In this document: positions 1 through 64,000 of the stretch, one piece after another | How the letters are laid out: every line of letters starts with the position of its first letter | How positions within the stretch are numbered: the first letter of the stretch is position 1 | Source: an uncultured Solibacteraceae bacterium | Lineage (GTDB): Bacteria > Acidobacteriota > Holophagae > Holophagales > Holophagaceae | Direction of reading: 5' to 3' | NCBI GenBank assembly: GCA_964434895.1 | Contig: CAYSXG010000001.1 | Coordinates: 1,701 to 65,700, forward strand | DNA: 64,000 nt | Position numbers and translations under genes: made by a program | Notes under the pieces: model-generated | Seen by the model: the letters and a program-made list of their open reading frames with translations, nothing else | Databases searched by the model: none | What the model was told of the DNA's origin: nothing

Positions 1-277
1 GGTGCTTGTCCCAGTTCACGATTTGGATGAACCGCAAGCCTGCCACGCTGTACCGGACCAAGAAGCCCCGTAGGGCCAAGCATTGGAGCAGCTCATCCAC
101 ATCCGCCTGGTCATAGGGCAGGCACTGGGCCTTGATCTTGAGGGGGCGATCATCCAGGCGCCCAGCCCGGTCAGCAATCGTCCAGAGGGCGATGAAGAGC
201 AGCCGGGCCAGGGGCGGAACCTCCGCGAGGGTGTCATTCAGAAAGAAGCCGGGCTTGATGTTTCGTGATCTAGCCAT
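1..277 (-). CDS. Conserved phage early protein, N-terminal part only (runs off the left edge)
   Basis: Absent from the ORF track because it has no stop in the window. Hand translation from ATG at 277 gives MARSRNIKPGFFLNDTLAEVPPLARLLFIALWTIADRAGRLDDRPLKIKAQCLPYDQADVDELLQCLALRGFLVRYSVAGLRFIQIVNWDKH. The RxIKPxFF...LW..AD..GRL opening recurs in phage early or replication-region proteins. The start lies 4 nt after the VRR-NUC stop. Confidence 0.5.
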   Translation of the reverse strand, partial: MARSRNIKPGFFLNDTLAEVPPLARLLFIALWTIADRAGRLDDRPLKIKAQCLPYDQADVDELLQCLALRGFLVRYSVAGLRFIQIVNWDKH

Positions 278-280
278 GGT

Positions 281-790
281 TCACGCTCCGCGGCGGAGGC
301 CGCGCTGGAAGGGGAGATGAGGGGAGAGGATGTCCAGGGCGTCGCTCAGGCCCCAGACCACGCCAACCACCGCCCCGCGGCGGTGCATGGCGTCGAGAAA
401 GGCGAGCTGCTCGGGCTCCGGGCGGCCGGCTGGTCGCAGGACCTTCCCGGTTAGGTCGAGCATGGCCGGGCGCTTCACTTCGAGGTAGAGGCCACGGCCT
501 CCTGGTGCGAGGATCCCGGAAATGTCCGAGAACCCTTCCTCCAGGGAGCCGACGAGGGCCGCAGCCACTTCGCGGGAGACACGCTCAGGAAGTCCCAGCC
601 GTTTCATGGTGGCGAGGGCCATCCCTCGGGCAGCCTTGGCGCCGGCGTCGGAAGACCAGGCCATCACCCCCACCCTGGCCAAGCCCTGGAGGGTGTCCTC
701 CTGGACTTTGGCCTCATCCTGTCCGGCCAGAAGGTAGGCCCTGGCGTAGCGTAAGGGGTCGAACTGGTGCGGGAAGGGAAAGAGGGGCAC
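281..790 (-). CDS. VRR-NUC domain nuclease
   Basis: 169-aa ORF. DISGIL...GLYLEVKRP...GRPEPEQLAFLDAMHRRGAVVGVVWGLSDALDIL fits the D...ExK core and C-terminal helix of VRR-NUC (PD-D/ExK fold). Confidence 0.7.
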   Translation of the reverse strand: MPLFPFPHQFDPLRYARAYLLAGQDEAKVQEDTLQGLARVGVMAWSSDAGAKAARGMALATMKRLGLPERVSREVAAALVGSLEEGFSDISGILAPGGRGLYLEVKRPAMLDLTGKVLRPAGRPEPEQLAFLDAMHRRGAVVGVVWGLSDALDILSPHLPFQRGLRRGA

Positions 791-793
791 GAT

Positions 794-1096
794 CTACCCC
801 TGCTTCTTGTCGAGCCGAGCCTGCTTTTTGGCGGCCTTGGCTTCCCTTTTTTTCAGGGCCTTGGCCTCCACGGCGAGTTCCCGGGCGACGTACCAGCGCT
901 CCGAACGCCGGGCACCAGCGCGGACCATGCTCACCTTCCGGGCCTTGGTGAGTTCCAGGATGGCGTAGCGCAGTGTCCTGGCCGAGATTCCGGTGGCCCC
1001 GACCAGATCGTTCGTCTGGATCCCCGAGGCCCCGGCGGCCGTGATGGCTGAAAGGATCTTCTCCAGCATTCGCTCGTGGATTTCGGCCCGGGTCAC
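794..1096 (-). CDS. Small winged-helix DNA-binding protein
   Basis: The track ORF 794..1336 is over-extended. I set the start at GTG 1096, which overlaps the upstream stop (GTGA) and lies about 9 nt after GGAGG. The product is VTRAEIHERMLEKILSAITAAGASGIQTNDLVGATGISARTLRYAILELTKARKV followed by a K/A-rich tail. Confidence 0.55.
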   Translation of the reverse strand: MTRAEIHERMLEKILSAITAAGASGIQTNDLVGATGISARTLRYAILELTKARKVSMVRAGARRSERWYVARELAVEAKALKKREAKAAKKQARLDKKQG

Positions 1097-1620
1097 GGCG
1101 TCACCTCCTCCAGCTCTTGGCGGCAGCCGGCCACCACCCAGGGCTGAAATTCGCCTGCCAGGTCCCCGCTCACGCGGGCCCGAAGGAAGGCGGCATACCG
1201 CCGGTCCAGGTGGCCCAGCACCTCCTCTGCCAGGAAGAGGCGATCCGCCAGGCGGCCCATGGGGTCCTTGCTGTTCACGGGCGGCAGCGCGATGGACTTG
1301 AGGGCGAAGGTGTCCACCTCCAGGGTGAGGACCCAATCCATGTCCCCGGAAATGATTCGGACCTTGGCCTTGGCCGGCCGCATCCCGCGGGCCAGTGCCT
1401 CGAAGGCGGCGCGGCTCTCCGCAGGGTTGCCCTTAGAGAGGCGCAGATCCTTGACCTCCGCCCGCTCGGAAATGAGGGCGATCCCGTCTTCGACGTAGCA
1501 GGCGGAAGAATCTCCATCCACCCCACTAGTCCCGCTGTGCTTGAGGCCGCGCATCCAGAGCCAGAGGAGGAACTCCTCGCCGAGGAATCGGCCTTGTTTG
1601 ATGAGTTCGAGGGGCTTCAC
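1093..1620 (-). CDS. RdgC-like protein, C-terminal-half homologue
   Basis: 175 aa with a GTG start overlapping the upstream stop. FLGEEFLLWLW and KAKVRIISGDMDWVLTLEVDTFALKSIAL resemble the C-terminal third of RdgC recombination-associated proteins by eye. Confidence 0.5.
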   Translation of the reverse strand: MKPLELIKQGRFLGEEFLLWLWMRGLKHSGTSGVDGDSSACYVEDGIALISERAEVKDLRLSKGNPAESRAAFEALARGMRPAKAKVRIISGDMDWVLTLEVDTFALKSIALPPVNSKDPMGRLADRLFLAEEVLGHLDRRYAAFLRARVSGDLAGEFQPWVVAGCRQELEEVTP

Positions 1621-1850
1621 ATGGCCTCCGGAGCAGAAGGGGTGGTGGGTTCAGGGCGACGGAGCCGGGGCGGAACACCGGCATCCGTGATCCGGCGGCG
1701 CAGCGTGGCGTCCTGGACCCAGGCCCGGGCCTCCTGAAGCAGCGGGATCATTTCCTCGCGGCCCTTTTCCTTGCCGGCGTCGTAACCGGCGAAGAAGGCG
1801 TCGCGGGCCTCCTGATCGCTCAGGGTGATGGGGGGGGTTACTTCAGACAT
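1617..1850 (-). CDS. Hypothetical 77-aa protein between the two RdgC-like ORFs
   Basis: Third codon positions are GC-rich, and both ends overlap their neighbours (translational coupling). I recognise no motif. Confidence 0.5.
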   Translation of the reverse strand: MSEVTPPITLSDQEARDAFFAGYDAGKEKGREEMIPLLQEARAWVQDATLRRRITDAGVPPRLRRPEPTTPSAPEAM

Positions 1851-2460
1851 GGAGGGCCTCCTCCACTTCGAGGTCGAGGGGATCCAGGACCATCAGGGCC
1901 GCTACGGGAAGCTCCGGGGCGACGGCCGCAGCCAGGGGCAGCGGGGAGAGCGGGTGCAGCTCCAGGCCCCAGCTCTTCACGAAGAGCCCGACCAGGGTGC
2001 TCTGCATCCCGGCGCTGGTGGCCGTGGTGAGGAGGGTGCCGGCCTTCAGGTTCCAGGCCACCTCAACCACCTTGAGGGTGGGCAGCACCTTCCGGAGCAG
2101 TTCGGCTTTCACATCGTCCTGGAGGGAGATCCGGGCCTCCTTGCCGATGAAGGCCAAATCCTTCTCCGCCTGGAGCTGGCGGAGCCGCATATCCACCTCG
2201 GCCTTGAGCAGCGCCGAGGGGATCCGGCGGCTGTCCACCCGGAGGCTGAAGATGGCGTAGCGATCATGGGTGAGCCAGTCGGGATTGACGGCCAGCTTGG
2301 GGTTGCGCCAGTCACACCAGCCGCAGCGAACCTCCTCCAGCCCGTCCTCAAAGGGACGGAAGGCATCAGCCCTCAGCCCCTCCAGAAGGGTCTCCGCCGA
2401 GGGCACCGTGCCCAGCACCTGGAACCGCAGCAGGTTCAGGGAACCGTTCAGGAGGCTCAT
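1843..2460 (-). CDS. RdgC-like protein, N-terminal/central homologue
   Basis: 205 aa. SLNLLRFQV, CGWCDW, RIPSALLKAEVDMRLRQLQAEKD..LLRKVLP and TSAGMQSTLVGLFVKSWGLELHPLSP line up by eye with about the first 175 residues of RdgC. Confidence 0.55.
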   Translation of the reverse strand: MSLLNGSLNLLRFQVLGTVPSAETLLEGLRADAFRPFEDGLEEVRCGWCDWRNPKLAVNPDWLTHDRYAIFSLRVDSRRIPSALLKAEVDMRLRQLQAEKDLAFIGKEARISLQDDVKAELLRKVLPTLKVVEVAWNLKAGTLLTTATSAGMQSTLVGLFVKSWGLELHPLSPLPLAAAVAPELPVAALMVLDPLDLEVEEALHV

Positions 2461-2840
2461 TCTGCACCTCCAAAGAACTGGCGGAGTCGCCCCATGAAAG
2501 AAGGGGCTTGGCCTGAGGTTTTGGACTCAAGCTCAAGCGCCGCATCCAAGGCTTCCAGAAAATTCCCAAAGAGGTTGTAGTGCTTCACCAACAGATCAAC
2601 CTGATCGAGCTTCACGGGATGCCTGTGATGTTCGATCAGGCTTTTAGTGGCTCCACGAAGATCGTTGGCCTTATGGAGATCCCCCTTCCCGAGAGGGCTA
2701 CATTTCAGGGATTCGCCAGCTTCCATGAACTTTTTCGAGACGAAGGCGCCGTCCTCTCCAGGGATCGCCATTTGGGCCAGCTCGACCAAGGCCTCAGCCA
2801 TGGCAATCGCCTGGTTCTGGAGGTTCAGAAGGAAGTTCAC
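2457..2840 (-). CDS. Hypothetical protein
   Basis: 127-aa ORF with 4-nt overlaps to both neighbours in the left operon. No motif recognised. Confidence 0.5.
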   Translation of the reverse strand: MNFLLNLQNQAIAMAEALVELAQMAIPGEDGAFVSKKFMEAGESLKCSPLGKGDLHKANDLRGATKSLIEHHRHPVKLDQVDLLVKHYNLFGNFLEALDAALELESKTSGQAPSFMGRLRQFFGGAE

Positions 2841-3871
2841 GCCTCACCCCCGAACAGATCGCCGTCGATGACCTCCGAGGAGGCCGCCGCCGGCGCGGCC
2901 GGGGCTTCTTCTGCCTTGGCCTTGGCTTTCATGGAGGCCTTGAGATCCTCCGCCGACTTCGGGGCGCTGGCCCCCTCCCCTTCCGACTTCTTGGGGGCCT
3001 CGCCGCCGTTCTTGGCGATCATGACGGCGTTCCAAGTGGCCTCGCCCTCACGGATCGCAGCGAATACCTGGCGCAGATCCTGGAGCTCCGCCGGGGAGCA
3101 GGCCTCGATGGCGTGTCCGAGGTATTCGACCAGGGCTTCGGGGCTCACGCCGATGGAGTAGAAGGCGTCGCATAGGCGCTTGCGGGCAGCCGCAGGATCC
3201 TCAGCGTCACGGTTGCGAGTCGTGGCGTCCACCTGGTCCATACACTCCTCAAGGATGTCTCCAGGCAGGATCCGCAAAGCCCCGCCACGGATGGCCTTGG
3301 AGGTAAGCGCCGCTTGCTTGACCAGCAGGTCGTCCTCCGTGGCCTCAATGATGTAGACCACCTTGCCCTTCGAGTTGAGGCGCTGGCCTAGAGCAATCTG
3401 GCCCTCCTTCAGGAAGGAGCGCTCCACCTTCTTCTCGATAATGAGGTCTTGGGAGTAGGAGACGTTTTTCTCCAGGTCCATAACCGTGACGCGAATTATG
3501 CGCTTTTCGGCATCGTCGTAGAGAACGATGGTCGCGGTATCGGTATTGCCCAACTCATCCAGGGCCGCCTCCGCGAACCGAATGGAGGGGCCCACCACCT
3601 TCTCCTTCCCGATGGGCTTGGCGTACTTGGCGGTCTCGGCAAAGCGGGGGCGCTTGCAGGCGGCGAGCAGGCGCAACCGGACACCCTCGATGTTTCGGGG
3701 ACGGAGAAGTGCCATCTGGTAGCGGGCCTTGACGGCGGCTTCGGCCTGGGCGGCGGCGGCCGTGCTGGCCGTCTCTAAAGCCATGGCCTGGGTCTGGGTG
3801 CCCATCATATCGACGGGCTGGGTAGGAGGCATGGTGGCCATGCCGTTGCGGGGGGTGATGGTGCCGCTCAT
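2837..3871 (-). CDS. Putative single-strand annealing recombinase (family unresolved)
   Basis: 344 aa, translationally coupled directly downstream of the YqaJ exonuclease (the usual exonuclease plus annealase pair). It has a conserved-looking core (RPRFAETAKYAKPIGKEKVVGPSIRFAEAALDELGN...VMDLEKN) and an acidic A/K-rich tail. Confidence 0.55.
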   Translation of the reverse strand: MSGTITPRNGMATMPPTQPVDMMGTQTQAMALETASTAAAAQAEAAVKARYQMALLRPRNIEGVRLRLLAACKRPRFAETAKYAKPIGKEKVVGPSIRFAEAALDELGNTDTATIVLYDDAEKRIIRVTVMDLEKNVSYSQDLIIEKKVERSFLKEGQIALGQRLNSKGKVVYIIEATEDDLLVKQAALTSKAIRGGALRILPGDILEECMDQVDATTRNRDAEDPAAARKRLCDAFYSIGVSPEALVEYLGHAIEACSPAELQDLRQVFAAIREGEATWNAVMIAKNGGEAPKKSEGEGASAPKSAEDLKASMKAKAKAEEAPAAPAAASSEVIDGDLFGGEA

Positions 3872-4962
3872 GCGGCCTCCTTTCGAGAAGTGGTTTTGGA
3901 TTTGGCCGCCTTGATCGGGTAGATGCGGCCGTAGGGGGTTTTCGGGGTTTCGGTGGTGTGGCTCTGCCGCAGGGCCAGGAGCTCCGCCGGCGGAATGGCG
4001 GCCCGGAGGGCGAGATCGCGGATCACCGCCTCCACGTCCTCATCTCGCTTCTTGCCGAAGCCCTGGAGGGTCCAGCGGTAGGCGGCCCCGTGCAGTTCCT
4101 GGGCGTCGCCCGCGACCAATGCGTTGTCGAGGATGGCCTTGCAGGCCTCCTCCCGGCCCTTCGATGCCTTGATGTCGGCCTGGACTGCGGCGAGATCCAC
4201 CAGGGCCTGGGCCACCTCCCCGGCCGCCTCGATGACGCGCTTTTCTTCGCGCTCCATCCGTTGGAGGAGGAAGTCCCGGGCCTCGCCCAGCATGGTCTGG
4301 CCCTCGGGGCGGACCTGCGGGAGGACGTGGGCCTCCCAGAACCGGATCCCGGCGGCCACTGCCAGCTCGAAAAACTCAGGGTCCGCTTGGAGGTGATAGG
4401 TGCGCTCCTCCACGAGGGCGGCCGCATAGGCCACTTCGTAGGGCAGGCCGCGGCCGATCATGCGCTTGGCCACTTCGAGATCGTAGAAGCCGGCGTGAAG
4501 GTCCCAAAAGGCCCGGCCCGTCAGGCCCATGTACCACTGGCACTGCACCCAGTAGTCCATGGGCACGTCGCCCGAGCCATCGGCGCCCCACTTGGAGTCG
4601 TCCTTCAGCAGGGTCTGTATGTTCGAGGTCTTGATCTCCAGGCCAAGGTCCGCGCGGTCCTGCACCAGGAAATCCGGCGAGCCCAGCAGGAACTCGTGGC
4701 CCGGGTGCCGGACCAGTTCCGGCTTGGTGAGGCTGTACCCCGTGCGGACGGCGTAGCCATGGGCGACCAGCGCTTCCCAGGCGTTCCCCAGATTCATCGC
4801 GAAGGAGGCCGGGGTCTCCAGGCCCTCGACCTTCTTGAGGTAGATGGTGAGGGCGTTCGACCAGGTGGAGGCCCCCAGGATGGCGGCCATGTCCGTGCCG
4901 CCGAGGCCAGTGCGTCGCTCGGCAAGCCAAGCCTCGCGGGACATGGAATTTTCAGCAGACAA
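3868..4962 (-). CDS. YqaJ / lambda-Exo-like recombination exonuclease
   Basis: The track ORF 3868..5397 is over-extended. The homology starts at SREAWLAERRTGLGGTDMAAILG and includes GSPDFLV...LGLEIKT (PD-ExK). I set the start at TTG 4962 just after AAGGAGG; ATG 4944 is the alternative. Confidence 0.8.
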   Translation of the reverse strand: MSAENSMSREAWLAERRTGLGGTDMAAILGASTWSNALTIYLKKVEGLETPASFAMNLGNAWEALVAHGYAVRTGYSLTKPELVRHPGHEFLLGSPDFLVQDRADLGLEIKTSNIQTLLKDDSKWGADGSGDVPMDYWVQCQWYMGLTGRAFWDLHAGFYDLEVAKRMIGRGLPYEVAYAAALVEERTYHLQADPEFFELAVAAGIRFWEAHVLPQVRPEGQTMLGEARDFLLQRMEREEKRVIEAAGEVAQALVDLAAVQADIKASKGREEACKAILDNALVAGDAQELHGAAYRWTLQGFGKKRDEDVEAVIRDLALRAAIPPAELLALRQSHTTETPKTPYGRIYPIKAAKSKTTSRKEAA

Positions 4963-5093
4963 AGCTCCTCCTTGCGGGCTCAAAACCCGCTTCAAAAAGG
5001 GATAAAAATGGCGAAAATCGGTAAAGTGGTAAGTTTTCGGGGTAGACTTTTCGGGAAAGAGTCCGACCTTTGAACCGTTGGGCCTACCGCTGG

Positions 5094-5153
5094 GGTAATT
5101 CCTCCGGCCTTGATGCTTCTGAACCTCGCACTTTTTACCCGGAGGGGAATTCC
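5094..5153. promoter_or_regulatory. Inverted repeat pair in the divergent switch region
   Basis: GGTAATTCCTCCGG (5094..5107) and CCGGAGGGGAATTCC (5139..5153) are near reverse complements. They sit in the AT-richer gap between the left operon and the repressor gene. Confidence 0.3.
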
Positions 5154-5199
5154 TGACGGGACGAACACAGGGTAAACCTGTTGCTAGGTTCGCGCAATA

Positions 5200-5222
5200 A
5201 AATTTCCCTTGAAGGAAAATTT
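5200..5222. promoter_or_regulatory. 23-bp near-palindrome AAATTTCCCTTGAAGGAAAATTT (site 1 of 3), candidate operator
   Basis: 10 of 11 arm positions are symmetric around G5211. It ends 2 nt before the repressor ATG. Closely related copies lie at 10202..10224 and, inverted, at 63614..63636. Confidence 0.45.
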
Positions 5223-5224
5223 CT

Positions 5225-5890
5225 ATGACCACGACCCCTGATCGCCCTGTAGCCGATGGTTGGCTTCCTGGCTGGGGTGAGCGGTGGCGCCAAGTTCGCA
5301 CGAAGGCCCGCCCAAAACTGACCCTGGAGGATGTCGGGCGCACCCTGGGCATCCGGCATACCGCCGTCGCCAAGATCGAGAAGGAGGCTATCGCCACCCC
5401 TCCGAAAGAGGCCTACCTCTGTACTCTGGAATCCGCCTACGGCTGGAGCCCGGACTGGATCAAGCGTGGCGAGCTACCCATGTCCCGCGAGACCTGGAAC
5501 CGCGACAACCTGCGCAAGGCCTTCGAGGCTCAGGCCGGCGGCAAGAGCATTCAGGGCCTGTACGTGGTCCAGGCCGGGCACGGCATGGCCCCGCACCTCC
5601 AAACCGGGGACATCCTGAACTGGGCCCCGGCCGAGCCGGCCCACGGCGCCCTGATCCTCGTGGCGCCCCCCAAGACCAAGGATCTGGTGGCCGATGGGGT
5701 CACTTCCACCAAGGCCATGCCCGGCATTGCCATTCGGACCGAAGGCAAGGCCGGCATCTCCTGGATGCTCTACCGCTCCGAGGACACCCAGAACCCTGGC
5801 TCCTACCGCGCCATCGACCTTTCCGGCTGGAACATCCTCGGGCGTGTCGTAAGCGTAACCCGGGCTCTCCCCGAATCTCTTTTGGCCTAA
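5225..5890 (+). CDS. CI/LexA-like repressor (HTH plus S24-like C-terminal domain)
   Basis: 221 aa. The N-terminal HTH is LTLEDVGRTLGIRHTAVAKIEKE. The C-terminal part, GHGMAPHLQTGDIL...ILGRVVSV, resembles the S24 self-cleavage fold. The gene is divergent from the recombination operon. Confidence 0.7.
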   Translation: MTTTPDRPVADGWLPGWGERWRQVRTKARPKLTLEDVGRTLGIRHTAVAKIEKEAIATPPKEAYLCTLESAYGWSPDWIKRGELPMSRETWNRDNLRKAFEAQAGGKSIQGLYVVQAGHGMAPHLQTGDILNWAPAEPAHGALILVAPPKTKDLVADGVTSTKAMPGIAIRTEGKAGISWMLYRSEDTQNPGSYRAIDLSGWNILGRVVSVTRALPESLLA

Positions 5891-6855
5891 TTTCTCTCAT
5901 TTAGAGAGAAAATCAGGTCTTTCAAGCGATTCTTGGCAATGAGTCGAGCAGTCAGGCCCTCGTAGCCTTGAGCCGCCTGCTCTGCTTCGGCCCGGAATCG
6001 CTGGAGCACATCCGGAGCATGTGCCTCCATGGCCGCGATGGCCCGCTCCCGAAGGTCATTCCAGGCAGGCGAGTCAAGGTCGGCGTTCTTCCAGGCCGTC
6101 ACAGCCGCCCAGATTCCTCCGTCATCCGAAGGCGCAGCCGGGTCGATCAGCCGGCCTAGCCGCCGGGCCCGCTTGGCCTGGAGCAGCACATCCTCGCCCA
6201 TGCCGGTGTCGCCCAGGGCCCCGAGCACCCAACCGAGCGGATCCCGGACGGGGCGGTAGCCTGCCCTGCCCTTCCGCCAGGCCAACGCCGTGCGGGCCGC
6301 GGTCAGGATCCGGAGGGCCTCAGCCCCTCGCCAGGGGCTTTTCTTGGCCACGCCCTCCAGCCGTTGGGAATCCACAGGCCCGAAGGTGGCCAGTTCCTGA
6401 GCGATGTTCCCAAAGACCGATCCCCAAGCCCCTCCAGGTACCGGCGCAGGCGCGGGCGCCTTGCATGTAGAAACCGGAGGTTTCGGCTCTGACCGAAGGG
6501 AAGAGCCGGGAGAAGGGGATTTTTCGCGCCGGGAAGACGAAGAAAAGGCCCAGGCATCCAGGCCCTTGAGCTGGTAGCGGCCGGCCTTTCTGGCGCCAAA
6601 GTTTGGGGCCTCCACTTGGTCCAGCAGGCCCGCCGTCTGAAGCTGAGGAATGGCAAGCCGAACGGTCGTGGCATCGCACTTTCCCGCCTTGGCAAGCTGC
6701 TGGGGGGTCCAATCCTGAGAGAACCCGGCCCGAGCCTCTCGGGCGGTCCAGGTCAAGAGGGCCCCACGGACAGCACGGCCAACGCCAGCCGCGGCGATCC
6801 GGTCCTCAAGGGCCTGGAGCCAGGATCCGAATTTCTTGGAATAGGGCGCAGCCAT
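5887..6855 (-). CDS. wHTH protein, possible replication initiator (positional guess)
   Basis: 322 aa. The N-terminal CDATTVRLAIPQLQTAGLLDQVE segment looks like a winged helix. The gene lies beside the repeat array and parA. No catalytic motif recognised. Confidence 0.4.
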   Translation of the reverse strand: MAAPYSKKFGSWLQALEDRIAAAGVGRAVRGALLTWTAREARAGFSQDWTPQQLAKAGKCDATTVRLAIPQLQTAGLLDQVEAPNFGARKAGRYQLKGLDAWAFSSSSRREKSPSPGSSLRSEPKPPVSTCKAPAPAPVPGGAWGSVFGNIAQELATFGPVDSQRLEGVAKKSPWRGAEALRILTAARTALAWRKGRAGYRPVRDPLGWVLGALGDTGMGEDVLLQAKRARRLGRLIDPAAPSDDGGIWAAVTAWKNADLDSPAWNDLRERAIAAMEAHAPDVLQRFRAEAEQAAQGYEGLTARLIAKNRLKDLIFSLNERN

Positions 6856-7235
6856 GACAGCTCCGCCGGGGGCAGAAACAGTAGACAGGGCCGGCGCGTC
6901 GGCCTACCCTTTGGATGTCAGGTGCAAGTCCGTTCCTACTGTTTTTCCGCCTCCGGTTGAAAAGTGGTTTTGGATGGGGACGGGCCGAGCTGGTAACTCA
7001 GCACCTGACATCCTCACGATCCCCGGGTTGCACCTCGGGGGTTTTGGGTTATGGGTTGAGGATGCTGGCTGGGCAGGCCTGCCGCAAGGGCAAACCCGCA
7101 TGGGACCTCGATTTCCGTCTGTATTACTAGCGGTGTTTTCAGCCTCACCGCCGCCCATCCTTTCGGTCACCAATGAAGTGGTGACTCCGGATGGACGGAC
7201 GAGACTACAGACGGATGGCCAGCTGGAAGTACCGC

Positions 7236-7424
7236 TGACAACACGGCTGGCAAGCAATCGAGCAAGGCGTAGCGCGGTACAGTCGACAAGCAATGAAGCA
7301 TCATGAACGATAGCACAGCCGACAATCTATCCGGCAATACAGCCGACAATCTTGACGACAATTCAAATTGCCGAATTGACGGTAATCGGATTGGGCGCAA
7401 TCTTGGTGTGAGCCAATCGAGCAA
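7236..7424. repeat. Phased short-repeat array upstream of parA (candidate centromere/operator or iterons)
   Basis: YGACAA starts at 7236, 7284, 7320, 7344 and 7356, giving spacings of 48, 36, 24 and 12 bp. ACAGCCGACAATCT occurs twice (7315, 7339) and CAATCGAGCAA twice (7255, 7414). The region is AT-richer. Confidence 0.55.
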
Positions 7425-7441
7425 CCCACCAAGGAGGGAAT

Positions 7442-8137
7442 GTGTCCGCCCGACAATCCAGCAACTCGAAATCCCGCAGGAAACAGGAAAGGGGCCGCGT
7501 CATTGTCATCGCCAACCTCAAGGGCGGCGTAGGGAAAAGCTCAATCGCAAGTTATCTAGCCGCTTACCTGGAGCAGGATCGAGAGGTAGCCATCCTCGAC
7601 CTGGACGATGGCCAACGCGATTCGGAGCGCTACGCCAAGATGCGGGGCGGCATCCAACTCGCGGCGGCCGGGACCCACGCGGAGGTCTACGATGAGGTCC
7701 AAGCCTTGATTTCCCGCGGGGTGGACGTTGTGGTGGACACCCCCCCGGGGGAGGTCACTGCCTCAAAACTGGCGTTCTACCTGGCGGATGCCGTGGTGAT
7801 GCCAGTGCGCCCTGGTGCCAACGACGTGGCGGCCATCGGTCGGCTCATGTCGATGGTTAACGAGATCCGCGATGAGCGTCCCGATCTGCAAGTCTTCACC
7901 ATCTGCAACTTCTTCAAGGGCAGCCGCGAAGCGACCCTCATGGTGGACATCCTCAAGGTCATGACCAACGCCCAATTTGTGGGCCGACTCGCGGACCGAA
8001 AGGACTATTCGGTGGCCCTTTCCGAGGGGAAGACACCCTGGGAAATCGCGCCTGGGAAGCCTGCGGGAGAGGAGATGCTGGCCCTTTGCGCCTGCCTGGA
8101 TCGCATCATTGAGGTGAATAATGCCAAAGCAAGGTGA
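7442..8137 (+). CDS. parA: ParA/Soj-family partition ATPase
   Basis: 231 aa with a GTG start after AAGGAGG. It has the deviant Walker A motif VIVIANLKGGVGKSS and is the size of a small type Ib ParA. Confidence 0.85.
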   Translation: MSARQSSNSKSRRKQERGRVIVIANLKGGVGKSSIASYLAAYLEQDREVAILDLDDGQRDSERYAKMRGGIQLAAAGTHAEVYDEVQALISRGVDVVVDTPPGEVTASKLAFYLADAVVMPVRPGANDVAAIGRLMSMVNEIRDERPDLQVFTICNFFKGSREATLMVDILKVMTNAQFVGRLADRKDYSVALSEGKTPWEIAPGKPAGEEMLALCACLDRIIEVNNAKAR

Positions 8138-8567
8138 AGATGCCCGGCGAGCCCGCCTCCTCTCGCTAATTGACGTAGGGCGGCAGGAGCGAGAAGCCAG
8201 AACCACGAGGCCTCTTGTCGTCGCCACCCACATCGAGGAGGAACCCCACCCAGACAAGGAGACCCCCCCGGCCGAAGCTGAGACGGAAGTTCCGCCCGCC
8301 CAGTACCCCGAGCCTATCTCCGGGGAGGCTATGGACAACCCCATCGCCCATCTTGAGCGCCGCAAGCGGGGGTTGAGGAACGATCCGGGTTGGATCGGGA
8401 CGACCATCTACCTCCGGAAGCCGACCCACAAGGCCGCCAAGAAGGCCGCGGAGTCTCTGGGAATCGACCTCTCCCGCCTTGTGGAGTTCTGTGTGTCCAT
8501 GCAGATGAGAGAGGAGAGCAGGGCCCCCGAACTGCGCGACATGCTGGGCCTCAAGCAGGAGGATTAA
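8121..8567 (+). CDS. Ribbon-helix-helix centromere-binding partner (ParG-like)
   Basis: 148 aa, overlapping the parA 3' end by 17 nt. The C-terminal TTIYLRKPTHKAAKKAAESLGIDLSRLVEF looks like an RHH motif, and the N-terminal part is acidic and Pro-rich. Confidence 0.55.
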   Translation: MPKQGEDARRARLLSLIDVGRQEREARTTRPLVVATHIEEEPHPDKETPPAEAETEVPPAQYPEPISGEAMDNPIAHLERRKRGLRNDPGWIGTTIYLRKPTHKAAKKAAESLGIDLSRLVEFCVSMQMREESRAPELRDMLGLKQED

Positions 8568-8621
8568 CCACGCGAGTGCTGCGCCAAGGTGGCATTCCCG
8601 AGAACCCATGACCCCCATGAT

Positions 8622-8649
8622 GGGATCCCACATGGATCCCGACTTTTCC
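8622..8649 (+). terminator. Rho-independent terminator after the par operon
   Basis: Stem GGGATCC, loop cacat, stem GGATCCC, followed by GACTTTTCC. Confidence 0.55.
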
Positions 8650-8663
8650 ACAGGAAGCGCGGA

Positions 8664-8831
8664 ATGAAAACCATCATATTCCGAGGTAAGACCAACCGCC
8701 GGGGCCGCAAGGCCGACAAGATGCGCCACCGCCGGATGATGGCCCAGACCGAAGAACTCCGGGCCCAGGTCCGATCCAACCCCAACCACACCGCCGGCCC
8801 GAAGGCCTGGTACCCCAGCAGGAGGGGATGA
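8664..8831 (+). CDS. Small basic protein (55 aa)
   Basis: Internal ATG of track ORF 8589..8831, placed after AGGAAG. Third positions are GC-rich. MKTIIFRGKTNRRGRKADKMRHRR... Confidence 0.35.
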   Translation: MKTIIFRGKTNRRGRKADKMRHRRMMAQTEELRAQVRSNPNHTAGPKAWYPSRRG

Positions 8832-9088
8832 TGGAGCTGGCAATTGGGTTGGGCGGCATCCTCGTCGGGGTCCTCGGCCTTGCGGCCACTTTCTACTTCG
8901 GCTTTGAGGCCCGGCGACAGCGCACGGCCAGAGAGAAGGCTGTAATCGGGACCACCGCTGCGATCCATCGGGCCCATGGGCTCCTGGTAGGCCTCAAGGC
9001 GGCGGAAGTCAACGAGAAGATATCCACGGCGATTGGTGACGGGCTGGAGGGCCTGCGACAAGCCAAGCAGATCCTGGAAGAGCTGTAG
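8828..9088 (+). CDS. Small membrane protein (86 aa)
   Basis: ATGA overlap with the upstream ORF. N-terminal TM segment LAIGLGGILVGVLGLAATFYFGF. Confidence 0.45.
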   Translation: MMELAIGLGGILVGVLGLAATFYFGFEARRQRTAREKAVIGTTAAIHRAHGLLVGLKAAEVNEKISTAIGDGLEGLRQAKQILEEL

Positions 9089-9090
9089 CC

Positions 9091-9279
9091 ATGCTCAAGC
9101 CGAAAGAGCCAAAGGACCATGGTAGTGAAACCATAGCGACCAGCATCCTTGCCGAGCGGGAGGCTTGCGCCAGGGTCGCCGACAACGTGGCCGCAGCCCG
9201 GTACAAGGCGGGCGACATGGAAGGGTGGGGGACTGCCTGCCAAGTGGCAAAGTTCATTCGAGAGCGATCTGTGAAATAA
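9091..9279 (+). CDS. Hypothetical 62-aa protein
   Basis: Track ORF starting 3 nt after the previous stop. No motif recognised. Confidence 0.4.
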   Translation: MLKPKEPKDHGSETIATSILAEREACARVADNVAAARYKAGDMEGWGTACQVAKFIRERSVK

Positions 9280-9281
9280 TT

Positions 9282-9680
9282 ATGAAAGCCCAGAAGCCCA
9301 TTACGGCACCAAGGAGGCCAAGAATGGAAAACTCCATACCCCCAGCGTTCGACAAGAACCGCGATTATACAGACTCAAACTCAACTCATTGCGTCCTAAA
9401 AATGCTCTTTGAATCAAAGGGACAGATGGACGCTTCAATGAAGGAGAAGTTGGCCGAGGCTGCGAAGGATGCAACCGGGAATGAGTTGTGCCTCTATTTT
9501 CAAGAAGTTCACTGGAATTTCCGTGTGGCACATGATGCTGAATCAAGGACAGCACCCGTTGATTTAGTTGGGCGCTTGACCATCAACGCCACGGCCATGC
9601 TCCTAGATCAAACGGACTGGGAAGAGGTCGCTCATAAGGTCCCATCCATCTTGGATGGGACGATTTCATTCCGCCTATAG
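9282..9680 (+). CDS. Hypothetical protein in an AT-rich cargo segment
   Basis: Internal ATG (residue 40) of track ORF 9165..9680, giving 132 aa. The segment is visibly lower in GC than its surroundings. No motif recognised. Confidence 0.5.
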   Translation: MKAQKPITAPRRPRMENSIPPAFDKNRDYTDSNSTHCVLKMLFESKGQMDASMKEKLAEAAKDATGNELCLYFQEVHWNFRVAHDAESRTAPVDLVGRLTINATAMLLDQTDWEEVAHKVPSILDGTISFRL

Positions 9681-10107
9681 TCCCAATAAACCACAACAGG
9701 CGCTTGCTATTCAGGGTGACGCCCGGCTTCAGGGCGGGGCTGGAGCCGCCTGTGCGGGGAGCCGAAACCGCATCGCAGCCGCGTAAGGCTCTTCTCCGCA
9801 CTCGGCAGGTAGTGGGTAGACCAGCCCATTCGGCGAATTCCACCACGGAGTCGGGTTCCCGACCAGGATGGGGCACTACCAACAAACGTGCTATGAGGGG
9901 CCATCTGTGGCCTGCGCGTCAGAAACGAACGTATTTGACGCATCAAGGTCGGATGTCCTGGATGGCGACTACCCGGAGAGCGGGCGGTTTGAACCTTCGC
10001 GGCGGGACCTTCTTCCCGAATGCCGGCCTCACGCCGGAGGCCCGCCCAGAGGTCCGCATCCGTGGGGGTCATGCCCAAGGGTAGCGTAAAAAAAGCGAAA
10101 TTTTTCC

Positions 10108-10137
10108 AGTTTCACATACTAGCAGGTATGTGAAACT
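10108..10137. repeat. Perfect 12-bp-arm inverted repeat AGTTTCACATAC-tagcag-GTATGTGAAACT
   Basis: Read directly from an AT-rich intergenic stretch, preceded by TAAAAAAAGCGAAATTTTT. It could be an operator, part of an origin, or a hairpin. Confidence 0.5.
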
Positions 10138-10175
10138 GCGCCGCGTTTAAGCCGGGGCAGGGGGCCCAGTACGGA

Positions 10176-10421
10176 ATGGGTCATTTCAACAGCGAATTTA
10201 TAAAATTCCCTTCAAGGAAAATTTGTATTGCACGAAGCGCCTGCGTGACCTACCGTGAGGGTATCCAAACCACTGCCTGGACCACCACTCCGGGCCACCC
10301 ACTGGAGGCGCTCGTGCGAGCCATACTCTCTACCCTCTCCCTGCACCAAGAAGCCCTGAAAGACGGGGGCGTGGTGCTCATGCTCCTCGCCGGCACCTGG
10401 GCCGCCTGGCTCCTGTTCTGA
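10176..10421 (+). CDS. Doubtful small ORF with a C-terminal hydrophobic segment
   Basis: Track ORF whose 5' part crosses palindrome site 2 and is AT-rich. The 3' part (LEALVRAILSTL...VVLMLLAGTWAAWLLF) looks coding and ends 9 nt before the next start. The true start may be GTG near 10246. Confidence 0.25.
   Translation: MGHFNSEFIKFPSRKICIARSACVTYREGIQTTAWTTTPGHPLEALVRAILSTLSLHQEALKDGGVVLMLLAGTWAAWLLF
10202..10224. promoter_or_regulatory. 23-bp near-palindrome AAAATTCCCTTCAAGGAAAATTT (site 2 of 3)
   Basis: 21 of 23 positions match site 1. It lies about 200 bp upstream of the rightward operon. Confidence 0.45.
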
Positions 10422-10430
10422 GGTGATCTC

Positions 10431-11558
10431 GTGACCACCACCACCCCAACCGACCCCGGCATTCTCCAGGGCGTCCTCGTCCCGGAACCTGAATCCGCCC
10501 ATGGCCTGCTCACCCTCGTCCCGGGCCGGGCGCCCCAAGAGCTCTTCACCGACGCGGACGTGGTGGCCCAGCTCCTCACCTGGGTGCGCCAGGAGGCCCA
10601 GGCCTTCACGCCGGACCTCCGCACGAAGAAGGGCCGCGACGAGATCGCCTCCCGCGCCTACCGCGTCGCCAAGACCAAGGCTTACCTTGACGAGGTTGGG
10701 AAAGACCTGGTGGCGGACCTCAAGGAAGCGCCCAAGCGCGTGGACGCTGGGCGGAAGGTACTGCGTGATGGCTTGGACGCCCTGCGGGACGAGATCCGCC
10801 TGCCCCTCACCGCCTGGGAGGAGCGCCAGGACGTGATGAAGCGCCGAGTGGAGCGGATCCTGGCCCTTCCCGCCACCCTACGGGACGCGGATTCGATCAC
10901 GCTCCAATCCTCCATCAAGGCCCTGGACGCCGACCCCATGCAGGAGTCCTCCGAGTGGGGTGAATTCGCCGGTGAGGCCGCGACCGCCAAGGCGGCCACG
11001 TTGCCCCTCCTGCGCAACATGCTGGCGGATGCCATCCGCCGCGAGGCCGAGGCCGCCGAGTTGGAAGCCCTACGGCGCGAGAAGGCCGCCCAGGAGCAGC
11101 GGGACCGCGAGGAGCGGATCCGCCAGGAGTCCGCCGAACGCGCCCAATCCGAGGCGGAGGCCCGGGCCCGGGCCGAACGGGAGGCCGCGGCCCGGCGGGA
11201 AGCCGAAGCCGTGCTGGCCAAGGAGCGGGCCGAGCGCCAGCTTGAGGAGGAGCGCCGGCAGGCATCGCAGCGCGAAGAGCAGGCCCGCCAGGAGGCTGTG
11301 GAGGCCGAGCGGCGCCGCGCCGAGACCGAGCGCCTGGAGCGGGAGCTCAAGGACACCTTCGAGCGCGAGGAGAAGGAACGCCGTGAGGCCGATCTCCAAC
11401 ACCGCCAGCAGCGCAACCGCGAGGCCCTGACAGACCTCATGGGCGTTCTGGAACGGCAGACGGACACCCTGATCTCCAGCCAAGCGAAGGCCATCATCAC
11501 CGCCATCGTGAAAGGCGAGATCCGTAACGTTGGCATCAACTACGGGGTCCAAGCATGA
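10431..11558 (+). CDS. Coiled-coil phage early protein (DUF1351-like by eye)
   Basis: 375 aa with a GTG start after GAGGTGA. It contains a long E/R/A-rich coiled coil (REAEAAELEALRREKAAQEQRDREERIRQE...). Confidence 0.55.
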   Translation: MTTTTPTDPGILQGVLVPEPESAHGLLTLVPGRAPQELFTDADVVAQLLTWVRQEAQAFTPDLRTKKGRDEIASRAYRVAKTKAYLDEVGKDLVADLKEAPKRVDAGRKVLRDGLDALRDEIRLPLTAWEERQDVMKRRVERILALPATLRDADSITLQSSIKALDADPMQESSEWGEFAGEAATAKAATLPLLRNMLADAIRREAEAAELEALRREKAAQEQRDREERIRQESAERAQSEAEARARAEREAAARREAEAVLAKERAERQLEEERRQASQREEQARQEAVEAERRRAETERLERELKDTFEREEKERREADLQHRQQRNREALTDLMGVLERQTDTLISSQAKAIITAIVKGEIRNVGINYGVQA

Positions 11559-11929
11559 ATCGAATCCAGATCAAGGTCGCGCGAGCGGACGGCCTGCCGG
11601 GCTTCGCCGCCTACCTCGCCGAGACGCTTTCCAGCCTTGGCAAAACCACCATCGACCTGGATCCCAACCAGGCCCTGGTGCTGCTCGACGTGGAGGCTAT
11701 CTTCGATGATGAGGCCGTGGTCAGCGAAGATGGAAGCCCCATCCCGCCATCCACTCCCCAGGAGCGAAGGCGGCACATGATCCAGACCCTCATGCATGAA
11801 TTCGGGCACGTCCTGGAGGAGTTCTTCGGGCAGGAATTCGATGAGGACTGGATCGAGAACGTCGTTCAATCCTGGCGGGACCGCAGCGAGCAGGGCCGTG
11901 TCCTGATAATTCACAACTCGGACACGTAA
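11555..11929 (+). CDS. Small acidic protein with an HExxH motif
   Basis: 124 aa with an ATGA overlap to the upstream ORF. The only recognisable motif is MIQTLMHEFGHVLEEF. Confidence 0.5.
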   Translation: MNRIQIKVARADGLPGFAAYLAETLSSLGKTTIDLDPNQALVLLDVEAIFDDEAVVSEDGSPIPPSTPQERRRHMIQTLMHEFGHVLEEFFGQEFDEDWIENVVQSWRDRSEQGRVLIIHNSDT

Positions 11930-12063
11930 ATCGTCGGTAGGCCGCACAGGGCCTCAGTTCTTTGCAGAGCTACGAAATTATCAGACACGCGGTTTTTCTG
12001 GGAAAAGCCGCGGAAACACTACCAACTTTCCAACCGGAAATACTGTCCATCCTCGGAGCATCC

Positions 12064-12249
12064 GTGATCGCCTACCACTACTGCGCCATCAAAGGACTTC
12101 CGGATGGCTCAACAGCCTACTCGGATGGAATCGTCCAGTCAGACCGTCCGATGATGGCTGGCGACCTCCCCAACCTCCGCGCTGAAATCGGAGCCGGGAA
12201 GGGATGGGAAGCTGGCAGTTTCAACATCCTCTCCCTCACCCGTTTGTGA
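12064..12249 (+). CDS. Hypothetical 61-aa protein
   Basis: GTG start 20 nt after TGTCCATCCTCGGAG. The upstream part of track ORF 11962..12249 has poor third-position GC. Confidence 0.45.
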   Translation: MIAYHYCAIKGLPDGSTAYSDGIVQSDRPMMAGDLPNLRAEIGAGKGWEAGSFNILSLTRL

Positions 12250-12921
12250 ATGTCCAATCCTCTTCCCAACCTGAAAGCCCCTCGCATGCGCCAATGCACC
12301 GAAGTCGAATTTCTTGCCGATGTTGCCGCCCACGTCATGACCGTCGAGCATGACGACGGGGTGTTCCGCCACCTGCGCTTCGCCAAGCCCGGCGCGTACT
12401 GCATGTGCTTCATGCTCACGACATGGCCTGGGCACCTGGCCATCAGCGGGGACATGGGAACCTACGTGTTCGACCGCACCCGGGACATGTTCACGTTCTT
12501 CCGCACCAAGCCCGACCGGAATGAGGAATACCCGATTAATCCTCAGTATTGGGCTGAGAAGTGCGAGGCCATGGACACTCGAACCGGCCTCGATGGAAGT
12601 ATCCGGGTTTTCGATGCAGACAGCCTTCGGGCGAACGCAAGGGAAGCCTGGGAGAGCCACTTTGAAGACGACCTTGAGAGCGAGGCGGCGAAGGAGTGCT
12701 GGGAAGCCATCCAAGACGAAGTGTTGCGGTCAGAAAATGGGTATGAGGCATACGAGTCCGCTAGTAATTTCGAGCACGAAGGTTTCCAATTCCATGATTC
12801 CTGGGAATGGAACAACACCACCTATGCCTTCCGCTTCCTCTGGTGCCTCTACGCGATCACCTGGGGCGTCAGGCAGTACGATTCCGCCACCACGCCCGCG
12901 CCGGCCGAAACCAGCCGCTGA
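12250..12921 (+). CDS. Conserved hypothetical protein (223 aa)
   Basis: Track ORF. VMTVEHDDGVFRHLRFAKPG...TTWPGHLAISGDMGTYVFDRTRDMFTFFR looks like a conserved mobile-element family that I cannot name. The start is either ATG 12250 or ATG 12286. Confidence 0.6.
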   Translation: MSNPLPNLKAPRMRQCTEVEFLADVAAHVMTVEHDDGVFRHLRFAKPGAYCMCFMLTTWPGHLAISGDMGTYVFDRTRDMFTFFRTKPDRNEEYPINPQYWAEKCEAMDTRTGLDGSIRVFDADSLRANAREAWESHFEDDLESEAAKECWEAIQDEVLRSENGYEAYESASNFEHEGFQFHDSWEWNNTTYAFRFLWCLYAITWGVRQYDSATTPAPAETSR

Positions 12922-12941
12922 TGTCCAATACGAGGCGCACG

Positions 12942-13277
12942 ATGCCTGACGATAAAAAAGACCCAGCACTCATCCTCCACGAAGCCATCTTCATCTGCGG
13001 GGACTGCCCGGAGTGTGGCTCCGACAACTGGACCGATTGCGAGCAGTATGGCGAATGCCACTCCTGCGGCACGAGGTTCAACCCAACCATTCCACGGCAA
13101 ATGAAGTTGGCTTCACAGGCGCTGGATGCGATCCGCGCCCGCATCTACGAGCTGGAGGGTCGTTGCCAAGAGGCGGAGACAGAGCGCCGCGCATACCGTG
13201 GAGCGCTCCGCGACATCTCAAACGAGACGACCGAAATTGCCCCGTCCCTCTACGCCTACGCCATCCTCAACCCATAA
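12942..13277 (+). CDS. Zinc-ribbon protein with a coiled-coil tail (111 aa)
   Basis: ATG 20 nt after TGTCCAATACGAGG. Cysteine pairs CGDCPECG...CHSCG. Confidence 0.6.
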   Translation: MPDDKKDPALILHEAIFICGDCPECGSDNWTDCEQYGECHSCGTRFNPTIPRQMKLASQALDAIRARIYELEGRCQEAETERRAYRGALRDISNETTEIAPSLYAYAILNP

Positions 13278-13300
13278 TCCTGTCCAGTACGAGGCACCAC

Positions 13301-13519
13301 ATGCAATGGCAACCGATTGAAACAGCGCCGAAGACGCGAGAATTGAAAATCCTGACTTATGGGGTAGTTCCCGAAAACTACGGCTACACGCAAGAAGAGT
13401 GGCTCATCTCGATTTCGGAATGGTGTGGAAACGGCTGGGCTTCCCAGGCTAGTTCGCCTTACGGGAACCGCTTCCAGCCGACCCACTGGATGCCTTTACC
13501 TGAACCACCCACCTTCTAA
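13301..13519 (+). CDS. DUF551-like small protein (72 aa)
   Basis: ATG 20 nt after the motif. WQPIETAPK...PTHWMPLPEPP is the typical DUF551 signature. Confidence 0.6.
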   Translation: MQWQPIETAPKTRELKILTYGVVPENYGYTQEEWLISISEWCGNGWASQASSPYGNRFQPTHWMPLPEPPTF

Positions 13520-13551
13520 ATCATGTCCATCCTCAGTCCCAGGAGAAGCCC

Positions 13552-13755
13552 ATGACTGAAGACCGTTACCACGACCTCGACAAGGTGGTGAGCGCCGAGG
13601 TGCTCTCCAGTCTCAAGGGGCAGGTCATCCCCGAAGTCTGCCCAGTTTGCCGAGGCGAAGGGAAGGATGGGGAACCCGGCGATGAACCCGGTACGGGCTA
13701 CACCTGGGCATGCGAGAACTGCGGCGGCTCCGGCACCATCAACCGGCAGTATTGA
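13552..13755 (+). CDS. DnaJ-type zinc-finger mini-protein (67 aa)
   Basis: Two CxxCxGxG motifs, CPVCRGEG and CENCGGSG. It is preceded by the long motif variant, including a 10-codon upstream ORF whose stop overlaps this ATG. Confidence 0.6.
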   Translation: MTEDRYHDLDKVVSAEVLSSLKGQVIPEVCPVCRGEGKDGEPGDEPGTGYTWACENCGGSGTINRQY

Positions 13756-13757
13756 TC

Positions 13758-13919
13758 TTGTCCAGTACGGAGCACCCCATCGAAGGCGCGGTCTCTTCCT
13801 TGATTGAGGACGCCATCATCGACCGCGTGCTTTCGATCCACCTAGACTCGGACGAACTAGACCTCACCATCAGACCGCGCTCTGTCTACATCGCCTTCGA
13901 ATCCTCCAATCCCATTTAA
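13758..13919 (+). CDS. Small ORF with a non-ATG start (TTG 13758, or ATC 13779)
   Basis: The motif context matches the copy at 14621, but ATC sits where ATG is expected. An in-frame TTG lies immediately upstream of the motif. Product about 53 aa. Confidence 0.35.
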   Translation: MSSTEHPIEGAVSSLIEDAIIDRVLSIHLDSDELDLTIRPRSVYIAFESSNPI

Positions 13920-13947
13920 CTGCAAATGTCCAGTACGAGGACCACGC

Positions 13948-14193
13948 ATGAGCCCACGATTCAAAATCGCCTACGTCCCCTGGTGGCGCCCCGTTCGGCT
14001 GGCGGCATGGTCCACCGACAATGACGGCAAGCGGACGGGCTTCGAGTTTGTCGGCTGGGTTTGGCGCCAGAAAGCCTACCTCGTCAACAACATCCATTAC
14101 GGCTGGATCGCCTTCGTGGAAGACCAACAGCCCGAGAAACTGGAAGTCTGCCCATCCTGCAAGCGCAACCTTCACCTGCCTGTGGGCGAGTGA
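13948..14193 (+). CDS. Hypothetical 81-aa protein
   Basis: ATG 21 nt after TGTCCAGTACGAGG. It has a C-terminal CPSC. Confidence 0.5.
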   Translation: MSPRFKIAYVPWWRPVRLAAWSTDNDGKRTGFEFVGWVWRQKAYLVNNIHYGWIAFVEDQQPEKLEVCPSCKRNLHLPVGE

Positions 14194-14223
14194 ATGTCCA
14201 TCCTCACCCCCAGGAGCCCCGTC

Positions 14224-14388
14224 ATGGACGCCGACCTCTTGCATGATCTGCAACGTCTTATCGACGATGCACCGATGGAAACCGCAGGGATTGCTCTTGC
14301 GGCAAGGGATCTGATCGCAGAACTGGAACGAGAGAATTTCCAACTCAAGGACCGCCTTGAGAAGCCATGCCCAGGCTGTGGGCTGTGA
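14224..14388 (+). CDS. Hypothetical 54-aa protein
   Basis: ATG after ATGTCCATCCTCACCCCCAGGAG. The C-terminus is CPGCGL. Confidence 0.45.
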   Translation: MDADLLHDLQRLIDDAPMETAGIALAARDLIAELERENFQLKDRLEKPCPGCGL

Positions 14389-14407
14389 TGTCCATGAGCT
14401 ACGCACG

Positions 14408-14617
14408 ATGACCAACATCCTCCAGAATCACCCCAAGGGCGCACCCGGAAGCCCAACTGCCATCAACAACGGCTGCAAGTGTCCTGTGATTGACAACGGG
14501 CACGGGCGCGGGATGTACACCGACACGGATGGCATCGCTGTCTACGCGGTGAACCGTGATTGCCCCATCCACCACAACGAAATCGACTGCTTCCCAATCC
14601 CCTTTGAGGAAATGTGA
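14408..14617 (+). CDS. Cys/His-rich 69-aa protein
   Basis: ATG 19 nt after TGTCCA. NNGCKCPVIDNGHG...DCPIHHNEIDC. Confidence 0.5.
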   Translation: MTNILQNHPKGAPGSPTAINNGCKCPVIDNGHGRGMYTDTDGIAVYAVNRDCPIHHNEIDCFPIPFEEM

Positions 14618-14641
14618 GTCTGTCCAGTACGGAGCACCCCC

Positions 14642-14926
14642 ATGGAACCCAAGATCCGCGTGTACCACGATGACCCGTACGAAATCGCGTACACGGTCCT
14701 ATACAACGAACTCAAAATCGACGTTACGAGTTACAGCTCGGACTACCCAAACACTCATCTAGCCGGAGAGACTCGCGTTTCGTGGTGCTGCGGGTTTGGC
14801 GGGATGCGATCCGACCTCTCGGAAGTGGCTGCGGACCTGGAGTGGATGGCTAAGGCTATCCGCGACATCGGACAACTCGGGGCACGATCATGGCTCACCA
14901 TCATTGCTCATACCGTCTTGTCTTAA
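14642..14926 (+). CDS. Hypothetical 94-aa protein
   Basis: ATG 21 nt after TGTCCAGTACGGAG. Confidence 0.5.
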   Translation: MEPKIRVYHDDPYEIAYTVLYNELKIDVTSYSSDYPNTHLAGETRVSWCCGFGGMRSDLSEVAADLEWMAKAIRDIGQLGARSWLTIIAHTVLS

Positions 14927-14950
14927 TCCTTGCCCATCCTCGGAGCACCC

Positions 14951-15406
14951 TTGCCCACCCGTGACCCCATCCCCACCGGCACACGCATCAAGGACAACGA
15001 TCCCCGCGTCACCTACGACCGCATCCTGGAGGTGGTGGAGAGCCTGACCGACGACCTGCAAATGATCGAGGACGCTCTTGCCCGTTTCGGATGCGAGGAA
15101 GGATCTGCCCTCCGCGTGGCGGTTAATCGGGTTTGGAAGGCTTGCGCTGACCTCAACGCCGCCCCCGCCCCCGACTGGATGATCATCGACGCCACCCGCT
15201 ACGCCCTCGGGCGCCGGACGTACCAGGTGTCCGTCACCTGCGAGTGGCTGCTGGCGAACTGGACGGAGGTTCCGGAAGACGCTCGGGAGATCATCCAACG
15301 GGACATCGAGGAAGCCTTCAGGCGCCGTGGCGGCACGGGCGATCCCTACGACCGTGCCGAATGGGATAAGGTCCGCGCCCTCTGGCTCAATGCCAACTCT
15401 TTTTGA
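14951..15406 (+). CDS. Hypothetical 151-aa protein
   Basis: TTG start 20 nt after TGCCCATCCTCGGAG, by analogy with the copy at 12044. The track ORF starts at 14930. Confidence 0.5.
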   Translation: MPTRDPIPTGTRIKDNDPRVTYDRILEVVESLTDDLQMIEDALARFGCEEGSALRVAVNRVWKACADLNAAPAPDWMIIDATRYALGRRTYQVSVTCEWLLANWTEVPEDAREIIQRDIEEAFRRRGGTGDPYDRAEWDKVRALWLNANSF

Positions 15407-15429
15407 TTTTGTCCAGTACGAGGACCCAG

Positions 15430-15642
15430 ATGGGCGACAACCTCAACACATTCCTTACACGGCTCCCTAACCTTCCTCGCCCTGAACCGGGCTGGAAGCC
15501 CAAACCAATCGTCAAGATTGGGACCGAGACCGAATTTGGGACCGTGGAGGGCATGCGGACGCAGGACGGTGAGCGCTTCTACTTCATCAAAGACGCACAG
15601 GGCACCGTTTCTCTGATGCCCGCCTCAGTAATCGAACCCTAA
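15430..15642 (+). CDS. Hypothetical 70-aa protein
   Basis: ATG 20 nt after TGTCCAGTACGAGG. Confidence 0.5.
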   Translation: MGDNLNTFLTRLPNLPRPEPGWKPKPIVKIGTETEFGTVEGMRTQDGERFYFIKDAQGTVSLMPASVIEP

Positions 15643-15666
15643 CCGCGAATGTCCAGGAGCTGCACT

Positions 15667-16113
15667 ATGGCTTTTTCAAAGACCGGAGGCTACACGGGTC
15701 CCGCTCCTAAAAAGGGGGCTCCTCCGTCCAAGCCGCCCACGACTGCGGGGACGCTTGCCACCAAGCCCGCAATCTCCGGGACGAAGGGGCCGGAGGCCAT
15801 TGCTGATCTGGCCCCCCTTGAAGAGGCACTGCGCCGTGCTGAAAGGGCTGAGGCTCATGCCGCTGCGCTGGCGGATCTGGTTAAGGCGGTTGAAGACTGG
15901 GAGTCGTTCATACTCGCCGTGTCCCCCGAGGGGAGGTGGGCCCCACAGGAAGTCTACCTCTCAGAGGCGCTTCGAGCCGCAACTAGCCGATGGCCGAAAA
16001 CCATTGCGGTGCGCGTGGCTGACGAGCGTGCCCGCTGCATCGCCCATGTGGGCCGGTATCTCGTGGGAGAGATTGAAACGCAGGCCGAGCTGCGGCAGAA
16101 GCTGGAGGGTTGA
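15667..16113 (+). CDS. Hypothetical 148-aa protein
   Basis: ATG 17 nt after TGTCCAGGAG. The N-terminal part is Pro/Lys-rich. Confidence 0.5.
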   Translation: MAFSKTGGYTGPAPKKGAPPSKPPTTAGTLATKPAISGTKGPEAIADLAPLEEALRRAERAEAHAAALADLVKAVEDWESFILAVSPEGRWAPQEVYLSEALRAATSRWPKTIAVRVADERARCIAHVGRYLVGEIETQAELRQKLEG

Positions 16114-16116
16114 CCG

Positions 16117-16323
16117 ATGGCACGCGATTACATCCTGATTTGCCCGTCATGCAGGAAGCGCAAATTCCTTTGTAGCATTGGTGTATTCCAGTCTGGCGAA
16201 TTGGGGAGCCAAGACGTGAATGATGCCGCTGATTTCATTAGTGAGCATCAGAGGCACCCCGGAGGCGTTCGGGCCGTCGATGAGCATGATCCCCTGTACG
16301 ACGAAATTGGGTACGACGACTAG
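16117..16323 (+). CDS. Hypothetical 68-aa protein (CPSC motif)
   Basis: Track ORF, lower in GC than its neighbours. Confidence 0.45.
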   Translation: MARDYILICPSCRKRKFLCSIGVFQSGELGSQDVNDAADFISEHQRHPGGVRAVDEHDPLYDEIGYDD

Positions 16324-16338
16324 TCGGAGAGGAAGACG

Positions 16339-16542
16339 ATGAACCCCACAACAACAGTGAAGGTCGATGGAGAACCGAAAGAGCGTCCCATCGTGGTTCG
16401 AGACGGCAGGCCCGGGCCCGAACTCCGCCCTGGAGAGATCCTTTTTCAAACCATCGGCGGCGACTGCTTCATCATCCAGGGCCCGCCCCAATTCGATCAC
16501 CCCGAAGATCGGCCACCCAGGGCCTTCAGGTATTGGGAGTAG
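16339..16542 (+). CDS. Hypothetical 67-aa protein
   Basis: Track ORF with GGAGAGGAAG upstream of the ATG. Confidence 0.45.
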   Translation: MNPTTTVKVDGEPKERPIVVRDGRPGPELRPGEILFQTIGGDCFIIQGPPQFDHPEDRPPRAFRYWE

Positions 16543-16569
16543 GCACAGTAGGGACTGTGAGGTTACGCG

Positions 16570-16710
16570 ATGCCCCCGAACGTAGATATTCTCGACTTCC
16601 CTATGGACCTAATCTGGCAGCAGGCCAGCGCCTACACGCTCTTCGTGATAGCGGTGGCCTTTGTGGTCGCGCTGGTATGGCTCGACCGGAAAGATAGGGC
16701 CCGAAGATAG
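16570..16710 (+). CDS. Possible 46-aa single-pass membrane peptide
   Basis: Hand-translated, and below the ORF-track size cut-off: MPPNVDILDFPMDLIWQQASAYTLFVIAVAFVVALVWLDRKDRARR. Confidence 0.3.
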   Translation: MPPNVDILDFPMDLIWQQASAYTLFVIAVAFVVALVWLDRKDRARR

Positions 16711-16714
16711 CCCC

Positions 16715-17071
16715 ATGCCCACATCTCCTTCATTCCCTCCGCTTCGCACCCTTGAAGACCTTCACGCGAAGGCCTCTGCGATTGGCTGGCGGTGCTTGGC
16801 GACGGCGTTTCTCGGGGCGGATGTCCCGGTGCCTTGGGAGTGCGGCGAAGGCCACCCGATTGAGGCTTCCCCCAACCACATCCGCTACGGCCATCGTTGC
16901 CGCCTCTGCGCCTTGGGGCTCAGGGCTTCCAGGTCTCCAGCACCTTCTCCTCAGCCAGGAGCGCCCCCACCGCCCGCGAAGGGGACCGTAGAAGCAAAGG
17001 TGAGGCCGAAGAACCGGCCCGAGAGAAGGCCTCGCAAGCGCCCGGTCACATGCAGGGGCGTGATCGCCTAG
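16715..17071 (+). CDS. Zinc-ribbon-type protein (118 aa)
   Basis: Internal ATG of track ORF 16661..17071. WECGEGHPIEASPNHIRYGHRCRLC resembles a common H..CxxC ribbon. The Pro/Arg-rich tail may be an over-extension. Confidence 0.4.
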   Translation: MPTSPSFPPLRTLEDLHAKASAIGWRCLATAFLGADVPVPWECGEGHPIEASPNHIRYGHRCRLCALGLRASRSPAPSPQPGAPPPPAKGTVEAKVRPKNRPERRPRKRPVTCRGVIA

Positions 17072-17307
17072 CCCACAATCGCGTGCCCAGGCAGCGCGAT
17101 CAGGAAGGCCCTATAGTCCGCACGGTCGCAGAGCAGGATCACCTCCACGCCGCGGAATTCGGCCGCCACCAACAGGGCCCAGCCGTCCTCAAAGGGTTCG
17201 GCGCCCACCACCCGACCGCAGGAACTGGCCGGAGGCAGCTCCCTTGAGGGGAAAACACGGCGCCCCAGCAGCAGGGCGACCTCCTCACCCCGGAAGGCGG
17301 CGCTCAC
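17068..17307 (-). CDS. Hypothetical 79-aa protein downstream of the recombinase
   Basis: 4-nt overlap with the recombinase 3' end. No motif recognised. Confidence 0.4.
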   Translation of the reverse strand: MSAAFRGEEVALLLGRRVFPSRELPPASSCGRVVGAEPFEDGWALLVAAEFRGVEVILLCDRADYRAFLIALPGHAIVG

Positions 17308-18227
17308 TGGAGACCCGCCGCCATGGCAGTGGCCACTTGGCCGGCCAAATCCTTCCGGTTGTCGTCGTAGATGACCACGGTGGCGATGGACTTGTGGCGG
17401 CTGAACCGCTGGACCACCCGGATGTCATAGCCCGCATCCAGCGCGGCCGTGATGGCGCTGTGGCGGATCCCGTGGGGCCAGACTCGCTTCACGCCGGCCT
17501 TGACGGAGAGGGTCAGCACCACATGCCAGATGGCCCGCCCCGTGAGCGGGGAGGGGTCTTCCGTGCGCCCTGGGTCCAAACGGTGGAAGAGGGGCCCCTC
17601 GGCATCCCCGCGCCATTCCAGCCACGCCTGGAGGGCCTGGCGGGTGCCGGGCGGCAGGGTGAGATCCGTGCGGTCCTCCTGCCCCTTGCCCAAGATGGCG
17701 ATTCGGGAGGCCTGAAGATTCAAGTCCACGAGGCGCAGGGAGGCAACCTCGCCCCGACGAAGGCCCAGGTCGTACAGGAGGCGAAGCATGGCCACATCCC
17801 GGGCCGCCTTCTCCTCGGCTTGGGCGCGGGCGGCCTGGAGCAGGGCCTGGACAACCTCAGTGCCGGGGCCAGCCGTGTTCCGGTAGTGGCTTACGGTCGG
17901 GTAGACCACATCCAATTCGTAGTCGCACACCCGGCCCAGTTGGGCCAGGCGAACGAGGGACCGGAGCGCCTTCAGGCGGGCGTGGACCGTCTGCGGGGCC
18001 CGTCCAGCTTCCTGGAGGGACTTCTGGAACTCCAGGGTGATGGTGGCCGCCTCCAGGCTCCCGCAGGAGGTCAGGTAGGCCACCGCCTGCACCGGCGAGG
18101 TGCCCAACCAGCGGGCGAAAGCCTTCAGGCCATCCCGGTAGACGGCGGCCGTCGCCGGGCTGAGGCGAAGCAGGAATTGCTCCAACAGCCGCTTATGGGC
18201 GGGTTCAATCGTGCGTAAGGCTTGCAT
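17304..18227 (-). CDS. Tyrosine recombinase (XerC/D-like integrase family)
   Basis: 307 aa with the catalytic pattern LGLRRGE (Arg), HGIRHSAIT (HxxR) and SRHKSIATVVIYDD (His...Tyr). Confidence 0.85.
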   Translation of the reverse strand: MQALRTIEPAHKRLLEQFLLRLSPATAAVYRDGLKAFARWLGTSPVQAVAYLTSCGSLEAATITLEFQKSLQEAGRAPQTVHARLKALRSLVRLAQLGRVCDYELDVVYPTVSHYRNTAGPGTEVVQALLQAARAQAEEKAARDVAMLRLLYDLGLRRGEVASLRLVDLNLQASRIAILGKGQEDRTDLTLPPGTRQALQAWLEWRGDAEGPLFHRLDPGRTEDPSPLTGRAIWHVVLTLSVKAGVKRVWPHGIRHSAITAALDAGYDIRVVQRFSRHKSIATVVIYDDNRKDLAGQVATAMAAGLQ

Positions 18228-18244
18228 GGCGGAAATTTCCCGCC
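18228..18244. promoter_or_regulatory. 17-bp near-palindrome GGCGGAAATTTCCCGCC abutting the recombinase start codon
   Basis: Read directly. It occupies the position where a ribosome-binding site would be expected, and shares GGAAATTTCC with the 23-bp palindrome family. Confidence 0.3.
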
Positions 18245-18266
18245 ATTTTAACGAACGCGCAAGGGG

Positions 18267-18509
18267 TTATTTTTCTCGCCGGAGCTCCGCCACCAAATTC
18301 CGCAGATCCTCCTGGAAGTGGGTGATCGTGGCGTTGAGGGTGCCCACAGCCCCTTCCAGGCGAGAAATGGACTCCGCGTGATCCTTGCGGTCGGACTCCA
18401 GCGCGGTGATGCGATTTCCATGCGACCGGAGGCGCTCAATCAGCATCCCCGCGGTGAAAACCCAACTCACAACCGCAAGCCCCAGCACAACCCAGCCCTG
18501 AATTGTCAT
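18267..18509 (-). CDS. Membrane-anchored coiled-coil protein (lysis-cassette accessory)
   Basis: Internal ATG (residue 65) of track ORF 18267..18701. TM segment WVVLGLAVVSWVFTAGMLI followed by a helical region. Confidence 0.5.
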   Translation of the reverse strand: MTIQGWVVLGLAVVSWVFTAGMLIERLRSHGNRITALESDRKDHAESISRLEGAVGTLNATITHFQEDLRNLVAELRREK

Positions 18510-18510
18510 T

Positions 18511-19203
18511 TTACAGCCTCTTCGCGGCGGCATAGCCCGCGGCCAGGGCCCCGAGGACCAGGAGGCGGCGCTTGGTTTTCTCGGCGTCCAGCGCCTTCTG
18601 GAGATCCTTCCGGGCCCCGGCCTCAAAATCGGCCCGCCGCTGCTCCTCGGACGCGGACGCCTTCCAGGCTTCGCGGGCCTGCGCGGCGGCATCCCGCTCA
18701 AGGGAGACGCTCTGCACCTGGCGCTCCTGGCCAGCGTTGAGTTCCTCGGAGGCGGTCAGGCGGGCCATGAGGGGCGGAACCCGGGCGGCCTCCGCCTGCC
18801 AATCCCAGACCTTGACAGCATCCGCGTGGGCCAGGTTGGATGGCACCAGGCCGGCGTGAATTTGGAGGCCTGAGAGCAGGCCAGCCGAGACCAGCCCCGT
18901 TCCCAGGGAGCCATCGTCCGCCGGGGCCGGGGCGGCCGGAGGCGGCAGGGGGCGGCTCGCCAGCTTGGCCTTGAGGGCGACGTTCTCGGCCGCGATGGCC
19001 TTGGACTGCGCCGCAGCCTCAGCCATGGCGGCGTCCTTGCCCTGGGCAATGCCCTCCAGGGCCTGGGCCCGCCCTTCGGCCAGGGTGGCCTTTTGGACGG
19101 CTTCGGCAGCCTGGCCCTTGTAGTGGGCGGCCACGGCGTAGGAAAGGCCGAGAAGCCCCAGCAGGGCCCCCAGGGCGTAGAGTTGGACACGGCTCGGGAT
19201 CAT
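18511..19203 (-). CDS. Spanin-like bitopic coiled-coil protein
   Basis: Internal ATG (residue 141) of track ORF 18511..19623, with an ATGA overlap to the SLT gene. It has an N-terminal TM, a long A/E/K coiled coil and a C-terminal TM. No lipobox seen. Confidence 0.45.
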   Translation of the reverse strand: MIPSRVQLYALGALLGLLGLSYAVAAHYKGQAAEAVQKATLAEGRAQALEGIAQGKDAAMAEAAAQSKAIAAENVALKAKLASRPLPPPAAPAPADDGSLGTGLVSAGLLSGLQIHAGLVPSNLAHADAVKVWDWQAEAARVPPLMARLTASEELNAGQERQVQSVSLERDAAAQAREAWKASASEEQRRADFEAGARKDLQKALDAEKTKRRLLVLGALAAGYAAAKRL

Positions 19204-19757
19204 GGGCGGTCCTTGGTGAGCAGGATGTTTTTCTCGATGCGGGGCATGTAGCCACCGGTCTGGGCGGCGTTGGCCGGGCCGGTCACGGCCGGCAGGGCGC
19301 GGAGCCACCCGCGGGAATCCGTGAGGCCCAGTTCCCGGGCCTTCTTCGCGGCGCGGAGGATGGGACCGCGGCCCGCGTTGTAGCTGGCCCAGGCCTTCCA
19401 CTGGCCATCCCCCCGGGAGGCCCAAAATGACTCCTCCAGGCTCATGTAGCGGTCCTCGGCCTGCATGGCCGCCAGGGGGTCGAAAGGATCCGCGCCAGCG
19501 GGGATCCACTCCATGGAGATCGCCCAGGCCCACGTCTTCGGCATGAACTGGCAGAGGCCCTTGGCCCCCACCCAGGACACGGCCCGGGGGTTGAGGCTGG
19601 ATTCCTGCTTGGCCTGGGCCCACCGCTTCTTCCAGCGGGGGCCGGCGACGGCCCGGAAATCGGCTTCGTAGGGGAGGGCCTGGCCTTGGGCGTGGAGGGG
19701 GGCGCCCAAGGCCAGGATCGCAGCCCCAAGGGCCGCGATGCGGACGGCGCGGATCAA
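19200..19757 (-). CDS. Secreted lytic transglycosylase (SLT-domain endolysin)
   Basis: 185 aa with a signal-like N-terminus. SLT motifs are QESSLNPRAVSWVGAKGLCQFMPKTW and YNAG. Confidence 0.8.
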   Translation of the reverse strand: MIRAVRIAALGAAILALGAPLHAQGQALPYEADFRAVAGPRWKKRWAQAKQESSLNPRAVSWVGAKGLCQFMPKTWAWAISMEWIPAGADPFDPLAAMQAEDRYMSLEESFWASRGDGQWKAWASYNAGRGPILRAAKKARELGLTDSRGWLRALPAVTGPANAAQTGGYMPRIEKNILLTKDRP

Positions 19758-20218
19758 GGAAGGATCCGGCCGTTGAGGATGGCGAAGGTGACGAGGAAGC
19801 CCAGGAAGACGGCCGCAGCCGCAGCCGCCCGTGCCGCCTTCACGGGCGGAGTGTCGAGGTCGATCCCCACCTCATCCTTGGCGTTGTGGAGCAGGCGCTT
19901 ACCGTGGGCCGTCCGGTCAAAGAGCGAGAAGACGAAGTAGGCCTCCGCGAGGGTCAGCGCCTTGAGACCGCTGGTCGCCCAGAAGCGGAACTTGAAGGCA
20001 CGGGCGGCCAACATGGCCTCGAAGTCCGGTCCGGTCTCCACCGCCTGGACCAAGGACATGAGGTGGATCGACTTCCACACCTTGAAGGCGACGAAAAGGA
20101 GGCCCACCAGCGCCGCCACACCCAGCGCCTGGCGCTGCTTGCGGGTTACGCCGAAGCCCGGAGCCCCGGCGAGCAGGCTCCACAGCCACGAGAAGAGAGA
20201 CAGAACCTTGGCAGCCAC
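19754..20218 (-). CDS. Putative holin (multi-TM)
   Basis: 154 aa with 3-4 hydrophobic segments. It is the first gene of the lysis cassette and overlaps the endolysin gene by 4 nt. Confidence 0.5.
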   Translation of the reverse strand: MAAKVLSLFSWLWSLLAGAPGFGVTRKQRQALGVAALVGLLFVAFKVWKSIHLMSLVQAVETGPDFEAMLAARAFKFRFWATSGLKALTLAEAYFVFSLFDRTAHGKRLLHNAKDEVGIDLDTPPVKAARAAAAAAVFLGFLVTFAILNGRILP

Positions 20219-20355
20219 ACAACCTCCAGAGCTTCCAACGTGGCGCGGGAAGTTCGGGGTGGGTGGCTGCGGCCCCTTTCATGCGGTGTTGGCGAGGGAG
20301 GCGGCTTAGGGTGAAAATAAAGAAGGCCTCAAATACGCCATGATGGTAGGAAAAA

Positions 20356-20640
20356 ATGAAGAGCTTCATCGCCATTGTTCACAAGGACACTGATTCCGAT
20401 TATGGCGTGAGCTTTCCCGACTTCCCGGGCTGCATCACTGCGGGGAGCACCCTAGGAGAAGCTCAGGACATGGCCCAGGCGGCCCTGGAGGCCCACACGG
20501 CCCACATGCTTCGGGAAGGGCAGCTCCTTCCTGAGCCAATGAGCCCGGAGGAGGCTATCCATCAGGCTATAGCGGAAACCCCAGAGGGGTTCGTGGCCGC
20601 CCTCGTCGTTGGTCAAGGACAGAGCCGTTTAGAGGCCTAA
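20356..20640 (+). CDS. hicB: HicB-family antitoxin-like protein
   Basis: 94 aa. FIAIVHKDTDSDYGVSFPDFPGCITAGSTLGEAQDMAQAALEAH is the HicB N-terminal fold signature. No HicA-like ORF is adjacent. Confidence 0.75.
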   Translation: MKSFIAIVHKDTDSDYGVSFPDFPGCITAGSTLGEAQDMAQAALEAHTAHMLREGQLLPEPMSPEEAIHQAIAETPEGFVAALVVGQGQSRLEA

Positions 20641-21170
20641 GATTCGCCTGTGACTAAGGTGAATTCGAGGGACTTTTCCTTCTCGCTCAAATGGTTCTCG
20701 GCATAACGCAACCATCCCTTCCAAACACTTTGAGCAGCCACCGACTGAATGGATGGATCCGTGTCCATCGTGCGGCAGCGAACGTAGTAGGCCGCTGCCC
20801 CCATCGAAATCTTGTGATGCCGTGCCATACCCTCCATGCCGTTCAGCGTGATGGCGATTTCTTGTTCGGGTGCCCCTGTTTGGATCATTGCCGCAACGTA
20901 CTTCCGAACCACACGGTCACGCTTCCACTGCTGCGAAGCCGAGCGTTCCACTGAAGGCAGATCAGGAAGCGGTGTTTCATCCTCCGGCGCGAGGTCGCGC
21001 TTGGGAAGCGGCTGCGATGGCCGTTGAACATCAGCAGCCACCGTCGTGGCCGGCGCATCCTTCGGCGCTCTGGGCACCGGAATAGCCTTTACTGCGATGA
21101 GCCCGTAGGTTGCGCCCCCACCAATTAGCACGCAGGAGAAAAGAGAAGTAACAAGAAGGCCATGTCGCAT
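20637..21170 (-). CDS. Membrane-anchored hypothetical protein (moron-like)
   Basis: 177 aa with an N-terminal TM. It is visibly lower in GC and convergent with hicB. Confidence 0.5.
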   Translation of the reverse strand: MRHGLLVTSLFSCVLIGGGATYGLIAVKAIPVPRAPKDAPATTVAADVQRPSQPLPKRDLAPEDETPLPDLPSVERSASQQWKRDRVVRKYVAAMIQTGAPEQEIAITLNGMEGMARHHKISMGAAAYYVRCRTMDTDPSIQSVAAQSVWKGWLRYAENHLSEKEKSLEFTLVTGES

Positions 21171-21231
21171 AGGGACCCCGGTTCTTTACCGGGATCCTCG
21201 CATGCCCTCACCGAATTGTCGAGGCTGGGAA

Positions 21232-23991
21232 CTATCGCCTAGCTCCAAAGGCTGCGGCTCCAAAATGGGCCGTCATCAAAGGGACTCCCATCGCCCCGGC
21301 CAGAACGTCCTTGAGCGCCTGCCCACTCTCAATCCAGGTGGTCGCCCCCTTCTTGATTTCCTGCACCATGTCACCGGCATACTTCGCGTGAAGCCGAAGC
21401 TGTTCGGCCGCGTTTGCCATGTCCTTCACGGAACGGTCGCGTTGCTTGTCATTTTCGGATTGGGTTTTCAGGTCTGAGGAATCGCGTACATCCTTCCGAG
21501 CCGCGTCGGAAAAGACACCCTCCCGCACATCCTTGGCCATCTTGGCGAAGTCGATGTCCCCACTGTCGATGCGCTTTTTCAGGGCATGGAATTGGCTCGC
21601 CCCGAGGTCGATGCCGAGGCGTTCGCGCTGAATCCACTCGGGCATTCCCGCCATCACGCCGCCCTTGCCCAGGGCCTTGAGCTTGCGCTCCATCACAACG
21701 TCCGGGTTTCCGGCCAGCATGGCCATCCGGTCCCCAGGGTCCATCCGGTCGAAGTCCTCCGCCTCCTTGAGCATGTGGCGCTTGAAAAGATCGCGCTGCT
21801 CCTCCTTGCTCATGCCCATGGTGAGGGCCATGTCCGTCTCGCCCTTGATGGTGCCGAGGCCCATAAGGACCCTGGCACCCTGCTCACCCTTGAGCGCTGG
21901 ATCCCCCGTCTTGTCGAGGGCCTCCAGCAGGTTCGCGTGGAGGTTGCCCGATTCGGGCGTGAGCCGCCCGAGGGCCTCCACCTGGCGCTGGTTGAGCTGG
22001 GCGAGGGACCCCAGGGCGACATTGGCGGCCACGCCGTTGTCCGCCGCCCGCTGGGTGTACCCCGCAATTTGTCCGAGGTAGGTCTCAATCCCTTCCTTCG
22101 ATTTGTCCACCTGACCCGAGGAGATCGCCGCGCCCATGGTTTGGGCCATGGCTTCGGGGCCGACACCGATGAGGTGGGACTTCTCAAAGATGGACTGGCC
22201 TGCCTCGTAGGCATTGATGGGGGCACCCTTGAAGTTCTTAAGGGACACCCCAAGGACGGGCAGCACCGAGCGCATGGCCGCGACGTTGATGCCGCGGTCG
22301 GACACCTCCTCCTTGACGTGGAGACGGTCAGGGTCGTAGAGGTCGCCTCGCCAGTCCCGGCCCATGACCGAACCAAGTTGAACATCTCGAAGGTGGTCGT
22401 CTGCGTCCTGGGCGCGGTCGTCGGCTGCCGCCTTATTGGCACCCCACCCCAGGGCCAACCCACCGCCCACCGCAGCGCCCAGGCCGAGCGCCCCGGCCAC
22501 GCCTCCCACCTCGGCAGTCATCATCTTGGATAGCCGCAGCCATGCGGAATCTGCGGCCCCAAACGCCGCACGACCCGCAAGACCTGGGCCCACCAACTGC
22601 ATCAGACCTGCGCCACTTTCTCCCGGATGCCGCAGGAACTCAAAGAGCCTACGGCCACCCATGGGGATCCGAGTGCCATCCTGGTCGTCTTCAGCGGGAT
22701 GCGGTGCCGCCTGGGGTGCGGGGAGCTGCCCAGCCCCTGCCGCCTTCTCGGTGGCCGCCAGATCCCCCTTGAGGGCGGCGCCCATCTCGCCACCGAGACC
22801 CTCTGCTGCCTTGCGGCCGGACTTCCCAAGCTCGTCCAGGGCGCCCTTGGCCTTGGCCAATTCCTTCGCGGCGCGGCCGGCGTCATCACCTCCGGCGGCA
22901 ATGACCTTCATCAGCTCTGCAACCTTCGCCCCGAGGCCCTCGATCCCTTGCATGGCATCGGTGAAGGTCCGGCCCTCCGGAGTGCCGGCGGCGTCCGCCC
23001 ACTGGCGCTGATCCTTGGCGTCGTCGCCCTTGAGGTCGTGGCCCCAGATGCGCCCGAAGCGGCCCGCCTCCCGGAGGAGGTGGTAGCCGCCACCCGTTTG
23101 CAGCTTCTCCCAGGCCTCGTGAGCCATGTGGCCGCGGCCCTCCGGGCTGAGGTCCGGGTAGTCGACGGGGGTGTCGTACCCACCGCCCTCGAAGCGCTGG
23201 GCCCCGGGCCGGTGGGCCTGGGCCTTCTCGACCTCCTCCAGGAGCTCTGGCGAGATTCCAAGGGCTTCAGCCTGGGCCGAGAGCGTTGCAGGAATCGGCT
23301 GGATGGAGGGGAGGCCCGCCGGGAGCGCCACGGGCGCCGCTGGACGCAGCCGGTCGGGATTGGCCTCCAGGTCCACCAGCTCGGGACCAGGCAGCCGGGG
23401 GCAGAGGTTCGGATTGTTGGCCACGGTGACGGGCCCCGGGGGTACTCCGCGCTCCTCCTCGGCGGGTTTGGCGGCTTCCGGCGCGAGGTCGCGGCCAGCC
23501 GCCTCGAAGATCCCCTCCGCGGCGGGCTTGGCAGCTTCCGGCGCGAGGTCCGCCAGGTGCTGCTGGACCCGCTCGTTCCATGCGAGCCAGGAATCGGTGC
23601 GGCTCTGCCCGCCGAAGAGATCCGCGCCCCATTCCTCCGGCTCGGGGCCGGCCAGGGCGTGGGCCTCTTGGGTAATGGGGGACTCCAGTGGTGCGAGCGT
23701 GGACAGGGTGGCCAAAGACTGGGGCGCCTCCCGCAGATCCTCCCCGAGCGAGGCGCCCATCTCCGGCGGGGCGGCGACTTGAGGAGCCCTCGCGCCATCC
23801 CCCACCCTTCCCGGCAGGCCCTGGGCCGCATGGACCCCATCCCCCACCACGGAAGAGGCGTGGTCCGCAGCCTGGGCCGCCGCCTCTAGATCCTGGCGGA
23901 CCCTGGCGGCAGCCTCTCCCAGCGGCTGGATCGACTCCAGGCCCCGCTGGCGGAGGTTCTCGAAGTTCATGTCTTGGGATGTACCCGCCAT
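21232..23991 (-). CDS. Tape measure protein (putative)
   Basis: 919 aa, downstream of the tube and chaperone genes. It is helical and A/G-rich with Gly-zipper hydrophobic segments, and has an internal DLAPEAAKPA duplication. Confidence 0.6.
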   Translation of the reverse strand: MAGTSQDMNFENLRQRGLESIQPLGEAAARVRQDLEAAAQAADHASSVVGDGVHAAQGLPGRVGDGARAPQVAAPPEMGASLGEDLREAPQSLATLSTLAPLESPITQEAHALAGPEPEEWGADLFGGQSRTDSWLAWNERVQQHLADLAPEAAKPAAEGIFEAAGRDLAPEAAKPAEEERGVPPGPVTVANNPNLCPRLPGPELVDLEANPDRLRPAAPVALPAGLPSIQPIPATLSAQAEALGISPELLEEVEKAQAHRPGAQRFEGGGYDTPVDYPDLSPEGRGHMAHEAWEKLQTGGGYHLLREAGRFGRIWGHDLKGDDAKDQRQWADAAGTPEGRTFTDAMQGIEGLGAKVAELMKVIAAGGDDAGRAAKELAKAKGALDELGKSGRKAAEGLGGEMGAALKGDLAATEKAAGAGQLPAPQAAPHPAEDDQDGTRIPMGGRRLFEFLRHPGESGAGLMQLVGPGLAGRAAFGAADSAWLRLSKMMTAEVGGVAGALGLGAAVGGGLALGWGANKAAADDRAQDADDHLRDVQLGSVMGRDWRGDLYDPDRLHVKEEVSDRGINVAAMRSVLPVLGVSLKNFKGAPINAYEAGQSIFEKSHLIGVGPEAMAQTMGAAISSGQVDKSKEGIETYLGQIAGYTQRAADNGVAANVALGSLAQLNQRQVEALGRLTPESGNLHANLLEALDKTGDPALKGEQGARVLMGLGTIKGETDMALTMGMSKEEQRDLFKRHMLKEAEDFDRMDPGDRMAMLAGNPDVVMERKLKALGKGGVMAGMPEWIQRERLGIDLGASQFHALKKRIDSGDIDFAKMAKDVREGVFSDAARKDVRDSSDLKTQSENDKQRDRSVKDMANAAEQLRLHAKYAGDMVQEIKKGATTWIESGQALKDVLAGAMGVPLMTAHFGAAAFGARR

Positions 23992-23994
23992 GGG

Positions 23995-24603
23995 CTACCT
24001 CTGGGTCCAGTCGATCAGTTTCAGAAGCACCTTTCGCGGCAGGCCTGGGCCGAAGGCCCGGACCTGTCCGGCGTCGCCGACCACCTCGAAGCGCCGCGGG
24101 GCCTGGAAGGCCAACACGGTGGGCACCGCCACGGCGACGCGGCCCCGCGCATCCAGGCCCGGGATCGGCACGGCCACCATGCCGGTGGGGGAGCGGACCT
24201 TCGCCGTCTGGACGGCAGCACCGGCCGGGAGCAGCACGGGGGACGCCGGCATCACCACCCACTCCAAGGCGTCGAGGGCATCCAGGGCCAGCAGTCGGTC
24301 CCCGGAGCGCAGGAGGGCATGGCAGGGGGCGGAAACTGGAACGCTAAGGATGGCGTCGCCCGTGGTGCCGGGGCCCATGGTTTGCCGGAGGGCCTCCAGG
24401 GCCTTGGCGGTGAGGCCCACGAGACCGGCCCGAAAGGGGGCCGTGGGCGGATCCCAGTAGCGTCCCTTGCCCGAGCACACGGGGCAGGCCCGGTCCCCGG
24501 CTCCATCCGGCTGGACGCAGCCGCAGCGGTGGGAGGCCTCCCATGTCAGGCGGGCACTCAGCGGGCCCGTCAGGAGCTGGTCGTAGGAAGCGGCGTCCAT
24601 CAT
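23995..24603 (-). CDS. Tail-module protein with a Cys cluster (202 aa)
   Basis: Track ORF lying between the chaperone and the tape measure. Cys cluster CGCVQPDGAGDRACPVCSGKG. Confidence 0.5.
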   Translation of the reverse strand: MMDAASYDQLLTGPLSARLTWEASHRCGCVQPDGAGDRACPVCSGKGRYWDPPTAPFRAGLVGLTAKALEALRQTMGPGTTGDAILSVPVSAPCHALLRSGDRLLALDALDALEWVVMPASPVLLPAGAAVQTAKVRSPTGMVAVPIPGLDARGRVAVAVPTVLAFQAPRRFEVVGDAGQVRAFGPGLPRKVLLKLIDWTQR

Positions 24604-24882
24604 GGCTTGGGCCTCGTGCTCATGTGTTTATCCATCCAGCCCAGGAGGTCGAAGGCGGCATCGGTGACGGCCTTGGTCCGCTGGGCTTGCCGCGCCTCAC
24701 GCCGAGCCTTGCCGAAGCCTTCGGAGGCCATGAGGCTGGCCCAATGGAGCTGATGGGGGGCGAGGGCCATGGCGTCCGGATGGAAGGGGTGGAGCCCGAG
24801 GGCCTTGCTCCCCACCCAGAGGAGGAGAGCGCGGCCATCGGGCTCCTGGTAGTTCGCTTCGAGGGCCCTAGCCTCGAAAAGA
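24600..24882 (-). other. +1-frame extension of the tail assembly chaperone (candidate programmed frameshift product)
   Basis: The +1 frame stays open across the chaperone stop. It encodes the protein-like sequence FEARALEANYQEPDGRALLLWVGSKALGLHPFHPD...WMDKHMSTRPKP. The slippery site is UCU UUU CGA at 24874..24882. Confidence 0.45.
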
Positions 24883-25266
24883 CCGCCTCCAGGCAAGGAA
24901 GTTGCGATAGCAGGCCTGGAGGCCGTCCCCATCGGGGAAGGTGTCCAGGGCCACTTCAGGCTGGCCGCCCTTGGCCGCGAGGCGGTACCACCCATGCGGC
25001 GCCTTCTGGAGGCAGATCCGCAGGGTGGCGCCCCATTCGGCGATGGCACCCCCACCGGCGGCAAGGGCGAGCCGTTCGATCTCCAGCAGATCCCCGAAGG
25101 TGGGATAGCGGACCTCCACAGGGCCGGCGAGGTCCGGGAAGGGGCTCTCGAAGGCGAAGGTGAAGGTCGGGGGCTTGAGGATCTCGGAAGCCTTGAAGGC
25201 CGCCGGGGCCTCCGGCGCGAGGCCGGAGGCGGACTGGAGGATTTCGGCAGGGGTGAGGTCTTGCAT
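24868..25266 (-). CDS. Tail assembly chaperone (gpG/gpE-like position)
   Basis: 132 aa, lying between the tube gene and the tape measure. Confidence 0.55.
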   Translation of the reverse strand: MQDLTPAEILQSASGLAPEAPAAFKASEILKPPTFTFAFESPFPDLAGPVEVRYPTFGDLLEIERLALAAGGGAIAEWGATLRICLQKAPHGWYRLAAKGGQPEVALDTFPDGDGLQACYRNFLAWRRSFRG

Positions 25267-25676
25267 CAGCGGACTCGGATCGCCTTGAAGTTCGTGGTTT
25301 CAGAGACGAGCTGGCCCGCCTGGACGGCGTTGTTCCGGCCCGAGAGGGTGACGGCCTCGATGTAGGCGATGGTTTCGCCCGAGACCTGATCGGTCACTTC
25401 CAGGTCGAAGAGGCCCTGGCGGAGGATTTTCCCCGGAGTCCGCTTCTTCAGGACGCCATCGGCTTCGTCGCGGATGCGGAAGCGCTGGATGGAGCCCTGG
25501 ACGCGAAACACCGTGGGCTGCTGCTCCATCACCTCGAAGGATCCGACCACCACGGCATCCTGAACCGTGTAGTCGGCGTTGTACTGGACGCCCTGGGCGT
25601 ACCCGATCACGTCGCCATCAACGATGATCTTGGCCAGGTGGCCAGCAAGGACGGCGGCTTCATTCATTCCGGCCAT
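25266..25676 (-). CDS. Tail tube protein
   Basis: 136 aa, immediately downstream of the sheath gene, with a beta-rich composition. Confidence 0.65.
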   Translation of the reverse strand: MAGMNEAAVLAGHLAKIIVDGDVIGYAQGVQYNADYTVQDAVVVGSFEVMEQQPTVFRVQGSIQRFRIRDEADGVLKKRTPGKILRQGLFDLEVTDQVSGETIAYIEAVTLSGRNNAVQAGQLVSETTNFKAIRVR

Positions 25677-25685
25677 GTCGGCTCC

Positions 25686-27425
25686 TTACAGGGAAATGGT
25701 CTGGGGGGTCATCACGATGCGGACGGGGATGTACGCCGTTTCCGTGACGGGGTGGGTGTTCACCTGGATGTCCCAGGCGTCGGCGCCATCGCCAACCACG
25801 CTCAGGCCCTCCCACGCGGGCAGGGTCTGACCGTTCTTGGAGCCCTCGGTGAGGACGCCCTGGGGGTTGCGGGAGCCGCGGATCTCGCTGTCCAAGTAGG
25901 CAGCGACGCGGTTCTTGATGCGGTTGGCCGTCTCCAGATCCATGGGGGCACCCACGAAGTCGGAGAGGATGAACTGGAAGGCCTTTTCCAGCTTGAACTG
26001 GATGCGCAGGCCCTGGAGCTTTCGCATCATCACGTTCGGGCCACCCTGGAAGGTGGTGATGGCCTGGATGATGCGGGTGCCACCGGCGACCGGATCGAGG
26101 GCGATGGGAGAGGCACCGGCGACCAGCAGGGCGTTGATGTCGGAATCCTGCGGCGCCGGGAACTCCACGCCTTCGGCGTAGAGGGTCTTGTTCGTCAGGG
26201 GCTCGGAGGCGGTGAGGCCCGCAGCCAGGCCGCAAATCTGCGCGGCGGTGCCGAGGCTGCCGAGGTTCTCCTTGAGGAGGCCCGTGACCGCATTGGTGAC
26301 GAAGGTGCCGTTCCAGGCATAGACGGCGGGGCCGTCCATGGTCTGAGGCTTGGCGGCGGCCTGGGTGGCCGTTTCGCCGGGGGCACCACCCCCGTAGAAG
26401 ATGCGCCAGCGACGGCGGTTGATGGCTCCCAGGGCGATGCAGTGCTGGATCGCCAAGCTCTGGGTGGCGGCGTTCGCCGTGTCCACCATGAGGTGGTCCA
26501 CGTCGATGCCTTCCAGAAGGGCCAGGGGGGCCACGTAGTCGGAGCTGGTCACCACGTCGAGGGCGGTACCGGCGCCGCCCGCAAGGGCGGTTTCCGTGAC
26601 CGCGGACAGGGCGCCGAAAGTGCCCGGCGTGGAGAGCGCGGCGCCCACCATGGCGTCCTGGTACAGCGCGAAGACCACCGAACCCTGGCCGGCGGTGATG
26701 GCCGTGGCGCTGGTGCCGATGGCCGGGGCCGAGGCCAGCACCGGGTTGTCCATCAGGGACACCGGCATCGAGGGGTTGCCCGCGATGGTGGCCGTCCAGC
26801 CGCTGCGGCCGGTGATCCAGGGGATCAGGTTGGCCAGGGTCACATCGTCGGTCGGGTACGGCAGGACGCTCACGATGCTGCCGTTCTCGTACATGCGGGC
26901 CTCGCGGGCCACATGGTCGAAGACCAGCTTGGGCGTGGTGGCCGTCGAGGTGACGGAGAGGCCGAGGCCCACCATGTAGTTCGCAGTGTAGTTCTCGGAG
27001 CGCTTGCGGATGGTGAGGGTGTAGGCGCCGCCGGCGCCGGCGGTGAGGGCCACGGAAATGGCGTTCGTGTGGCGACCGTAGTCGAGGCTGGCGAAGACCA
27101 GGCCCGAGGCGGTCAAGGAGGCTTGGCCCACCGTGCCCACCCGGGTCCAGCGGACGCGGGAGGCGCCGGGCTGGTCCCCGGAGGGGCGGAACATGCGGGA
27201 GATCAGCGCGAGGGCCGTGCCGCCGCGCAGCACCTTTCGGGCATCGGTGAAGGTGGCGAAGTCGTAGATGAAGCCCGGAACACCGCCGTCAGCGGTGCCC
27301 AGGATGGCGATGGTGCCGCCCGGGCCTGGGCGCACCGGAACCATTTGGGAGACATCCGTGTAGGGGTAGACACCCGGGCGTACAACGTAGGCGCCGCGGA
27401 TCATGATGCCGACATTGCCGGGCAT
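25686..27425 (-). CDS. Contractile tail sheath protein
   Basis: 579 aa. The N-terminal PGVY...TIAILG region and the C-terminal ...LLVAGASPIALDPVAGGTRIIQAITT... region are typical of phage sheath families. Confidence 0.8.
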   Translation of the reverse strand: MPGNVGIMIRGAYVVRPGVYPYTDVSQMVPVRPGPGGTIAILGTADGGVPGFIYDFATFTDARKVLRGGTALALISRMFRPSGDQPGASRVRWTRVGTVGQASLTASGLVFASLDYGRHTNAISVALTAGAGGAYTLTIRKRSENYTANYMVGLGLSVTSTATTPKLVFDHVAREARMYENGSIVSVLPYPTDDVTLANLIPWITGRSGWTATIAGNPSMPVSLMDNPVLASAPAIGTSATAITAGQGSVVFALYQDAMVGAALSTPGTFGALSAVTETALAGGAGTALDVVTSSDYVAPLALLEGIDVDHLMVDTANAATQSLAIQHCIALGAINRRRWRIFYGGGAPGETATQAAAKPQTMDGPAVYAWNGTFVTNAVTGLLKENLGSLGTAAQICGLAAGLTASEPLTNKTLYAEGVEFPAPQDSDINALLVAGASPIALDPVAGGTRIIQAITTFQGGPNVMMRKLQGLRIQFKLEKAFQFILSDFVGAPMDLETANRIKNRVAAYLDSEIRGSRNPQGVLTEGSKNGQTLPAWEGLSVVGDGADAWDIQVNTHPVTETAYIPVRIVMTPQTISL

Positions 27426-27446
27426 GGGCTCTCCTTGAGGAAGGGG

Positions 27447-28274
27447 TTAGGTGGAAATGCGCCCGTACCCGGTGGGCACAGGCGCGGACTGGCACGACCA
27501 AGCAGTGAACGTGAGGGTTGCGGTGACGAGGAAGAGGGGCACTCCGGCCACCTCGTAGTCCTCGCTTTCCTGAATCGAAAAGTCGGGCGCCTCGATCCCG
27601 GCAAAGCGGGCGGCATCCACCAAGACCTCCATGGCCTGGCCCAACCACGGGGCCAGCAGGTCGCGGTCCTCGGGGGTCTCCGCCCATGCGATGAGGTTGA
27701 TGGTGGTGGTGTATTGCCGGGTGCGGGAGCGGTCGGAACCCACCAGGACGCCGGAGTTCTTGAGATCGCCGACCACGGCAGAAGCCGGGGAAAGGCTCGT
27801 CACCTGGACCGAGAGACAGGGGAGGGCAGCGGTGGCCCGCGGGAAGGCGCCGGTGATGGTCAGGGGGCGGTCCCCCAGGGGCGGGGTCTGGGCCTGCACC
27901 TCCTGGAGACGCGCCACCACCCAGGGCTTGCCCCAGGGGAATTCCTGGCTGGTGTAGGTCCAATCCAGGGGCACGTTGGGGACGACTGGGCCGGCCTTCC
28001 AGATGTCAGCCTGCGCGTCTTTGTCCCACTCGAAGGTGAACCAGGAGATCGTGGCGACCCCGCGCAGGGCCCCGAAGGCCGAGGCGGACCACGAGCCATT
28101 CGGCTTCTTCACCAAGTCGTAGAGCTGGCCCGAAGGATCATCGAAGGCAGTGGCGGGGGCCGGAGCGATCACGGCCACCACGCGGAGCGGAATTCCGGCT
28201 CCGAAGGTGGCGTAGAGCTTCGCGGCCCCTCCCAGTGGGAGCGGCTCCGCGAGATAGGAGCGCCATTCCGCCAT
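27447..28274 (-). CDS. Tail protein upstream of the sheath gene (function unclear)
   Basis: 275-aa track ORF, the first gene of the minus-strand tail block. Confidence 0.45.
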   Translation of the reverse strand: MAEWRSYLAEPLPLGGAAKLYATFGAGIPLRVVAVIAPAPATAFDDPSGQLYDLVKKPNGSWSASAFGALRGVATISWFTFEWDKDAQADIWKAGPVVPNVPLDWTYTSQEFPWGKPWVVARLQEVQAQTPPLGDRPLTITGAFPRATAALPCLSVQVTSLSPASAVVGDLKNSGVLVGSDRSRTRQYTTTINLIAWAETPEDRDLLAPWLGQAMEVLVDAARFAGIEAPDFSIQESEDYEVAGVPLFLVTATLTFTAWSCQSAPVPTGYGRIST

Positions 28275-28384
28275 GGAGCGAGGGTCGGGGATTGCTGCGG
28301 CCGGGCGTCGATCCGTCCCGGATCATGCGTGCATGGCCAGGGCCGCTGGAACTGACGGGGCGGGCCTCGGGGGACGCTACCCTC

Positions 28385-29107
28385 ATGACGGGCTCCCGGT
28401 ACGGCCGCATCCTGGCCACCCTTCGGCGACTGATCCCCGGGGTAGCCCCCACGGGCGGATGGCGCTATGCCCGTCAGCGCATCGAGGCCTACGAATTGTC
28501 GGGCCCCATGTCGGACCAAGCCGATGCGGCCGAGCTCCAGCTTGTCTTTCCTGACACCTTGGCCCGCCAGGATGCCGGCGGCTGGGGCGCGGATGCCCAC
28601 ACCTGGCGATTCACTCCCACGCCCAACGCAGGGGCCTCCGATGTCTTCCTGGACCTGTGGGGACGCACCCTGAGCGTTCCTCGGGTGGGCCAGGAATCCG
28701 ATGCGGCCTACGCGCAGCGCATCCTGACCGAACTCACACTGCCCGTGACCAACAACACCGGCATGGCCCAGTGGATCGACCGGGCCCTGGGGACCACCGG
28801 CACTCAGGTCATCGACGCCTGGGACCTGGAGGATCAGAAGCGCCGATTCAACGACGCACCCACCTGGCGCCTCAACGACACCATCCAGCTCGAAGCCCCG
28901 CTGGAGTACCCGGCCAGCTACTACCGGGCGAGTTTCCGGGTGGCCCTGCCCATCCAGATGAGCAACCCGTGGAACGCCTCCCGCCTTACGGCGCTCATCA
29001 ACCGCCGCAAGGCGGCAGGCACCCGCCTCCTCGACATCAAGACCCCGGCCACGGGCGGTAGCACAGGCTACGGCTTCCTCTACGGCCTCCACCAGGGGAG
29101 CAACTGA
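28385..29107 (+). CDS. Baseplate/tail-fibre-associated protein
   Basis: Internal ATG (residue 51) of track ORF 28235..29107. It is the first gene of the plus-strand fibre block. Confidence 0.45.
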   Translation: MTGSRYGRILATLRRLIPGVAPTGGWRYARQRIEAYELSGPMSDQADAAELQLVFPDTLARQDAGGWGADAHTWRFTPTPNAGASDVFLDLWGRTLSVPRVGQESDAAYAQRILTELTLPVTNNTGMAQWIDRALGTTGTQVIDAWDLEDQKRRFNDAPTWRLNDTIQLEAPLEYPASYYRASFRVALPIQMSNPWNASRLTALINRRKAAGTRLLDIKTPATGGSTGYGFLYGLHQGSN

Positions 29108-29109
29108 CC

Positions 29110-30105
29110 ATGCCCAGGCAGACCACGAGCTTTTTCAAGATCCCCTTCGGCTGGAACGCGGGTGAAGACCCCGGCACGGCGGACCTGGACATGTTCCGGT
29201 TCATCGTGGAGGCGGCCATGCCCAAGGGCTTCGCCGTCTCCATCCCGGATAGTTTAGGGCTCGCGCTCGCGGTACAAGGTGGCGTCCTACCGGATGTCAA
29301 CGGCGTCTACCAGGCCATCAGCACCACTACCCTCACCCTCCCGGCCTCCAGCGTCTGCTATGTGGAGCGCACCACCACCGGGGGAGTGAGCTACAACCTG
29401 GCCGGATGGACCGCTGGAAAAGTGCCCATCGCTCTGGTCCAGACTGGAGCCACCACCATCAGCACCGTCACCGATAAGCGGCCTGTGACGGCGGTGGGGA
29501 CGGCGGCCCAGAGTTACTTCCAGCCTTCTGGGAACATTTCTGCGGCCACGGTCCAGGCCGCGATCCAGCAGCTCGACGCCCGCGTGGATGCCCAGGTGGC
29601 GACCTTGAACGCCACGATCACCAGCGCCCAGGCGGCGACCCAGGCCTACGTCAACACCTACGTCACGAATGTCATCCACGTTGGCGACACCATCGACGGG
29701 AACACCACGCATTTCCGCGTCCAGCGCGTCACCCTGACGGCCAACCTTCCGGCCACCGTGGGCCCCGGTGAGCTGCTCATGGACTGGCAGACCTACATCC
29801 TCTATTGCGGGGACCAAGCCGGGAACCGCCAGCCCATCAAGATCCCGTCCGCCAGCGTTATCGGCTTGCCCGACCTCAGCAGCGTGAAGCCTGCCGACAC
29901 CGGAGCCACCGTCACCTACGACAGTCAGGGCCGGGTGAGCATCTACGACCAGACCGTCAGCGGCGTGAGCAACAGCACCAACGTCACCTACCTCTCGGAT
30001 GGCCGGGTGAACGCCGTGGTCTATAAGACCGGCGGCACCGTGACGCGCACCGAAACCATGACCTACGACGCCTCCAACAACCTCACGGGCTACACCGTTT
30101 CCTAA
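29110..30105 (+). CDS. Tail fibre protein
   Basis: 331 aa. AATVQAAIQQLDARVDAQVATLNATITSAQ is the common fibre shaft motif, and the C-terminus is repetitive and beta-rich. Confidence 0.6.
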   Translation: MPRQTTSFFKIPFGWNAGEDPGTADLDMFRFIVEAAMPKGFAVSIPDSLGLALAVQGGVLPDVNGVYQAISTTTLTLPASSVCYVERTTTGGVSYNLAGWTAGKVPIALVQTGATTISTVTDKRPVTAVGTAAQSYFQPSGNISAATVQAAIQQLDARVDAQVATLNATITSAQAATQAYVNTYVTNVIHVGDTIDGNTTHFRVQRVTLTANLPATVGPGELLMDWQTYILYCGDQAGNRQPIKIPSASVIGLPDLSSVKPADTGATVTYDSQGRVSIYDQTVSGVSNSTNVTYLSDGRVNAVVYKTGGTVTRTETMTYDASNNLTGYTVS

Positions 30106-30114
30106 GAGGCCTCC

Positions 30115-31941
30115 ATGCCCTTCGATCCGATCACTTATTCCGCCGTCAAGGCCATCGGGAGCGGGAAGCTGTCCTCCCAAAAGATCGTGGCCAACGGCAA
30201 CTTCACGGCGACGAAAACTGGCTGGCACCTCGTCACACTGGTCGGCGGCGGAGCCGGCGCCACCCCCTACAGCGGTGGGGGAGCCGGCGCGGGGGTGGTC
30301 CGCTACCCCGTCTTCCTCACCGCGAACGACGTCGTGGCCTGCACCATCGGTGCCGCTGGCGTGGGGGCGATCTTCCCGGGCACCCTCGCCACGAGCAGTC
30401 CCTATGCCGTCAAGGTGGATGGTTCCAATGGAATCTACTTCACGGAGGCCAATGGCGGCTCAACGCGATACCGAAGGGCGAACGGGGGCACCATTACCAC
30501 CCAGGCGAACATCGCCTCAACACCGACTGGCCCCATCAACGCCCGCCTCGTGGTGGCAGGGTACCGGGTCCCGTGCGCAGCAACTCTTGTCACCACCCTT
30601 GCCAAAGTCTCAGACACCGACTTCAGCATTTCCAACATCACCCTGAGCCCAAACCTCCCGTCATGCCAGGTGGTTGGCGGTGATACCAGTGGTAACTTTT
30701 ACGCGGTTTCTGGCAACAACCTGCTCTACAAGGTGACTGCGGCTGGGGCCACCACCTTGATCGCTGGCATCTCCTCCAGCACCACCTGCGTGGACGGCAA
30801 CTCGGGAACATCCACCCTATCGACCCTTGGCATAACCATGGGAACAGGCGCACCTTGTGGCAATTACCAGCTTTGCGTGAACCCTGCCACGGGGGACGTT
30901 TTCCACATTGGCACGAACGGCACGGCGATCCGGAAGACCACGGCCGCCGGCGTGACCAGCCTGTTGGCAGGCGATTCTGCCTACACGGCCACCGGCACCT
31001 CGGACGGTACCGGCTCCGCCGCCCGCTTCACCAATATCCGAGCCCTCGTCTTCAACACCGTAGACAACTGCATCTACGCCTGGGACACCACAAGCAACAA
31101 CGCCACCATCTCCATTCGCAAAATCACAACCGCAGGCGTCGTCACTACGATCAAGTCAGGCCTGGCCTTCAACAACGAAGCCACGGCCGTCGCGGACTAC
31201 GGGATTTTCTTCGACACCTCGGGCGACATCCTGATCCCCGCAGGGAACAACGGCTCCATCACCTACGGCATCCAAAAGGTTAAGGTCAGCGATGGCACGG
31301 TCACGGTCCCGAGCAGCGACCAGGAGCTGAAGAGCCTCAACCACCTTCGGGACGCCACGAACCACTACTTCATCGCCAACGGCTCCAGCGCCACCAAGAA
31401 AGGCACCATCTACAGCGTCCCGGTGGCCGGTGGCAGCGCCACCCTCATCGGCGGCGTTGTGAACCAGCCCGCCTACCCTCGGGTCTCGGATGCGGCGACA
31501 GGTCTCTTCCAGGATGGCCCCGGCAACGCCGCCGCCACCGCCGGGGGGACCACCAGCTTCGGCACCTACATTTCCGTGCCGGGCGGCGGCATCTCCATGA
31601 CCCGGGGCACCGGCGCCAGCGGAGGCACCACCGGCATCGCCCAGACCCTTTCCACCTCCCAGACCTTCCAGGTCTTCGGGACGACCATCTACAACGGCGC
31701 CGCCGGGACGGCTAGCAGCGGCTCGGGCGCGAGCCTGGACGTGTTCTTCGGCGGCAGCGGCGGCTGGGGTGGCGGCGCCGCCTTCCTGGGCGTGGGCGGC
31801 AACTTGGGCGTGGCTCCCGTCTCCGGCTTCGGCGGGGGTGGTGGCGGCGGGGTGGATAACACCTTCACCGGCGCGACGGCCGCACCCACGGGCCTGGCCA
31901 ACGGCAACGGCGCCCCGGGCGTCATCATCGTGGAGTGGTAA
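30115..31941 (+). CDS. Glycine-rich-domain tail protein with an inserted beta-propeller-like repeat region
   Basis: 608 aa. The N-terminal LVGGGAGATPYSGGGAGAG and the C-terminal GGSGGWGGGAAFLGVGG...GGGGGGGVDN...GAPGVIIVEW flank NHL-like repeats (LLYKVTAAGATTLIAG, AIRKTTAAGVTSLLAG, IRKITTAGVVTTI). Confidence 0.55.
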   Translation: MPFDPITYSAVKAIGSGKLSSQKIVANGNFTATKTGWHLVTLVGGGAGATPYSGGGAGAGVVRYPVFLTANDVVACTIGAAGVGAIFPGTLATSSPYAVKVDGSNGIYFTEANGGSTRYRRANGGTITTQANIASTPTGPINARLVVAGYRVPCAATLVTTLAKVSDTDFSISNITLSPNLPSCQVVGGDTSGNFYAVSGNNLLYKVTAAGATTLIAGISSSTTCVDGNSGTSTLSTLGITMGTGAPCGNYQLCVNPATGDVFHIGTNGTAIRKTTAAGVTSLLAGDSAYTATGTSDGTGSAARFTNIRALVFNTVDNCIYAWDTTSNNATISIRKITTAGVVTTIKSGLAFNNEATAVADYGIFFDTSGDILIPAGNNGSITYGIQKVKVSDGTVTVPSSDQELKSLNHLRDATNHYFIANGSSATKKGTIYSVPVAGGSATLIGGVVNQPAYPRVSDAATGLFQDGPGNAAATAGGTTSFGTYISVPGGGISMTRGTGASGGTTGIAQTLSTSQTFQVFGTTIYNGAAGTASSGSGASLDVFFGGSGGWGGGAAFLGVGGNLGVAPVSGFGGGGGGGVDNTFTGATAAPTGLANGNGAPGVIIVEW

Positions 31942-32517
31942 ATGGGCGCGAACCGAACCTTCGGGGTGGTCTTCAACAACGAGATCCGCGAGAAGGTGGC
32001 CGCCCCAGCCACGCCCACCTACGGCCCCCCGGCCTGGGTGGTGGATCTCACGGACCTCAACCCTCTGCCCGAGGTGGGCTGGAAGCTGGTGGACGGAGCC
32101 TGGGTGTCCCCGCAGGCGCTGCCCCCCACCCTGCCCCGCCCCAAGATCGTCCTCATGGAGGCCACGGTCAGCGGGCCACACAGCGCAATGGGCCGTGTGG
32201 ACATGAACGCCCAGGAAATAACGATCATCCAGGGCGACGCCATCCACGTCACCGGCGAGCTTCAAGTCATGGGCAAGAAGATCCCCTACAGCGGGGCCTT
32301 TCGGATGCCCGTCCGAAAAAGTGACGGCACCGAGCCCGACCTCGCGGCGGCGTTCATCACCGCCGGCGCCGTGAGCGTGGCTTGGGCCCCCGAGCAGCGT
32401 GGCATCTACAGCATCACGGCGGACCTCCTGAACCGGGAGCTTCCTCCGGATGTCCACATGGACTTCGACGGCATCCGGATCTTCGTGATGGCGCCCCCCG
32501 TACCCCCTCCGGCTTGA
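31942..32517 (+). CDS. Hypothetical tail-fibre-block protein
   Basis: 191-aa track ORF, abutting both neighbours. Confidence 0.45.
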   Translation: MGANRTFGVVFNNEIREKVAAPATPTYGPPAWVVDLTDLNPLPEVGWKLVDGAWVSPQALPPTLPRPKIVLMEATVSGPHSAMGRVDMNAQEITIIQGDAIHVTGELQVMGKKIPYSGAFRMPVRKSDGTEPDLAAAFITAGAVSVAWAPEQRGIYSITADLLNRELPPDVHMDFDGIRIFVMAPPVPPPA

Positions 32518-32525
32518 GGTAGTCC

Positions 32526-34076
32526 ATGACCCAGACCCTGCATCCACTCTACGGCGAGATCGCCACGGACACCGCCATCGCCAAGTCTATCCCGGCCCCG
32601 CCCGGGGTTTATGAAGGCTTCTCGCCCCGGGTCATCGGTTCCCAGCCGGGCACCCTGATCCTGGACCCCGGGCCCCGAGGCTTCTCCAACTGGCGAGCCA
32701 ACGGGGGCACCGTGGCCGACATGATGATTCAGGAGGATGCGATGGTCTCCGTCCCCCTCCAGGCAGCGCCGTCTGCGGGCCAGAAGCGCATCGACATCCT
32801 GGTGGGCCTGTGGTCCTGGCAGGCGGGCCCCGTGAACTGGGCCACGGGAAAGCCCCTGGGCGTGCTTGCCAGCTCCCAGCAGGCCGCCTACGCCATCCTT
32901 CAGGGCACGGCCGCCAGCTCCAACCCCCAGGACCCTGCCATCCCCAGCCCCTTCGACGGCAGTGGGCGCATTGCGGTTCCGCTTGTCCGGATCTCCTACA
33001 TGGGCGGCAATGGGAACCGGCCGGATTGGGTAGAGCTCTGGGATGCTTCAGACCACCGCCGCCAGCGCCGCGCCGAGGCCCAGGTGGCCCTCTGGCAGCG
33101 GGGCGGCGCAGGATGGGCCCTGAGCAATTTCACGGGCCACGCCGATGTCGCTTACGTCAGCAACAACACCATCGTCGTGCTTCGGCAGGGCTATTACCGC
33201 CTGGACGCCTACTCCTCAAACGCCGCCGACGCAGTGACGATCACCGCCCCCGACACCACCGGGACCAACCAGAACTTCACGGGCACCGGAAGCGTGAGCT
33301 GCACCGGGTACATGCGGGCCGGAGGCGTGGTGAACGCCAGTGGCAACAACGCCAGCTCCGTTCTCACGGGCACCATCACCTACCTGGGCGACAACGCGGG
33401 ATCCGTGACCCTGATCCAGGCCTTCTCCATCGACACCCCCGCCAGCCTCACGCTCAACTCCAGCCAGACGACGCCGGATCCGTACTTCACGGGCATCACC
33501 ACCCGCGGGGCCCGGAACCCCGTGACCTTCTCCCTAGGGGCCACCACTCTGCCGGGCGCCGCCATCGACCCCAATTCGGGCTACTTCTCCGCCGCCGTGA
33601 CCACGCACGGGTCCTGGACGGCCACGGTCCAGGCTCTGGACGCCCTGGGCCGTTCCGTCTCCAAGGTCATCACCTTCACCATGCCGGCCCTATCGACCGC
33701 AGGACAGCGCAGCATCCTCCTTGGCAACCCACCCGTGACCTGGCCCAACACCATCGACCTGTCTTTGGGGTGGGATGGGGCCATCGCCCAGGCGCTCCAG
33801 AACTACATCGGGCCCATGATCTGGGCCAGCCCCACCATCGCCCGCAACAACGGGGGCCTAGCCGGGGCCACCTGGACCACCGGCAGCGATCAGGTGAGCG
33901 CGGTGGTGGTGAGCGGGAACACCCTGCGCCTCTCCATCCCCATGGAGCGGCCCGCGACCGCCGTGGTCAACAGCCAGACGGTGCTCTGCGGCTGGTATGA
34001 CATCACCCTTCAGGCCACGGACAGCGCGGGCCAGAGCGTCACGATCCAGGCCCGTGTGGGCTACAGCAGCTTCTGA
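32526..34076 (+). CDS. Tail fibre / receptor-binding-like protein
   Basis: 516 aa with a beta-rich T/S/G/A composition, located in the fibre block. Confidence 0.5.
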   Translation: MTQTLHPLYGEIATDTAIAKSIPAPPGVYEGFSPRVIGSQPGTLILDPGPRGFSNWRANGGTVADMMIQEDAMVSVPLQAAPSAGQKRIDILVGLWSWQAGPVNWATGKPLGVLASSQQAAYAILQGTAASSNPQDPAIPSPFDGSGRIAVPLVRISYMGGNGNRPDWVELWDASDHRRQRRAEAQVALWQRGGAGWALSNFTGHADVAYVSNNTIVVLRQGYYRLDAYSSNAADAVTITAPDTTGTNQNFTGTGSVSCTGYMRAGGVVNASGNNASSVLTGTITYLGDNAGSVTLIQAFSIDTPASLTLNSSQTTPDPYFTGITTRGARNPVTFSLGATTLPGAAIDPNSGYFSAAVTTHGSWTATVQALDALGRSVSKVITFTMPALSTAGQRSILLGNPPVTWPNTIDLSLGWDGAIAQALQNYIGPMIWASPTIARNNGGLAGATWTTGSDQVSAVVVSGNTLRLSIPMERPATAVVNSQTVLCGWYDITLQATDSAGQSVTIQARVGYSSF

Positions 34077-34089
34077 CGAGGAGGAGAGT

Positions 34090-34551
34090 ATGGCCCCAGC
34101 CTTCCAGAACGGCGATGTCGTGATGCTCCGCGGCAAGGGGCCCATCGGTTGGCTGGTCCGCCACTGGACCGCCAGTCCCTGGGCCCACTGCGGCGTGGTC
34201 TACCACTTCGAGGGGCATCCCATGCTCATCGACTGCGCTCCCAAGGTCGGTGCCCGCATGACGGGCCTGGTGCGCTACCAGCCGGCCGCCGTCCTCCAGG
34301 CCGTGGCGCCGCAGTGGACCGATGAGGCATCCCAGATCGTCGCGGACCACCTCGGTGACACCTACAGCGATGTGGATGCCATCCGGGGCGGCCTCGCCCT
34401 CCGGCCCACCTCCCAGGGCCTGGAATGTGCCGAATTCGCGGCCATGATCCTCCGGGGGCTGGGGCATCAAATCCCCGCCGAGGCCGCCACACCGCAAAGC
34501 CTTGGCAAAGTGCTCCTGGAGTCCGGGGCCTACACCCTCCGGATGGCCTAA
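34090..34551 (+). CDS. Permuted papain-fold (YiiX/NlpC-P60-like) peptidase
   Basis: Internal ATG (residue 32) of track ORF 33997..34551. GDVVMLRGKGPIGWLVRHWTASPWAHCGVVY plus GLECAEFAAMIL fit the His...Cys permuted arrangement by eye. Confidence 0.5.
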   Translation: MAPAFQNGDVVMLRGKGPIGWLVRHWTASPWAHCGVVYHFEGHPMLIDCAPKVGARMTGLVRYQPAAVLQAVAPQWTDEASQIVADHLGDTYSDVDAIRGGLALRPTSQGLECAEFAAMILRGLGHQIPAEAATPQSLGKVLLESGAYTLRMA

Positions 34552-34576
34552 AGCCGGACCACGGCGAACTCGGATT

Positions 34577-34593
34577 GCGCTCGTGCCGAGCGC
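34577..34593 (+). terminator. Hairpin after the fibre block (weak terminator candidate)
   Basis: Stem GCGCTCG, loop tgc, stem CGAGCGC, followed by AAAATATT (no clean T-run). A second hairpin, CCTCGTgctacaACGAGG, lies at 34611..34628. Confidence 0.3.
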
Positions 34594-34640
34594 AAAATAT
34601 TGCGCAAAATCCTCGTGCTACAACGAGGTCTGGAGGTCGT

Positions 34641-34853
34641 ATGCGTCCAGTTGACCCACGCAAAAAGGAGGCTCTGGCTGATGCCGAGGCCGTGCTAGGT
34701 GTACCCCTCACCAACCCCAGGCCGTGCCGTGGAGGGTGGATTTTCACGCTCGTGGGCCGCTCCAACGGCCCGGAATTTCGGTTTCGCGTTGCAGAGGACG
34801 ACCCCTCATGGCGGGACCGGATTTTCCCGCCAGAGTGGCGGGCCTCCCTCTAA
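34641..34853 (+). CDS. Hypothetical 70-aa protein
   Basis: Internal ATG of track ORF 34425..34853, after GGAGG. MRPVDPRKKEALADAEAVLG... Confidence 0.4.
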   Translation: MRPVDPRKKEALADAEAVLGVPLTNPRPCRGGWIFTLVGRSNGPEFRFRVAEDDPSWRDRIFPPEWRASL

Positions 34854-35686
34854 CCTCCCGCGATCACGAGGCCCAGGGTGGTCGCCACATCGGCCTCGAA
34901 GGCCCTCTCCAGGGCGGCCATGTTTTCTGCCAAGGCCAGGTCGATGGCTTGGCGCAGCGGGAAGAACCCCGGCATCGCCGGGCGGATCCATCCCTTGGAC
35001 TTCTCGCTCATGACCCGGAAAGTGAGGTAGCCGGAGGAGCGGCCGTCATGGCCCTTCATCCGGTACATCCCGGCGAATTTCTTGATGTCCCCAGCGTCGA
35101 ACCCCTGTTTCTCCATCCAGGCCTTGTCCACGGAATCGTTCCAGCGGTACGAGAAGCGCGGCACGGTCCATCCGGTGGCCGAGGTGCGGTTCATGGGGGC
35201 TCCCAGGGAGCGGGACCACTTGAACTTCACCACGCGGTCATAGAGGCTCTGCGGCATGGCGGCCATGCCCCGGGTGCCCGGGGTGCCATGGCGAAAGGGG
35301 ATGATGAGGTAGAGCTGGCCGTCCTTCCCGCGCCGAACCCGTTTCGCGTTCGGGAGCATGGCCTTCATGTCGCGCTCGGGGCTCCCCTCCTCCAATGCCT
35401 TGGCCACTGGCGATGGGTTGAAGATCCGCCAAGTCAGGAGGCCCGACTCCTCGCGCCGGACACCCCGCGCCGTGGCGCCCGTGGGATGCTTCACCGCCCG
35501 GCCGTTGGGCGTGACCTCGCGGCCCGAAAGGAAGCCGCGGTAGTGCTCCTCCGCCTTGGCCGAGGCAAACTCAGCCGCCGCGACGAACTCCGGGAAGTCG
35601 GCAGGCCCCAGGCGCTGGGCCAGGGCACCCAAGTCCTCCAGGTTCGCGTTGAACCGGCTCCACTGGATCGCCAGCGTCCCCGTCAT
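34850..35686 (-). CDS. Virion-module protein (278 aa, unknown role)
   Basis: Internal ATG (residue 140) of track ORF 34850..36103, with an ATGA overlap to the spike gene. Confidence 0.45.
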   Translation of the reverse strand: MTGTLAIQWSRFNANLEDLGALAQRLGPADFPEFVAAAEFASAKAEEHYRGFLSGREVTPNGRAVKHPTGATARGVRREESGLLTWRIFNPSPVAKALEEGSPERDMKAMLPNAKRVRRGKDGQLYLIIPFRHGTPGTRGMAAMPQSLYDRVVKFKWSRSLGAPMNRTSATGWTVPRFSYRWNDSVDKAWMEKQGFDAGDIKKFAGMYRMKGHDGRSSGYLTFRVMSEKSKGWIRPAMPGFFPLRQAIDLALAENMAALERAFEADVATTLGLVIAGG

Positions 35687-36441
35687 CCTGTGGGTCCCTT
35701 GAACGTGGCGGGCGAGATCGAGGAGGCCGGGGGCTGAGAGGATGGCTGGCCGGAAGTGCCCCCGCCGGACACCACGCCGGTGTGGGTGTGGGTCTTCGCC
35801 CAGTCCAGGAGGGGGCGCATGCAGAACTCCGCCGCCGCGGACTCGAAGAACGTGTGGGCGAAGCCGGAGAAATCCAACTCGCCCGCCGGCGTGATGGTGA
35901 TGGTGCCGCCGGACGCATGGGCCAGCACCACGCCCCCGCCCTTCTGGAGGGTCAGGGTGCCTGCCGCGGGGTGGGCGACCTGGACCGAAGGCACGGCCAT
36001 GGCAGGCCCCGGCGGCGCGATGCCGGTGCCGTTGCGCTCCAGGTCCGGAAGGGCGGAACCGTCCGGGCTCACTGTCACCCGGAGGCCGGAGGGGTGGGAC
36101 CATTCGGCGCGGCCGTCGCCATGAAGGCGGGACTGGACGCCCGAATCGTGGCGGTGCATCTCCAGGCTGGGCTCTGGGTCGATGAAGTTCCGGTCGCCCC
36201 AGTGGAGGGCCCCGAGCCAGACCAGCAGCCCCTCCAGTTCCGCCACCACGCCCAGCTCCCCAGGCCGGGGGAGGGACACGGCGGCGCCGTGGTGGCCGTG
36301 GGCCCGGGGCACCAGGACCCGCACGAAGCCCTGGGGGTCCGCCGTGGAGCGGTAGGAGCCCACGCCGTCCCGGAACACCACCGAGACCCCATGGGAATCC
36401 GGGTGGACCTCGAAGACGGACGCCAGGTGAAGATCAGCCAC
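35683..36441 (-). CDS. Baseplate central spike (gpV/VgrG-like)
   Basis: GTG start 9 nt after GGAGG. An OB-like N-terminus is followed by a short repetitive beta segment (GGVVLAHASGGTITITPAG). It lies next to the hub gene. Confidence 0.5.
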   Translation of the reverse strand: MADLHLASVFEVHPDSHGVSVVFRDGVGSYRSTADPQGFVRVLVPRAHGHHGAAVSLPRPGELGVVAELEGLLVWLGALHWGDRNFIDPEPSLEMHRHDSGVQSRLHGDGRAEWSHPSGLRVTVSPDGSALPDLERNGTGIAPPGPAMAVPSVQVAHPAAGTLTLQKGGGVVLAHASGGTITITPAGELDFSGFAHTFFESAAAEFCMRPLLDWAKTHTHTGVVSGGGTSGQPSSQPPASSISPATFKGPTG

Positions 36442-38467
36442 GGGACAGCCCTCCAAAAGCCCCCTGGGCCTTGCTCACATCCACCGCAGACCCGTAAGGG
36501 GAGAGACCGGCATTGGTCCAGCCGTTGGACTGCCCCGCGTTCCCGGCCGTGCCGGGGCCCCGGTTGTAGGCGTCGGAGACGTAGCGCCAGAAGTTGGGGT
36601 CCGATTCGGAGCAGCCCTTCGCCTTGATGGCGTCCTTGCAGACCTTGAGGTAAGCGGCGCCTGCGTCGATGGATTTCTTGTCATCCAAGAGGTCGTCCTT
36701 GGTGATCGGAGTGCCGTCCTGGTTCTTGTAGCCCCGGGCCTGGAGGTCCGCGAGGGCGCCGCTTGGGCCGGTGTTGAGCTGCATGAAGCCCAGATCCCCC
36801 GTGCCATTGACCTTCTTGTAGTTCGGGTTGCGGCCCAGGCTGGATTCCTTGCGGGCAGTCTCGGCCACCAGCCACGCCGGCACGCCGTTCCGGGCGGCGG
36901 CGGCGGCCATCTCCTTCGCGTAGGGCACCCCGGAGGCCCCTGCCCCGCCCTTGTCCCGGCTGGGCTCGGGGTCCCGGCCCGTCTCGTGGGCCTCCATGGC
37001 CTTCTGGTGCGGGGCCTTTTCGTCGCCGCGGTCCTGGTATTGCTTGGGCTGGACGTTGACCAGCGACGCGACCGCGCCGGCGTACCCCGCCACCTTCACA
37101 CCATCCATGGCCCGGGCCAGGCCCAGCGTCGTGGCGGCTCGGAGCCCCTCTTCGGTCCACTGGAAGCTGTGCGAGACCGTGGTGAGGTAGGCCGTGGTGG
37201 GGGAACCAAAGCTGGAATCCTCCACGCGGGTTCCAGGCCGGGCCCCCGGGATGGGGCGGTCGTACTGGCGGCTCTGGTGGCCGAGGAGGTGCAGGGGCGC
37301 CTCCTGAAGGGCCACCCGCTTGAGCACCTCGTTGATGAGCTTCTGGTAGTTCGAGCCCTGGGCCGGATTCAGGTTGCTCCGGACCTGGCGCGGGGCGAAC
37401 CCGTAGCGGTCCATGCCGATTTGGTCCGCCTGCCAGCCGAGATCCATCTTGTAGAACAGGGCCGAGGGGAAACCGTCCACGAAACAGCCCGCCCCCCAAT
37501 GGAAGGCGTTGACCCGGCTCGCGTCTGAAACCTCGTCCATGAGGGCCAGGGCCGAAGGGGCACCGTCCTGTCCCAGGGTAAGGGTCGGGAGCGCGTTCCA
37601 GTCGTCCGTGTCGCCACCGGCCGGGAAGGGGCGCGGACGATGGACCAGGCGATGGCCCTCCTGCCCAGGGTCCCCTCCGTAGACGAGGAAGAGCTCGTGG
37701 AGATCCGGCTCCGCCAGCCCCTGGAGCAGCTCCCAGTAGCTGCCGGACCAGGTGGTGAGCACCCGCTCGGCGGAGTAGGGCCAGGTGCCCTTGTAGTAGC
37801 TCTTCCAGGTGCCGAAGCCGAAGCCGTCCTTGACGGGGCCTGCGGCGGTGGCGAGCTGGATGGTGGGGCCACTTTTCCCGTCGAGGCCCAGGGCGATGGT
37901 CACGAAGGCCTTGATGATCTCGTGGGGGGCCTTGAAGAGCCCGTCCTTCACCAGCTCCTGATAGGCGGGATAGGCCTGCTTGATCCCGTCCGCCACGGCG
38001 CTTCCGAGGCCCAAGGCCCCTTGCCAGTTGTAGACGGCCTGGGAGAAGAGCTTCTTGAACCCTTCGGCTGCGATGGTGAGGCCGAATCGCACCCCACGGG
38101 CCTCCGCTTGGCGCTGGCGCTTGCGCGAGGACACGAAGCCGTCATGGGCGAGGCGGAGCTCACCCTCACCGCTGTAGCCGAACTCGATGCGGAGGTGGTC
38201 ATTGGGCCGAACCAGCTCCGCGAGCTTTTGGGAAAGAGGGGACCATCCGAATTGCAGGGTGCCCGACTGGCCCTCCAGCGCCTCGGAGGTGTGGATGGCC
38301 GTGAGGCCCGAAGGGGCCCCCTCAAAGAGCACATCCGACCCCACCACCAGCTTCGCTCCCTCCCAAGACGTGAAGGTGAAGACGTAGGGCTTCTGGCCCG
38401 GCAGAGTCGGGCTGGTGCTCTCCAGGATCACTTTGAGCCGGAGGAGCAGGACTTCGGGTCCGCTCAC
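36434..38467 (-). CDS. Baseplate hub-like protein with a C-terminal lytic transglycosylase domain
   Basis: GTG 38467 overlaps the upstream stop. The C-terminal SLT motifs are ETARKESSLGRNPNY...GDLGFMQLN...AYNRGPG. Confidence 0.6.
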   Translation of the reverse strand: MSGPEVLLLRLKVILESTSPTLPGQKPYVFTFTSWEGAKLVVGSDVLFEGAPSGLTAIHTSEALEGQSGTLQFGWSPLSQKLAELVRPNDHLRIEFGYSGEGELRLAHDGFVSSRKRQRQAEARGVRFGLTIAAEGFKKLFSQAVYNWQGALGLGSAVADGIKQAYPAYQELVKDGLFKAPHEIIKAFVTIALGLDGKSGPTIQLATAAGPVKDGFGFGTWKSYYKGTWPYSAERVLTTWSGSYWELLQGLAEPDLHELFLVYGGDPGQEGHRLVHRPRPFPAGGDTDDWNALPTLTLGQDGAPSALALMDEVSDASRVNAFHWGAGCFVDGFPSALFYKMDLGWQADQIGMDRYGFAPRQVRSNLNPAQGSNYQKLINEVLKRVALQEAPLHLLGHQSRQYDRPIPGARPGTRVEDSSFGSPTTAYLTTVSHSFQWTEEGLRAATTLGLARAMDGVKVAGYAGAVASLVNVQPKQYQDRGDEKAPHQKAMEAHETGRDPEPSRDKGGAGASGVPYAKEMAAAAARNGVPAWLVAETARKESSLGRNPNYKKVNGTGDLGFMQLNTGPSGALADLQARGYKNQDGTPITKDDLLDDKKSIDAGAAYLKVCKDAIKAKGCSESDPNFWRYVSDAYNRGPGTAGNAGQSNGWTNAGLSPYGSAVDVSKAQGAFGGLSRG

Positions 38468-39663
38468 GCCAGGACCCAGGTGGCGGTGTCCAGGGCGCAG
38501 CGCCAGCCCAGCGTGACGACCGAACCCACGCTGTAGGGGGCGATGTCGGCGGCGACCGGGGGCGCGGTGAAGCTCGGGGCTCCATCCACCACCCGCCAAA
38601 GGTAGAGGTCCACCTCGGCCACATCGGGGTCCGCAGCCTGGAGGATGGAGGAGAGGCGCTGGTAGGAGCAGGTTGCCCCGGCACCCAAGCTCCCAAAGTA
38701 GGCCTGGGCCGTGGCGGTGAGGGCGGCCTGGATGTCGTCCCAGCGGGCCGAGCCGCCGGGGACCAGCTTCACGGCGCCCTGGACCCGCAGGGGCACCCGC
38801 TGGACGCTCATGAGGTTCACCCGGACCCCCGCCACCTTCCAGCCGGGGACTTGGCTGCCATCGTTGGCGATGTAGCCGTTGACCGTGCGCAGGACGGCCG
38901 TGGCCACGTCCGGCTGGACCGAAAGCCCGCCGATCCCATCGTCCACGAAGAGCCAGACCAGGCCCGCATAGGGCACCCCGTCCGGTGTCGGCGTGAGCTG
39001 GCAGGGGTCCACCGTCTTCGCGGAGAGCACCATGCCGGTGCTGAGGGCGGCGTACTCCAGGGCCTCCGCCGTGCCGCGGACCAGGGTGGACACGAAGGCC
39101 TGGAAGCGCACGGCCCGCGCCTCTTCCGTTTCCTCGTTCGCCCCGCCCACAGCAGGGTCCGGGTTCGTCACCAGATCCACACCAGCCACAGGAACGACCA
39201 TGCGGGTCAGCGTGGCGGCCGGGATGTTGCCAGCCGGGCCGGCCTCCAGGGCCTCGGCCATCACCGCAGCCGATACCGCAGCCACCGCAGGGATGGTGGC
39301 ATCGGCCAGGGTGACGAAGCGGGTGCCGCTGGTGGAGATGAGCGCGGCACCCGCTGGCACCGTCAGATCACTGGCGGGGGGCACCAGCGCGGTGAACAGC
39401 ACCGAGACGCGGGCCTTCACCGGAGGCAGGAGGGAGAAGCCGAAGGCGGCGTAGCAGGCCTGGGGAATCGCTTGGGCCAGGGCCTGGGCGGTGCGGACCT
39501 CGTGTTCCTCGATGGAGACGGCCACCGCTTCCAGGTGGGCCCGCTCCAGGGAGCCCGGTACCAGGTCGGACGGGAGCACCCCATCCGCGAGGTCGGGATT
39601 CCCGGCCAGCCAGTTCACCATGTCAAGGGTGATGCTCGAAAAGTCCCGGGGCACGAAGGTCAA
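38464..39663 (-). CDS. Baseplate J-like protein
   Basis: 399 aa. EAGPAGNIPAATLTRMVVPVAGVDLVTNPDPAVGGANEETEEARAVRF is the gpJ/gp6 signature. Confidence 0.75.
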   Translation of the reverse strand: MTFVPRDFSSITLDMVNWLAGNPDLADGVLPSDLVPGSLERAHLEAVAVSIEEHEVRTAQALAQAIPQACYAAFGFSLLPPVKARVSVLFTALVPPASDLTVPAGAALISTSGTRFVTLADATIPAVAAVSAAVMAEALEAGPAGNIPAATLTRMVVPVAGVDLVTNPDPAVGGANEETEEARAVRFQAFVSTLVRGTAEALEYAALSTGMVLSAKTVDPCQLTPTPDGVPYAGLVWLFVDDGIGGLSVQPDVATAVLRTVNGYIANDGSQVPGWKVAGVRVNLMSVQRVPLRVQGAVKLVPGGSARWDDIQAALTATAQAYFGSLGAGATCSYQRLSSILQAADPDVAEVDLYLWRVVDGAPSFTAPPVAADIAPYSVGSVVTLGWRCALDTATWVLA

Positions 39664-40244
39664 GGGTTCACCTGTCCAGAAAGGGCGATCCGGCCCAGCA
39701 CCGTGTCCACCTCGGCCGTGATGCTGAGGGCGTCAAGACCCGCGAGGACCGCCACGGAAAGCACCTCCACCACGCGGGGATCCGACCGGAGCACGGAAGC
39801 CACCTCCAGGCGGGCCTGGATCGCCAGAGGGACGTCCAGGGGGCGGCCCAGGAAGGCCTGGAGGCCGCTTCCATAGGTGGGGTGCTGGGGCAGATAGCCT
39901 CGCGGGGTCTGGAGGCGGCGCAGCAGGGCGCCGGCGAGGTTTTCAAGGGAGCGCACCAAGCGATCCGGGCCGGTTTCGCTCAGGTCCGTCCCTACGAGGT
40001 CCACCTCGGGGGCGAGCGTCTCCACGCCAGGCTCCCCCGGCACCACCAGGAAGTCGCCCGCGCCGAGAACCTGGCCCCGGGCCGGGATGACCCCAGGAGC
40101 GCCACCCAGTCCCGAAAAATCGAGGTAGGGCCAGACGAGGCCATTGAGGTCCACGATCTCCGGCCAGCGGGCCATGTCGCCCAGCTCCCGGGCCGCGATG
40201 GCCTGAAGGGTGTTCCCCGCGAAGATGGCAACGCGCTTAGACAC
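39660..40244 (-). CDS. LysM-like plus gp25/gpW-like baseplate wedge protein
   Basis: 194 aa. The N-terminal NTLQAIAARELGDMARWPEIVDLNGL resembles LysM. The C-terminal RRLQTPRGYLPQHPTYGSGLQAFLGRPL resembles gp25/gpW. Confidence 0.6.
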   Translation of the reverse strand: MSKRVAIFAGNTLQAIAARELGDMARWPEIVDLNGLVWPYLDFSGLGGAPGVIPARGQVLGAGDFLVVPGEPGVETLAPEVDLVGTDLSETGPDRLVRSLENLAGALLRRLQTPRGYLPQHPTYGSGLQAFLGRPLDVPLAIQARLEVASVLRSDPRVVEVLSVAVLAGLDALSITAEVDTVLGRIALSGQVNP

Positions 40245-41265
40245 GCCGCCCCCCCTGGGCCGCCCGCTTGATCTCGCCGGCGAGGCGCTGGGCGTCCCGG
40301 GCCGCCTTCCGGATGTCGGCGATGTTGGAGCCCGTCACGGCCCGCACGTCCCGGATCGCGTTGCGTGTGTCGTAGAGGATCCCGGTGGCCGCCTGGGCCA
40401 GGGCGTGGGCCTGGTCCGTGATGCCTTGGACGAAAACCTTGCCTTGAGCCAAAGCCGCCTGGGCCTTGGAGCGGATGGCTTTCACGTTCTGGACCATGGT
40501 CTGGAGGTTGGCGAAGAGGCCCTTGTTCTTGTCCCAGGGCTTGAGCCCCAGCTTGTCGAGGGCCGAACTCAGGGCGTCAGCCTTCTGGGCGATGGAGGCC
40601 GCAGTGCCCGCCAGGGGGCCTCCCACCGGATCCTTCTTGGCCGGATCCTTGGTCTCCTCTCCGAGAACCAGGAAGCTCCAGTCCCAGTCCCACGCCATGG
40701 GGTTGGCGTTGGAGCGGGTCCAAGAGGGCGCCGACTCTGGCTGGATCCAGAGGAGGCGGTATTGGAGTTCCGAAGGGCCGCCCCCCGTGATGAGGAACTG
40801 GAGGCGGAGGGCGGCCTTGTTCTCCTGGAGGCGCTTCTGGTTGGCCGCGGCAAAGTCCACAAAGAAGGCCTGGACATCCTCGGCCGCCGCGAGGCCCAGC
40901 GTCTTCTCCGCGTCGCGATTCTTGTTGTCCGGGCCCATGGGGCCCCAGACGCCATGCGTCCCGTTGATCGACCAGCGCCCCAGGCCGGGGCCGCCATCCA
41001 AGGCGCTCACCTTGCCGGCGGCGTCCACAGTGGCCTGGCCACGCCAGGGGCGCACAGCGTTCAGGCTCTGCGGCGGCATGAGGAAGGCCACCTTGTTCAC
41101 TTCCTTCCCTGCCTCGTCCACGGAGCGGATGAGGTAGGAGGCCAGCTTGGGCGCCGTGCCCGCTTTGGAGGCCTCGCCCGTCACCGCCACGGTGGCTCCC
41201 GGGATCGACGGTAGGCCCGGCACCTTCGAGGCGAAGGACCCAAGGATTGCTCCGAAGTCAGGCAT
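40237..41265 (-). CDS. Virion protein (342 aa, unknown role)
   Basis: Track ORF lying between the head and baseplate genes, with a helical C-terminus. Confidence 0.45.
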   Translation of the reverse strand: MPDFGAILGSFASKVPGLPSIPGATVAVTGEASKAGTAPKLASYLIRSVDEAGKEVNKVAFLMPPQSLNAVRPWRGQATVDAAGKVSALDGGPGLGRWSINGTHGVWGPMGPDNKNRDAEKTLGLAAAEDVQAFFVDFAAANQKRLQENKAALRLQFLITGGGPSELQYRLLWIQPESAPSWTRSNANPMAWDWDWSFLVLGEETKDPAKKDPVGGPLAGTAASIAQKADALSSALDKLGLKPWDKNKGLFANLQTMVQNVKAIRSKAQAALAQGKVFVQGITDQAHALAQAATGILYDTRNAIRDVRAVTGSNIADIRKAARDAQRLAGEIKRAAQGGRRV

Positions 41266-42044
41266 CAGAGCACCATGAGATCGGGGCCGTCCCAGAGGCC
41301 GAGGAGGTGATCGCGCACCATGTCCGCCTCAGCCTGGAGGCGGTCCTCCAAGTCCTTGTAAACGAAGCCGGAGGCGCGGGATTGGGAGAGGCCATCCGCC
41401 GAGAGGCTGGTGAGAATCTCAGGGTTCGCCAGCAGTGAGAGCTGGGGCAGCACCTGGATGGAGGCCCGCAGGGCCACCAGGCGGCCCACCTGGGGCCACT
41501 TGGCCAGCCCCGCAGGACCGAGGCCGGCTGTGTAGTTCAACAGAACGGCGTCCGGAAGCTGGCGGCCCGTGAGGCCGATGACCGGGCCTGCCATGCCGGT
41601 GAACATGAAGGGAGCCCCCATGGGACTGGGGGCGATGAGGACTTCACCCGGAATGTGGTCCACCCGGAACCAGGAGAGGGGCATCGCCACGGGGGACTGG
41701 ATGCCGCCCGGGAAACTCAGGGTCACGCCCTTGAGCTCCACCAGGGGCCGGACCTTGGAGCGCAGCCGCGGGAAGCCATCCGAGGGAATGGAGCCGGGCC
41801 AGACGTAGGGCCCTTCCTGCTCAGGGTCCGCCGCAGCGTCCCAGGGGCCTACCCCCATGCCGGACTGGAATTCCTTGATCTGGAGACGGGTCGAAAGCTC
41901 CTGCTCCACCCACGCTTCCGCCTCCAGGATCGCCCCGTCCAAGTCCCCGTTCGAGATGGACTCGAAGCGGGCCCCAGGCCCAATGAGGCCCGAGAGGAGC
42001 CCGGCCCGGAGGGTGGCGGCAGTGATCCCGGAGGCGTCGCTCAT
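41265..42044 (-). CDS. Virion protein (259 aa, possible head-tail connector)
   Basis: Track ORF. The assignment rests on position only. Confidence 0.4.
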   Translation of the reverse strand: MSDASGITAATLRAGLLSGLIGPGARFESISNGDLDGAILEAEAWVEQELSTRLQIKEFQSGMGVGPWDAAADPEQEGPYVWPGSIPSDGFPRLRSKVRPLVELKGVTLSFPGGIQSPVAMPLSWFRVDHIPGEVLIAPSPMGAPFMFTGMAGPVIGLTGRQLPDAVLLNYTAGLGPAGLAKWPQVGRLVALRASIQVLPQLSLLANPEILTSLSADGLSQSRASGFVYKDLEDRLQAEADMVRDHLLGLWDGPDLMVL

Positions 42045-42047
42045 GGG

Positions 42048-42431
42048 CTACTTCTTCCGGCCCTTGGCCTGGTCGAGCTTGGCCTGATCCTCGGCCAGCT
42101 TGGCCTTGGCAGCCTCCTCGGCGGCGGCATCCTGGGCAGCCTCGGCGGCGGCCACCGCCTGGGCGTCAGCATCCACCGCGGCCTGGTCGGCGGCAATCTC
42201 GGCGTCCAGGGAACCCTCGTCCTCCGCCGGAGCCGGGGGATTCGGCTCGAAGAAGGTCAGGGAGCCGCCGAATGGCTTGAAGGCGGGCACCCGCAGGAGG
42301 TGCTCGGCCTGTTCGGACGTGGCCATGCCCACGAAGATGCCGTCCTCCTTCTCGGCGAAGTGGATGTCGTTGACGATGGGGGGATCGCAGGGGGCGCCCA
42401 GATGGGCGATGGGAACGAGCTCCTGGCTCAT
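42048..42431 (-). CDS. Head-associated protein (127 aa)
   Basis: Internal ATG (residue 51) of track ORF 42048..42581, after GGAGG. The tail is acidic and A/K-rich. Confidence 0.45.
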   Translation of the reverse strand: MSQELVPIAHLGAPCDPPIVNDIHFAEKEDGIFVGMATSEQAEHLLRVPAFKPFGGSLTFFEPNPPAPAEDEGSLDAEIAADQAAVDADAQAVAAAEAAQDAAAEEAAKAKLAEDQAKLDQAKGRKK

Positions 42432-42495
42432 GGGTCCTCCAGAAAGGAAATCGCCGGGGCAGGAAGCCCCACCCCGGCGCAGTTGAGGGAAGGCC

Positions 42496-43941
42496 TTAGT
42501 TGAAGGGCTTCCAGGCAGCGTTGGACGGCAGGACGTTCCGGATGACGCCGTGCTTGCGGGCATCGGGCACCCGCAGGGCACCGAGCAGCATCACCAGCCA
42601 GTTCAGGGAGGCGTCCGTCTGGGCCAGGGGGAACTGGGTCAGCGGCAGCATCTGAAGCCAGGTCATCGCGTTCAGGTTGGGGGCGGAGGTCAGCATGAAG
42701 ACCTCGGAAGTGCCCGGGATGGTGGTGTTCAGGTCGCGCCAGACGGTGGTGCCGCCGGTCTTGGCCACGCGGGCCACCAGGCGCATGTCGGAGGCGGCAT
42801 TGGTGCCACCCAGACGGCCGCGGTAGATCGCGTAGTAGGTTTCGGTACCCCCGGCCGTGATGGTCACGTCGATGGCGCCGCCCGCAGCGACCGTTGCGGC
42901 CGAGACCGTGACGGCGGTGGGGGACACCTGGCCGGCAGACCAGGCCTCCACGCGGTAGTAGTAGGCACCGGCCTGGGCGTTGATCCAGGAGGAGTTCGCC
43001 ACGGTGGGGGCGACGGCCGCGCAGGCCACGGTGGGGGCGGTCAGGGTGGGCGCGTTGGGGTTCGTCACCTCGACGGGGACCTTGTTCTCTTCCACGTAGG
43101 CGTGGGGGATGATCTCGGCGTAGCCCTGGCCGATGCCAACGGCGCTGTAGTTGAAGCCCTTGACCGGGACGCCAGTGACCGTGTTGGGAACGGCGGTGTC
43201 CAGGTTCACGCGGTAGCCGCTGATGAGGCTCTTATCCAGGTCGTACTTGACGTTGGAGCTGGTGTAGAGGAGATCGGGCTTGCCGAACTGGGGGCGCTTG
43301 GCGATGCGCTGGGCGAGGTCCGCGAGCTGCGTGTGGTCGCTGAAGGTCGTGCCCTTCATGTCGATCACGTTTCCGGCGGCGCCGTTCTGGATCAGGGCCT
43401 GGAGGCCGTTGATCTCATAGGTGCTCACGGTGCGGTCGCCGTAGAAGAGGCCCCACTCGATGGTTTCCAGAAGGGTCAGGGCGGCGTTGACGTTCTCCTC
43501 GGAGACCGTGGAGAAATTGGTGGCGCCAGCGCGGTTCTGGAGAACGCCCTGGAGGGCCGTCACCAGGGACACGGAGCGCCGGTCCATGAAGACGCCGAGC
43601 TCCGTCAGCAGGCGCTGATAGTCGCCCTGGCGGTCGGGGCGGCCGGTGCCCTGTTCCGTGGAGAAGGCGCTGCCGGGGAAGCCGCCGATGCCCTTCTTGA
43701 TGATCTGCTGGTCCAGCATGGAGAAGCTGTCCCGCTTGTGGGGCAGCAGGCGGTTGAAGAGGTCGAAGTGCTTGTTCTCGACCGTGACCGAAAAAAGCAC
43801 GGGGTCGAGGTTTTCGACACGGAGCGCACCAGCGCCAGTGAGAGCGGAGAGGTCGGTCCCGGCGCCCTTCGTTCCAGTCAGCGACTTGACGATTTCACGC
43901 GCAGGGCCGCCAAGGGCGGAAAGGATTTCGAGGGGATCCAC
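42496..43941 (-). CDS. Major capsid protein (HK97-fold type, with an Ig/FN3-like insertion)
   Basis: 481 aa, following the protease and scaffold genes. It contains an inserted beta-sandwich-like segment (YYYRVEAWSAGQVSPTAVTVSAATVAAGGAIDVTITAGGTETYYAIYRG). Confidence 0.65.
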   Translation of the reverse strand: MDPLEILSALGGPAREIVKSLTGTKGAGTDLSALTGAGALRVENLDPVLFSVTVENKHFDLFNRLLPHKRDSFSMLDQQIIKKGIGGFPGSAFSTEQGTGRPDRQGDYQRLLTELGVFMDRRSVSLVTALQGVLQNRAGATNFSTVSEENVNAALTLLETIEWGLFYGDRTVSTYEINGLQALIQNGAAGNVIDMKGTTFSDHTQLADLAQRIAKRPQFGKPDLLYTSSNVKYDLDKSLISGYRVNLDTAVPNTVTGVPVKGFNYSAVGIGQGYAEIIPHAYVEENKVPVEVTNPNAPTLTAPTVACAAVAPTVANSSWINAQAGAYYYRVEAWSAGQVSPTAVTVSAATVAAGGAIDVTITAGGTETYYAIYRGRLGGTNAASDMRLVARVAKTGGTTVWRDLNTTIPGTSEVFMLTSAPNLNAMTWLQMLPLTQFPLAQTDASLNWLVMLLGALRVPDARKHGVIRNVLPSNAAWKPFN

Positions 43942-44002
43942 GGGTTTCTCCTTTGAGGTTCCGGACGATTCCGGGCTGGGGTGGATGCGGGGTTGAGGAG
44001 CC

Positions 44003-44770
44003 TCAGTCAGCGGCTCGCTGGCAGAGGAGGGCGACTTCGAGGGAGGAGAGCTTTCCGCTCTCCGCCAGGGCCTGGACCTGGGCGCGGCTCAGCGGCGCGT
44101 CCGCGCCATCGGAGCCCAGGGCCTTGGTGATTGCGCGGGGGGCGGCGGAAGCCGGCACGGTCTCGTGGAGCTTGTCGAACCGGGACTGAAGCGTGGCGTT
44201 GTCAGCCAGGGCCTTCTTGAGCTCGCGGCCCTGACCCTTGAAACCCGCCTCCAGCTCGGCCACGGTCTGGGTCAGCTTGGCGATGATGTTGTTCTGGCTC
44301 TTCAGCTCCTGGAGGAGTTCCAGGAAGAGGGCGTTCATGTCGGGTTCGGTGATGTCCTCCAGGGTGTCCGTGGGCTCCATATGGCCCACCTCGGCGAGGC
44401 CCTTCTTGATCTCGCGTCCCTCGTCGTCACCTTCGTCGTCGGCGGATTCTTTGTCCGGCTTGGACTCGGCCGCAGCGTCATCACCACCGAATTCCTCGGG
44501 GTCCATGTCCTTGTGGCCGAACTCGTTGAAGTCGTCGCCCTGGTCCGCGTCAGCACCGGCGTCATCCCCGGATTCCTTGGCCTTGTCCAAATCCTCGGAG
44601 GTCGGCGAAGCGTCGCCCACACGGGAGTCGAGGCGGTCGGGATCGGCCGGGGGCTCCGGGACGGGATTCTTCTTCTGGTCCTCGGCCTGGTCCTTGCCCT
44701 CGCCCTTCGCCTCACCCTCGTTGAGGGACTTGAGGATGGAGCGGGCCTTTTCGGCGAGATTGGCGAACAT
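44003..44770 (-). CDS. Scaffolding protein
   Basis: 255 aa, highly acidic and helical, lying between the protease and the capsid gene. Confidence 0.6.
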   Translation of the reverse strand: MFANLAEKARSILKSLNEGEAKGEGKDQAEDQKKNPVPEPPADPDRLDSRVGDASPTSEDLDKAKESGDDAGADADQGDDFNEFGHKDMDPEEFGGDDAAAESKPDKESADDEGDDEGREIKKGLAEVGHMEPTDTLEDITEPDMNALFLELLQELKSQNNIIAKLTQTVAELEAGFKGQGRELKKALADNATLQSRFDKLHETVPASAAPRAITKALGSDGADAPLSRAQVQALAESGKLSSLEVALLCQRAAD

Positions 44771-44778
44771 CGAGCCTC

Positions 44779-45648
44779 CTAAGCGGCGGCGCCCAACAGG
44801 GCGAGCAGGACCGCGAACGTGTGGTTCTGGGGGACGCCCTGGGCCTGCATGGCCTCAAAGAGGGCGGAAGGGGACGCAATCCGGCCTTCGGCGAGGGCCT
44901 CCAGAACGGACTGGACGGTTTGCGCGTTGAGGTCGCCGGGCAGGTCCGACTGGGCCAGTTGGGAGCCGCGAAGGTCGCGCAGCACGGCGGCCAGACCTTG
45001 GGCACTACCGAGGGCCTTAGCGAAGGTGCGAAGCGGGAGGGTGGTGAGCGCGGGCACATCCGGGTTCACCGGCGTCCGGGATAGCCCCACGCTCTGCCAG
45101 AGCAGGCCACCGATTTCCGTGGTGGGCAGGCCCGATGGGTCCACCACGCCGGCCTCGTTCGTGACCATGCCGTGGACGGAGGGATACCAAAGCACCGGCG
45201 GCGCCGTATGCAGACTGTCCCAGAACAGGTCCGCCGCTTCGGTCCAGCGATTGCCGTCCTGCGCGGAGGAGAAGATGGCGGCCTTCACCATGACGGAATC
45301 GCCCTCGGGGCGGGCGTCCAGGGGGCGACCAATTTCCCAGGCGTAGGGGTCCACGCGCTGCCCGCGAATCTGGCCGATCACCGAGGCATGGTCCAGGTCG
45401 ATGCGGCCGTGGCGGAGGAAGTAGGGAATGGACCCAATGAGGGCCCGCGCCAGGATCCGCTCACCCTGCACATCACGGGACTGGGTGGAGGCCTGGAAGT
45501 AGACGCAGCGGACGCCACCTTCAACGTGGGGCGTCGCCTTCATCAGCAGGCGGCCCGTCTCCACCCGGAAGGGGATGCCAGGCTGATCCGCACCGCTGGC
45601 CAGGGCCATGAGGCCGACCGCCGCGGCTGTGGTGAGGGGACTCGCCAT
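44779..45648 (-). CDS. Prohead maturation protease (HK97/S78-like)
   Basis: 289 aa. DVQGERILARAL...HGRIDLDHAS..VIGQI and LWQSVGLSRTPVNPDVPAL match the His and Ser regions of the family by eye. Confidence 0.6.
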   Translation of the reverse strand: MASPLTTAAAVGLMALASGADQPGIPFRVETGRLLMKATPHVEGGVRCVYFQASTQSRDVQGERILARALIGSIPYFLRHGRIDLDHASVIGQIRGQRVDPYAWEIGRPLDARPEGDSVMVKAAIFSSAQDGNRWTEAADLFWDSLHTAPPVLWYPSVHGMVTNEAGVVDPSGLPTTEIGGLLWQSVGLSRTPVNPDVPALTTLPLRTFAKALGSAQGLAAVLRDLRGSQLAQSDLPGDLNAQTVQSVLEALAEGRIASPSALFEAMQAQGVPQNHTFAVLLALLGAAA

Positions 45649-45775
45649 GGGGCGAGAGTCAGCCGATTCAAAGCCCCCGTGCCGAGCCGTCCCGCGCCAT
45701 TACGCGATGACGCGAGGCGCCGGGAAATGGGGCCGGAGCACCCGGGGACGCTGGACAGGCAAGAGGAGCGACCGC

Positions 45776-48700
45776 GTGACGCACATCAAGGCCTTCTACC
45801 GCAAAGTCAACGGCCGGGTGGTCTATGTGTCGGATCACGATGACAAGCGGACCACCGCGACTCTTCATCAAGCCGCGAGCACGCGCACCCCCAAGGCGCA
45901 CCCTCCGAAGGCCCTTCGCCATGGGATCACGCCTGGATCACACCGGGACGGAAGCCACTTCCTCCGGGCTGGCAGCCGAGAGGGCGCCGAAGCCATCCAG
46001 GAAGCCGCCCGAAAGCACGGGATCTCCCTCTCCCACCGCAAATCCCCGGCCATCCACCAGGGACAGCGCGACGTCTTCAGCCACTTCCATCACGCGGATC
46101 TTAAGGCCATCAAGGCGGTCCACACGGAACTCCAGACCCAGCAGATCCAGAAGGACTCGAATGAGGTCTTCGGGGACCAGGAGAAGGCCCGAAAGGCCTA
46201 CGAGGCCCATCCGGAGAGCAAGGGCGGGAAAAAGATCGACGTGGACGAGGCCCGTGAGCTGGTCCCCAGCTACCGGGAGAACCGGACCCTCGGGGCAGCG
46301 ATTGTCCACGCCGACGCCTCGAAGTTCGCCAAGGAGCAGTTCGAGCACCGGATGGCCATGCCCAAGCAGGAGCGGAACGAGGTTGTGGCCTTCATGGCCG
46401 GCGGCGGAGGCTCAGGCAAGGGCACGGCCGCAGACAAGTTCCAACTTGAGGACGCCGCTCATACCATCGTGGACGGCGCCTTTTCCAACTTCGAGAAGGC
46501 CAAGGCTCAGATCGAGCGGGCCCGCGCCTCGAAGAGAAGGGTGGAAATCAATTTCGTGTACCGGCCGATTGAGAAGGCCGTGGCCGGGATGGTGGGCCGG
46601 GCCCACGGAACGGGGCGCATCGTTCCCCTGGACGTGCTGGCCGAGGCGCACCGGGGCGCCCACGAAACCATCCGCAAGCTCATCGAGCACTACGGCGAAT
46701 CGAACCCCATGGTCCGCATCCGCATCTTCGACAACAGTGGGGACAGCATCCATGACGTGACCGCCGTGCCGCGCCAGGACATGCTCAAGTTCCTCGACAA
46801 AACCGCCTACGACGACACCATTGCGGATCGCGTCGCCGGGGCCTATCGTGAGGTTAGGGAGAAAGGCTATGAGCACAAAGGACAACGACATCAAACTGAA
46901 TCCCGAATCACCGATCACCTCGACCGAGGATTGCGAGCCCTGGACGGACGAGGAATTCGACACCCGCACGGAGCAGCTACTGGGCATCCTTCGGGGGACG
47001 AAGGCGGCAACCAAGCACGACGCCCCAGAGACGAAGGCGAGCTAGACCCGAAGAAGCCCGGGAGGGGCATCGCCAAGGCCCTCCGCGAGATCTTCAAGGC
47101 TCATATCAAGGGCCACATTCGCGTGATCGACGGCAAGACCGTCTGGATCGCCGCGCACGAGGACAAGCGCCAGGGCCGAGAGGCCCGGCTGCACGAGCGC
47201 ACGGTCAGGGGCGAGACCAGGGGCGGCCTGCACTACCTCCGCGCCAGCGACGCCGACGATGCGGCCACCATCCGGAAGGTTGCCCACCGGGCGGGGATCT
47301 TCCCGGTCGAGCAGAAGGGCAACGCCAACCACCTGGGCCGGGAGGGGAACTACACCCACTTCCATTTCCAGTTCCCGGGGCAGGCCGAGGCCGTACACCA
47401 GGCCCTGCGCGACCAGCAGGAGGCCCCTGAGCCGATTCAGGCCGGGCTATTTGATGAAGTGCCAGAGCAAATCGGTGGCCCCACCGAAATGGTCCCGGCC
47501 GAGCGTGCGGTAGCAGAACCCAAGGAAGACGGCCCCAAGGACAGGGCTCCGCACTGCATGTATCCCTCTCTCGTGGATGACGTGCAGCGGGAAAAAATTG
47601 AACAATGGCACAGGGATGGCGCAGACCCCGCACGAAGGCCCGCTGAGAGGGCTATTTACCTACCTGGAATGTCAAAGGGGAAACTCGACAGACTTCTTCA
47701 AAAAAACACCATGACCCTAGACGAAATTGAGGGCCTCAAGGACTACAAGTATCTAATCCTGGCGCAGCCTAACGATGCTTGGGAAATGGGCTTCATGACC
47801 CGCTACGCAAGCGATCATGGCGATGTATTGGCCCCCAAGAACAAGTTTCTACTTACGAACATTGACGCCAAGCTAGAAGGGGTATCGAACCCTCCGCAAG
47901 AGGGCCCCAAGGAAGGCGACCGCAACGAGGAACGCCTCGTCTTCCATGACGGCCGCTGGCACCGCGATAATCCCGCCCCTTCCGATCCGCCAAGCGTGGA
48001 AACGGATACGGGGGCGCCCGAGCCCGTGCCGGCGCCCCCAGCCTCCGACCCCATCGCCCTCGAAACTCGGCGGGCCCTCCTGGAGCGCATCGACCAGGGG
48101 ACCATCACCCCGGCGGAGCTGGTCCAGGCCTGGGAGGCCTTCCAGGTGGCCAAGCCCGGACTCAAGGCCGAGCTGGATGGCCTCAGCAAGGCCAAGTGCA
48201 TCGAGCGGATCCGCCCCCTCGGATTCAATGTGGACCCCAAGACCAAGATGACCAAGGACAGCATCATCAAGGCCGTCCTGGACCGGATGACCAAGCCCTT
48301 CAACGTCCAGGGCGTGATGAGCTGGTCCCCGTTCTCCGAGACCTACGAGGCCGCCCTGGACCGCGTGGTTCGCGCCACCACCCCCGAGCAGATCGCCACC
48401 CACGCCGCAGAGGTGGCCCAGGCCAAGGAGAACCGCAAGGCCGCGCTGGAGAAGATCCAGAAGGCCATCGAGAACCCGGAGACCCTGGAGGACTTCGAGC
48501 TCCGGGCCAAACAGGAGGCCCCCGATCTCACCGCCGAGCAGCGCCGGCGGTGGGAGGAACTCAAGGCCGACGCCCAGCGCCAGGCCACCGGCGCGAAGGC
48601 TCCCACACCGGCGGCCAGCATGGACGGCCTGGACCTGGAACTCCACGATACAAAGCACACCAAGACCGGCGAGACGCTCCACGTCGTCACCATCAGCCAG

Positions 48701-50155
48701 CGGGTGGACCGCAGCATCTACGAGCAGCTCCTGGCCAAGGCCAAGGGCCTGGGCGGGTGGTACAGCTCCTACCGCGGGAACGGAGCCATCCCGGGCTTCA
48801 CCTTCAAGACCCCAGAGGCCGCCAAGGCATTTATGGGGCAAACCAGCGAGGAGGGCGCCATAGCCCCGGTCCCCGCCGCTGAGGAGCGCCAGGCCGTCCG
48901 CCAGGAGAAGGTGAGCAGCAAGCTCCGGGACATGGCCGAGAAGATGAAGGAACAGGCCGAGGGCTCCCTAGTCCAGGACCGCCGCACCGGCACCCACCGC
49001 CAGGCCCGAATGGCCGCCAGCGCCGAAGCCGTAGCCCATGGCCAGATCGCCATGGCCAACACCATGACCAACCTGGCCGCCGCCATCGAAGAGGGGAAGG
49101 CCAAGCACTTGGCCGGACTCACCACCAGGACCCAGATCGAGACCCTGAACAGCATCCTCAGCCAGGCCATCCGTGAACACCAGAGGGCCCAGGGCCTCAG
49201 CTACGCCCAGAAGCAGGCCGAGGAAGGCCGCGCCGCCAATCAGGAGGACGTGGACCACGCCGAATACCCCTACCCGGAAATCTGGGATCACATCTTCGGG
49301 AACATCACACGGGAAGCCACGCACGTCCCAGGGACAAAACGAGCCCTTGCCCGGCTCGCCACCGCGCTCCATGGCAAGGAGCACATCAAGCTGGACACCC
49401 CGGACCTCATCGAGGCCGGGACCACCCTGGCCCAGAAGATCGGGAACACATCCATCGGGAAGCGCCTCAAGGATCTCCTCACCCGCTACACCCGCCTCCA
49501 GGCCGCCAGGATCCAAAGCCCTGAGCAGCTCCGGGCTGCCCTGCGCGAGTACCTGGTCTACAAGTCCATGGCCCCGGGCGCGGACCCCATCAAGACTGCC
49601 GAGCGCTCCCTCATCGGCGCCAAGATCCCAGGCTACTTCCCAACCCCCTCGGCCCTGGCCCAGGAGGTGGTGGACAAGGCCGACATCGCCCCCGGCATGA
49701 AGATCCTGGAGCCCTCCGCCGGCAAGGGGAGCCTCATCGACGCCATCCACGAGGCCTACGGCAAGGACGCCGTGGAGGTGGAGGCCATCGAGCCCGTCTC
49801 CAGCCTTCGGACCATCCTGGAGGCCAAGGGCCACAAGCTGGTGGGCCGGGACATCATGGAGCATGAGGCCCTGGAAGGGTACGACCGCGTGGTGATGAAC
49901 CCACCCTTCGAGAACGGCCAGGACATGGAACACGTCCGGAAGGCCTTTGAACTCCTGAAGCCAGGCGGCCGCCTGGTGGCCATCACCTCTCCGGCCCCCT
50001 TCTTCCACCAGAGCAAGAAGGCCCAAGCCTTCCGCGAATGGTTCGATAGCCTGGGCGGAGTCCAGGAGAAGAACCCCGACGGCAGTTTCAAGGCGAGCGA
50101 CAACCCCACAGGCGTTGCCACCCACACCCTCATCATCGACAAGCCCGCGGCCTAG
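45776..50155 (+). CDS. Giant polyvalent-type protein: repeated LPD-like modules, Zeta-toxin-like P-loop kinase domain, C-terminal N6-adenine DNA methyltransferase
   Basis: The track ORF is 45608..50155. I prefer GTG 45776 (8 nt after AGGAG), with ATG 45707 as the alternative. Walker A is FMAGGGGSGKGT, near 46391. MTase motif I is ILEPSAGKG (about 49703) and motif IV is NPPF (about 49897). Continuity across 46869..47045 is doubtful. Confidence 0.55.
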   Translation: MTHIKAFYRKVNGRVVYVSDHDDKRTTATLHQAASTRTPKAHPPKALRHGITPGSHRDGSHFLRAGSREGAEAIQEAARKHGISLSHRKSPAIHQGQRDVFSHFHHADLKAIKAVHTELQTQQIQKDSNEVFGDQEKARKAYEAHPESKGGKKIDVDEARELVPSYRENRTLGAAIVHADASKFAKEQFEHRMAMPKQERNEVVAFMAGGGGSGKGTAADKFQLEDAAHTIVDGAFSNFEKAKAQIERARASKRRVEINFVYRPIEKAVAGMVGRAHGTGRIVPLDVLAEAHRGAHETIRKLIEHYGESNPMVRIRIFDNSGDSIHDVTAVPRQDMLKFLDKTAYDDTIADRVAGAYREVREKGYEHKGQRHQTESRITDHLDRGLRALDGRGIRHPHGAATGHPSGDEGGNQARRPRDEGELDPKKPGRGIAKALREIFKAHIKGHIRVIDGKTVWIAAHEDKRQGREARLHERTVRGETRGGLHYLRASDADDAATIRKVAHRAGIFPVEQKGNANHLGREGNYTHFHFQFPGQAEAVHQALRDQQEAPEPIQAGLFDEVPEQIGGPTEMVPAERAVAEPKEDGPKDRAPHCMYPSLVDDVQREKIEQWHRDGADPARRPAERAIYLPGMSKGKLDRLLQKNTMTLDEIEGLKDYKYLILAQPNDAWEMGFMTRYASDHGDVLAPKNKFLLTNIDAKLEGVSNPPQEGPKEGDRNEERLVFHDGRWHRDNPAPSDPPSVETDTGAPEPVPAPPASDPIALETRRALLERIDQGTITPAELVQAWEAFQVAKPGLKAELDGLSKAKCIERIRPLGFNVDPKTKMTKDSIIKAVLDRMTKPFNVQGVMSWSPFSETYEAALDRVVRATTPEQIATHAAEVAQAKENRKAALEKIQKAIENPETLEDFELRAKQEAPDLTAEQRRRWEELKADAQRQATGAKAPTPAASMDGLDLELHDTKHTKTGETLHVVTISQRVDRSIYEQLLAKAKGLGGWYSSYRGNGAIPGFTFKTPEAAKAFMGQTSEEGAIAPVPAAEERQAVRQEKVSSKLRDMAEKMKEQAEGSLVQDRRTGTHRQARMAASAEAVAHGQIAMANTMTNLAAAIEEGKAKHLAGLTTRTQIETLNSILSQAIREHQRAQGLSYAQKQAEEGRAANQEDVDHAEYPYPEIWDHIFGNITREATHVPGTKRALARLATALHGKEHIKLDTPDLIEAGTTLAQKIGNTSIGKRLKDLLTRYTRLQAARIQSPEQLRAALREYLVYKSMAPGADPIKTAERSLIGAKIPGYFPTPSALAQEVVDKADIAPGMKILEPSAGKGSLIDAIHEAYGKDAVEVEAIEPVSSLRTILEAKGHKLVGRDIMEHEALEGYDRVVMNPPFENGQDMEHVRKAFELLKPGGRLVAITSPAPFFHQSKKAQAFREWFDSLGGVQEKNPDGSFKASDNPTGVATHTLIIDKPAA
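46869..47045 (+). CDS. 58-codon +1-frame ORF embedded in the giant ORF (acidic mini-protein, or the ancestral frame)
   Basis: ATG after AGGGAGAAAGG. MSTKDNDIKLNPESPITSTEDCEPWTDEEFDTRTEQLLGILRGTKAATKHDAPETKAS. My hand count of third-position GC is about 80% in this frame and about 50% in the main frame, which has 7 CGA codons here. Confidence 0.4.
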   Translation: MSTKDNDIKLNPESPITSTEDCEPWTDEEFDTRTEQLLGILRGTKAATKHDAPETKAS

Positions 50156-50177
50156 CCGCCACCCTCCAAGGAGCCCC

Positions 50178-51365
50178 ATGACCACCGAAGCCAAAGGCCT
50201 TCCCGGCGAAGAGGCCGCCCTGCACGAGCGGACCGCCTGCGGGGCGCACAAGGACGGGTCCTTCTACCTCCGTGCTTGCGACGAGGAGGACGCGGGCCAC
50301 ATCGAGGCCGCCGGCAAGAAGCATGGCATCAGCATGGAGAAGCGCAGCGCCGAGGCCGAGCACCACGGCCGCAAAGGCGTTTACCCCCACTTCCACAGCA
50401 AGGACGCCGCAGGCCTCAAGAAGGTGCTGGAGAGCCTGAAGCCCGAAGGGGAGGCCCAGGAGGAAGGCACTGACACCCCCACAGATACCCACGATGGCGG
50501 CAAGCACATCCACCTCCACCTTCACGAAGGCGAAGGCCGGGAAGTGAAGAAGAGCCACATCGCCGACTACGCACAGACGCGAGGCGGGAAGTTGGTCCAA
50601 GTTCGCAGCCACGAGCGGCACCCCATCGACCACCAACTCCGGCACATCTTCGAGTCGATCCGAAAGGGCCATCGCGCACGGGCCGAGGGCCGAATCCTGA
50701 CCCACGAGGAGGTCAAAAAGCACCTCTCCCGCTTTGACGAGTCTCCCCGCCAGACCACCGTTGACGAAGCGATTCATGACGCCGAGAAGAAGGACGGTCT
50801 CAGCCACGAGGAGACTGGGGCACGGTACAGCGAGGCGGCCAATCGGGCAGAGGGTCTAAGCCAGGCCAACTACGAAGGGGTGCCCAAGGCCGAGGACGAA
50901 TACGCTGCCCACGAGGCCCATACCGAAGCCGCCAAGCGGGCGCGGGAACACGCCGAGGCCTTGGGGGACGGGAAGGAGCAGCATGGCGGCACCGCGTCCG
51001 ACTACCACAAGGCCGCCGCCGACCATGACAAAGCCGCGGCCTGGCACAAGTACCTGGGTGACGCGAAGATGAAGGGCCGCCCCGTGAAGAAGTCCTTGGA
51101 TCCAGCCCAGGCTGACGCCTTGGCCGAGGTCTTGGGAGCCGCCCAGCGATGGAACGCCGAAAGCAGCAACCCCCGCTCCATCACCAAGGCCCTGGGCGAG
51201 ATGGACGAAGCCCAGAAGGCCTTGGACGCCATCTTTCAGGCCGCCCAGACCGGGCTCGACCACGGCACCGTGCTTGACGCCATCAACCTCGCCACCGGCG
51301 GCGCCGCCAAGTTCCATTCGGCGGTGGACGAACTCCTGAAACAGAAACCAAGCGCCATGCCGTGA
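50178..51365 (+). CDS. His-rich polyvalent-associated protein carrying the third copy of the repeated module
   Basis: ATG after AAGGAG (residue 22 of track ORF 50115..51365). Module sequences are LHERTACGAHKDGSFYLRACDEEDAGHIEAAGKKHGI...YPHFH and KKSHIADYAQTRGGKLVQVRSHERH. Confidence 0.55.
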   Translation: MTTEAKGLPGEEAALHERTACGAHKDGSFYLRACDEEDAGHIEAAGKKHGISMEKRSAEAEHHGRKGVYPHFHSKDAAGLKKVLESLKPEGEAQEEGTDTPTDTHDGGKHIHLHLHEGEGREVKKSHIADYAQTRGGKLVQVRSHERHPIDHQLRHIFESIRKGHRARAEGRILTHEEVKKHLSRFDESPRQTTVDEAIHDAEKKDGLSHEETGARYSEAANRAEGLSQANYEGVPKAEDEYAAHEAHTEAAKRAREHAEALGDGKEQHGGTASDYHKAAADHDKAAAWHKYLGDAKMKGRPVKKSLDPAQADALAEVLGAAQRWNAESSNPRSITKALGEMDEAQKALDAIFQAAQTGLDHGTVLDAINLATGGAAKFHSAVDELLKQKPSAMP

Positions 51366-51385
51366 ACCCAACTGATCCATGAAAT

Positions 51386-51410
51386 GGCCCGGGTTTCCGG
51401 GCCATTTTTG
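51386..51410 (+). terminator. Rho-independent terminator
   Basis: Stem GGCCCGG, loop gttt, stem CCGGGCC, followed by ATTTTTG. It starts 21 nt after the stop at 51365. Confidence 0.7.
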
Positions 51411-51421
51411 CGTCTGAACTA

Positions 51422-51452
51422 CTAATTTTGACTTCTGTTAGAAGCAAATTAG
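51422..51452. promoter_or_regulatory. AT-rich interrupted palindrome upstream of the SNF2 gene
   Basis: CTAATTT-tga-CTTCT-gtt-AGAAG-ca-AAATTAG, read directly. It contains TTGACT. Confidence 0.3.
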
Positions 51453-51543
51453 CAGTTCCACTCCAGCCCCGGGATCCCGCGCCACGAGGTGACGGCAAGG
51501 GCTAGAGACCGTCCACGCTTCCTCCGGCTTCGACCCTGGACCC

Positions 51544-54500
51544 ATGGACGGCCTTCTCTTCCGCGACCCCTCTGGGGAGGTTCTACCTCTGGAGGTGGTG
51601 GGCTGGGACGAGCTTGACCTCCGCGAGATCACGAAGGGAGGCGACGCCGCTCCGCCAGGCGCCCGCTGGATCACCGTCCACCCCCATGGGAGCGATGGGC
51701 CCGGCCGCCCCGTCCTCATCCGCGAGGTGAAGGGCAGCCACGGCGTCTTCCACATCGTCGGCGGCGCCTCCGGCAAGCTGAACGGCCTCCGCCTCCAGAA
51801 CGTGAAGAGCCCCGAGGAATACAAGGCCGCCGCGAAGGATCGCGCCAAGGAACTCAAGGCCAAGCGCAAGGAAGCGGAGAAGAGCCTCACGCCCGAAGAG
51901 CGCGAGAGCCGCAAGCTGGACAAGCAGGCCGCGCATTCAGCCGTGAAGGACGCGGAGAAGCGCCTCATCGAGGCCACCCTCAAGGCCAAGGGCCTGGATC
52001 CGGCACAGGCCGAACTGGACACCGACAACAACCTGGCGCGGGTAAAACATCACCGGGCCCTGCTCTCCGAGGCCATGAAGAGCGCCGCCCAGGCGGAGAA
52101 GTCCCTGGTGCTGGACGCCCAGGCCCGCATGGAGGCCGGCCTTGAGACCGTGGGCGGCGACCAGCAGCTTGACGCGGATACCGTGCTCACCACCAAGGAC
52201 GTGGAGGCCGGCGCCGGCTACCAGCGTGGCCTGAAACAGAAGGCCGAGGAGGCCGGGCTCACCCAGCAGGGGCTGGCCGACACTGCGGCCGAGCTTCGGG
52301 AGCAGGCCGCCAAGAACCGCGTGGAGGCGGGCGACTTCACCGACTACCACACCAAACTCGGGGGCGGGGATCCCGTCCTCGGCATCCAGATCGTCGGCGC
52401 CCGCATGGGCGAGCTGAACCGCCAGGCCCACCAGCAGGCGAAGGCCGCCCAGGGCCACGCCACCCAGAACACCCGCGAGGCCATGAAAGCGGCGGCCACC
52501 GACAACCAGGCCCTGGCCGAGATCCTTGCTGCCCGGAAAGCCTTGCGGGAGGCCCTGAAGGGGGCCAAGCAGGGCAAGCCCCCCATCTTCGCCAAGGCCT
52601 TCCAGGCTCACCTGGAAGAGCTCACCGATGGAGCAATCCAGGACATCGAGGACCAACTCCGCACCGAACGGTTCCAGGGGTTCCTGGATGAGGTGGAGAA
52701 ATCCTTCCCCGAGCCCACGAGCACCATCGACCCGGACCACATCCCCGAGGATGGGCTCCACGCCAGCCGCCACACCGGCGCCTTCGACGCCCTCCACGAG
52801 ATCGGCCTGGGCGTCATGGGCCAGGGCGCCATCAGCCGCGAGGCCGTGGAAGTCCTGGGGCCGGATGGCGCCGCCACCATCCTGGCCCGCGCCCTCAAGA
52901 GCGGCTACACCCACGAGGAGCAGGCCGAAATCCTGGAGGCCCTTGAAGGCGTCCACCAGGACGAGCAGGAGAAGGATCTCCCCCAGGCCATGGCCTATGC
53001 CTCTCAGCTTCGGGACGAGGCGGCCAAGGTCGGGGAAGAACTGGCCGAGAATGCCAAGGATCTGGCCATCGCCGCCGAGATGCAGCGCAACAAGGTGGCC
53101 TTGCTCAAGGAAGCCCGGCGCACCGTGGGCGCGATGCTGGGGCGCATGGAGGCCCGGGCGGCCCTCATCGCCGCCATGCAGGGCGCCCCCAGCGACCGCC
53201 TGACGGTCCCCATCGGGAAGAACCGGGAGACCGCCATCCAGGCCGCCTACGCCCTGGGCCTGGAGAATGGGGACTACCACCTGGACCAGGACCGGGGCGA
53301 GGTGCTCCTCCATCTCACCGGCCAAGGGCAGAATCGCCTCATTCGCCCCGTAGACCAGGCTGCCCTCGCCGAGCGCGAGACGGCCATGGCCATCAAGCGC
53401 GGCGACCTTGACGAGGACGGCTGGATCCCCAAGGGGTTCACCCGCCGCACCGCCCTCCGGAGCGATGACCCACTCCTGGAGCCCCCCATGTTCCGCCAGC
53501 CGTTCCAGGTGGCCCCCGATGCCACGCCGGAGCAGCTCCAGGAATCCATCGAGGACTACATCGGGGCCCGCTACGCAGACGGCGACCGCGCCACGGACAT
53601 CCTCCAGAGCCTCAACAACGCCAGCCGGTTGGATTCTGTTCCGGAGCCCCTCTGGGAGACCTACCAGGAGAAGGTCCGCCAGGCCCTGCCCCTCCGAGAG
53701 GCCGTCCTAGACGCCGAGGGAAACCAGGCCTTCGACGTGGACGAGGACAGCGACGAGCAGCTCCCCCGCACCCGTGCCGCCAAGGCCGAGACCATCGACC
53801 GGGCCGCCCAGGCCATGGCCGAGCGCTACTTCGAGCGCAAGGGCCTCCGGGGCGACCTAGCCTTCTACCGTCAGGGCATCGACCCGGATAGCGATGCCTT
53901 CCGAGAGAGCGCCCACCGGGCCCTGGCCAAGAACCCGCGGGCCTCCGCGGCCTTCACCCCTGTCGGAGAGCTCACCAGCGACCAGCAGCGGGACCTGCGG
54001 GAGCACTTTTACGAGAGTCTGGCCCAGCAGAGCGCCAAGAAGGAGACCCGGGCCCAGAACAACGAGGCCGCCGCTAAGGATGCGGCCGGGCCGGAGCCCC
54101 CGGAGTACGAGCTCGATATGTTCGGGGAGCAAAGCCACACCCCGGAATGGCTGGAATGGCACGAGCGCGTCCAGACAAACCTGGCCGCCGAGCAGGGCCA
54201 GGCCGAGGGCGCCGCGCCAGCCGAGGACCCGGAAACGCCATGGGCCCGCTTCGTGGAGACCATGGGCGGGCTCAAGGACGCCCAGAGGGCCGTCCAGGAC
54301 CACATGGCCAGCGAGTTCCTCGGGAACTTCGCCGAGAGCTACCAGAACGCCACGGGCCAGAAATTCAAACAGGGCCAGGCCAAGGTCCATATGGCCGACA
54401 AGTTCATCAAGGCCACCGGGACTGCGGAGCAGAAGGCCCAGGCCCGGGCCGAGCGCCAGGCAGAGGTGGAAGCCAACCGTGGGCGCGGACCTGGCGGGAA

Positions 54501-56382
54501 GTTCAAAGAGGGCTCCATCAATGCCCGCATTGAGGAGAAGCGCCAGCGCGGCGCCACGGCCGAGGCCGAGGCCGGTGGACTCTTCGATCTGGGCGACTTC
54601 ACCCAGGCCCCTGCCCCGGCCCCCGAGGAGGCCCAAAAACCCTTTGCCCTGGCCCCGGGCTACCGCCTGAGCTTCGGCCCCCGACTGGAGGCCCAGCTCC
54701 GCCAGGCCCTGCCTGCGGCCGCCGCCATGATGCAGGGGCAGAAGAAGGCCGTCGCCCTCAAGTCCAACCTCAACATGAGCGGGCGATTCATCGCCCAACA
54801 GCGCGGCATCAAGGCCATCACCCACTTGCACCGGATCGGCCTTTTCTACGGGGCCGGGAGCGGCAAGACGAGCGTGGTGCAGGGCGCCCATGCCGAGCTT
54901 CACGCCGCCGGCAAGGTCCAGAAGGCGATCTACGCAGTCCCCTCCGCCGTCCAAGCCCAGTTCGGGGCCGAGGCGGCCATGTTCATCGACCCGAGCTCTG
55001 GCCTCCACATCCACGCCAAGCCGGGCGAGACATTCGAGGAACGGATCCGCACCTACCAGGCCCCCGACATCCACGGCGTCGTCGTCACCCACCAGGCCCT
55101 GCGGGACGACACCCTGAAGGTGCTCGGCCAGCATGTCGGTAAGGAGGGCGAGGCCCTAAAAGCCTGGGTCCACGGCGCCAAGCGCCAGGAGCTGGCCCAG
55201 GCCGTCAAGGACGCCTGGGGCAAGGCCAGCGTGAACTACCAGGCCCTTTTCCTGGACGAGGGGCACAACGCCCTGAACCGGGCTGGGAAGGAGGACAGCA
55301 CCCTCGCCAAGATCATCGACGCAGTTGGCGACACCTCCACCTACTACGCCGGCGCCACCGGCGACCCCATCAAGAACGACCCCTCTGAAGCCTACGACTG
55401 GCTCACGAAGATCGACCCCCGGCGCTACCCGCCCGAGGGCCGCGACGAGTTCATGCGGCGCTTCGGGGGCAACACGGCCGCCACCCGGCGCAGCCTCAAG
55501 GCCGAGCTGGCCCGCTATTACTTCGCCGAGCGCGTGGACCCCGGAGTTCAGGCCCACCACGAAATCGTGAAGGCCAAGGTCACGCCAGAGCAGCAGCAGA
55601 CCCTGGCGGCGCTGGACGCGAACATGAACCGCCTCCGCACCGCCAGGACCCCGGAGGAGGTGCTGGAGCGGGCCAAGGCCTTCGCGCCCGAGGCCTTCGA
55701 GGGCAAGGACGGGATGGAGCCGCAGGCCATCGCCGACAGCGTGAAGAAGGCCGTGGGCACCTTCAAGGAAGCGGCCTACAACCGGATCCTCAACTGCGAT
55801 CCCAAGGGCGGCAAGGTCCAGGAGACCGTGGCCCAAGCCAAGGCCTCCATCGCAGACGGCCGCCCTCCCATCATCTTCGCCCGCAACCTGGCAGCCGTGG
55901 AGGCCATCCACCAGGCCATGGAGGCGGCCGGAATCCATGTCACGACCCTCACCGGCAAGCACAGCGCCGCGGAGAAGGCCGAGCGCATCAAGACCTTCCA
56001 GCCCACGAACTGGAACCACCCCGATCCGGCCCAGCGGGCCAAGCCGGGCGCGGAGGCCATCGTCATGTCCGACGCAGGAGCCACGGGCATCAACCTCCAG
56101 AGGGGCGCGGACGTGATCCACCACGACATCCCCCAGACCCACATGACCCACAGCCAGCGCACCGCCCGGGCCCACCGGCTGGGCCAGACCCGGGACGTGC
56201 GGGTGAAGACCATCGCCGCCGACCACGCCTTCGACCAGAACAACCTCCAGCGCCTGAAGCGCAAGGAGGCCTTGGCCGGGATCTTCAAGAGCCCCGAGGG
56301 CTTCCTGGACGACTCCGGCATCGCCGAGCGCATGAGGGCCCTGCGCCAGCGCCGCCTTTCCACCCAAACCACCGCCGCCTAA
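51544..56382 (+). CDS. Giant protein with a C-terminal SNF2-family helicase
   Basis: 1612 aa. The N-terminus has ARWITVHPHG...PVLIRE...GGASGKLNGLRL. Helicase motifs are GAGSGKT (about 54851), LDEGHN (about 55252) and THSQRTARAHRLGQTRDV (about 56150). Confidence 0.8.
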   Translation: MDGLLFRDPSGEVLPLEVVGWDELDLREITKGGDAAPPGARWITVHPHGSDGPGRPVLIREVKGSHGVFHIVGGASGKLNGLRLQNVKSPEEYKAAAKDRAKELKAKRKEAEKSLTPEERESRKLDKQAAHSAVKDAEKRLIEATLKAKGLDPAQAELDTDNNLARVKHHRALLSEAMKSAAQAEKSLVLDAQARMEAGLETVGGDQQLDADTVLTTKDVEAGAGYQRGLKQKAEEAGLTQQGLADTAAELREQAAKNRVEAGDFTDYHTKLGGGDPVLGIQIVGARMGELNRQAHQQAKAAQGHATQNTREAMKAAATDNQALAEILAARKALREALKGAKQGKPPIFAKAFQAHLEELTDGAIQDIEDQLRTERFQGFLDEVEKSFPEPTSTIDPDHIPEDGLHASRHTGAFDALHEIGLGVMGQGAISREAVEVLGPDGAATILARALKSGYTHEEQAEILEALEGVHQDEQEKDLPQAMAYASQLRDEAAKVGEELAENAKDLAIAAEMQRNKVALLKEARRTVGAMLGRMEARAALIAAMQGAPSDRLTVPIGKNRETAIQAAYALGLENGDYHLDQDRGEVLLHLTGQGQNRLIRPVDQAALAERETAMAIKRGDLDEDGWIPKGFTRRTALRSDDPLLEPPMFRQPFQVAPDATPEQLQESIEDYIGARYADGDRATDILQSLNNASRLDSVPEPLWETYQEKVRQALPLREAVLDAEGNQAFDVDEDSDEQLPRTRAAKAETIDRAAQAMAERYFERKGLRGDLAFYRQGIDPDSDAFRESAHRALAKNPRASAAFTPVGELTSDQQRDLREHFYESLAQQSAKKETRAQNNEAAAKDAAGPEPPEYELDMFGEQSHTPEWLEWHERVQTNLAAEQGQAEGAAPAEDPETPWARFVETMGGLKDAQRAVQDHMASEFLGNFAESYQNATGQKFKQGQAKVHMADKFIKATGTAEQKAQARAERQAEVEANRGRGPGGKFKEGSINARIEEKRQRGATAEAEAGGLFDLGDFTQAPAPAPEEAQKPFALAPGYRLSFGPRLEAQLRQALPAAAAMMQGQKKAVALKSNLNMSGRFIAQQRGIKAITHLHRIGLFYGAGSGKTSVVQGAHAELHAAGKVQKAIYAVPSAVQAQFGAEAAMFIDPSSGLHIHAKPGETFEERIRTYQAPDIHGVVVTHQALRDDTLKVLGQHVGKEGEALKAWVHGAKRQELAQAVKDAWGKASVNYQALFLDEGHNALNRAGKEDSTLAKIIDAVGDTSTYYAGATGDPIKNDPSEAYDWLTKIDPRRYPPEGRDEFMRRFGGNTAATRRSLKAELARYYFAERVDPGVQAHHEIVKAKVTPEQQQTLAALDANMNRLRTARTPEEVLERAKAFAPEAFEGKDGMEPQAIADSVKKAVGTFKEAAYNRILNCDPKGGKVQETVAQAKASIADGRPPIIFARNLAAVEAIHQAMEAAGIHVTTLTGKHSAAEKAERIKTFQPTNWNHPDPAQRAKPGAEAIVMSDAGATGINLQRGADVIHHDIPQTHMTHSQRTARAHRLGQTRDVRVKTIAADHAFDQNNLQRLKRKEALAGIFKSPEGFLDDSGIAERMRALRQRRLSTQTTAA

Positions 56383-56394
56383 AGGAGCGAGACC

Positions 56395-56784
56395 ATGACC
56401 CTTTCCGTCACCGTCGCCACGAAGAACGCCCAGCTCAATGCCTATGGGGCGAACTTCAATTCCGGACTCCTGAAAATCTACGCCGGCACCGTTCCTGCCG
56501 ATGCGGATGCCGCGCTCACGAGCCAAACACTGCTGGGCACGCAGACCATGGGCGCCACCGCCTTCGCGGCTGCGGCAGCCGGCTCCATGTCGGCGAACCC
56601 CATCACCCAGGGCAACGCCGTGGCCACCGGAACCGCCAGCTTTTACCGCGCTTACAAGGGCGACGGCACCACGGTCATCGAGCAGGGCACGGTCGGCACC
56701 TCTGGCGCTGATCTGAACCTCAACACCACAAGCATCGTGAACGGCGGCCCCATCCAGATCACGTCTTTCGTCCGGAACATGTAG
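56395..56784 (+). CDS. Small virion-like protein (129 aa)
   Basis: Track ORF with an A/T/G-rich, beta-type composition. It looks like a recurring phage family that I cannot name. Confidence 0.45.
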   Translation: MTLSVTVATKNAQLNAYGANFNSGLLKIYAGTVPADADAALTSQTLLGTQTMGATAFAAAAAGSMSANPITQGNAVATGTASFYRAYKGDGTTVIEQGTVGTSGADLNLNTTSIVNGGPIQITSFVRNM

Positions 56785-56792
56785 GCCCACCA

Positions 56793-57890
56793 ATGCCTAC
56801 GCCTTCCTTCACCTTCGTCACCGTCGCAGCCGCCACATCCGGCCTCAAGATGGATGTGGCCGAGCTGGTCAACGGCCCAAACACCGTCGAGCGCCAGGTG
56901 GTCGTCTTCGGCGACCCTTCCACCGCTGCGGCCGTGGCAGGCGTGATGAACTCCGCACCGACAGGGACGGAGTATGGCGTGGTGGTCCGGAACATCCCAA
57001 GCGGCCAGCAGCCCATCATCGGGGTGCAGGACGCCCGGGTGACGGGGGCCATCACCACGGCCACCGGAACCGTGCTGGCGGCCATGACCAACCGGAATGT
57101 GGCCACCTTCACGGTCTGGGGCACCTACGCCGGGGTGACGTACATCTTCGAGGCCTCGGATGACGGCGGCACCACCTGGTTCACGGTCCAAGCGGTGAAC
57201 AACGCCACGGGACAGGTCGGATCCACTTGGACCCCAGGCACCAACGCCAGCGCCTCCTACGACATGGTGGTGGGCGGATTCACGCATGTCCGCCTACGCG
57301 CGACCGCCTGGACCAGCGGCACCATGAACGTGGGCATCACCGCCCAGGTCTTCGCCTACGAACCTGCTGGTGCCGTACTGGCCCAGGGCACGGCTGCCTC
57401 TGGTTCGCCTGCCCTGGGGAATCCCGTGCTGATGGCGGGCCTGGAGGGCGCGAATGCGCGGGCGCTGACGATGAAAGCCGCCAGCACCGCCGCGGCTGCT
57501 GCGGACCCCGCCGCGGTGGTGGCCCTGAGCCCCAACTCACCCATCACGCTGACCACGCCCACCGCCCATACACTGAACAGCGCCGCCACCACCAACGCCA
57601 CCAGCGTGAAGGCCAGCGCGGGAACGCTCTACGGCATCGCCGTGAGCAACGTCTCCGCCAGCACGCGGTATTTCAAGCTCTACAACAAGGCCAGCGCCCC
57701 GACCGTGGGCACCGATACCCCGGTGCTCGTCATTCCCATTGCCGCGGGCGGCGTCGCAAACTTTCCCCTTGGAACCCTGGGGCTTCGCTTTGGGACCGGT
57801 CTCGCCTACGCGATCACGGGGGCTGCGGCCGACACGGACACCACCGCCATCGCCGCCGGCGATTGCAAGGTGTTCTTGAGCTACCTGTAA
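56793..57890 (+). CDS. Virion-like protein with two beta-sandwich-like halves (365 aa)
   Basis: Track ORF. The call rests on composition and context only. Confidence 0.45.
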   Translation: MPTPSFTFVTVAAATSGLKMDVAELVNGPNTVERQVVVFGDPSTAAAVAGVMNSAPTGTEYGVVVRNIPSGQQPIIGVQDARVTGAITTATGTVLAAMTNRNVATFTVWGTYAGVTYIFEASDDGGTTWFTVQAVNNATGQVGSTWTPGTNASASYDMVVGGFTHVRLRATAWTSGTMNVGITAQVFAYEPAGAVLAQGTAASGSPALGNPVLMAGLEGANARALTMKAASTAAAAADPAAVVALSPNSPITLTTPTAHTLNSAATTNATSVKASAGTLYGIAVSNVSASTRYFKLYNKASAPTVGTDTPVLVIPIAAGGVANFPLGTLGLRFGTGLAYAITGAAADTDTTAIAAGDCKVFLSYL

Positions 57891-57899
57891 GGCGCCACG

Positions 57900-59435
57900 G
57901 TGCTCCTCACCCTGCAAACCCAGGCATTCTTCGGCACCTCCTCGGCTAGCCTCGGCCTGGGCGGAAGCGCGGCGGGAGCCCATGGGGAGACAGGTAGCAG
58001 CACAATCGCCTTGGCCCTCAGCGGCAGCTCCGGTGGAAGCCAAGGGGTTGCGGGGGCGGCCACGGGGGCCATCTTGGTGGCCGGGAACGCCTCCGGAAGC
58101 CACGGAACCACTGGAACCTCTTCCAGCGTCCTCGCCATCACCGGAGCCGCCTCCGGGGCCCAAGCTGAGAGCGGGAGTTCCTCTTCCACCCTCGCCCTTG
58201 CGGGCAGCGGAACCGGCACCCATGGCGTGGCCGGGCCAAACACCGCCCTCCTTCCCCTTGCAGGTACCGCAGCAGGCCTCCAGGCCATCGCCGGGTCCAG
58301 TTCGGCCACTCTGGCCATCGGAGGGGCTGCTACCGGAACCCTGGGGACCTCCGGGAACTCTTCCCGACCGCTGGTGCTCGGCGGTGCTGCCGCAGGAGCC
58401 CAAGCAGAAACCGGGGGCAGTTCCGCGTCGATGCCCTCCCTCACGGGCTCCGGGTTTGGGGCCCATGGCGCCGTGGGGACTTCGACCGCCACCCTTTCCC
58501 TCTCAGGCTCTGCCGCGGGTGTCATCGTCACAGCCGGGGCCAGCCTCGGAGCCCTCGCCCTGCTGGGTTCGGCCTCGGGGGCCCAGGGCGCAACGGGAAC
58601 CTCCACCAAGACCATCGCCCTCAGCGGGGCCGCCACGGGGACTCAGGGCCTTTCAGGCTCCAGTAATCTGGCCCTGAGCATGGCATGGGCAGCCCTAGGC
58701 GCTCATGGCACTACGGCCACCAGTACCGCCTCCCTGAGCCTTGGAGGAGCCATCGCGGCCCTTCAAGGCGAGACAGGTGCCTCCTCCGGCGCCTTGAGCC
58801 TCGGCGGGGCCACCTTGGGCACCCACGGGGCCTCTGGCACAGCCTCCAGCAGCCTCCAGATTCTTGGGACAGCTTCGGGGCAGGCACTGGGGCTGGCGGA
58901 CATCGGCACCTCAACAGCAGCATTGCCCTTCCAAGGGAGCGCCACCGGCACCCACGGCACGGACGGAGGGTCCTCGGCTGCGCTTTCCCTCTTCGGAACC
59001 AGCAGCGGGCACCATGGGGAGGCGGGGGCCAGCACCGCAGTTCTCTCGCTTTCAGGGGCTGGCATTGGCCTTCATGGAGCCACCGGATCAGTCCTCGGTG
59101 GCCTCCACCTTCAGGGCTCCGCCACAGGTGCGCATGGCGCCGCCGGAACCAGCAGCGCCGGGCTGATCATCCAGGCTCTTGGAGCCGGGGGCCACGGGGT
59201 CACAGGGGCCAGCTCAGGCCCCCTGACGCCCATGGGCTATGCCGAGGGGTTCGCCTTCGCTCCCACTTCCCACGCGGACCCAATCAGAACCAGCACCATC
59301 CCCGCCGAGACCAGGGCCGCGAGGGTCGCTCCCGACCTGCGCACGGCGGCAGTGCAAAAAGAGGAGAGGCGCACGGCCATCCCGGCCGAGGTCCGCGTCC
59401 AGACCGTTCACGCCGAGCCCCGGAGGATCGCTTGA
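57900..59435 (+). CDS. Tandem-repeat fibre-like protein (21 x ~20 aa)
   Basis: GTG start, 511 aa. Repeat consensus is G-[ST]-A-x-G-x-[HQ]-G-x-x-G-x-S-[ST]-x-x-L-x-L-x. The C-terminal tail has IPAExR repeats. Confidence 0.6.
   Translation: MLLTLQTQAFFGTSSASLGLGGSAAGAHGETGSSTIALALSGSSGGSQGVAGAATGAILVAGNASGSHGTTGTSSSVLAITGAASGAQAESGSSSSTLALAGSGTGTHGVAGPNTALLPLAGTAAGLQAIAGSSSATLAIGGAATGTLGTSGNSSRPLVLGGAAAGAQAETGGSSASMPSLTGSGFGAHGAVGTSTATLSLSGSAAGVIVTAGASLGALALLGSASGAQGATGTSTKTIALSGAATGTQGLSGSSNLALSMAWAALGAHGTTATSTASLSLGGAIAALQGETGASSGALSLGGATLGTHGASGTASSSLQILGTASGQALGLADIGTSTAALPFQGSATGTHGTDGGSSAALSLFGTSSGHHGEAGASTAVLSLSGAGIGLHGATGSVLGGLHLQGSATGAHGAAGTSSAGLIIQALGAGGHGVTGASSGPLTPMGYAEGFAFAPTSHADPIRTSTIPAETRAARVAPDLRTAAVQKEERRTAIPAEVRVQTVHAEPRRIA
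57963..59234 (+). repeat. Coding tandem repeat, about 60-nt period, 21 units
   Basis: Residues 22-445 of the protein parse into units of 20 aa, except one of 21 and one of 23. The nucleotide copies have diverged. Confidence 0.7.
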
Positions 59436-59710
59436 GCATCGCCGCCTATCTGAAAGCCCCGGGGGCCACGCTGGACTTCGGCAACGACTGGGGCTCCTGG
59501 CTCCACGCCGGCGAGACCATCACCGCCAGCACCTGGGCGGCGAGCGGCACCGGGCTCATCGTGGCCGGCTCCAGCGTGGCCAGCGGCACCGCCATCGCAT
59601 GGCTGTCCGGCGGCACCGTGGGCACCACCTACACCGTCGCCAACCGCATCACCACCTCCCAGGGTCGCACCGACGAGCGCACTTTTACGGTCCAGGTGGT
59701 GGCCCGGTGA
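59432..59710 (+). CDS. Small Ig-like fibre/adhesin-family protein (92 aa)
   Basis: TTG start overlapping the upstream stop (TTGA). LDFGNDWGSWLHAGETITASTW...LSGGTVGTTYTVANRITTSQGRTDERTFTVQV is a recurrent phage family pattern. Confidence 0.5.
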   Translation: MSIAAYLKAPGATLDFGNDWGSWLHAGETITASTWAASGTGLIVAGSSVASGTAIAWLSGGTVGTTYTVANRITTSQGRTDERTFTVQVVAR

Positions 59711-60555
59711 GCGATCCCTCCCAGGCCTTCGCCCGCGAGGTGCTCAAGAACCTCCACCGCATTCACGGCCACCCCTTCCACCTTCACGGGGAGACCTTCT
59801 GGCGGGAGGAACACTGGGCCCAGCGGCCCGAACACGGGGGTGCCCCAACAAACTCGACACCAGCCGCCATTTCTCGGGGAGCCCCGTCCCTGTTGATGTC
59901 TGAGCAAGGGTGTTCCATAAACGAGGGATTGCGTGACACCCAGGGAAGCGGCTCTGATGAGGCTGTTTCGCGTCCTGTAACCCGTCACAAATTCAAGGTC
60001 ACAGGAACGGTGCTGCGTGTCCGGGAGAAATGGCGGCTCATTGCACGTTTGTTGGGGTTACCCGAACACGGGGTCCAGGTTGAGAAGGGGCCAGGGGGCT
60101 GCGGGCGCCGCTGGACTCCCGAAGAAGAGAAGCGCTGGCGGAATCACCGCATCATGGCCAACCCCGAGGTCTACCGGCTCACGGGCGCAGCATCCGCCCC
60201 CATCAAGGCCGACTGTCTGGCCCTTTTCGAGAAGCGGGAGCGCAAGGACATCCAGATTTTCAGGAGCCCCGCCGACATTCAGGCCGCCGTGGACGAGGTG
60301 CTCACGCGGCCCGCGCTCATCCACCAAGCCACCAAGGACGAATGGTGGGCCGTGGTGCGCCATTCCGATGGCCTCATCAAACTTGTGGCCATCGACTTGA
60401 CCTCGCCAACGCGGCAGTACCAAGTCCGCAGCGTCCACCTGATCGACCCAGGCCAACTCGAATACCAAAGGCGCCCTGAGCGGGATGTGCTCAAGGCGCT
60501 TGAAGCGACTGACGGGCCCGCCGTTAACCTCGGGGTTCTGGGATGCAGGGGATGA
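59707..60555 (+). CDS. Hypothetical protein interrupted in frame by a foldback element
   Basis: GTG start (GTGA overlap), 282 aa. Residues encoded by about 59840..60060 look non-native. Confidence 0.4.
   Translation: MSDPSQAFAREVLKNLHRIHGHPFHLHGETFWREEHWAQRPEHGGAPTNSTPAAISRGAPSLLMSEQGCSINEGLRDTQGSGSDEAVSRPVTRHKFKVTGTVLRVREKWRLIARLLGLPEHGVQVEKGPGGCGRRWTPEEEKRWRNHRIMANPEVYRLTGAASAPIKADCLALFEKRERKDIQIFRSPADIQAAVDEVLTRPALIHQATKDEWWAVVRHSDGLIKLVAIDLTSPTRQYQVRSVHLIDPGQLEYQRRPERDVLKALEATDGPAVNLGVLGCRG
59827..60073. mobile_element. MITE-like foldback element flanked by 13-bp direct repeats
   Basis: The direct repeat CCCGAACACGGGG occurs at 59827 and 60061. Terminal inverted repeats are CCCCAACAAAC (59843) with GTTTGTTGGGG (60047), and AGCCGCCATTTCTC (59862) with GAGAAATGGCGGCT (60025). 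The repeat-to-repeat distance is 234 nt, or 78 codons. Confidence 0.45.
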
Positions 60556-60643
60556 ACCACGCAGCACGACCCAGGTACTCGGATCTCCGTGCCTCACGGT
60601 CACGGATCGTCGTCAGCACCCCCAGCATGGAGCGAGAAATCAC

Positions 60644-60862
60644 ATGGCGCAAGACCCTTTAGCCCCGGCCCGCCGCCTACTGGCCGAACTGGACGCGGAG
60701 ACGCGCCAGGCGGAAGCCCACCTCCAGGCCCTCGTGAAGGAGGGCGGCGACCACTTCCGCCAGGTCCACCAGGACGCCCTGCCCCACCTCACACCCGACA
60801 ATGTGGAGACCTGGAGCGCCCAAGCCGGGGCCCTGGCCTCCCTGGAGGATCTGCATGGGTAA
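60644..60862 (+). CDS. Hypothetical 72-aa helical protein
   Basis: Internal ATG (residue 54) of track ORF 60485..60862. Confidence 0.4.
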   Translation: MAQDPLAPARRLLAELDAETRQAEAHLQALVKEGGDHFRQVHQDALPHLTPDNVETWSAQAGALASLEDLHG

Positions 60863-62132
60863 GACCCTGCCCCACGACACCTTCAAGGCCCAACTCATCG
60901 CCGAGTTCCAGCGCCTGACCGTCAAGCTGGGCCGCATCCCCACCCGCCGGGAATTCCGGGAGATGGCAGCACCCATCGGACGCACCTTCGAGCGGGCCTT
61001 CCTTTCCTGGAAGGACTTCGTGGCCGAGGCTGAGGCCTGCCTGCCCGCAGCTCCGGCGCGTCCCGCCGACGCGCCCTTAGACCTCGCCCTCGCCAAGGAC
61101 GAGGTGCGGGCCCTCCGTGCCCAGCTCCAGGCCCGCTCCAAGGAGGAACTCTCCGAAAAAATGGTCCGCCGGGAAATCTTCAAGCTGGCCGAGGCCTCCC
61201 CCGAACCGCCGGCGTGGCTCCTGGCCCACAAGAAGGGCAAGAGCGCCCCCGGCGTCCCCACCCTCTTCTCCAGCGACTGGCACTGGGGCGAGGTCGTGGA
61301 CGGCCGCCAGGTGGGTGACGTGAACCGCTACGACCTGGAGGTGGCCCAGCAGCGGGCCCGGACCATGATCGAGACGGCCATCGACCTCCTAACCCGGCAC
61401 ATGGCCAACCCGGACTACCCCGGCATCGTCTTCGCCCTGGGCGGCGACATGGTGAGCGGCGACATCCACGAGGAGCTCATGGCCACCAACCAGGCCGAAA
61501 TGATGCCCATTTTCGTGGACCTCTTCGGGGTGCTCATCTGGTGCATCGACCGCCTGTCCGACGCCTTCGGACACGTCTTCGTGCCATGCGTCAGCGGCAA
61601 CCACGGCCGCATGACCCACAAGATTCGAGCGAAGGGACGGAACTTCACCAACTTCGACTGGTTGCTCTACACCCTTCTGGAGAAGCACTACATCGCCAAG
61701 AAGGATAAGCGGGTGCAGTTCTTCATCCCGGACGGCCCTGACGCCCTCTTCCGCATTTACGGCCACCGCTACCTGCTCACCCACGGCGATCAGTTCAGAG
61801 GTGGTGACGGGATGGTCGGGGCTCTAGGGCCTCTTGTGCGAGGCGATCATAAGAAGCGCGGACGCAATGCCCAGGTCAACATGGCCTACGACACGATGCT
61901 TTGCGGTCACTGGCACCAGCTCATCCAGCTAAAGCGCCTCATCGTGAACGGCAGCCTCAAGGGTTACGACGAATACGCCTACAGCAACAACTTCGGATTC
62001 GAGCGCCCCCAGCAGGCCCTCTGGATCACCCACCCAGACCACGGCATTACCTTCTCCATGCCGGTCCACGCCGAACACCACCAGGCCCGGGAAACGACAC
62101 CCTGGGTCTCCTTCCAGCAGGCAAGCGCGTGA
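60855..62132 (+). CDS. Calcineurin-like metallophosphoesterase with an N-terminal HNH-associated-repeat-like helix bundle
   Basis: Internal ATG (residue 19) of track ORF 60801..62132. Motifs are SDWHWGE, GGDMVSGD, GNHG, THGDQ and GHWH. Confidence 0.75.
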   Translation: MGKTLPHDTFKAQLIAEFQRLTVKLGRIPTRREFREMAAPIGRTFERAFLSWKDFVAEAEACLPAAPARPADAPLDLALAKDEVRALRAQLQARSKEELSEKMVRREIFKLAEASPEPPAWLLAHKKGKSAPGVPTLFSSDWHWGEVVDGRQVGDVNRYDLEVAQQRARTMIETAIDLLTRHMANPDYPGIVFALGGDMVSGDIHEELMATNQAEMMPIFVDLFGVLIWCIDRLSDAFGHVFVPCVSGNHGRMTHKIRAKGRNFTNFDWLLYTLLEKHYIAKKDKRVQFFIPDGPDALFRIYGHRYLLTHGDQFRGGDGMVGALGPLVRGDHKKRGRNAQVNMAYDTMLCGHWHQLIQLKRLIVNGSLKGYDEYAYSNNFGFERPQQALWITHPDHGITFSMPVHAEHHQARETTPWVSFQQASA

Positions 62133-62407
62133 GCCAACACGAATCTATCCTCTTGGAGGCCGAGGGCCTCATCAACGGCGACCGCCAGGCTTCCTACGGC
62201 ACCCCCGAGGCCAACTTCGCCCGCTGGGCCAAACTCTGCCAGGCCGTGGGCATTCTGCTCACCCCGTCCGAACTGGCCATGGTCATGGCCCTCGGGAAGA
62301 TCGCCCGCGAGGCCAACCGGCACAAGCGGGACAACACCGTGGACGGCGCCGCCTATCTGGACATCTACGAACGCCTGAAGACCATCGAACTCAGCCCGGA
62401 GGCCTGA
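62129..62407 (+). CDS. DUF6378-like small phage protein
   Basis: GTG start overlapping the upstream stop. INGDRQASYGTPEANFARWA...LGKIAREANRHKRDNTVDGAAYLDIY. Confidence 0.5.
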   Translation: MSQHESILLEAEGLINGDRQASYGTPEANFARWAKLCQAVGILLTPSELAMVMALGKIAREANRHKRDNTVDGAAYLDIYERLKTIELSPEA

Positions 62408-62408
62408 C

Positions 62409-62642
62409 ATGGCCTGGGCGATCATGCAGCACCACGAGGAGGAGTGGGCCATCCTCGAAATCCAGGGGATCGACGCCCGCCAGCGTTTCTTCTCTACCAG
62501 CTACGGGGACGCCCTGCTCCTAGTCCAGGCCCTGGAAACCCAGGCCCTCCTTGAGAGCGGCTTGCCGGTGGGTGCGGCGCAGCCAACTCCAGCCCGGCTC
62601 GACCCCAAGGCGAAACCTCGGGCCTTCCGACGAAGCGCATAA
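62409..62642 (+). CDS. Hypothetical 77-aa protein
   Basis: Track ORF, followed directly by a terminator. Confidence 0.4.
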   Translation: MAWAIMQHHEEEWAILEIQGIDARQRFFSTSYGDALLLVQALETQALLESGLPVGAAQPTPARLDPKAKPRAFRRSA

Positions 62643-62670
62643 AAAAGGGCCCCAAAAGGGGCCCTTCGCT
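62641..62670. terminator. Bidirectional rho-independent terminator
   Basis: AAAAAA, stem GGGCCCC, loop aaaa, stem GGGGCCC, then TTCGCTT. On the minus strand this gives a clean hairpin plus a T6 run after the tRNA. Confidence 0.7.
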
Positions 62671-62720
62671 TCTACGCCGGGACACCCCAGGGAAGCCTCC
62701 GCATTCGTAGCTGCGGATCT

Positions 62721-62795
62721 TGGTGGCGGGGGCCGGACTTGAACCGGCAGCCTTGGGCGTATGAGACCCCTGCTCTGCCATTGAGCTACCCCGCA
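62721..62795 (-). tRNA. tRNA with a CAU anticodon (Met; Ile2 or fMet not excluded), CCA encoded
   Basis: Hand fold gives acceptor GCGGGG/CCCCGC, U8, D arm GCUC-AAUGGCA-GAGC and anticodon loop CUCAUAC. The T arm is GCCGG-UUCAAGU-CCGGC, followed by discriminator A and CCA. Position 1:72 is a U:C mismatch in this fold. Confidence 0.8.
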
Positions 62796-62859
62796 TCAGG
62801 TTTTCAAAGAGGCCGTGGAGATCCCGAGAACCCCCACGGCCCCGGAACAGCCGAGAGGC

Positions 62860-63165
62860 TTACTTCGTCTCGGGGGTGCCGAGGTTGAAGCCGATCTGGG
62901 TGGCGGCGCTGCCGGTCACCTGAATGGCCTGGATGGCCGTGAGGTTGCCATCGGTGACGCTGATCTGGGCCGTGCCCAGGGGGCCGACCGCAGCGATCTC
63001 GGCGCTCAGGCCATCGGCAGCAGGGGTCACGGTCAGGATGGACGGATCGGATGTCGTCCAGGTGGGGGTGCCGGAGACCTCCGCGGCATTGCCGGCGGCG
63101 TCCTTGAAGGACAGGGAAGCGGCGACCTTCTGAACATCGGTCAGCACGAAGAGGATGTCGGCCAT
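62860..63165 (-). CDS. Bacterial Ig-like (Big_2-type) domain protein
   Basis: ATG 63165 after AAGGAG, 101 aa. SGTPTWTTSDPSILTVTPAADGLSAEIAAVGPLGTAQISVTDGNLTA. An in-frame upstream ATG at 63291 is the alternative start. Confidence 0.6.
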   Translation of the reverse strand: MADILFVLTDVQKVAASLSFKDAAGNAAEVSGTPTWTTSDPSILTVTPAADGLSAEIAAVGPLGTAQISVTDGNLTAIQAIQVTGSAATQIGFNLGTPETK

Positions 63166-63613
63166 GGTTGGCTCCTTGAGGGGGGTGAAAGACGCGGGTC
63201 CCGTAACGGGCCCGAGGGTGAAGGTCAGGGTTCTTGCGGGCTTCCGGCGGATGCAGAAGAGCCTCAAGAGCCAGGAGAGCAGCGCGTTCATGGGGACTCC
63301 GGGATCAGGCAGGACTGGAACCACCACGGGCCGGGGTCGCGGTCTCGCCGGCCCCGCTCAGGCAGAGCCGAGGAGCGCTCCATCAGGAGTCCGCGGTCGC
63401 CTGCCTTCGGCATCCCCCGAGGGATCGAACCCGCGGTGATCTTGGCGCTGCGGGGCATGGGCCTCGCAACTTGAACGGTGGGATCCACGGCCCGACAAGG
63501 CCCGCTGGACCCCGTGCAAGGAGTTGGGCCAGTAGGCCAGCCCGGAACAGGCATGAGGCGAAGGTAAGACATTTTCCCCTCACGGTCAATTTCAAATTTG
63601 TTTGATCGCATAT

Positions 63614-63636
63614 TTTTTTACCTTGAAGGGATTTTG
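63614..63636. promoter_or_regulatory. 23-bp palindrome family, site 3 (inverted orientation)
   Basis: The reverse complement is CAAAATCCCTTCAAGGTAAAAAA. It shares the TCCCTTCAAGG core with site 2, and a half-site CCCTTGAAAAA follows at about 63648. Confidence 0.4.
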
Positions 63637-63761
63637 ATTCGTACATACCCTTGAAAAACACGAGGAGAGCCCTGCATGAAATCCCCCGAATCCACTGCGC
63701 TTTCCAGTCCTCCGGCCCATGGACCTTCATGGAGTTTGGCGGTCCCCAATGGAGATCGAGC

Positions 63762-63959
63762 GTGATCCCCGGAATCACCGTGGTCGTGGTGGCCAGCCTC
63801 CTCGCCCTGAACTTCGTGCTGGGCCTCTTTTTCATTGGAATGGCGATTCGCTTCGCCATTCTCCCGGGCCTGCGCGGCGCCAGCCTCCGCAACCGTTCCA
63901 GGGCCCTCAAGCAGGGCCGCAAACCTCGCCCGGCGTGGATCGCCTGGCTCATCCCGTGA
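63762..63959 (+). CDS. Small membrane protein (65 aa)
   Basis: GTG start after GGAG, overlapping the stop of a possible 29-codon ORF (63676..63765). TM segment VIPGITVVVVASLLALNFVLGLFFIGMAI. Third positions are GC-rich. Confidence 0.4.
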   Translation: MIPGITVVVVASLLALNFVLGLFFIGMAIRFAILPGLRGASLRNRSRALKQGRKPRPAWIAWLIP

Positions 63960-63966
63960 GGTCCGC

Positions 63967-64000
63967 ATGACCACCCTGAACGAACTCGTCGCAGGCAAGC
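63967..64000 (+). CDS. Start of an ORF running off the right edge
   Basis: ATG after GAGG, giving MTTLNELVAGK. It is too short to call. Confidence 0.2.
   Translation, partial: MTTLNELVAGK

Follow-up and report, generated by a model that had tools for sequence, protein, structure and literature searches.

The contractile-tailed phage described here, recovered from a rock metagenome, is probably a member of the phage-plasmid kind, kept as a low-copy plasmid in its lysogens. Its partition cassette also occurs on relaxase-bearing plasmids and is accompanied in the phage by a small Xer-like recombinase, and the element is therefore probably a plasmid during lysogeny. The window, by which is meant the whole stretch of 64,000 nucleotides that was analysed, covers the greater part of a temperate, myovirus-like phage whose length is 68 kb or more (Table 1). 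The source contig (65,710 bp) is incomplete, and its left and right extensions do not meet, so that the element is not closed. The initial annotation had proposed a candidate phage-plasmid and had seen no host genes in the 64 kb. The latter statement was borne out over at least 68.2 kb, comprising the window together with 1728 nt to its left and 2489 nt to its right, and a search for att-like duplications in the window and both extensions likewise found none. The proposal itself gained from the cassette on relaxase contigs and in phages, from a circular relative and from the plasmid associations of the recombinase, whereas two of its components, a recognisable Rep and a ribbon-helix-helix (RHH) fold, did not emerge. 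No close relative was found among GTDB genomes.

Table 1. Features of the window bearing on maintenance and lifestyle (positions are those of the window).
Feature	Position	Strand	Basis
RecE/YqaJ-type recombination exonuclease, first gene of leftward early operon	3868..4944	-	Pfam YqaJ 1.6e-22; PHROG 434
CI/C2-like HTH repressor candidate, divergent from early-left operon	5225..5890	+	HTH matches
Winged-helix protein, 322 aa, uncharacterised family	5887..6855	-	Divergent from ParA; AlphaFold winged helix
GGATG cluster and 13-nt inverted repeat, winged-helix-proximal half of intergenic region	6901..7220	.	Candidate operator/iteron zone
parS/operator-like repeat array	7249..7464	+	GRCAAT units in local GC trough
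ParA, small Walker-type partition ATPase (type Ib-like), 231 aa	7442..8137	+	KGGVGKS and family matches
ParA partner, 148 aa, centromere-binding protein candidate	8121..8567	+	17-nt parA overlap, conserved downstream of ParA
79-aa ORF, overlaps recombinase stop	17068..17307	-	GC3 0.82 (high); called as gene in L003
Xer-like simple tyrosine recombinase, 307 aa	17304..18227	-	Pfam Phage_integrase 3e-25; XerC/XerA/XerD alignment
Palindrome ATGGCGG-GAAATTT-CCGCCAT (7-7-7), single copy	18226..18246	.	Overlaps recombinase start codon

The anatomy of the partition cassette is complete and of type Ib style. The small ParA with KGGVGKS named in the initial annotation was confirmed by three model collections in agreement: Pfam (CbiA/MipZ/ParA), PHROG ("ParA-like partition protein", 3.5e-25) and NCBIfam (ParA_partition, residues 20-216 against model positions 1-201 of 203). 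Its deviant Walker A motif reads NLKGGVGKSS, and an N-terminal HTH extension is absent. The downstream partner consists of a conserved N-terminal peptide, a Pro-rich linker and a conserved C-terminal domain of about 55 aa, and it shares 37-42% identity with the gene that follows ParA in the contigs L010 and L006; an HMM of the partner, whose alignment (A5) has six members, recovers the partner gene in every cassette. The overlapping arrangement described earlier thus stood, whereas the RHH fold attributed to the partner was not confirmed. The protein has no ParB/Spo0J domain, and no similarity in sequence to ParG, omega or any chain in the PDB could be detected; only its C-terminal pattern, a conserved strand-like TTIYL followed by two helices, fits an RHH. 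Anti-phage defence models gave no match to the cassette.

The repeat array reported upstream of parA is real. It lies in the 586-nt intergenic region that separates parA from the winged-helix gene, and its core (7315-7362) is made up of four GRCAAT units spaced at exactly 12 nt, flanked on either side by degenerate and inverted copies. One third of the plus-strand GRCAAT sites in the 64 kb (5 of 15) fall within 7321-7452, with one further copy inverted, and the GC content drops there to 43-48%, against about 63%. Related GCAAT-containing repeats precede parA in L006/L050, as TGCAATTG palindromes, and two copies of GATTGCG are found in the same place in L010. The other half of the region is the densest 320-nt window for direct GGATG in the 64 kb (five copies against a mean of 0.6), holds two inverted copies as well, and includes the perfect 13-nt inverted repeat GGATGTCAGGTGC, whose arms (6913-6925 and 7001-7013) are 100% complementary.

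Among characterised partition loci, the closest are those of type Ib, such as ParF/ParG/parH of TP228 and delta/omega of pSM19035. The resemblance comprises a small ParA lacking the N-terminal HTH, a small, unrelated candidate DNA-binding partner that immediately follows and overlaps it, and short upstream repeats that could serve as centromere and operator. In contrast, identity between the ParA and annotated plasmid ParAs is only about 30% (in 1479 plasmid records, compared with 8 from phages), the partner shows no detectable similarity to ParG or omega, and a divergent winged-helix gene is always attached, whereas the classical locus has two genes.

This winged-helix gene had been described as a neighbouring wHTH Rep-like gene, of which the first half holds: AlphaFold places an N-terminal winged helix at residues 4-100 (pLDDT above 90) and a helical domain at 145-235, in a model with an overall pLDDT of 75.5. 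For the Rep-like half, no significant similarity to any known Rep was found. Pfam, PHROG and NCBIfam returned no match, PDB returned generic MarR/TFE winged helices only (E of at least 0.09), and the BFVD matches were weak (best E 2.5e-4, TM at most 0.26), with some phage replication initiators and organisers among them. Among 1.84 billion proteins the family is represented about 15 times, and in all contexts recovered it accompanies the ParA lineage of the window. Homologues adjoin ParA in L006, L134, L132 and L133 (HMM 1e-40 to 1e-117) and in L131 (hhalign 96.7%). As no recognised Rep family occurs among the called genes of L010 and L131, the winged-helix gene is the sole replication candidate seen there; it is a candidate for either a plasmid-mode replication initiator or a regulator of the cassette.

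Winged-helix gene, ParA and partner occurred together in every context recovered for the ParA lineage (51-67% identity). The contexts are two contigs with relaxase/NikA genes (L010 and L131); L132, a plasmid-like MAG contig that also encodes SSB and HU; the P0007 contexts, on contigs with polysaccharide genes at the flanks; and two syntenic tailed phages, namely a 61-kb phage (L006-L009/L050, IMGVR_UViG_3300024349_000290) and L134. Genes, repeats and homologies are in this way conserved as one cassette across relaxase-bearing contigs and phages. Both phages, themselves uncharacterised, have contractile-tail baseplate genes and share with the window the succession of YqaJ, RdgC, CI-like, winged-helix, ParA, partner and recombinase genes, in the order RecE, CI and then the divergent winged-helix gene and ParA with its partner. 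Identities to the window are 31% for the winged-helix protein, 55-57% for ParA, 42% for the partner and 39% for the recombinase. Conservation of the cassette at the same position across three diverged phages argues for selection rather than for a recent passenger. The relatives differ in that only 2 kb separates the recombinase from parAB and its neighbours are a ParE toxin and an HTH antitoxin, all of these genes together making up a block for partition, resolution and addiction; in the window the two are kept apart by about 8.7 kb of small genes and ParE is absent, while a HicB-like antitoxin is encoded by the element. The L006 phage was assembled twice independently at 61,002 bp, and the two sequences are rotations of each other, which implies a circular map free of host DNA, although permuted virion DNA could equally explain it.

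The XerC/D-like recombinase, noted at the outset as lacking an adjoining att site or host junction, was confirmed on both counts. Its residues 21-290 align over the full length of XerC, XerA and XerD at about 1e-30; the scores, near 100 bits, are far under the Xer cut-offs of 220-335. The family alignment (A7) shows no variation at R157, K181, H252, R255 and Y287, and H278, within RHKS and in the A7 consensus SRH, was read from the sequence. The closest annotated relatives are plasmid-borne (38-45% identity, 2079 plasmid records), whereas phage integrases reach at most 30% (147 records). The protein is a candidate multimer resolvase or, alternatively, an integrase.

If it were an integrase, the element would be an ordinary integrative temperate phage with attP adjoining the gene, at the palindrome or in the gap at 16895-17067. 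The cassette would then position replicating genomes, stabilise the excised circle or be a recently captured plasmid module; this account is unlikely. The recombinase does stand at the end of the tail/lysis operon, between late and early genes, which is the classical int/attP position. As integrases do, several relatives occupy the ends of IMG/VR viral contigs or positions close to them (L152, L161, L163, L167, L148-L150), and others sit on contigs of 270-465 kb, the largest of which is from Azospirillum; moreover, reads derived from virions or induced cells would be expected to assemble in the attP form. Against this, the arm-binding domain is absent, the Xer alignment starting at about residue 12-21, and no host junction was found near the gene or 27 relatives, nor any tRNA gene within 10 kb of 27 recombinase-family loci. 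The retention of the cassette in the three phages, the pairing of recombinase and toxin-antitoxin genes next to par in the relatives, and the plasmid location of the closest annotated recombinases also argue against it. The full palindrome has no counterpart in 100 shuffles (no 21-mer within three mismatches), whereas the arms-only pattern is not rare by chance; speculatively, it may be a core site or an autoregulatory operator. The adjacent 79-aa ORF had no family match.

A dual lifestyle, in which the phage switches between integration through the recombinase and plasmid persistence through the par cassette, appears improbable. The catalytic residues of the recombinase and the Walker A motif of ParA are both intact, and the literature recognises phage-plasmids that move between an integrated and a plasmid form (PMC7969092), but the data contain no specific sign of two states. 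Logan contigs are continuous across both sides of the recombinase gene, and no junction variants were found there in four runs, bearing in mind that these contigs drop rare variants.

The immunity region bears on whether the phage is temperate at all. The CI-like repressor of the initial annotation is weakly supported, by Pfam HTH_3 (E 0.003), PHROG 8 "transcriptional regulator" (3e-5) and the P22 C2 repressor N-domain (E 0.013), and L006 and L134 each have a gene of equal size at the corresponding position. Of the proposed RecET-like module, the RecE/YqaJ exonuclease is well supported (PHROG 434 "RecE-like recombination exonuclease", 2.4e-46), whereas no RecT partner was identified. With HTH matches to the repressor at E 0.003-0.013 only, the phage might be non-temperate and use its par genes while growing lytically or in a carrier state, a suspicion that exists for some SPO1-like Bacillus phages; groups with partition genes and a doubtful plasmid state have been noted (PMC7969092). 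Such a reading is very improbable, as the repressor-like gene and a RecE/RdgC early operon are arranged divergently, a layout like that of lambdoid immunity regions, and the recombinase and HicB-like antitoxin, like the ParE/antitoxin pair in relatives, are typical of temperate elements.

The phage-plasmid P1 carries parAB-parS, RepA/oriR, Cre-lox and phd-doc. Its logic (PMC7969092), active partition plus a simple tyrosine recombinase that does not serve chromosomal integration, resembles that predicted here, in a myovirus with addiction modules nearby and with plasmid-mode replication (here the candidate winged-helix protein) separate from lytic replication, for which a canonical phage initiator and DnaB lie just left of the window. 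However, there is no sequence relationship (megablast nil), P1 uses a type Ia ParA/ParB where the element is type Ib-like, and no RepA is recognisable in the latter. Cluster A mycobacteriophages with parABS are likewise temperate tailed phages, in which the partition cassette underlies plasmid-like lysogeny (PMC7969092, PMC7157519), a state that is only predicted for the present phage. They are siphoviruses of Actinobacteria with a type Ia-like ParB and no detected homology, and parABS replaces the integrase there, whereas cassette and tyrosine recombinase coexist here. A 41%-identical recombinase is found on plasmid unnamed5 of Azospirillum thermophilum CFH 70021 (NZ_CP029360.1, 54,887 bp), a separate replicon in an isolate genome with terminase, Gam, toxin-antitoxin pairs, and partition and replication genes; its IMG/VR relatives L137 and L139 combine the recombinase with a ParA-like gene. 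This plasmid differs in having a large ParB/Spo0J-type partition protein and a recognisable RepA. Related sequences were noted for the recombinase and the Dam methylase only, with no ParA of the window's lineage and no member of the winged-helix family seen on it.

Taken as a phage-plasmid, the element would function as follows, all biochemical activities and the extrachromosomal state being predicted from sequence. The CI/C2-like repressor would silence the lytic genes, and lytic replication would proceed through the separate phage initiator and DnaB. The 148-aa partner would bind the phased GRCAAT repeats to form a partition complex and probably also repress the parAB promoter, as type Ib systems do, while its N-terminal peptide would probably stimulate ParA. 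Nucleoid-bound ParA would separate sister copies. The winged-helix protein may act on the half of the intergenic region that holds the GGATG cluster and the 13-nt inverted repeat, whether as plasmid-mode replication initiator or as regulator of the cassette, and the Xer-like recombinase would play the part of Cre in P1, resolving multimers of the circular prophage.

The gene content of the window is, as predicted from sequence, that of a contractile-tailed phage. It includes a sheath, a tube, a 919-aa protein of tape-measure size, a baseplate wedge protein and tail-fibre-like proteins, together with a major head protein, an SLT lysin, a CI-like repressor and a leftward early operon encoding a RecE/YqaJ exonuclease, RdgC and a Holliday-junction resolvase. 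The window, with a GC content of ~65%, makes up 64,000 of the 65,710 nt of a metagenomic contig, and near-identical sequence was present in four runs, all from one rock-metagenome study. The first 25 kb had no megablast match in phage and plasmid collections. Among the ORFs of the window that were searched with Pfam or PHROGs, none could be identified as a terminase or portal; since the element runs past both ends, these genes perhaps lie outside the window, or alternatively they are too divergent. The major head protein has its closest relatives, ~31–33% identical, in Thermus phages (Lalka8, Cumys, phiMa) and in several ~90-kb myoviruses of Gram-negative hosts, and one relative is encoded on a 112-kb Rhodovastum atsumiense plasmid.

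Contigs that overlap the window extend the element on both sides. On the left, a contig of a 98%-identical strain (L005) reaches 1728 nt further and carries, immediately before window position 1, genes for a canonical phage replication initiator (PHROG 16167, 6e-48) and for a DnaB helicase; the replication module is therefore separate from the winged-helix gene beside parA. On the right, a second contig (L130) adds 2489 nt with further small phage-type genes. As the two extensions do not overlap with each other, the element measures at least 68.2 kb and is not closed, with no host flank seen. The initial annotation had reported no visible host genes, and this holds for the window, where no cellular housekeeping gene was seen, and for both extensions. 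A phage-borne tRNA-Met (CAT) lies ~1.2 kb from the right end of the window; it was the sole Rfam match, no replication-control RNA being found, and it has no partial copy or duplication near the recombinase gene. Two giant proteins are also encoded. The first joins a Zeta-toxin-like kinase domain to a C-terminal DNA methyltransferase (PHROG 15406, 1.6e-197), and the C-terminal half of the second is an SNF2-type helicase (PHROG 62). Both are akin to the “polyvalent” proteins that plasmids and phages encode, and they add one more plasmid-like trait.

Table. Location of the features discussed, in window coordinates unless another contig is named
Feature	Coordinates	Strand	Remarks
47-nt stretch at RecE gene end	3875-3921		
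Winged-helix gene	5887-6855		322 aa; divergent from parA
Spacer stretch resembling the 47-nt stretch	6949-6995		72% identity; exact AAGTGGTTTTGGAT
Four regularly spaced GRCAAT units	7315-7362		spaced exactly 12 nt
GRCAAT cluster	7321-7452	+	within 130 nt
parA	7442-8137		231 aa
ParA partner gene	8121-8567		148 aa; overlaps parA by 17 nt
TGTCCARTACGRRG	12922-15423	+	six copies
Recombinase gene	17304-18227		307 aa
HicB-like antitoxin gene	20356-20640	+	PHROG 497, 1e-17
Major head protein gene	42496-43941	-	
Giant protein 1	45608-50155	+	1515 aa
Giant protein 2	51544-56382	+	1612 aa
tRNA-Met (CAT)	62721-62795	-	
Replication initiator and DnaB	L005 4279-6283		
Recombinase, ParE toxin, HTH antitoxin	L006 12044-13788		61-kb phage
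Recombinase, ParE toxin, HTH antitoxin	L134 7858-9589		relative of the 61-kb phage

The small ParA with a KGGVGKS motif described earlier is well founded: the protein matches ParA families over its whole length, lacks an N-terminal HTH and carries the deviant Walker A motif (KGGxxK[ST]), as does the small Walker-type ParA, of about 200–230 aa, in type Ib (ParF/ParG-like) systems. The NCBIfam model ParA_partition (203 positions) covers residues 20-216 with its positions 1-201 and scores 91.6 bits (equivalog cut-off 180), and Pfam CbiA, MipZ and ParA were matched as well. The partner proposed to overlap parA does exist as an ORF, whereas the RHH fold ascribed to it found no match by Pfam, by PDB profile search or by single-sequence AlphaFold (a poor model, pLDDT 56). 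Its sole Pfam match was DUF6364 at E 0.1, and no relevant PDB profile was matched. Its position, its size and the absence of a ParB/Spo0J domain fit the small centromere-binding partner of a type Ib system, and its C-terminal 55 aa are conserved across six cassettes of this kind. A reading of the cassette as a defence system was rejected, PADLOC having given merely a local P-loop match.

The repeat array claimed upstream of parA is real. Four GRCAAT units with flanking copies stand just upstream of the gene in a local GC trough; 5 of the 15 plus-strand GRCAAT sites of the window fall in this cluster, and one further copy is inverted. Short repeats in this position belong to the type Ib arrangement, and the array is a candidate centromere or operator. 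A GCAAT core occurs in the parA-proximal repeats of the window, of a 61-kb metagenomic phage (L006) and of a relaxase-bearing contig (L010), and this common core fits related, predicted DNA-binding partners. A spacer of 586 nt separates the winged-helix gene from parA. In the half nearer the winged-helix gene, GGATG copies are clustered more densely than anywhere else in the window, and there is also a perfect 13-nt inverted repeat. A stretch of this spacer resembles one at the end of the RecE gene, and the pair may be a shared binding site.

Of the initial description of the neighbouring gene as wHTH and Rep-like, the first half is supported. AlphaFold on the family alignment gave a confident N-terminal winged helix followed by a helical middle domain. 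The protein had no Pfam, PHROG or NCBIfam match; a word-indexed search returned itself only, and an exhaustive HMMER search of 1.84 billion proteins recovered a family of about 15 representatives. PDB profile and Foldseek searches gave no homologue among known Rep families (Rep_3, RepA, TrfA or RepB type), only generic MarR/TFE winged helices at E >= 0.09. Among the predicted viral structures of BFVD, matches to the model were weak (best E 2.5e-4, TM <= 0.26), and several of them were named replication initiators or replisome organisers. The “Rep” label thus reflects gene position only. It is somewhat strengthened by two relaxase-bearing contigs with the same cassette (L010 and L131), since none of the genes called on them is recorded as a member of a recognised Rep family.

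The ParA lineage is small, comprising about 22 clusters at 51–67% identity, and in all seven genomic contexts recovered ParA stands in the same triad: across a spacer from a divergent gene of 320–450 aa, and followed by a partner of about 150–180 aa. L010 and L131 carry a MOB relaxase with NikA/MobC, a third contig (L132) is a plasmid-like MAG contig with SSB and HU, and another has polysaccharide genes on its flanks. Two contexts are tailed phages, namely the 61-kb phage (L006-L009/L050) and its relative L134, which share the local order of the window: YqaJ, the CI-like gene, the winged-helix gene convergent with it, ParA and the partner. The partners are homologous among cassettes (32–42% identity). 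The divergent genes of the window and L006 are 31% identical (BLASTP, E 8e-25), an HMM found homologues in L134, L006, L132 and a further cassette contig, L133, at 1e-40 to 1e-117, and hhalign gave probabilities of 99.4% to L132 and 96.7% to L131; the protein of L010 was a marginal match only. Scans of GTDB genomes and metagenomes with the ParA alignment, swamped by the generic Walker A pattern, yielded only relatives of 23–31% identity over substantial stretches, with no lysogen and no further context.

The XerC/D-like recombinase named in the initial annotation proved Xer-like in architecture, although it scores far below the orthology cut-offs and is neither a XerC nor a XerD. Models of XerC, XerD and XerA aligned end to end at ~1e-30, with scores of 103.9 bits for XerC (cut-off 335) and 97.4 for XerD (cut-off 330). 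The alignment to XerC starts at residue 21 and covers model positions 12-274 of 295, and the protein has no arm-binding domain. R157, K181, H252, R255 and Y287 are invariant in the family alignment, and H278 was read from the sequence; the two domains, core-binding and catalytic, and these catalytic residues are those of a simple (Xer/Cre-type) tyrosine recombinase. The gene is the second-to-last of the tail and lysis operon, and a unique 7-7-7 palindrome overlaps its start codon. The HicB-like antitoxin gene lies inside this tail and lysis region. Between par and the recombinase gene, six copies of TGTCCARTACGRRG accompany an array of small genes (0.04 expected by chance); in both cases checked (13927, 14621) a small early gene has its ATG 21 nt after the start of the motif, perhaps a translation-initiation or regulatory block common to the genes of this array.

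In annotated collections, the best relatives of the recombinase, at 38–45% identity, are genes of cyanobacterial plasmids, a 46-kb Synechococcus elongatus plasmid among them, and of Azospirillum plasmids; phage integrases reach ~30% only. A 41%-identical recombinase is encoded on A. thermophilum plasmid unnamed5, a separate 54.9-kb replicon which, with its terminase, Gam, RepA and ParB, looks like a phage-plasmid, and in two IMG/VR relatives of unnamed5 a ParA-like gene accompanies the recombinase gene. The window protein is 39% identical to its counterpart in the L006 phage. Next after the homologous gene in L006 and L134 come genes for a ParE toxin and an HTH antitoxin, with parAB 2 kb away. 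The matching position of the window holds an unrelated 79-aa ORF.

These data also bear on a rival reading, that of an integrative phage which has captured a par module. Several IMG/VR relatives are located at the ends of their contigs or close to them, and others on very large contigs, so that part of the family may be integrases. In lambda-type modules, the integrase has an arm-binding N-domain, and the attP beside its gene shares identity with a host attB, frequently the 3' end of a tRNA gene. No tRNA gene occurred within 10 kb of 27 recombinase-family loci. As initially stated, the recombinase adjoins no obvious att site, no tRNA fragment or duplication being found near it, and a window-wide search for long direct repeats revealed no att-like duplication. 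Logan contigs (assembled from the sequencing runs) of 59.5, 14.6 and 2.1 kb read through the recombinase region without a break or an alternative junction; across the four runs, a search for alternative att junctions gave only 18–19-nt chance matches to an unrelated contig. If attP adjoins the recombinase gene, these unbroken contigs mean that the assembled molecules are the unintegrated form. An integrative phage is judged unlikely, and a dual lifestyle quite improbable. For the L006 phage, two independent assemblies of 61,002 bp agree at 100% identity, and the ends of each fall within the other, so that they are rotations of one circle, a map compatible with a plasmid prophage and equally with permuted virion DNA. 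That the phage is non-temperate is considered highly improbable.

The most likely reading, and a probable one, is that the element is a phage-plasmid of a new lineage. By published criteria (Pfeifer et al. 2021, PMC7969092), phage-plasmids combine virion, lysis and lysogeny genes with genes for plasmid replication and/or partition; the element has the former and, through its partition cassette, the latter, no recognisable plasmid replicase being found with Pfam or NCBIfam. A further criterion is extrachromosomal replication of the prophage in lysogens, for which the evidence is indirect: host DNA was not seen across at least 68.2 kb, and the map of the L006 relative is circular. As a phage-plasmid, it would be maintained by the type Ib-like cassette that it has in common with relaxase-bearing plasmids, the role of replication initiator or regulator would fall to the uncharacterised winged-helix factor, the simple Xer-like recombinase would resolve multimers, and the separate phage initiator and DnaB would drive lytic replication. 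A bolder and only tentative proposal is that the winged-helix family (322–452 aa), which is divergent from this ParA lineage in phages and on relaxase-bearing contigs without exception, is an unrecognised plasmid replication initiator, and that capture of this “rep-par” cassette by myoviruses created a new phage-plasmid group. If so, three genes and a repeat-rich spacer of 0.5–0.7 kb would form a portable cassette, and the new group would belong to high-GC environmental bacteria.

Phage-plasmids as a kind are already known, mainly from cultured enterobacteria, Bacillus, Clostridia and mycobacteria (PMC7969092); what is new here is the lineage, the sharing of a whole cassette between plasmids and phages, and the orphan winged-helix family. 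Should the element integrate instead, partition cassettes would be a poor sole criterion for phage-plasmids in metagenomes. The winged-helix family likely supplies a widespread ParA lineage with its missing factor for replication or control, and it is small enough for direct testing in a cloning host. If a phage-plasmid, the element adds an uncultured, high-GC, rock-associated group of myoviruses, and its maintenance block, which matches relaxase-bearing plasmid-like contigs gene for gene, would exemplify the exchange of modules between plasmids and phages.

Follow-up and report, generated by a model that had tools for sequence, protein, structure and literature searches.

A conserved TGTCCA hexamer at the junctions of small-gene cassettes in uncultured temperate phages

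In phage T4 the endoribonuclease RegB cleaves within the Shine-Dalgarno sequence (SD; GGAG) of early-gene leaders, and the repressor RegA acts at sites of low conservation that overlap the start codon; in both cases one trans-acting phage factor reads a site in mRNA and controls a whole temporal class. Integron gene cassettes carry an attC site, an imperfect palindrome of at least 55 nt with the core GTTRRRY. Cluster K mycobacteriophages carry start-associated sequences (SAS; Pope et al. 2011, PMC3203893; 188-genome survey, PMC12699233). The SAS is a 13-bp element (GGGATAGGAGCCC) with the SD inside it, at 3-7 bp from the start codon (PMC3203893, PMC12699233), and its function was still unknown in 2025 (PMC12699233). 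The PeSL (promoter-early stem-loop) cassettes of T4-type phages (Arbiol et al. 2010, PMC2839356; PMC4122927) span about 100 bp and combine a sigma-70 promoter with a terminator stem-loop, each ORF being its own transcription unit. In Cluster A mycobacteriophages, stoperators (in L5, the sites for gp71) are 13-bp sites for a two-domain repressor, with a consensus specific to the immunity group (PMC9283540).

A hexamer ahead of thirteen consecutive early genes

The whole stretch of DNA that we analysed, here called the window, is 64 kb long. It belongs to a temperate phage (integrase gene at 17304-18227) and carries recombination genes of single-strand-annealing or exonuclease type (YqaJ, RdgC). 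A lead to the host comes from an Acidobacteria MAG with a capsid gene 54% identical to that of the window phage. The original prediction had pointed to TGTCCA in front of every gene start in a run of small genes, and all the positions it listed proved exact. Between 12044 and 15655 on the plus strand, 12 exact copies of TGTCCA and one TGCCCA stand one per gene ahead of 13 of 13 consecutive genes, each placed directly after the preceding stop codon and ahead of the ribosome-binding site of a small early gene. The features are listed below, with the distance from the first T of the motif to the start codon given last for each copy.

11939..11964, +, terminator-like hairpin with T-run, downstream of the gene at 11555-11929 and ahead of motif copy 1
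12044..16113, +, array of 13 small, non-overlapping early genes (46-211 aa), each with the motif ahead, from the ORF and start listing
12044..12049, +, copy 1: TGTCCA-TCCTC-GGAG (12055-58)-5 nt-GTG 12064; no upstream stop; 20 nt
12251..12256, +, copy 2: TGA (12247-49)-a-TGTCCA, 29-nt C/A-rich leader, ATG 12286, a start established from the homologues in L233 and L236; 35 nt
12922..12927, +, copy 3: TGA (12919-21) abutting TGTCCA-ATAC-GAGG-6 nt-ATG 12942; 20 nt
13281..13286, +, copy 4: TAA-tcc-TGTCCA-GTAC-GAGG-6 nt-ATG 13301; 20 nt
13524..13529, +, copy 5: TAA-atca-TGTCCA-TCCTCAGTCCC-AGGAG-6 nt-ATG 13552; uORF from ATG 13523; 28 nt
13759..13764, +, copy 6: TGA-tct-TGTCCA-GTAC-GGAG-6 nt-ATC 13779, with no canonical start here; 20 nt
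13927..13932, +, copy 7: TAA-ctgcaaa-TGTCCA-GTAC-GAGG-7 nt-ATG 13948; 21 nt
14195..14200, +, copy 8: TGA-a-TGTCCA-TCCTCACCCCC-AGGAG-7 nt-ATG 14224; 29 nt
14389..14394, +, copy 9: TGA abutting TGTCCA-13 nt-ATG 14408; weak SD; uORF from ATG 14388; 19 nt
14621..14626, +, copy 10: TGA-gtc-TGTCCA-GTAC-GGAG-7 nt-ATG 14642; 21 nt
14931..14936, +, copy 11, transition variant and the array's single TGCCCA: TAA-tcct-TGCCCA-TCCTC-GGAG-5 nt-TTG 14951; 20 nt
15410..15415, +, copy 12: TGA-ttt-TGTCCA-GTAC-GAGG-6 nt-ATG 15430; 20 nt
15650..15655, +, copy 13: TAA-ccgcgaa-TGTCCA abutting GGAG-7 nt-ATG 15667; 17 nt

The array genes are typical accessory or early genes (DUF551, phrog_4657, a Zn-ribbon Q-like protein). 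The start of the gene after the 13759 motif is in doubt between ATC 13779 and TTG 13758, a canonical start being absent at the expected place. A stop codon lies 0-7 nt 5' of the motif in 12 of the 13 copies. The exception is copy 1, which has no ORF upstream, the previous gene ending at 11929; the terminator-like hairpin in between marks the array as a new unit. Neither sigma-70-like promoters within 12044..16113 nor terminator-like sites on the coding strand of the array were found, so we take the 13 genes to form one polycistronic unit. The motif is absent from the next two junctions after the array (16113/16117 and 16323/16339). Since it stands ahead of the ORF-less first position and not after the last gene, it is assigned to the leader of the downstream gene and not to the upstream stop.

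Over both strands of the window TGTCCA occurs 47 times, as compared with 25.1 ± 4.6 in dinucleotide shuffles, and none of 100 shuffles attained this number. A single strand of 3.6 kb holds twelve of the 47 copies, against an expectation of about one. The other 35 are ordinary and give no hint of depletion; 0 of 35 lie at gene junctions, in agreement with the earlier observation that the motif marks no junction outside the array.

The hexamer in other contigs and at mosaic breakpoints

TGTCCA is likewise found where small genes meet in 12 additional contigs, which come from different metagenomes and have 53-68% GC, namely L122, L222, L233, L236, L340, L306, L292, L298, L361, L345, L256/L237 and L317. 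A strict automatic filter kept 79 junction sites, all co-oriented with the genes, and in these relatives the gap from stop to motif is 0-8 nt and that from motif to start 15-66 nt. The Poisson probability of 79 junction sites in 25.3 kb is about 6e-50; most of the added contigs were retrieved through junction strings containing the motif, which makes the first site per contig ascertained and leaves the other 3-9 sites free of this effect. Its presence at junctions of 12 further contigs means that the hexamer did not arise as an artefact of local duplication; at least a dozen uncultured phages that are otherwise unrelated share it, and it is a genuine, conserved signal of cassette boundaries. 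The TGCCCA variant recurs at junctions of L236, L361 and L345, and each of the ten single-base departures from the hexamer at true junctions is a transition. In L236, where an upstream gene overlaps, two copies are embedded in the 3' end of that gene, yet remain ahead of the next SD.

The comparison separates the hexamer from its surroundings. Both leader variants described in the original prediction are present as described, TGTCCAGTACG(AGG/GAG) in six copies and TG(T/C)CCATCCTC in four, and both are limited to 12.0-15.7 kb of the window. The proposal that GTACGAGG and TCCTC...GGAG belong to the functional unit fails, as the other contigs conserve the hexamer (HTGTCCA) alone; the GTACGAGG and TCCTC extensions are local leader families. 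Likewise, the spacing to the start codon that had been called near-fixed is a property of the window leader families (17-35 nt) and not of the motif itself, given the range among the relatives. The two short uORFs are present, one from ATG 13523 (10 codons, ending at 13555) and one from ATG 14388 (7 codons, ending at 14411), and both terminate in an ATGA that overlaps the real start. For 9 of 13 window copies, the NTG containing the motif shares the reading frame of the gene; this bias is gone in the larger sample (33/26/20 of 79 sites), and the homologous junction in L233 reads CTGTCCA out of frame. A leader peptide is thereby rejected, as had been argued from the sequence in favor of a nucleic-acid signal.

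The sites show further constraints. The base at -1 is G in 0 of 79 sites and the consensus is better given as HTGTCCA. Sense copies away from junctions number 0 in the 25.3 kb of arrays, where about 8 are expected (P ~3e-4); antisense copies in the same arrays number 4. Permutation of the hexamer left the folding energy unchanged (mean z +0.27, 79 sites), and the native hexamer was slightly more unpaired than permuted controls (0.55 vs 0.52); on these values a structural role or predicted hairpin was rejected. Also rejected as identities were a sigma-70 promoter (-10/-35 matches absent at the junctions), an Rfam RNA (no match to any Rfam family), the Cluster K SAS (consensus absent at the junctions) and the L5 stoperator (no match to the consensus at any junction within 3 mismatches).

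Gene sharing among the 13 contigs is almost nil, every family occurring in at most 3 of 13. Gene 2 of the array is common to three phages (amino acid identity 70% and 60%), with the motif on both sides and unrelated neighbours, and the DNA homology of the shared gene opens at TGTCCA and closes at the stop codon, which gives direct comparative support to the earlier idea of a recombination boundary. Some junction strings, 13-26 nt long, are found again in different phages between genes that are unrelated: CCAGGCCACGGCCTGAGCC joined to TGTCCA is found in L122 and L236, with near variants in L233 and L256, and AAGTAGCACC joined to TGTCCA in at least 9 contigs. No conservation was found 5' of the linker at the junctions. 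The unit runs from TGTCCA through leader, SD and ORF to the stop. Taken as a whole, the original interpretation is partly supported, the nucleic-acid signal and the recombination boundary being retained and the fixed spacing and the extended unit given up.

Possible roles of the hexamer

Then, what might read this sequence? Our preferred reading, a tentative one that we hold as possible rather than probable, is that HTGTCCA is recognised in RNA as a single strand, or else in DNA in a strand-specific way, at the 5' limit of each cistron leader, and that it is also a crossover point for cassettes. It would form the conserved 5' edge of a combined expression and shuffling unit, joined head to tail with others in the early accessory-gene arrays of one temperate phage group. 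We infer a trans-acting factor that would read the unpaired hexamer, in its one orientation, on the polycistronic mRNA, or as strand-specific DNA. Such a factor would most likely be an endoribonuclease that converts the transcript into cistron-sized pieces, each beginning just 5' of its own leader, or a translational regulator in competition with the 30S subunit, an option for which the position of two thirds of the copies, 0-5 nt from the SD, is given. The variable distance between motif and SD speaks against a fixed-geometry contact with the ribosome. The hexamer would double as the crossover point for cassette exchange between phages because it is the sole sequence common to otherwise unrelated junctions. 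No candidate reader protein co-occurring with the motif was found in the DNA examined of the 13 contigs. The site is short (6-7 nt) and its ordinary copies in the remaining window are undepleted, two points against the preferred reading.

All the comparative facts are equally expected from a pure DNA-level connector, in which TGTCCA with its short linker families would be a standard "plug" for promoterless small-gene cassettes and have no role in expression. Cassettes would be inserted, deleted or swapped between co-infecting phages via microhomology, short-homology recombination or a dedicated recombinase, and the motif would be kept because the cassettes and phages that carry it join an exchange network. 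The coincidence of the motif with mosaic breakpoints, the constant motif bounds of the gene found beside different neighbours in three phages, the recurring junction strings and the recombination genes carried by these phages all argue for this connector, and the T4-type PeSL elements provide a precedent (PMC2839356). We nevertheless consider it rather unlikely. Homologous recombination needs more than 6 bases and requires no particular sequence, the junctions lack inverted repeats and attC-like palindromes, and no recombinase common to the contigs was found; among the ten ORFs scanned in the L122 DNA examined, none had an integrase hit. The depletion is strictly strand-specific in array ORFs and absent elsewhere in the genome, and the bar on G at -1 resembles recognition by a reader.

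It is distinctly improbable that a repressor or other DNA-binding protein in the lysogen occupies each junction and stops transcription from proceeding along the array, in the manner of the Cluster A mycobacteriophages. The phage is temperate, and its sites have the traits that define L5 stoperators (PMC9283540), being asymmetric, placed in short gaps between genes and pointed along the direction of transcription, but 6-7 bp are conserved here as against 13 bp in L5, where even 13 bp alone are not stably bound (PMC9283540). The L5 consensus is unmatched, no motif copy was seen at a promoter or operator position, and an identical site in 13 phages with no common regulator in the DNA examined would mean shared immunity. 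A translational-coupling hairpin, in which base pairing of TGTCC to GGAC or GGAGCA in the SD region downstream would last until the terminating upstream ribosome melts the stem, would suit a motif within the footprint of that ribosome and the weak GUCC/GGAC or UGUCC/GGAGCA stems predicted at several window junctions (-2 to -6 kcal/mol). It was already disfavoured and is very improbable, since the native hexamer folds no better than its permutations, many copies directly adjoin the SD (TGTCCAGGAG), which makes pairing with it impossible, and a copy stands before the first gene too, which has no ribosome terminating upstream of it. Scarcely credible, too, is a role in transcription initiation at each gene, as a promoter or initiator for the RNA polymerase of host or phage, or ATG-TCC-A (Met-Ser) coding at mis-called starts. 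In the window, 7 of 13 copies have an ATG ahead of the motif, the in-frame majority there points the same way, and automatic gene callers begin gene 2 at ATG 12250. Against these, the junctions have no -10/-35 matches and no conservation upstream of the linker, and no RNA polymerase gene was detected among the window ORFs scanned. Further, the SD comes after the motif, the motif-containing codon is CTG at 42 and TTG at 12 of the 79 sites in random frames, the homologous L233 junction is out of frame, and in L122 the DUF5131 Pfam match begins at residue 8 if translation starts from the SD-led ATG 36 nt 3' of the motif ATG.

Comparison with known systems

The resemblance to the Cluster K SAS with a different sequence, suggested at the outset, is conceptual. 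Both are short asymmetric repeats in a single orientation, directly ahead of the translation starts of many non-structural genes and absent from structural operons, and both are conserved across subgroups ahead of genes from different families. Whereas the SAS belongs to one phage cluster, TGTCCA occurs in mosaic phages with almost no common genes; its conserved 6-7 nt stand apart from the SD, 15-66 nt from the start and adjoining the upstream stop, and its junctions lack an ESAS-like 17-bp inverted repeat. With PeSL cassettes the array shares conserved intergenic elements beside small ORFans in hyperplastic regions, insertion and replacement limits that match the element, and, on the preferred reading, service to both expression and modular shuffling. 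Unlike PeSL, the array has no intergenic promoter or coding-strand terminator that we could find, and the hexamer alone is conserved in 20-70 nt of intergenic DNA. Stoperators are likewise present in many asymmetric copies in short intergenic spaces of temperate phages, oriented with transcription; TGTCCA differs in its 6-7 conserved nt, its presence in unrelated phages and its lack of a match to the L5 consensus.

Integron cassettes resemble the TGTCCA arrays as promoterless, co-oriented small ORFs of unknown function with a short conserved core at the boundary, shared by otherwise different carriers. Unlike integrons, the array has no attC palindrome (at least 55 nt) or inverse core, TGGACA occurring once in the window array, and no IntI-type integrase at its head; the TGTCCA core lies 5' of the ORF leader, whereas the integron core lies 3' of attC. 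The targets of T4 RegB and RegA share with TGTCCA the form of a short sequence in many early-cistron leaders, from which TGTCCA differs as an almost invariant site 5' of the SD.

TGTCCA at the junctions of the small-gene array

The window has a G+C content of 66% and makes up nearly all of a 65.7-kb contig, which is present in NCBI and in the Logan assembly of run SRR12313477. Judging from its encoded genes, the phage in the window is a myovirus. The original prediction placed the motif TGTCCA ahead of each of 13 consecutive genes. These genes are small and non-overlapping (the array, 12044-16113), and one copy was confirmed ahead of every one of them at the coordinates below.

Motif copies of the array and landmark genes of the phage
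12044, 12251, 12922, 13281, 13524, 13759, 13927, 14195, 14389, 14621, 15410, 15650, + strand: TGTCCA
14931, + strand: TGCCCA
11939-11964: terminator-like hairpin with T-run, directly 5' of the first motif copy
17304-18227, - strand: tyrosine integrase, 1.2 kb past the array tail, not at its head
25686-27425: tail sheath
38464-39663: baseplate J
42496-43941: major head protein

The array genes are typical accessory or early genes and include DUF551, phrog_4657 and Zn-ribbon proteins. The closeness of the motif to the preceding stop codon holds as described, with 12 copies only 0-7 nt 3' of it, and copy 1 is preceded by a 114-nt non-coding stretch that contains the terminator-like hairpin. No recognisable sigma-70 promoter was found between this hairpin and the array. 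A Shine-Dalgarno sequence (SD; GGAG, GAGG or AGGAG) lies 3' of the motif in 11 of the 13 copies, and the distance from the first T of the motif to the start codon is 17-35 nt. On both strands of the whole window TGTCCA occurs 47 times, as against 25 +/- 4.6 times in shuffles. All 35 copies outside the array fall within genes, in agreement with the claim that no junction copies occur outside this module, and the motif is missing from the next two junctions after 16113. The longer forms of the motif noticed at the outset are real, and no direct-repeat families of this region rank above them. Gene 6 of the array (13758-13919) carries ATC at 13779, in the exact position of the ATG at the sister junction (14621), and its canonical in-frame starts are only TTG 13758, which lies within the motif and lacks an SD, and TTG 13800. 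This gene either uses a non-canonical ATC start or is decaying.

The closest cultured relatives of the structural genes are found in the Thermus myophages Lalka8 and Cumys, at 30-35% amino acid identity. A 331-kb contig with the label 'MAG: Acidobacteria bacterium' (P0195) encodes a capsid homologue with 54% identity, and no other lead points to the host lineage. The window also encodes a YqaJ exonuclease, an RdgC-like protein and two very large DarB-like proteins. The latter two (45608-50155 and 51544-56382; 1515 and 1612 aa) are similar to what is annotated in Thermus phage Lalka8 as DarB-like anti-restriction proteins; Zeta-toxin and methyltransferase domains occur in one of the two, and a helicase C domain in the other. 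This integrase-bearing phage has in addition a ParA/MipZ-like ATPase (7442-8137), a combination that may reflect a plasmid-prophage lifestyle or a partition module. Close to the contig end, a tRNA-Met gene (62721-62795, - strand) adjoins an HNH-repeat protein (60801-62132).

Distribution and anatomy of the motif

The phrog_1376-like gene (10431-11558) just 5' of the array led to two other metagenome contigs, L122 and L222. It is syntenic in the three contigs and, based on tblastn, is the only gene that they have in common. The viral contig L122 (43.5 kb, 60% GC) has its own downstream array with 16 exact copies and one TATCCA at the junctions, and L222 (68% GC) has three consecutive junctions with TGTCCA, TGTCTA and TGTCCA. 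The motif is not tied to the phrog_1376-like gene, since no TGTCCA enrichment was found at the 80 other homologue loci fetched (L124-L203, mostly about 52% GC) or in L223 and L224, and since two contigs, L233 and L236, bear the motif without this gene in the DNA examined, which covers partial loci. Both contain homologues of array gene 2, with 70% amino acid identity in L233 and 60% in L236 (53% GC), and each has runs of TGTCCA junctions. More distant homologues of gene 2 (56%) stand in arrays with overlapping stop/start junctions and no motif.

Two junction strings common to these motif-bearing contigs were used as search keys and retrieved L340, L306, L292, L298, L361, L345, L256/L237 and L317, which have 3-10 further junction copies each. 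A strict filter, which demanded a stop codon no more than 8 nt upstream and an SD and a start downstream, was passed by 79 sites, which are distributed over 13 contigs of different sample origin. Most of the extra contigs came from motif-containing search strings, so that one site in each of them is ascertained. A local duplication artefact, considered in the original prediction, was not borne out, the motif being found at junctions of 12 further contigs. Against 50,697 phage records, the two junction strings gave only chance matches in BLAST. The early-gene starts of Lalka8 are without TGTCCA, and the TGTCCA counts of the Lalka8 and Cumys genomes show no sign of the motif. A search for TGTCCAGTACGAGG in viral contigs returned chance singletons, two scans of genome contigs gave no result, a metagenome scan yielded no locus bearing the motif and the integrase query led to one distant locus. 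In an unrelated metagenome contig (L227, 4646-4660), a tandem TGTCCAtcTGTCCAc lies in an AT-rich intergenic region; it may be operator-like and is probably unrelated to the motif.

All 79 sites point in the same direction as the genes. The stop codon and the motif are 0-8 nt apart, most often 3-4 nt. The distance from motif to start is 15-66 nt with a mode of 17-21, so the near-fixed spacing first described for the window is not a property of the motif. Information is confined to the hexamer and is about zero outside it, apart from a complete lack of G at position -1 and of C at position -3. The triplet that holds the first two motif bases is CTG at 42 sites, ATG at 25 and TTG at 12, and with respect to the gene it falls in the three frames at random (33/26/20), which sustains the proposal of a nucleic-acid signal. 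A leader peptide or a mis-called Met-Ser start is excluded by these random frames, by the L233 homologue, in which the motif is out of frame, and by the Pfam alignment of the L122 DUF5131 protein, which fits the SD-led start.

About 90% of the junction copies are exact, and the one-base variants are all transitions (TGCCCA four times, TATCCA and TGTCTA twice each, TGTCCG and TGTTCA once each). In 25.3 kb of arrays there are no non-junction sense copies, as against about 8 expected, because the five in-array sense copies that failed the filter proved on inspection to be junction copies too; antisense copies number four. The motif stands 5' of the first array gene and none follows the last gene. 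Two of the L236 copies fall within an overlapping upstream gene, at its 3' end, and are still ahead of the next SD. For these reasons the motif belongs to the leader of the downstream gene, and the unit, as read from the contigs, is TGTCCA-leader-SD-ORF-stop.

Cassette boundaries, linkers and leaders

Aligned at the DNA level, the window and L233 show no similarity 5' of TGTCCA. Identity is about 80% over the stretch that begins with the motif, comprises the leader and gene 2 and ends at the stop codon, and there is no similarity after the next motif. The start of gene 2 is thereby fixed at ATG 12286. The genes flanking gene 2 are unrelated in the two contigs, and such homology from TGTCCA to the stop codon between unrelated neighbours favours the recombination boundary that had been put forward as one possible role. 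A handful of other cassettes are common to contig pairs, in different contexts.

The linkers to the left of the motif recur as families (TAGCACC, TGAGCC, TAATCC, TGATCT(CT) and TAACCGAA). One of the families reaches 20 nt into unrelated upstream genes, which thereby have their final four codons (QATA-stop) and a small hairpin in common. At L122 12274, L236 2886, L233 6649 and L256 8075/8213, the upstream genes end in nearly identical 19-20 nt, CCAGGCCACGGCCTGA-GCC, that read Q-A-T-A-stop. These genes come from at least two different families (phrog_4657 in L233 and Nmad5 in L236), and the stretch folds as a CAGGC-CACG-GCCUG hairpin just 5' of TGTCCA. Given the nearly identical gene ends, the junction module can therefore extend into the preceding ORF.

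Families are likewise seen among the leaders 3' of the motif, and some of these are structured. In TGTCCA-GAUGC-GGGAG-GCAUC-GUG, found in two unrelated contigs (L122 14045 and 16847; L298 799 and 963), the SD sits in the loop of a 5-bp hairpin directly before the GTG start. Another hairpin family, TGTCCA-CUC-GCGGGA-ACC-UCCCGC, occurs at L122 16399, L340 1038 (- strand), L306 8756 and L317 2376, and the L306 version of the hairpin is compensatory (GCCGG/CCGGC). This second family suggests a conserved RNA or DNA stem right 3' of the motif in a subset of cassettes.

Possible roles and comparison with known systems

Several structural and regulatory readings were rejected. The motif is not part of an SD-sequestering hairpin, as hexamer permutations leave the predicted folding no weaker (mean z +0.27, n = 79); compared with controls the motif is predicted to be unpaired to a slightly greater extent, and many copies directly adjoin the SD. 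A sigma-70 promoter or an opposite-strand -35 mimic (TGGACA) is excluded by the lack of a conserved -10 at any distance. The promoter scan found none within 12044-16113, the sole promoter-like site being at 12004-11977 on the - strand, and the array contains no coding-strand terminator, its single terminator-like site (15734-15717) being on the - strand. Pairing with a fixed RNA partner is out because a base pair would be lost in 6 of the 10 variants seen at junctions (U to C, G to A), leaving no wobble signature, and extended pairing with the 16S 3' tail is out because the motif lies on the wrong side of the SD. Rfam 15 covariance models gave only a sub-threshold chance match (CRISPR-DR41, E = 0.76) inside a gene.

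At the sequence level, our comparisons establish TGTCCA as a conserved, strand-specific boundary signal of accessory-gene cassettes. Its near-invariance over phages of 53-68% GC with almost no common genes, together with its strand-specific depletion within the ORFs of the arrays, points to sequence-specific recognition rather than mere microhomology. Because the motif is at the 5' edge of every leader, at a variable distance from the SD and with no structural role, a single-stranded RNA site for a processing enzyme or a translational regulator would fit best, for which T4 RegB/RegA is an analogue in logic. Such a site would make the hexamer a regulon-wide switch for accessory genes. Its reader, the trans-acting factor proposed to recognise the hexamer, would have to come from the host or else be a phage factor that is exchanged very widely, since the carriers have almost no common genes. 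In an all-against-all BLAST of ORFs, no family occurred in more than 3 of the 13 contigs, which is weak evidence against a shared reader gene because the loci are partial.

Since the element coincides with mosaic breakpoints, the alignments show that it is also where cassettes are joined. A pure DNA connector, which would account for the spread of ORFan cassettes between phages, is a live rival to the RNA site. Either way, we have evidence at base-pair resolution that accessory-gene mosaic boundaries coincide with a conserved signal, and stop - 0-8 nt - HTGTCCA - SD provides a simple search key for finding and delimiting cassettes in metagenomes. A stoperator-like roadblock (cf. PMC9283540) is another live rival. 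L5-type stoperators bind the immunity repressor and block elongation in an orientation-dependent manner; no junction copy was found within 3 mismatches of their 13-bp asymmetric consensus GGTGGMTGTCAAG. It is improbable, in our estimation, that the arrays are the phage counterpart of integrons, with TGTCCA as the crossover core of a dedicated exchange system (a site-specific recombinase or a specialised annealing/nicking activity). Such a system would transfer TGTCCA-leader-ORF units, each a discrete mobile cassette, from one temperate phage to another unrelated one, and its requirement that crossover regions be identical would hold the hexamer invariant. Integron attC is an imperfect palindrome with an inverse core and a core, whereas the array junctions are without local inverted repeats, and only one reverse-complement motif copy occurs in the array, at 12572. 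An IntI-type tyrosine recombinase and attI stand at the head of an integron array. The tyrosine integrase of the window is beyond the tail, and none was found among the ten ORFs scanned near the L122 array.

T4-type PeSLs have a sigma-70-like early promoter and a stem-loop terminator in each intergenic space, whereas the scan found neither at the array junctions. The two are alike in that insertion or replacement breakpoints fall in the element, as seen for the motif between the window and L233; in T4-type phages, cassettes are joined at the PeSL (PMC2839356). The closest described phenomenon is the start-associated sequence (SAS) of Cluster K mycobacteriophages, the function of which is still not known (PMC3203893, PMC12699233). 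That the early regions of phages can carry short start-associated repeats has been known since 2011, with no mechanism established. The likeness in arrangement and difference in sequence that had been predicted were both observed: with up to 2 mismatches allowed, SAS GGGATAGGAGCCC matches the window only twice, at 28251 and 36349, both away from the array, which is fewer than the 4.2 matches expected by chance. SAS is located 3-7 bp from the start and contains the SD, whereas the motif described here does not include the SD and lies at a distance of 15-66 nt from the start. Both have one orientation, accompany non-structural genes only and stand ahead of unrelated families; the motif is restricted to small-gene arrays in which neighbouring genes are unrelated. 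As only a hexamer, almost invariant and common to phages with almost no common genes, TGTCCA is perhaps easier to study than SAS.

Follow-up and report, generated by a model that had tools for sequence, protein, structure and literature searches.

A putative +1 frameshift at a conserved UUU_C site in the tail assembly chaperone genes of a contractile-tailed phage and its relatives

The analyzed window comprises 64,000 nucleotides and covers nearly the whole of a 65.7-kb contig, which was binned into a genome (86% complete, 69% GC). On its minus strand, a short gene downstream of a tail tube gene ends within a second reading frame that continues in the +1 register. This raises the question whether the two frames are translated as the short and the long form of a tail assembly chaperone, as had been suggested in a preliminary description of this DNA, and by which type of shift the second frame would be reached.

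The window carries a contractile-tail module on the minus strand in the order sheath, tube, ORF1/ORF2, a gene for a 202-aa protein and a gene for a 919-aa protein. The tail sheath gene (25686..27425; 579 aa) matches phrog_279 (E 1.2e-37) and the Pfam family PF04984 (E 2.7e-8), and the tail tube gene (25266..25676; 136 aa) has a tail tube match to phrog_985 (E 7.7e-12). In a tblastn search, the tube protein matched proteins annotated as tail tube in Twort-like and SPO1-like phages, and the domain PF26461 (Phi812_tail_tube) is present in the tube orthologues of relatives. The stop codon of the tube gene and the start codon of ORF1 share bases (ATGA). ORF1 (24868..25266) encodes a zero-frame product of 132 aa, for which the role of a G-like tail assembly chaperone is proposed from its fold match and the gene order. 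The T-like extension, ORF2 (24600..24878), lies in the +1 frame; it is defined by translation and conservation and consists of 92 codons including the shared Phe codon, followed by a TGA at 24602..24600.

The next gene (23995..24603) encodes the 202-aa protein, which has a CxxCxGxG zinc-ribbon motif and matches phrog_1004, annotated as "virion structural protein" (E 2.2e-7), as well as, weakly, the PDB chain 8q01_S, annotated as "Capsid protein" (E 0.008). It is found at the same place in the related loci L001, L002, L011 and L012 and in the P0033 contig. The 919-aa protein (21232..23991) is probably the tape measure protein, based on a weak tape measure match to phrog_23574 (E 0.011) and otherwise on its position and size. 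In the window lineage the 202-aa gene thus separates ORF2 from the presumed tape measure gene, whereas in six cultured relatives the equivalent of the tape measure gene, a 970-aa gene, directly follows ORF2.

The 3′ end of ORF1 reads ...TGG AGG CGG TCT TTT CGA GGC TAG, with UCU UUU C at 24882..24876, the codon CGA at 24876..24874 and the stop codon TAG at 24870..24868 of the minus strand. Since the second frame starts at 2 mod 3 and ORF1 at 0 mod 3 on this strand, it is a true +1 frame, which is equivalent to −2. No stop codon interrupts this frame from 25064 up to the TGA at 24602..24600, and this TGA overlaps the ATG of the next gene (24603). All coordinates that had been given for the end of ORF1 and for the +1 frame running up to 24600 and over the next ATG were confirmed. 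The −1 frame, regarded as nonsense in the preliminary description, is an open frame as well in DNA of such high GC content, yet it matches no ORF2 profile. The predicted ORF1-ORF2 fusion product has a length of 221 aa.

For both ORF1 and ORF2, no Pfam or PHROG match was found at E <= 0.1, so that neither is a member of the Pfam Phage_TAC families or of a PHROG, and the profile of the ORF1 family gave no sequence match in the PDB. The structures of ORF1 and ORF2 were predicted separately. The AlphaFold2 model of ORF1 has a mean pLDDT of 79, and in a Foldseek search of BFVD its best matches carry the annotation tail assembly chaperone (E 2e-4 to 4e-2, probability 0.98–1.0), among them those of Bacillus phage JL (E 2e-4, probability 1.0), Lactobacillus phage 521B, Gordonia phage Teatealatte and the haloarchaeal HCTV-1. 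Against the PDB, the HK97 chaperone 2ob9 ranks first with a weak score (E 0.45). ORF2 is predicted to be all-helical (pLDDT 79). The modeled fold of ORF1 is hence chaperone-like, and the two overlapping ORFs lie between the tube and the tape measure genes, with the 202-aa gene intervening in the window lineage. Gene order and Foldseek matches together support the assignment as a tail chaperone made earlier.

Among 5.8 billion proteins, only two close relatives of ORF1 were identified. A HMMER pass with the hypothetical fusion over 1.84 billion representative proteins returned 43 matches, each of which covers only one of the two parts, that of ORF1 or that of ORF2; a homologue with both parts fused in frame was not among them. 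The ORF1 family comprises about 26 representative proteins. In their alignment W126, R127, F130 and R131 are invariant or nearly so, and the conservation in frame 0 ends at W-R-x-S-F-R, beyond which the tails differ in length. Searches of viral, genome and metagenome collections with ORF1 alone or with a 4-row alignment detected no related loci, and ORF1 had no tblastn match in 50,697 phage records. The relatives were obtained by protein and genome searches and from the annotated phage collection. The link to cultured phages was made via the tube protein and profile comparison. The ORF1 profile matches the hypothetical protein encoded after the tube gene of Aeromonas phage ST4 (hhalign probability 77%, E 2e-5), which ties ORF1 to cultured myoviruses of 90–95 kb from Pseudomonas, Bordetella, Yersinia, Escherichia and Enterobacter. 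The 155-aa protein located after the tube gene of Twort-like phages does not match ORF1, and between the ORF2 of the window group and that of the cultured group no similarity could be detected.

In total, 16 distinct loci were compared, which are 30–66% identical or less. Ten of them are uncultured and available as DNA, namely the window (WIN), L001, L002, L006 to L010 and L011 to L013, with L008 and L009 listed jointly; L006 to L010 originate from the same host family as the window genome (4 of 132 genomes positive). The other six are cultured myoviruses with hosts of the genera Aeromonas, Pseudomonas, Bordetella, Yersinia and Escherichia.

At all 16 loci the frame of ORF2 is +1 relative to ORF1, which bears out the direction of the shift proposed for the window. 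Conservation of the +1 peptide sets in at the slip site in each relative; the peptide begins there with F-E/D-A (FEARALEANY, FESRAIDWIY, FEAAALEANW, FDAQALESLW and others), and contains the conserved core LW.G.RALGLHPWHPD. A corresponding change is visible in the base composition of the window. Calculated over 15 codons, the GC content at third codon positions (GC3) between 24905 and 24860 drops in frame 0 from 0.8–0.93 to about 0.47 and climbs in frame +1 to 0.8–0.93, which places the frame switch at about 24890–24876, i.e. at the slip site. The GC3 switch and the conserved peptide show that the +1 continuation is more than a product of chance. Furthermore, the ORF2 sequences of L008 and L009 differ by five nucleotides, all five of them synonymous in the +1 frame, which points to purifying selection on this frame.

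The candidate shift cassette UCU UUU CGA is located at 24874..24882, with UUU at 24879..24877 and the overlapping UUC at 24878..24876. The preliminary description had proposed a slip of tRNA-Phe from UUU to UUC (24879..24876), and UUU_C, on which this slip could take place, is present at the junction in 14 of the 16 loci. An in-frame UUU followed by CGN, with a downstream ORF in the +1 frame, was found in 13 of the 16, the window included. The comparison of the site in related phages, which had been recommended as a check, thus came out in its favor. The junction reads TGG AGG NNN NNN TTT CGA in the window, L001, L006, L008/L009 and L010; it is TTT CGC in L011 and L012 and TTT CTC in L013. In the six cultured phages the junction is AAG GAG/GAA NNN NNN TTT CGC/CGA or GAG GAA NNN TTT CGA/CGC. 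The remaining two loci have GTT CGA (L002, with TTT CTC six codons upstream) and CTA CGC (L007). By this comparative evidence, ORF2 would be a second ORF that has no start of its own and is reached by a conserved programmed frameshift, as in pairs of the gpG/gpGT type.

The Phe codon at the site is TTT in 14 of 14 cases, compared to 9 of 70 Phe codons elsewhere in the ORF1s of the uncultured loci and 9 of 30 in those of the cultured phages. The ORF1 of the window has one TTT codon, that of the slip site, versus eight TTC codons. On the phage contig, TTT accounts for 13% of the Phe codons, TCT for 4% of the Ser codons, and CGA and AGG for 6% and 3.8% of the Arg codons, respectively. Since all four are scarce, the cassette represents a run of rare codons kept at synonymous sites. 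In the rest of the bin, in which AGG reaches 9%, the in-frame pair TTT CGA is not avoided (10 occurrences in 691,325 codon pairs, where the codon frequencies predict about 5).

A slow decoding of CGA and a zero-frame stop codon two codons further on had been regarded as part of the signal. CGA is indeed rare, with 4.5–6% of the Arg codons. However, it is replaced by CGC, the most common Arg codon, in L011, L012 and four of the cultured phages, and by CTC in L013, and a tRNA-Arg(UCG), the cognate tRNA for CGA, is encoded in the 86%-complete bin; a tRNA-Arg(ACG) was not found in this incomplete bin. Slow decoding of CGA is thus supported in part only, and a hungry codon does not appear to be a general requirement. 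The stop codon had to be dropped from the signal, because its distance of two codons in the window varies between 2 and about 40 codons in the relatives.

A further element precedes the slip site. The Shine-Dalgarno (SD)-like sequence GGAGG, located within TGG AGG at 24886..24890, 6 nt upstream of UUU, stands out by its conservation and codon use. GGAG or GAGG is found 5–7 nt before TTT in 15 of the 16 loci. The rare codon AGG is used here in 8 of the 10 uncultured loci, and AAGGAG(G) or GAGGAA stands at an equal distance in the cultured group. Since the motif is kept although it encodes W-R in the uncultured and K-E in the cultured group, selection appears to act at the level of the RNA rather than the protein. 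The tube gene of the window phage is preceded by AAGGAG 5 nt before its ATG, so the motif represents a real Shine-Dalgarno match for this system. This element had not been mentioned in the preliminary description.

With respect to RNA structure, a hairpin (GCCTCCAGGC ... GCCTGGAGGC) was predicted at 24885..24923, the 3′ arm of which holds the GGAGG (−27.8 kcal/mol, z = −4.7 compared to shuffled sequences). It is strong in the window only and much weaker in the relatives. A match of this hairpin to the Rfam family htlv_FSE was rejected, since its 24.5 bits are far below the gathering score of 45 bits and both strands match, as is to be expected of a merely GC-rich palindrome. Downstream of the slip site, no conserved RNA structure was detected in ten loci (RNAalifold energy of about 0).

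Taken together, ORF1 and the +1-frame ORF2 very probably constitute a chaperone pair of the gpG/gpGT type in a contractile-tailed phage, the long form of which would be produced by a +1 slip at UUU_C. Three other explanations have to be weighed against this. According to the first, which is improbable, ORF2 is a separate gene that is translated from an internal start codon of its own, such as the GTG (24816..24814) in the peptide LLLWVGSK, and no frameshift takes place. This was the case named in the preliminary description as one that would refute the shift. A GTG or TTG is indeed found 18–21 codons past the site in the window, L001, L008/L009 and L013, and short ORF2 genes beginning at internal starts have been called by gene callers and GenBank annotators. 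L007 lacks UUU_C and has a good SD sequence and an ATG at codon 17 (GGAGGAATCCTTGATG) just before the conserved core. This is a plausible independent start, and L007, as a single case, may have switched to independent initiation. However, the GTG of the window lacks an SD sequence (the 18 nt upstream are CGCGCTCTCCTCCTCTGG) and is replaced by CTT in L002. The first canonical start codon in the +1 frame occurs only at codon 51 in L002, 59 in L006, 48 in L010, 36 in L011 and 43 in L012, in each case past the most conserved motif, LW.G.RALGLHPW, so that in these five loci no canonical start precedes the core. In addition, both the coding conservation and the GC3 shift begin at the slip site, and independent initiation would leave the conserved rare codons TTT, CGA and AGG of ORF1 unexplained.

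The second explanation, that the same frame is reached by a −2 shift of the ribosome or by slippage of the RNA polymerase on the run of T residues, is very unlikely. Shifts of +1 and −2 end in the identical frame, and a −2 shift has been recorded for the tail chaperone of phage Mu (PMC5009743). For re-pairing at −2, CUU or a similar triplet would have to lie two bases back, but the preceding codon varies between TCT, TCC, TCG, ACC, GAC, AAC, CGA and ACA. Thus, the pairing for −2 is not conserved, whereas that from UUU to UUC is. As to the polymerase, the window has four T residues (TCTTTTC), but most relatives have only three, which are far too few for transcriptional slippage. Lastly, the idea that ORF2 is a decaying remnant, or that an assembly indel has split one real gene, is extremely unlikely. 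A single-base error would look alike in one contig, but an equal +1 offset at one motif is present in 16 independent assemblies, which include the finished genomes of six cultured phages, and the +1 frame is under purifying selection.

For the +1 slip at UUU_C, the following course is proposed. Most ribosomes would read ORF1 through to the TAG and produce the short form of 132 aa. In a minority, the shift would take place while UUU (24879..24877) occupies the P site and the A site awaits CGA. With its anticodon GAA, the peptidyl-tRNA-Phe would re-pair one base forward on UUC, by which a G:C pair at the third position would replace a G:U pair. After the slip, GAG would be read, and translation would run on over 91 codons to 24600, resulting in the 221-aa fusion with the junction ...WRRSF-EARALE.... 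At the slip point, the ribosome is probably held back or put under strain by the GGAGG located six bases upstream. Since the spacing of this GGAGG is initiation-like and not 3 nt as in prfB, we can only infer how the motif would help. In pairs of the gpG/gpGT type, the binding partner of the short form is the tape measure protein and that of the extension the tube protein, and both forms are absent from the virion. By analogy, the short part would bind the tape measure protein and the extension the tube in the window phage.

The existence of +1 and −2 chaperone frameshifts as such is already known (PMC5009743). What is new is the combination of SD-like motif, spacer and UUU_CGN into one cassette, its occurrence over 16 lineages and its unannotated presence in cultured phages; a full-text literature search retrieved no paper reporting the UUU_CGN motif in phages. 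Forward frameshift sites of bacteria have been described as hard to recognize and as lacking a general motif (PMC10885494). With the phage case, a +1 site becomes available whose definition rests on 16 independent lineages. In addition, annotations can be corrected in Aeromonas phage ST4, Pseudomonas phages Dolphis, Jeremy and Touem01, Bordetella phage PHB04, Yersinia phage fHe-Yen8-01, Escherichia phage ECML-606-1 and Enterobacter phage phiT5282EW. In these cultured myoviruses the putative chaperone pair is now annotated as two hypothetical proteins, the second of which is truncated.

The classical examples of such pairs are gpG/gpGT of phage lambda and gpE/gpE+E′ of phage P2. They (Levin 1993; Xu, Hendrix and Duda 2004, reviewed in PMC5009743) resemble the window in that two ORFs overlap between the major tail (tube) gene and the tape measure gene. 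Further likenesses are the chaperone-like fold and the long form, which in the window, too, would arise from a programmed frameshift close to the 3′ end of the short ORF. The lambda and P2 pairs use a −1 shift on an X_XXY_YYZ heptamer, whereas the pair of the window would use +1 at UUU_C. Also unlike lambda and P2, the ORF1 of the window has no sequence-family match, and an extra 202-aa gene is located before the tape measure gene. For tailed phages, the review describes two chaperone forms made by shifts of −1, −2 (Mu) or, as predicted for the archaeal myovirus HSTV-2, +1 (PMC5009743). The earlier remark that +1 would be the rarer solution is fair, but precedents exist. HSTV-2 and Mu resemble the window in having a tail chaperone pair with the second ORF in the +1/−2 frame; the protein family is different, and −2 pairing is not conserved in the window family.

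In bacteria, UUU_Ynn is described as especially prone to +1 shifts (PMC5009743). The UUU_Ynn sites of E. coli and the YopN-TyeA fusion of Yersinia are similar to the phage site in that tRNA-Phe slips by +1 on UUU followed by a pyrimidine on a bacterial ribosome, with no adjacent stop codon (PMC5009743). These cases are mostly errors or incidental, whereas the phage site is conserved across a gene family.

The prfB site shares with the putative phage site the forward slip of a P-site tRNA onto an overlapping codon and an SD-like sequence upstream. In prfB, stimulation depends on a distance of 3 nt between this SD-like sequence and the shift codon; the phage motif lies 5–7 nt upstream. Moreover, prfB has a stop codon in the A site and an autoregulatory logic, whereas the phage site has the sense codon CGA, no in-frame stop in the A site and no autoregulatory logic.

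A likeness in sequence also exists to eukaryotic viruses, with the +1 site UCC_UUU_CGU of influenza A PA-X and the +1 motif UUU_CGN of plant amalgaviruses (PMC3498833, PMC5052127). The core is alike, with UUU followed by CGN and tRNA-Phe proposed to re-pair on UUC. As in PA-X, a Ser codon precedes UUU in the window (UCU_UUU_CGA) and in Aeromonas phage ST4 (UCC_UUU_CGC). PA-X and the amalgaviruses differ in using eukaryotic ribosomes and a rare CGN codon and in having no SD-like element; the phage site would act on a bacterial ribosome, its CGN codon is not always rare, and the SD-like motif is conserved. One cultured relative grows on E. coli, so the cassette can be tested directly, including the SD-like element and the parallel to influenza and amalgaviruses. 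We tentatively suggest, as a possibility that is rather doubtful at present, that an SD-like element, a spacer of 5–7 nt and UUU_CGN form a general bacterial +1 cassette, the core of which would work in both types of ribosome via tRNA-Phe on UUU_C beside CGN in the decoding center, and not merely through codon rarity. If this is true, the initiation-like SD spacing would represent a second route, distinct from that of prfB, by which pairing with the 16S rRNA promotes forward slippage.

The proposed UUU_C slip site at the end of ORF1, the predicted tail assembly chaperone gene, was not found in all of the uncultured relatives. In L007 (G161:C6, 1863-2152) the site reads GCC CTA CGC; no other relative lacks both UUU_C and GTT at this position. 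The conserved core of ORF2, the +1-frame extension, is directly preceded in L007 by a strong Shine-Dalgarno sequence and an ATG (GGAGGAATCCTTGATG). ORF2 may be independently initiated here in place of frameshifting; alternatively, slippage may occur at GCC_C ahead of the rare CUA codon.

In two relatives, L001 (TTT CGG, within 6375-6420) and L002 (TTT CTC, 462-467), additional in-frame TTT_C sites precede the main site by a few codons. The main site in L002 is GTT CGA, and the upstream TTT_C may be the true slip site of this locus.

The GGAGG of the window is covered by a perfect 10-bp inverted repeat (GCCTCCAGGC/GCCTGGAGGC; 24885-24923, minus strand) with a predicted stability of -27.8 kcal/mol (z = -4.7). 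According to this folding prediction, the repeat could mask the cassette's GGAGG. For the relatives, pairing of the GGAGG with an upstream CUCC was often predicted, at a stability that was not significant.

The chaperone pair is followed, ahead of the probable tape measure gene, by a gene for a 202-aa protein with a DnaJ-like CxxCxGxG zinc motif (HRCGC...CPVCSGKGRYW; 23995-24603, minus strand). Among the relatives of the window lineage with contigs extending that far, the gene was found at the same place in L001, L002, L011, L012 and the P0033 contig; it is not located at this position in the cultured myoviruses. The protein has a match in phrog_1004 ("virion structural protein") and a weak one to PDB chain 8q01_S ("Capsid protein"). 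In L011, ORF2 and the zinc-ribbon gene are separated by an inserted HNH endonuclease gene of opposite orientation (6628-6912, minus strand; weak PF13392 and PF05551 matches), and a 79-aa minus-strand ORF called across ORF2 is probably spurious.

Four stretches of the 1511-aa representative protein P0032 match the ORF1 profile; P0032 may be either a genuine repeat protein or a giant ORF called in error in GC-rich DNA. The sole tRNA gene of the phage contig is a tRNA-Met (CAT) at 62721-62795 (minus strand).

In the deposited genomes of the cultured group (Aeromonas ST4, Pseudomonas Dolphis and Touem01, Bordetella PHB04, Yersinia fHe-Yen8-01 and Escherichia ECML-606-1; L015-L020), no frameshift join between ORF1 and ORF2 is annotated. 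Both are recorded as hypothetical proteins, and ORF2 starts at an internal GTG or ATG, resulting in a loss of 35-45 conserved codons.
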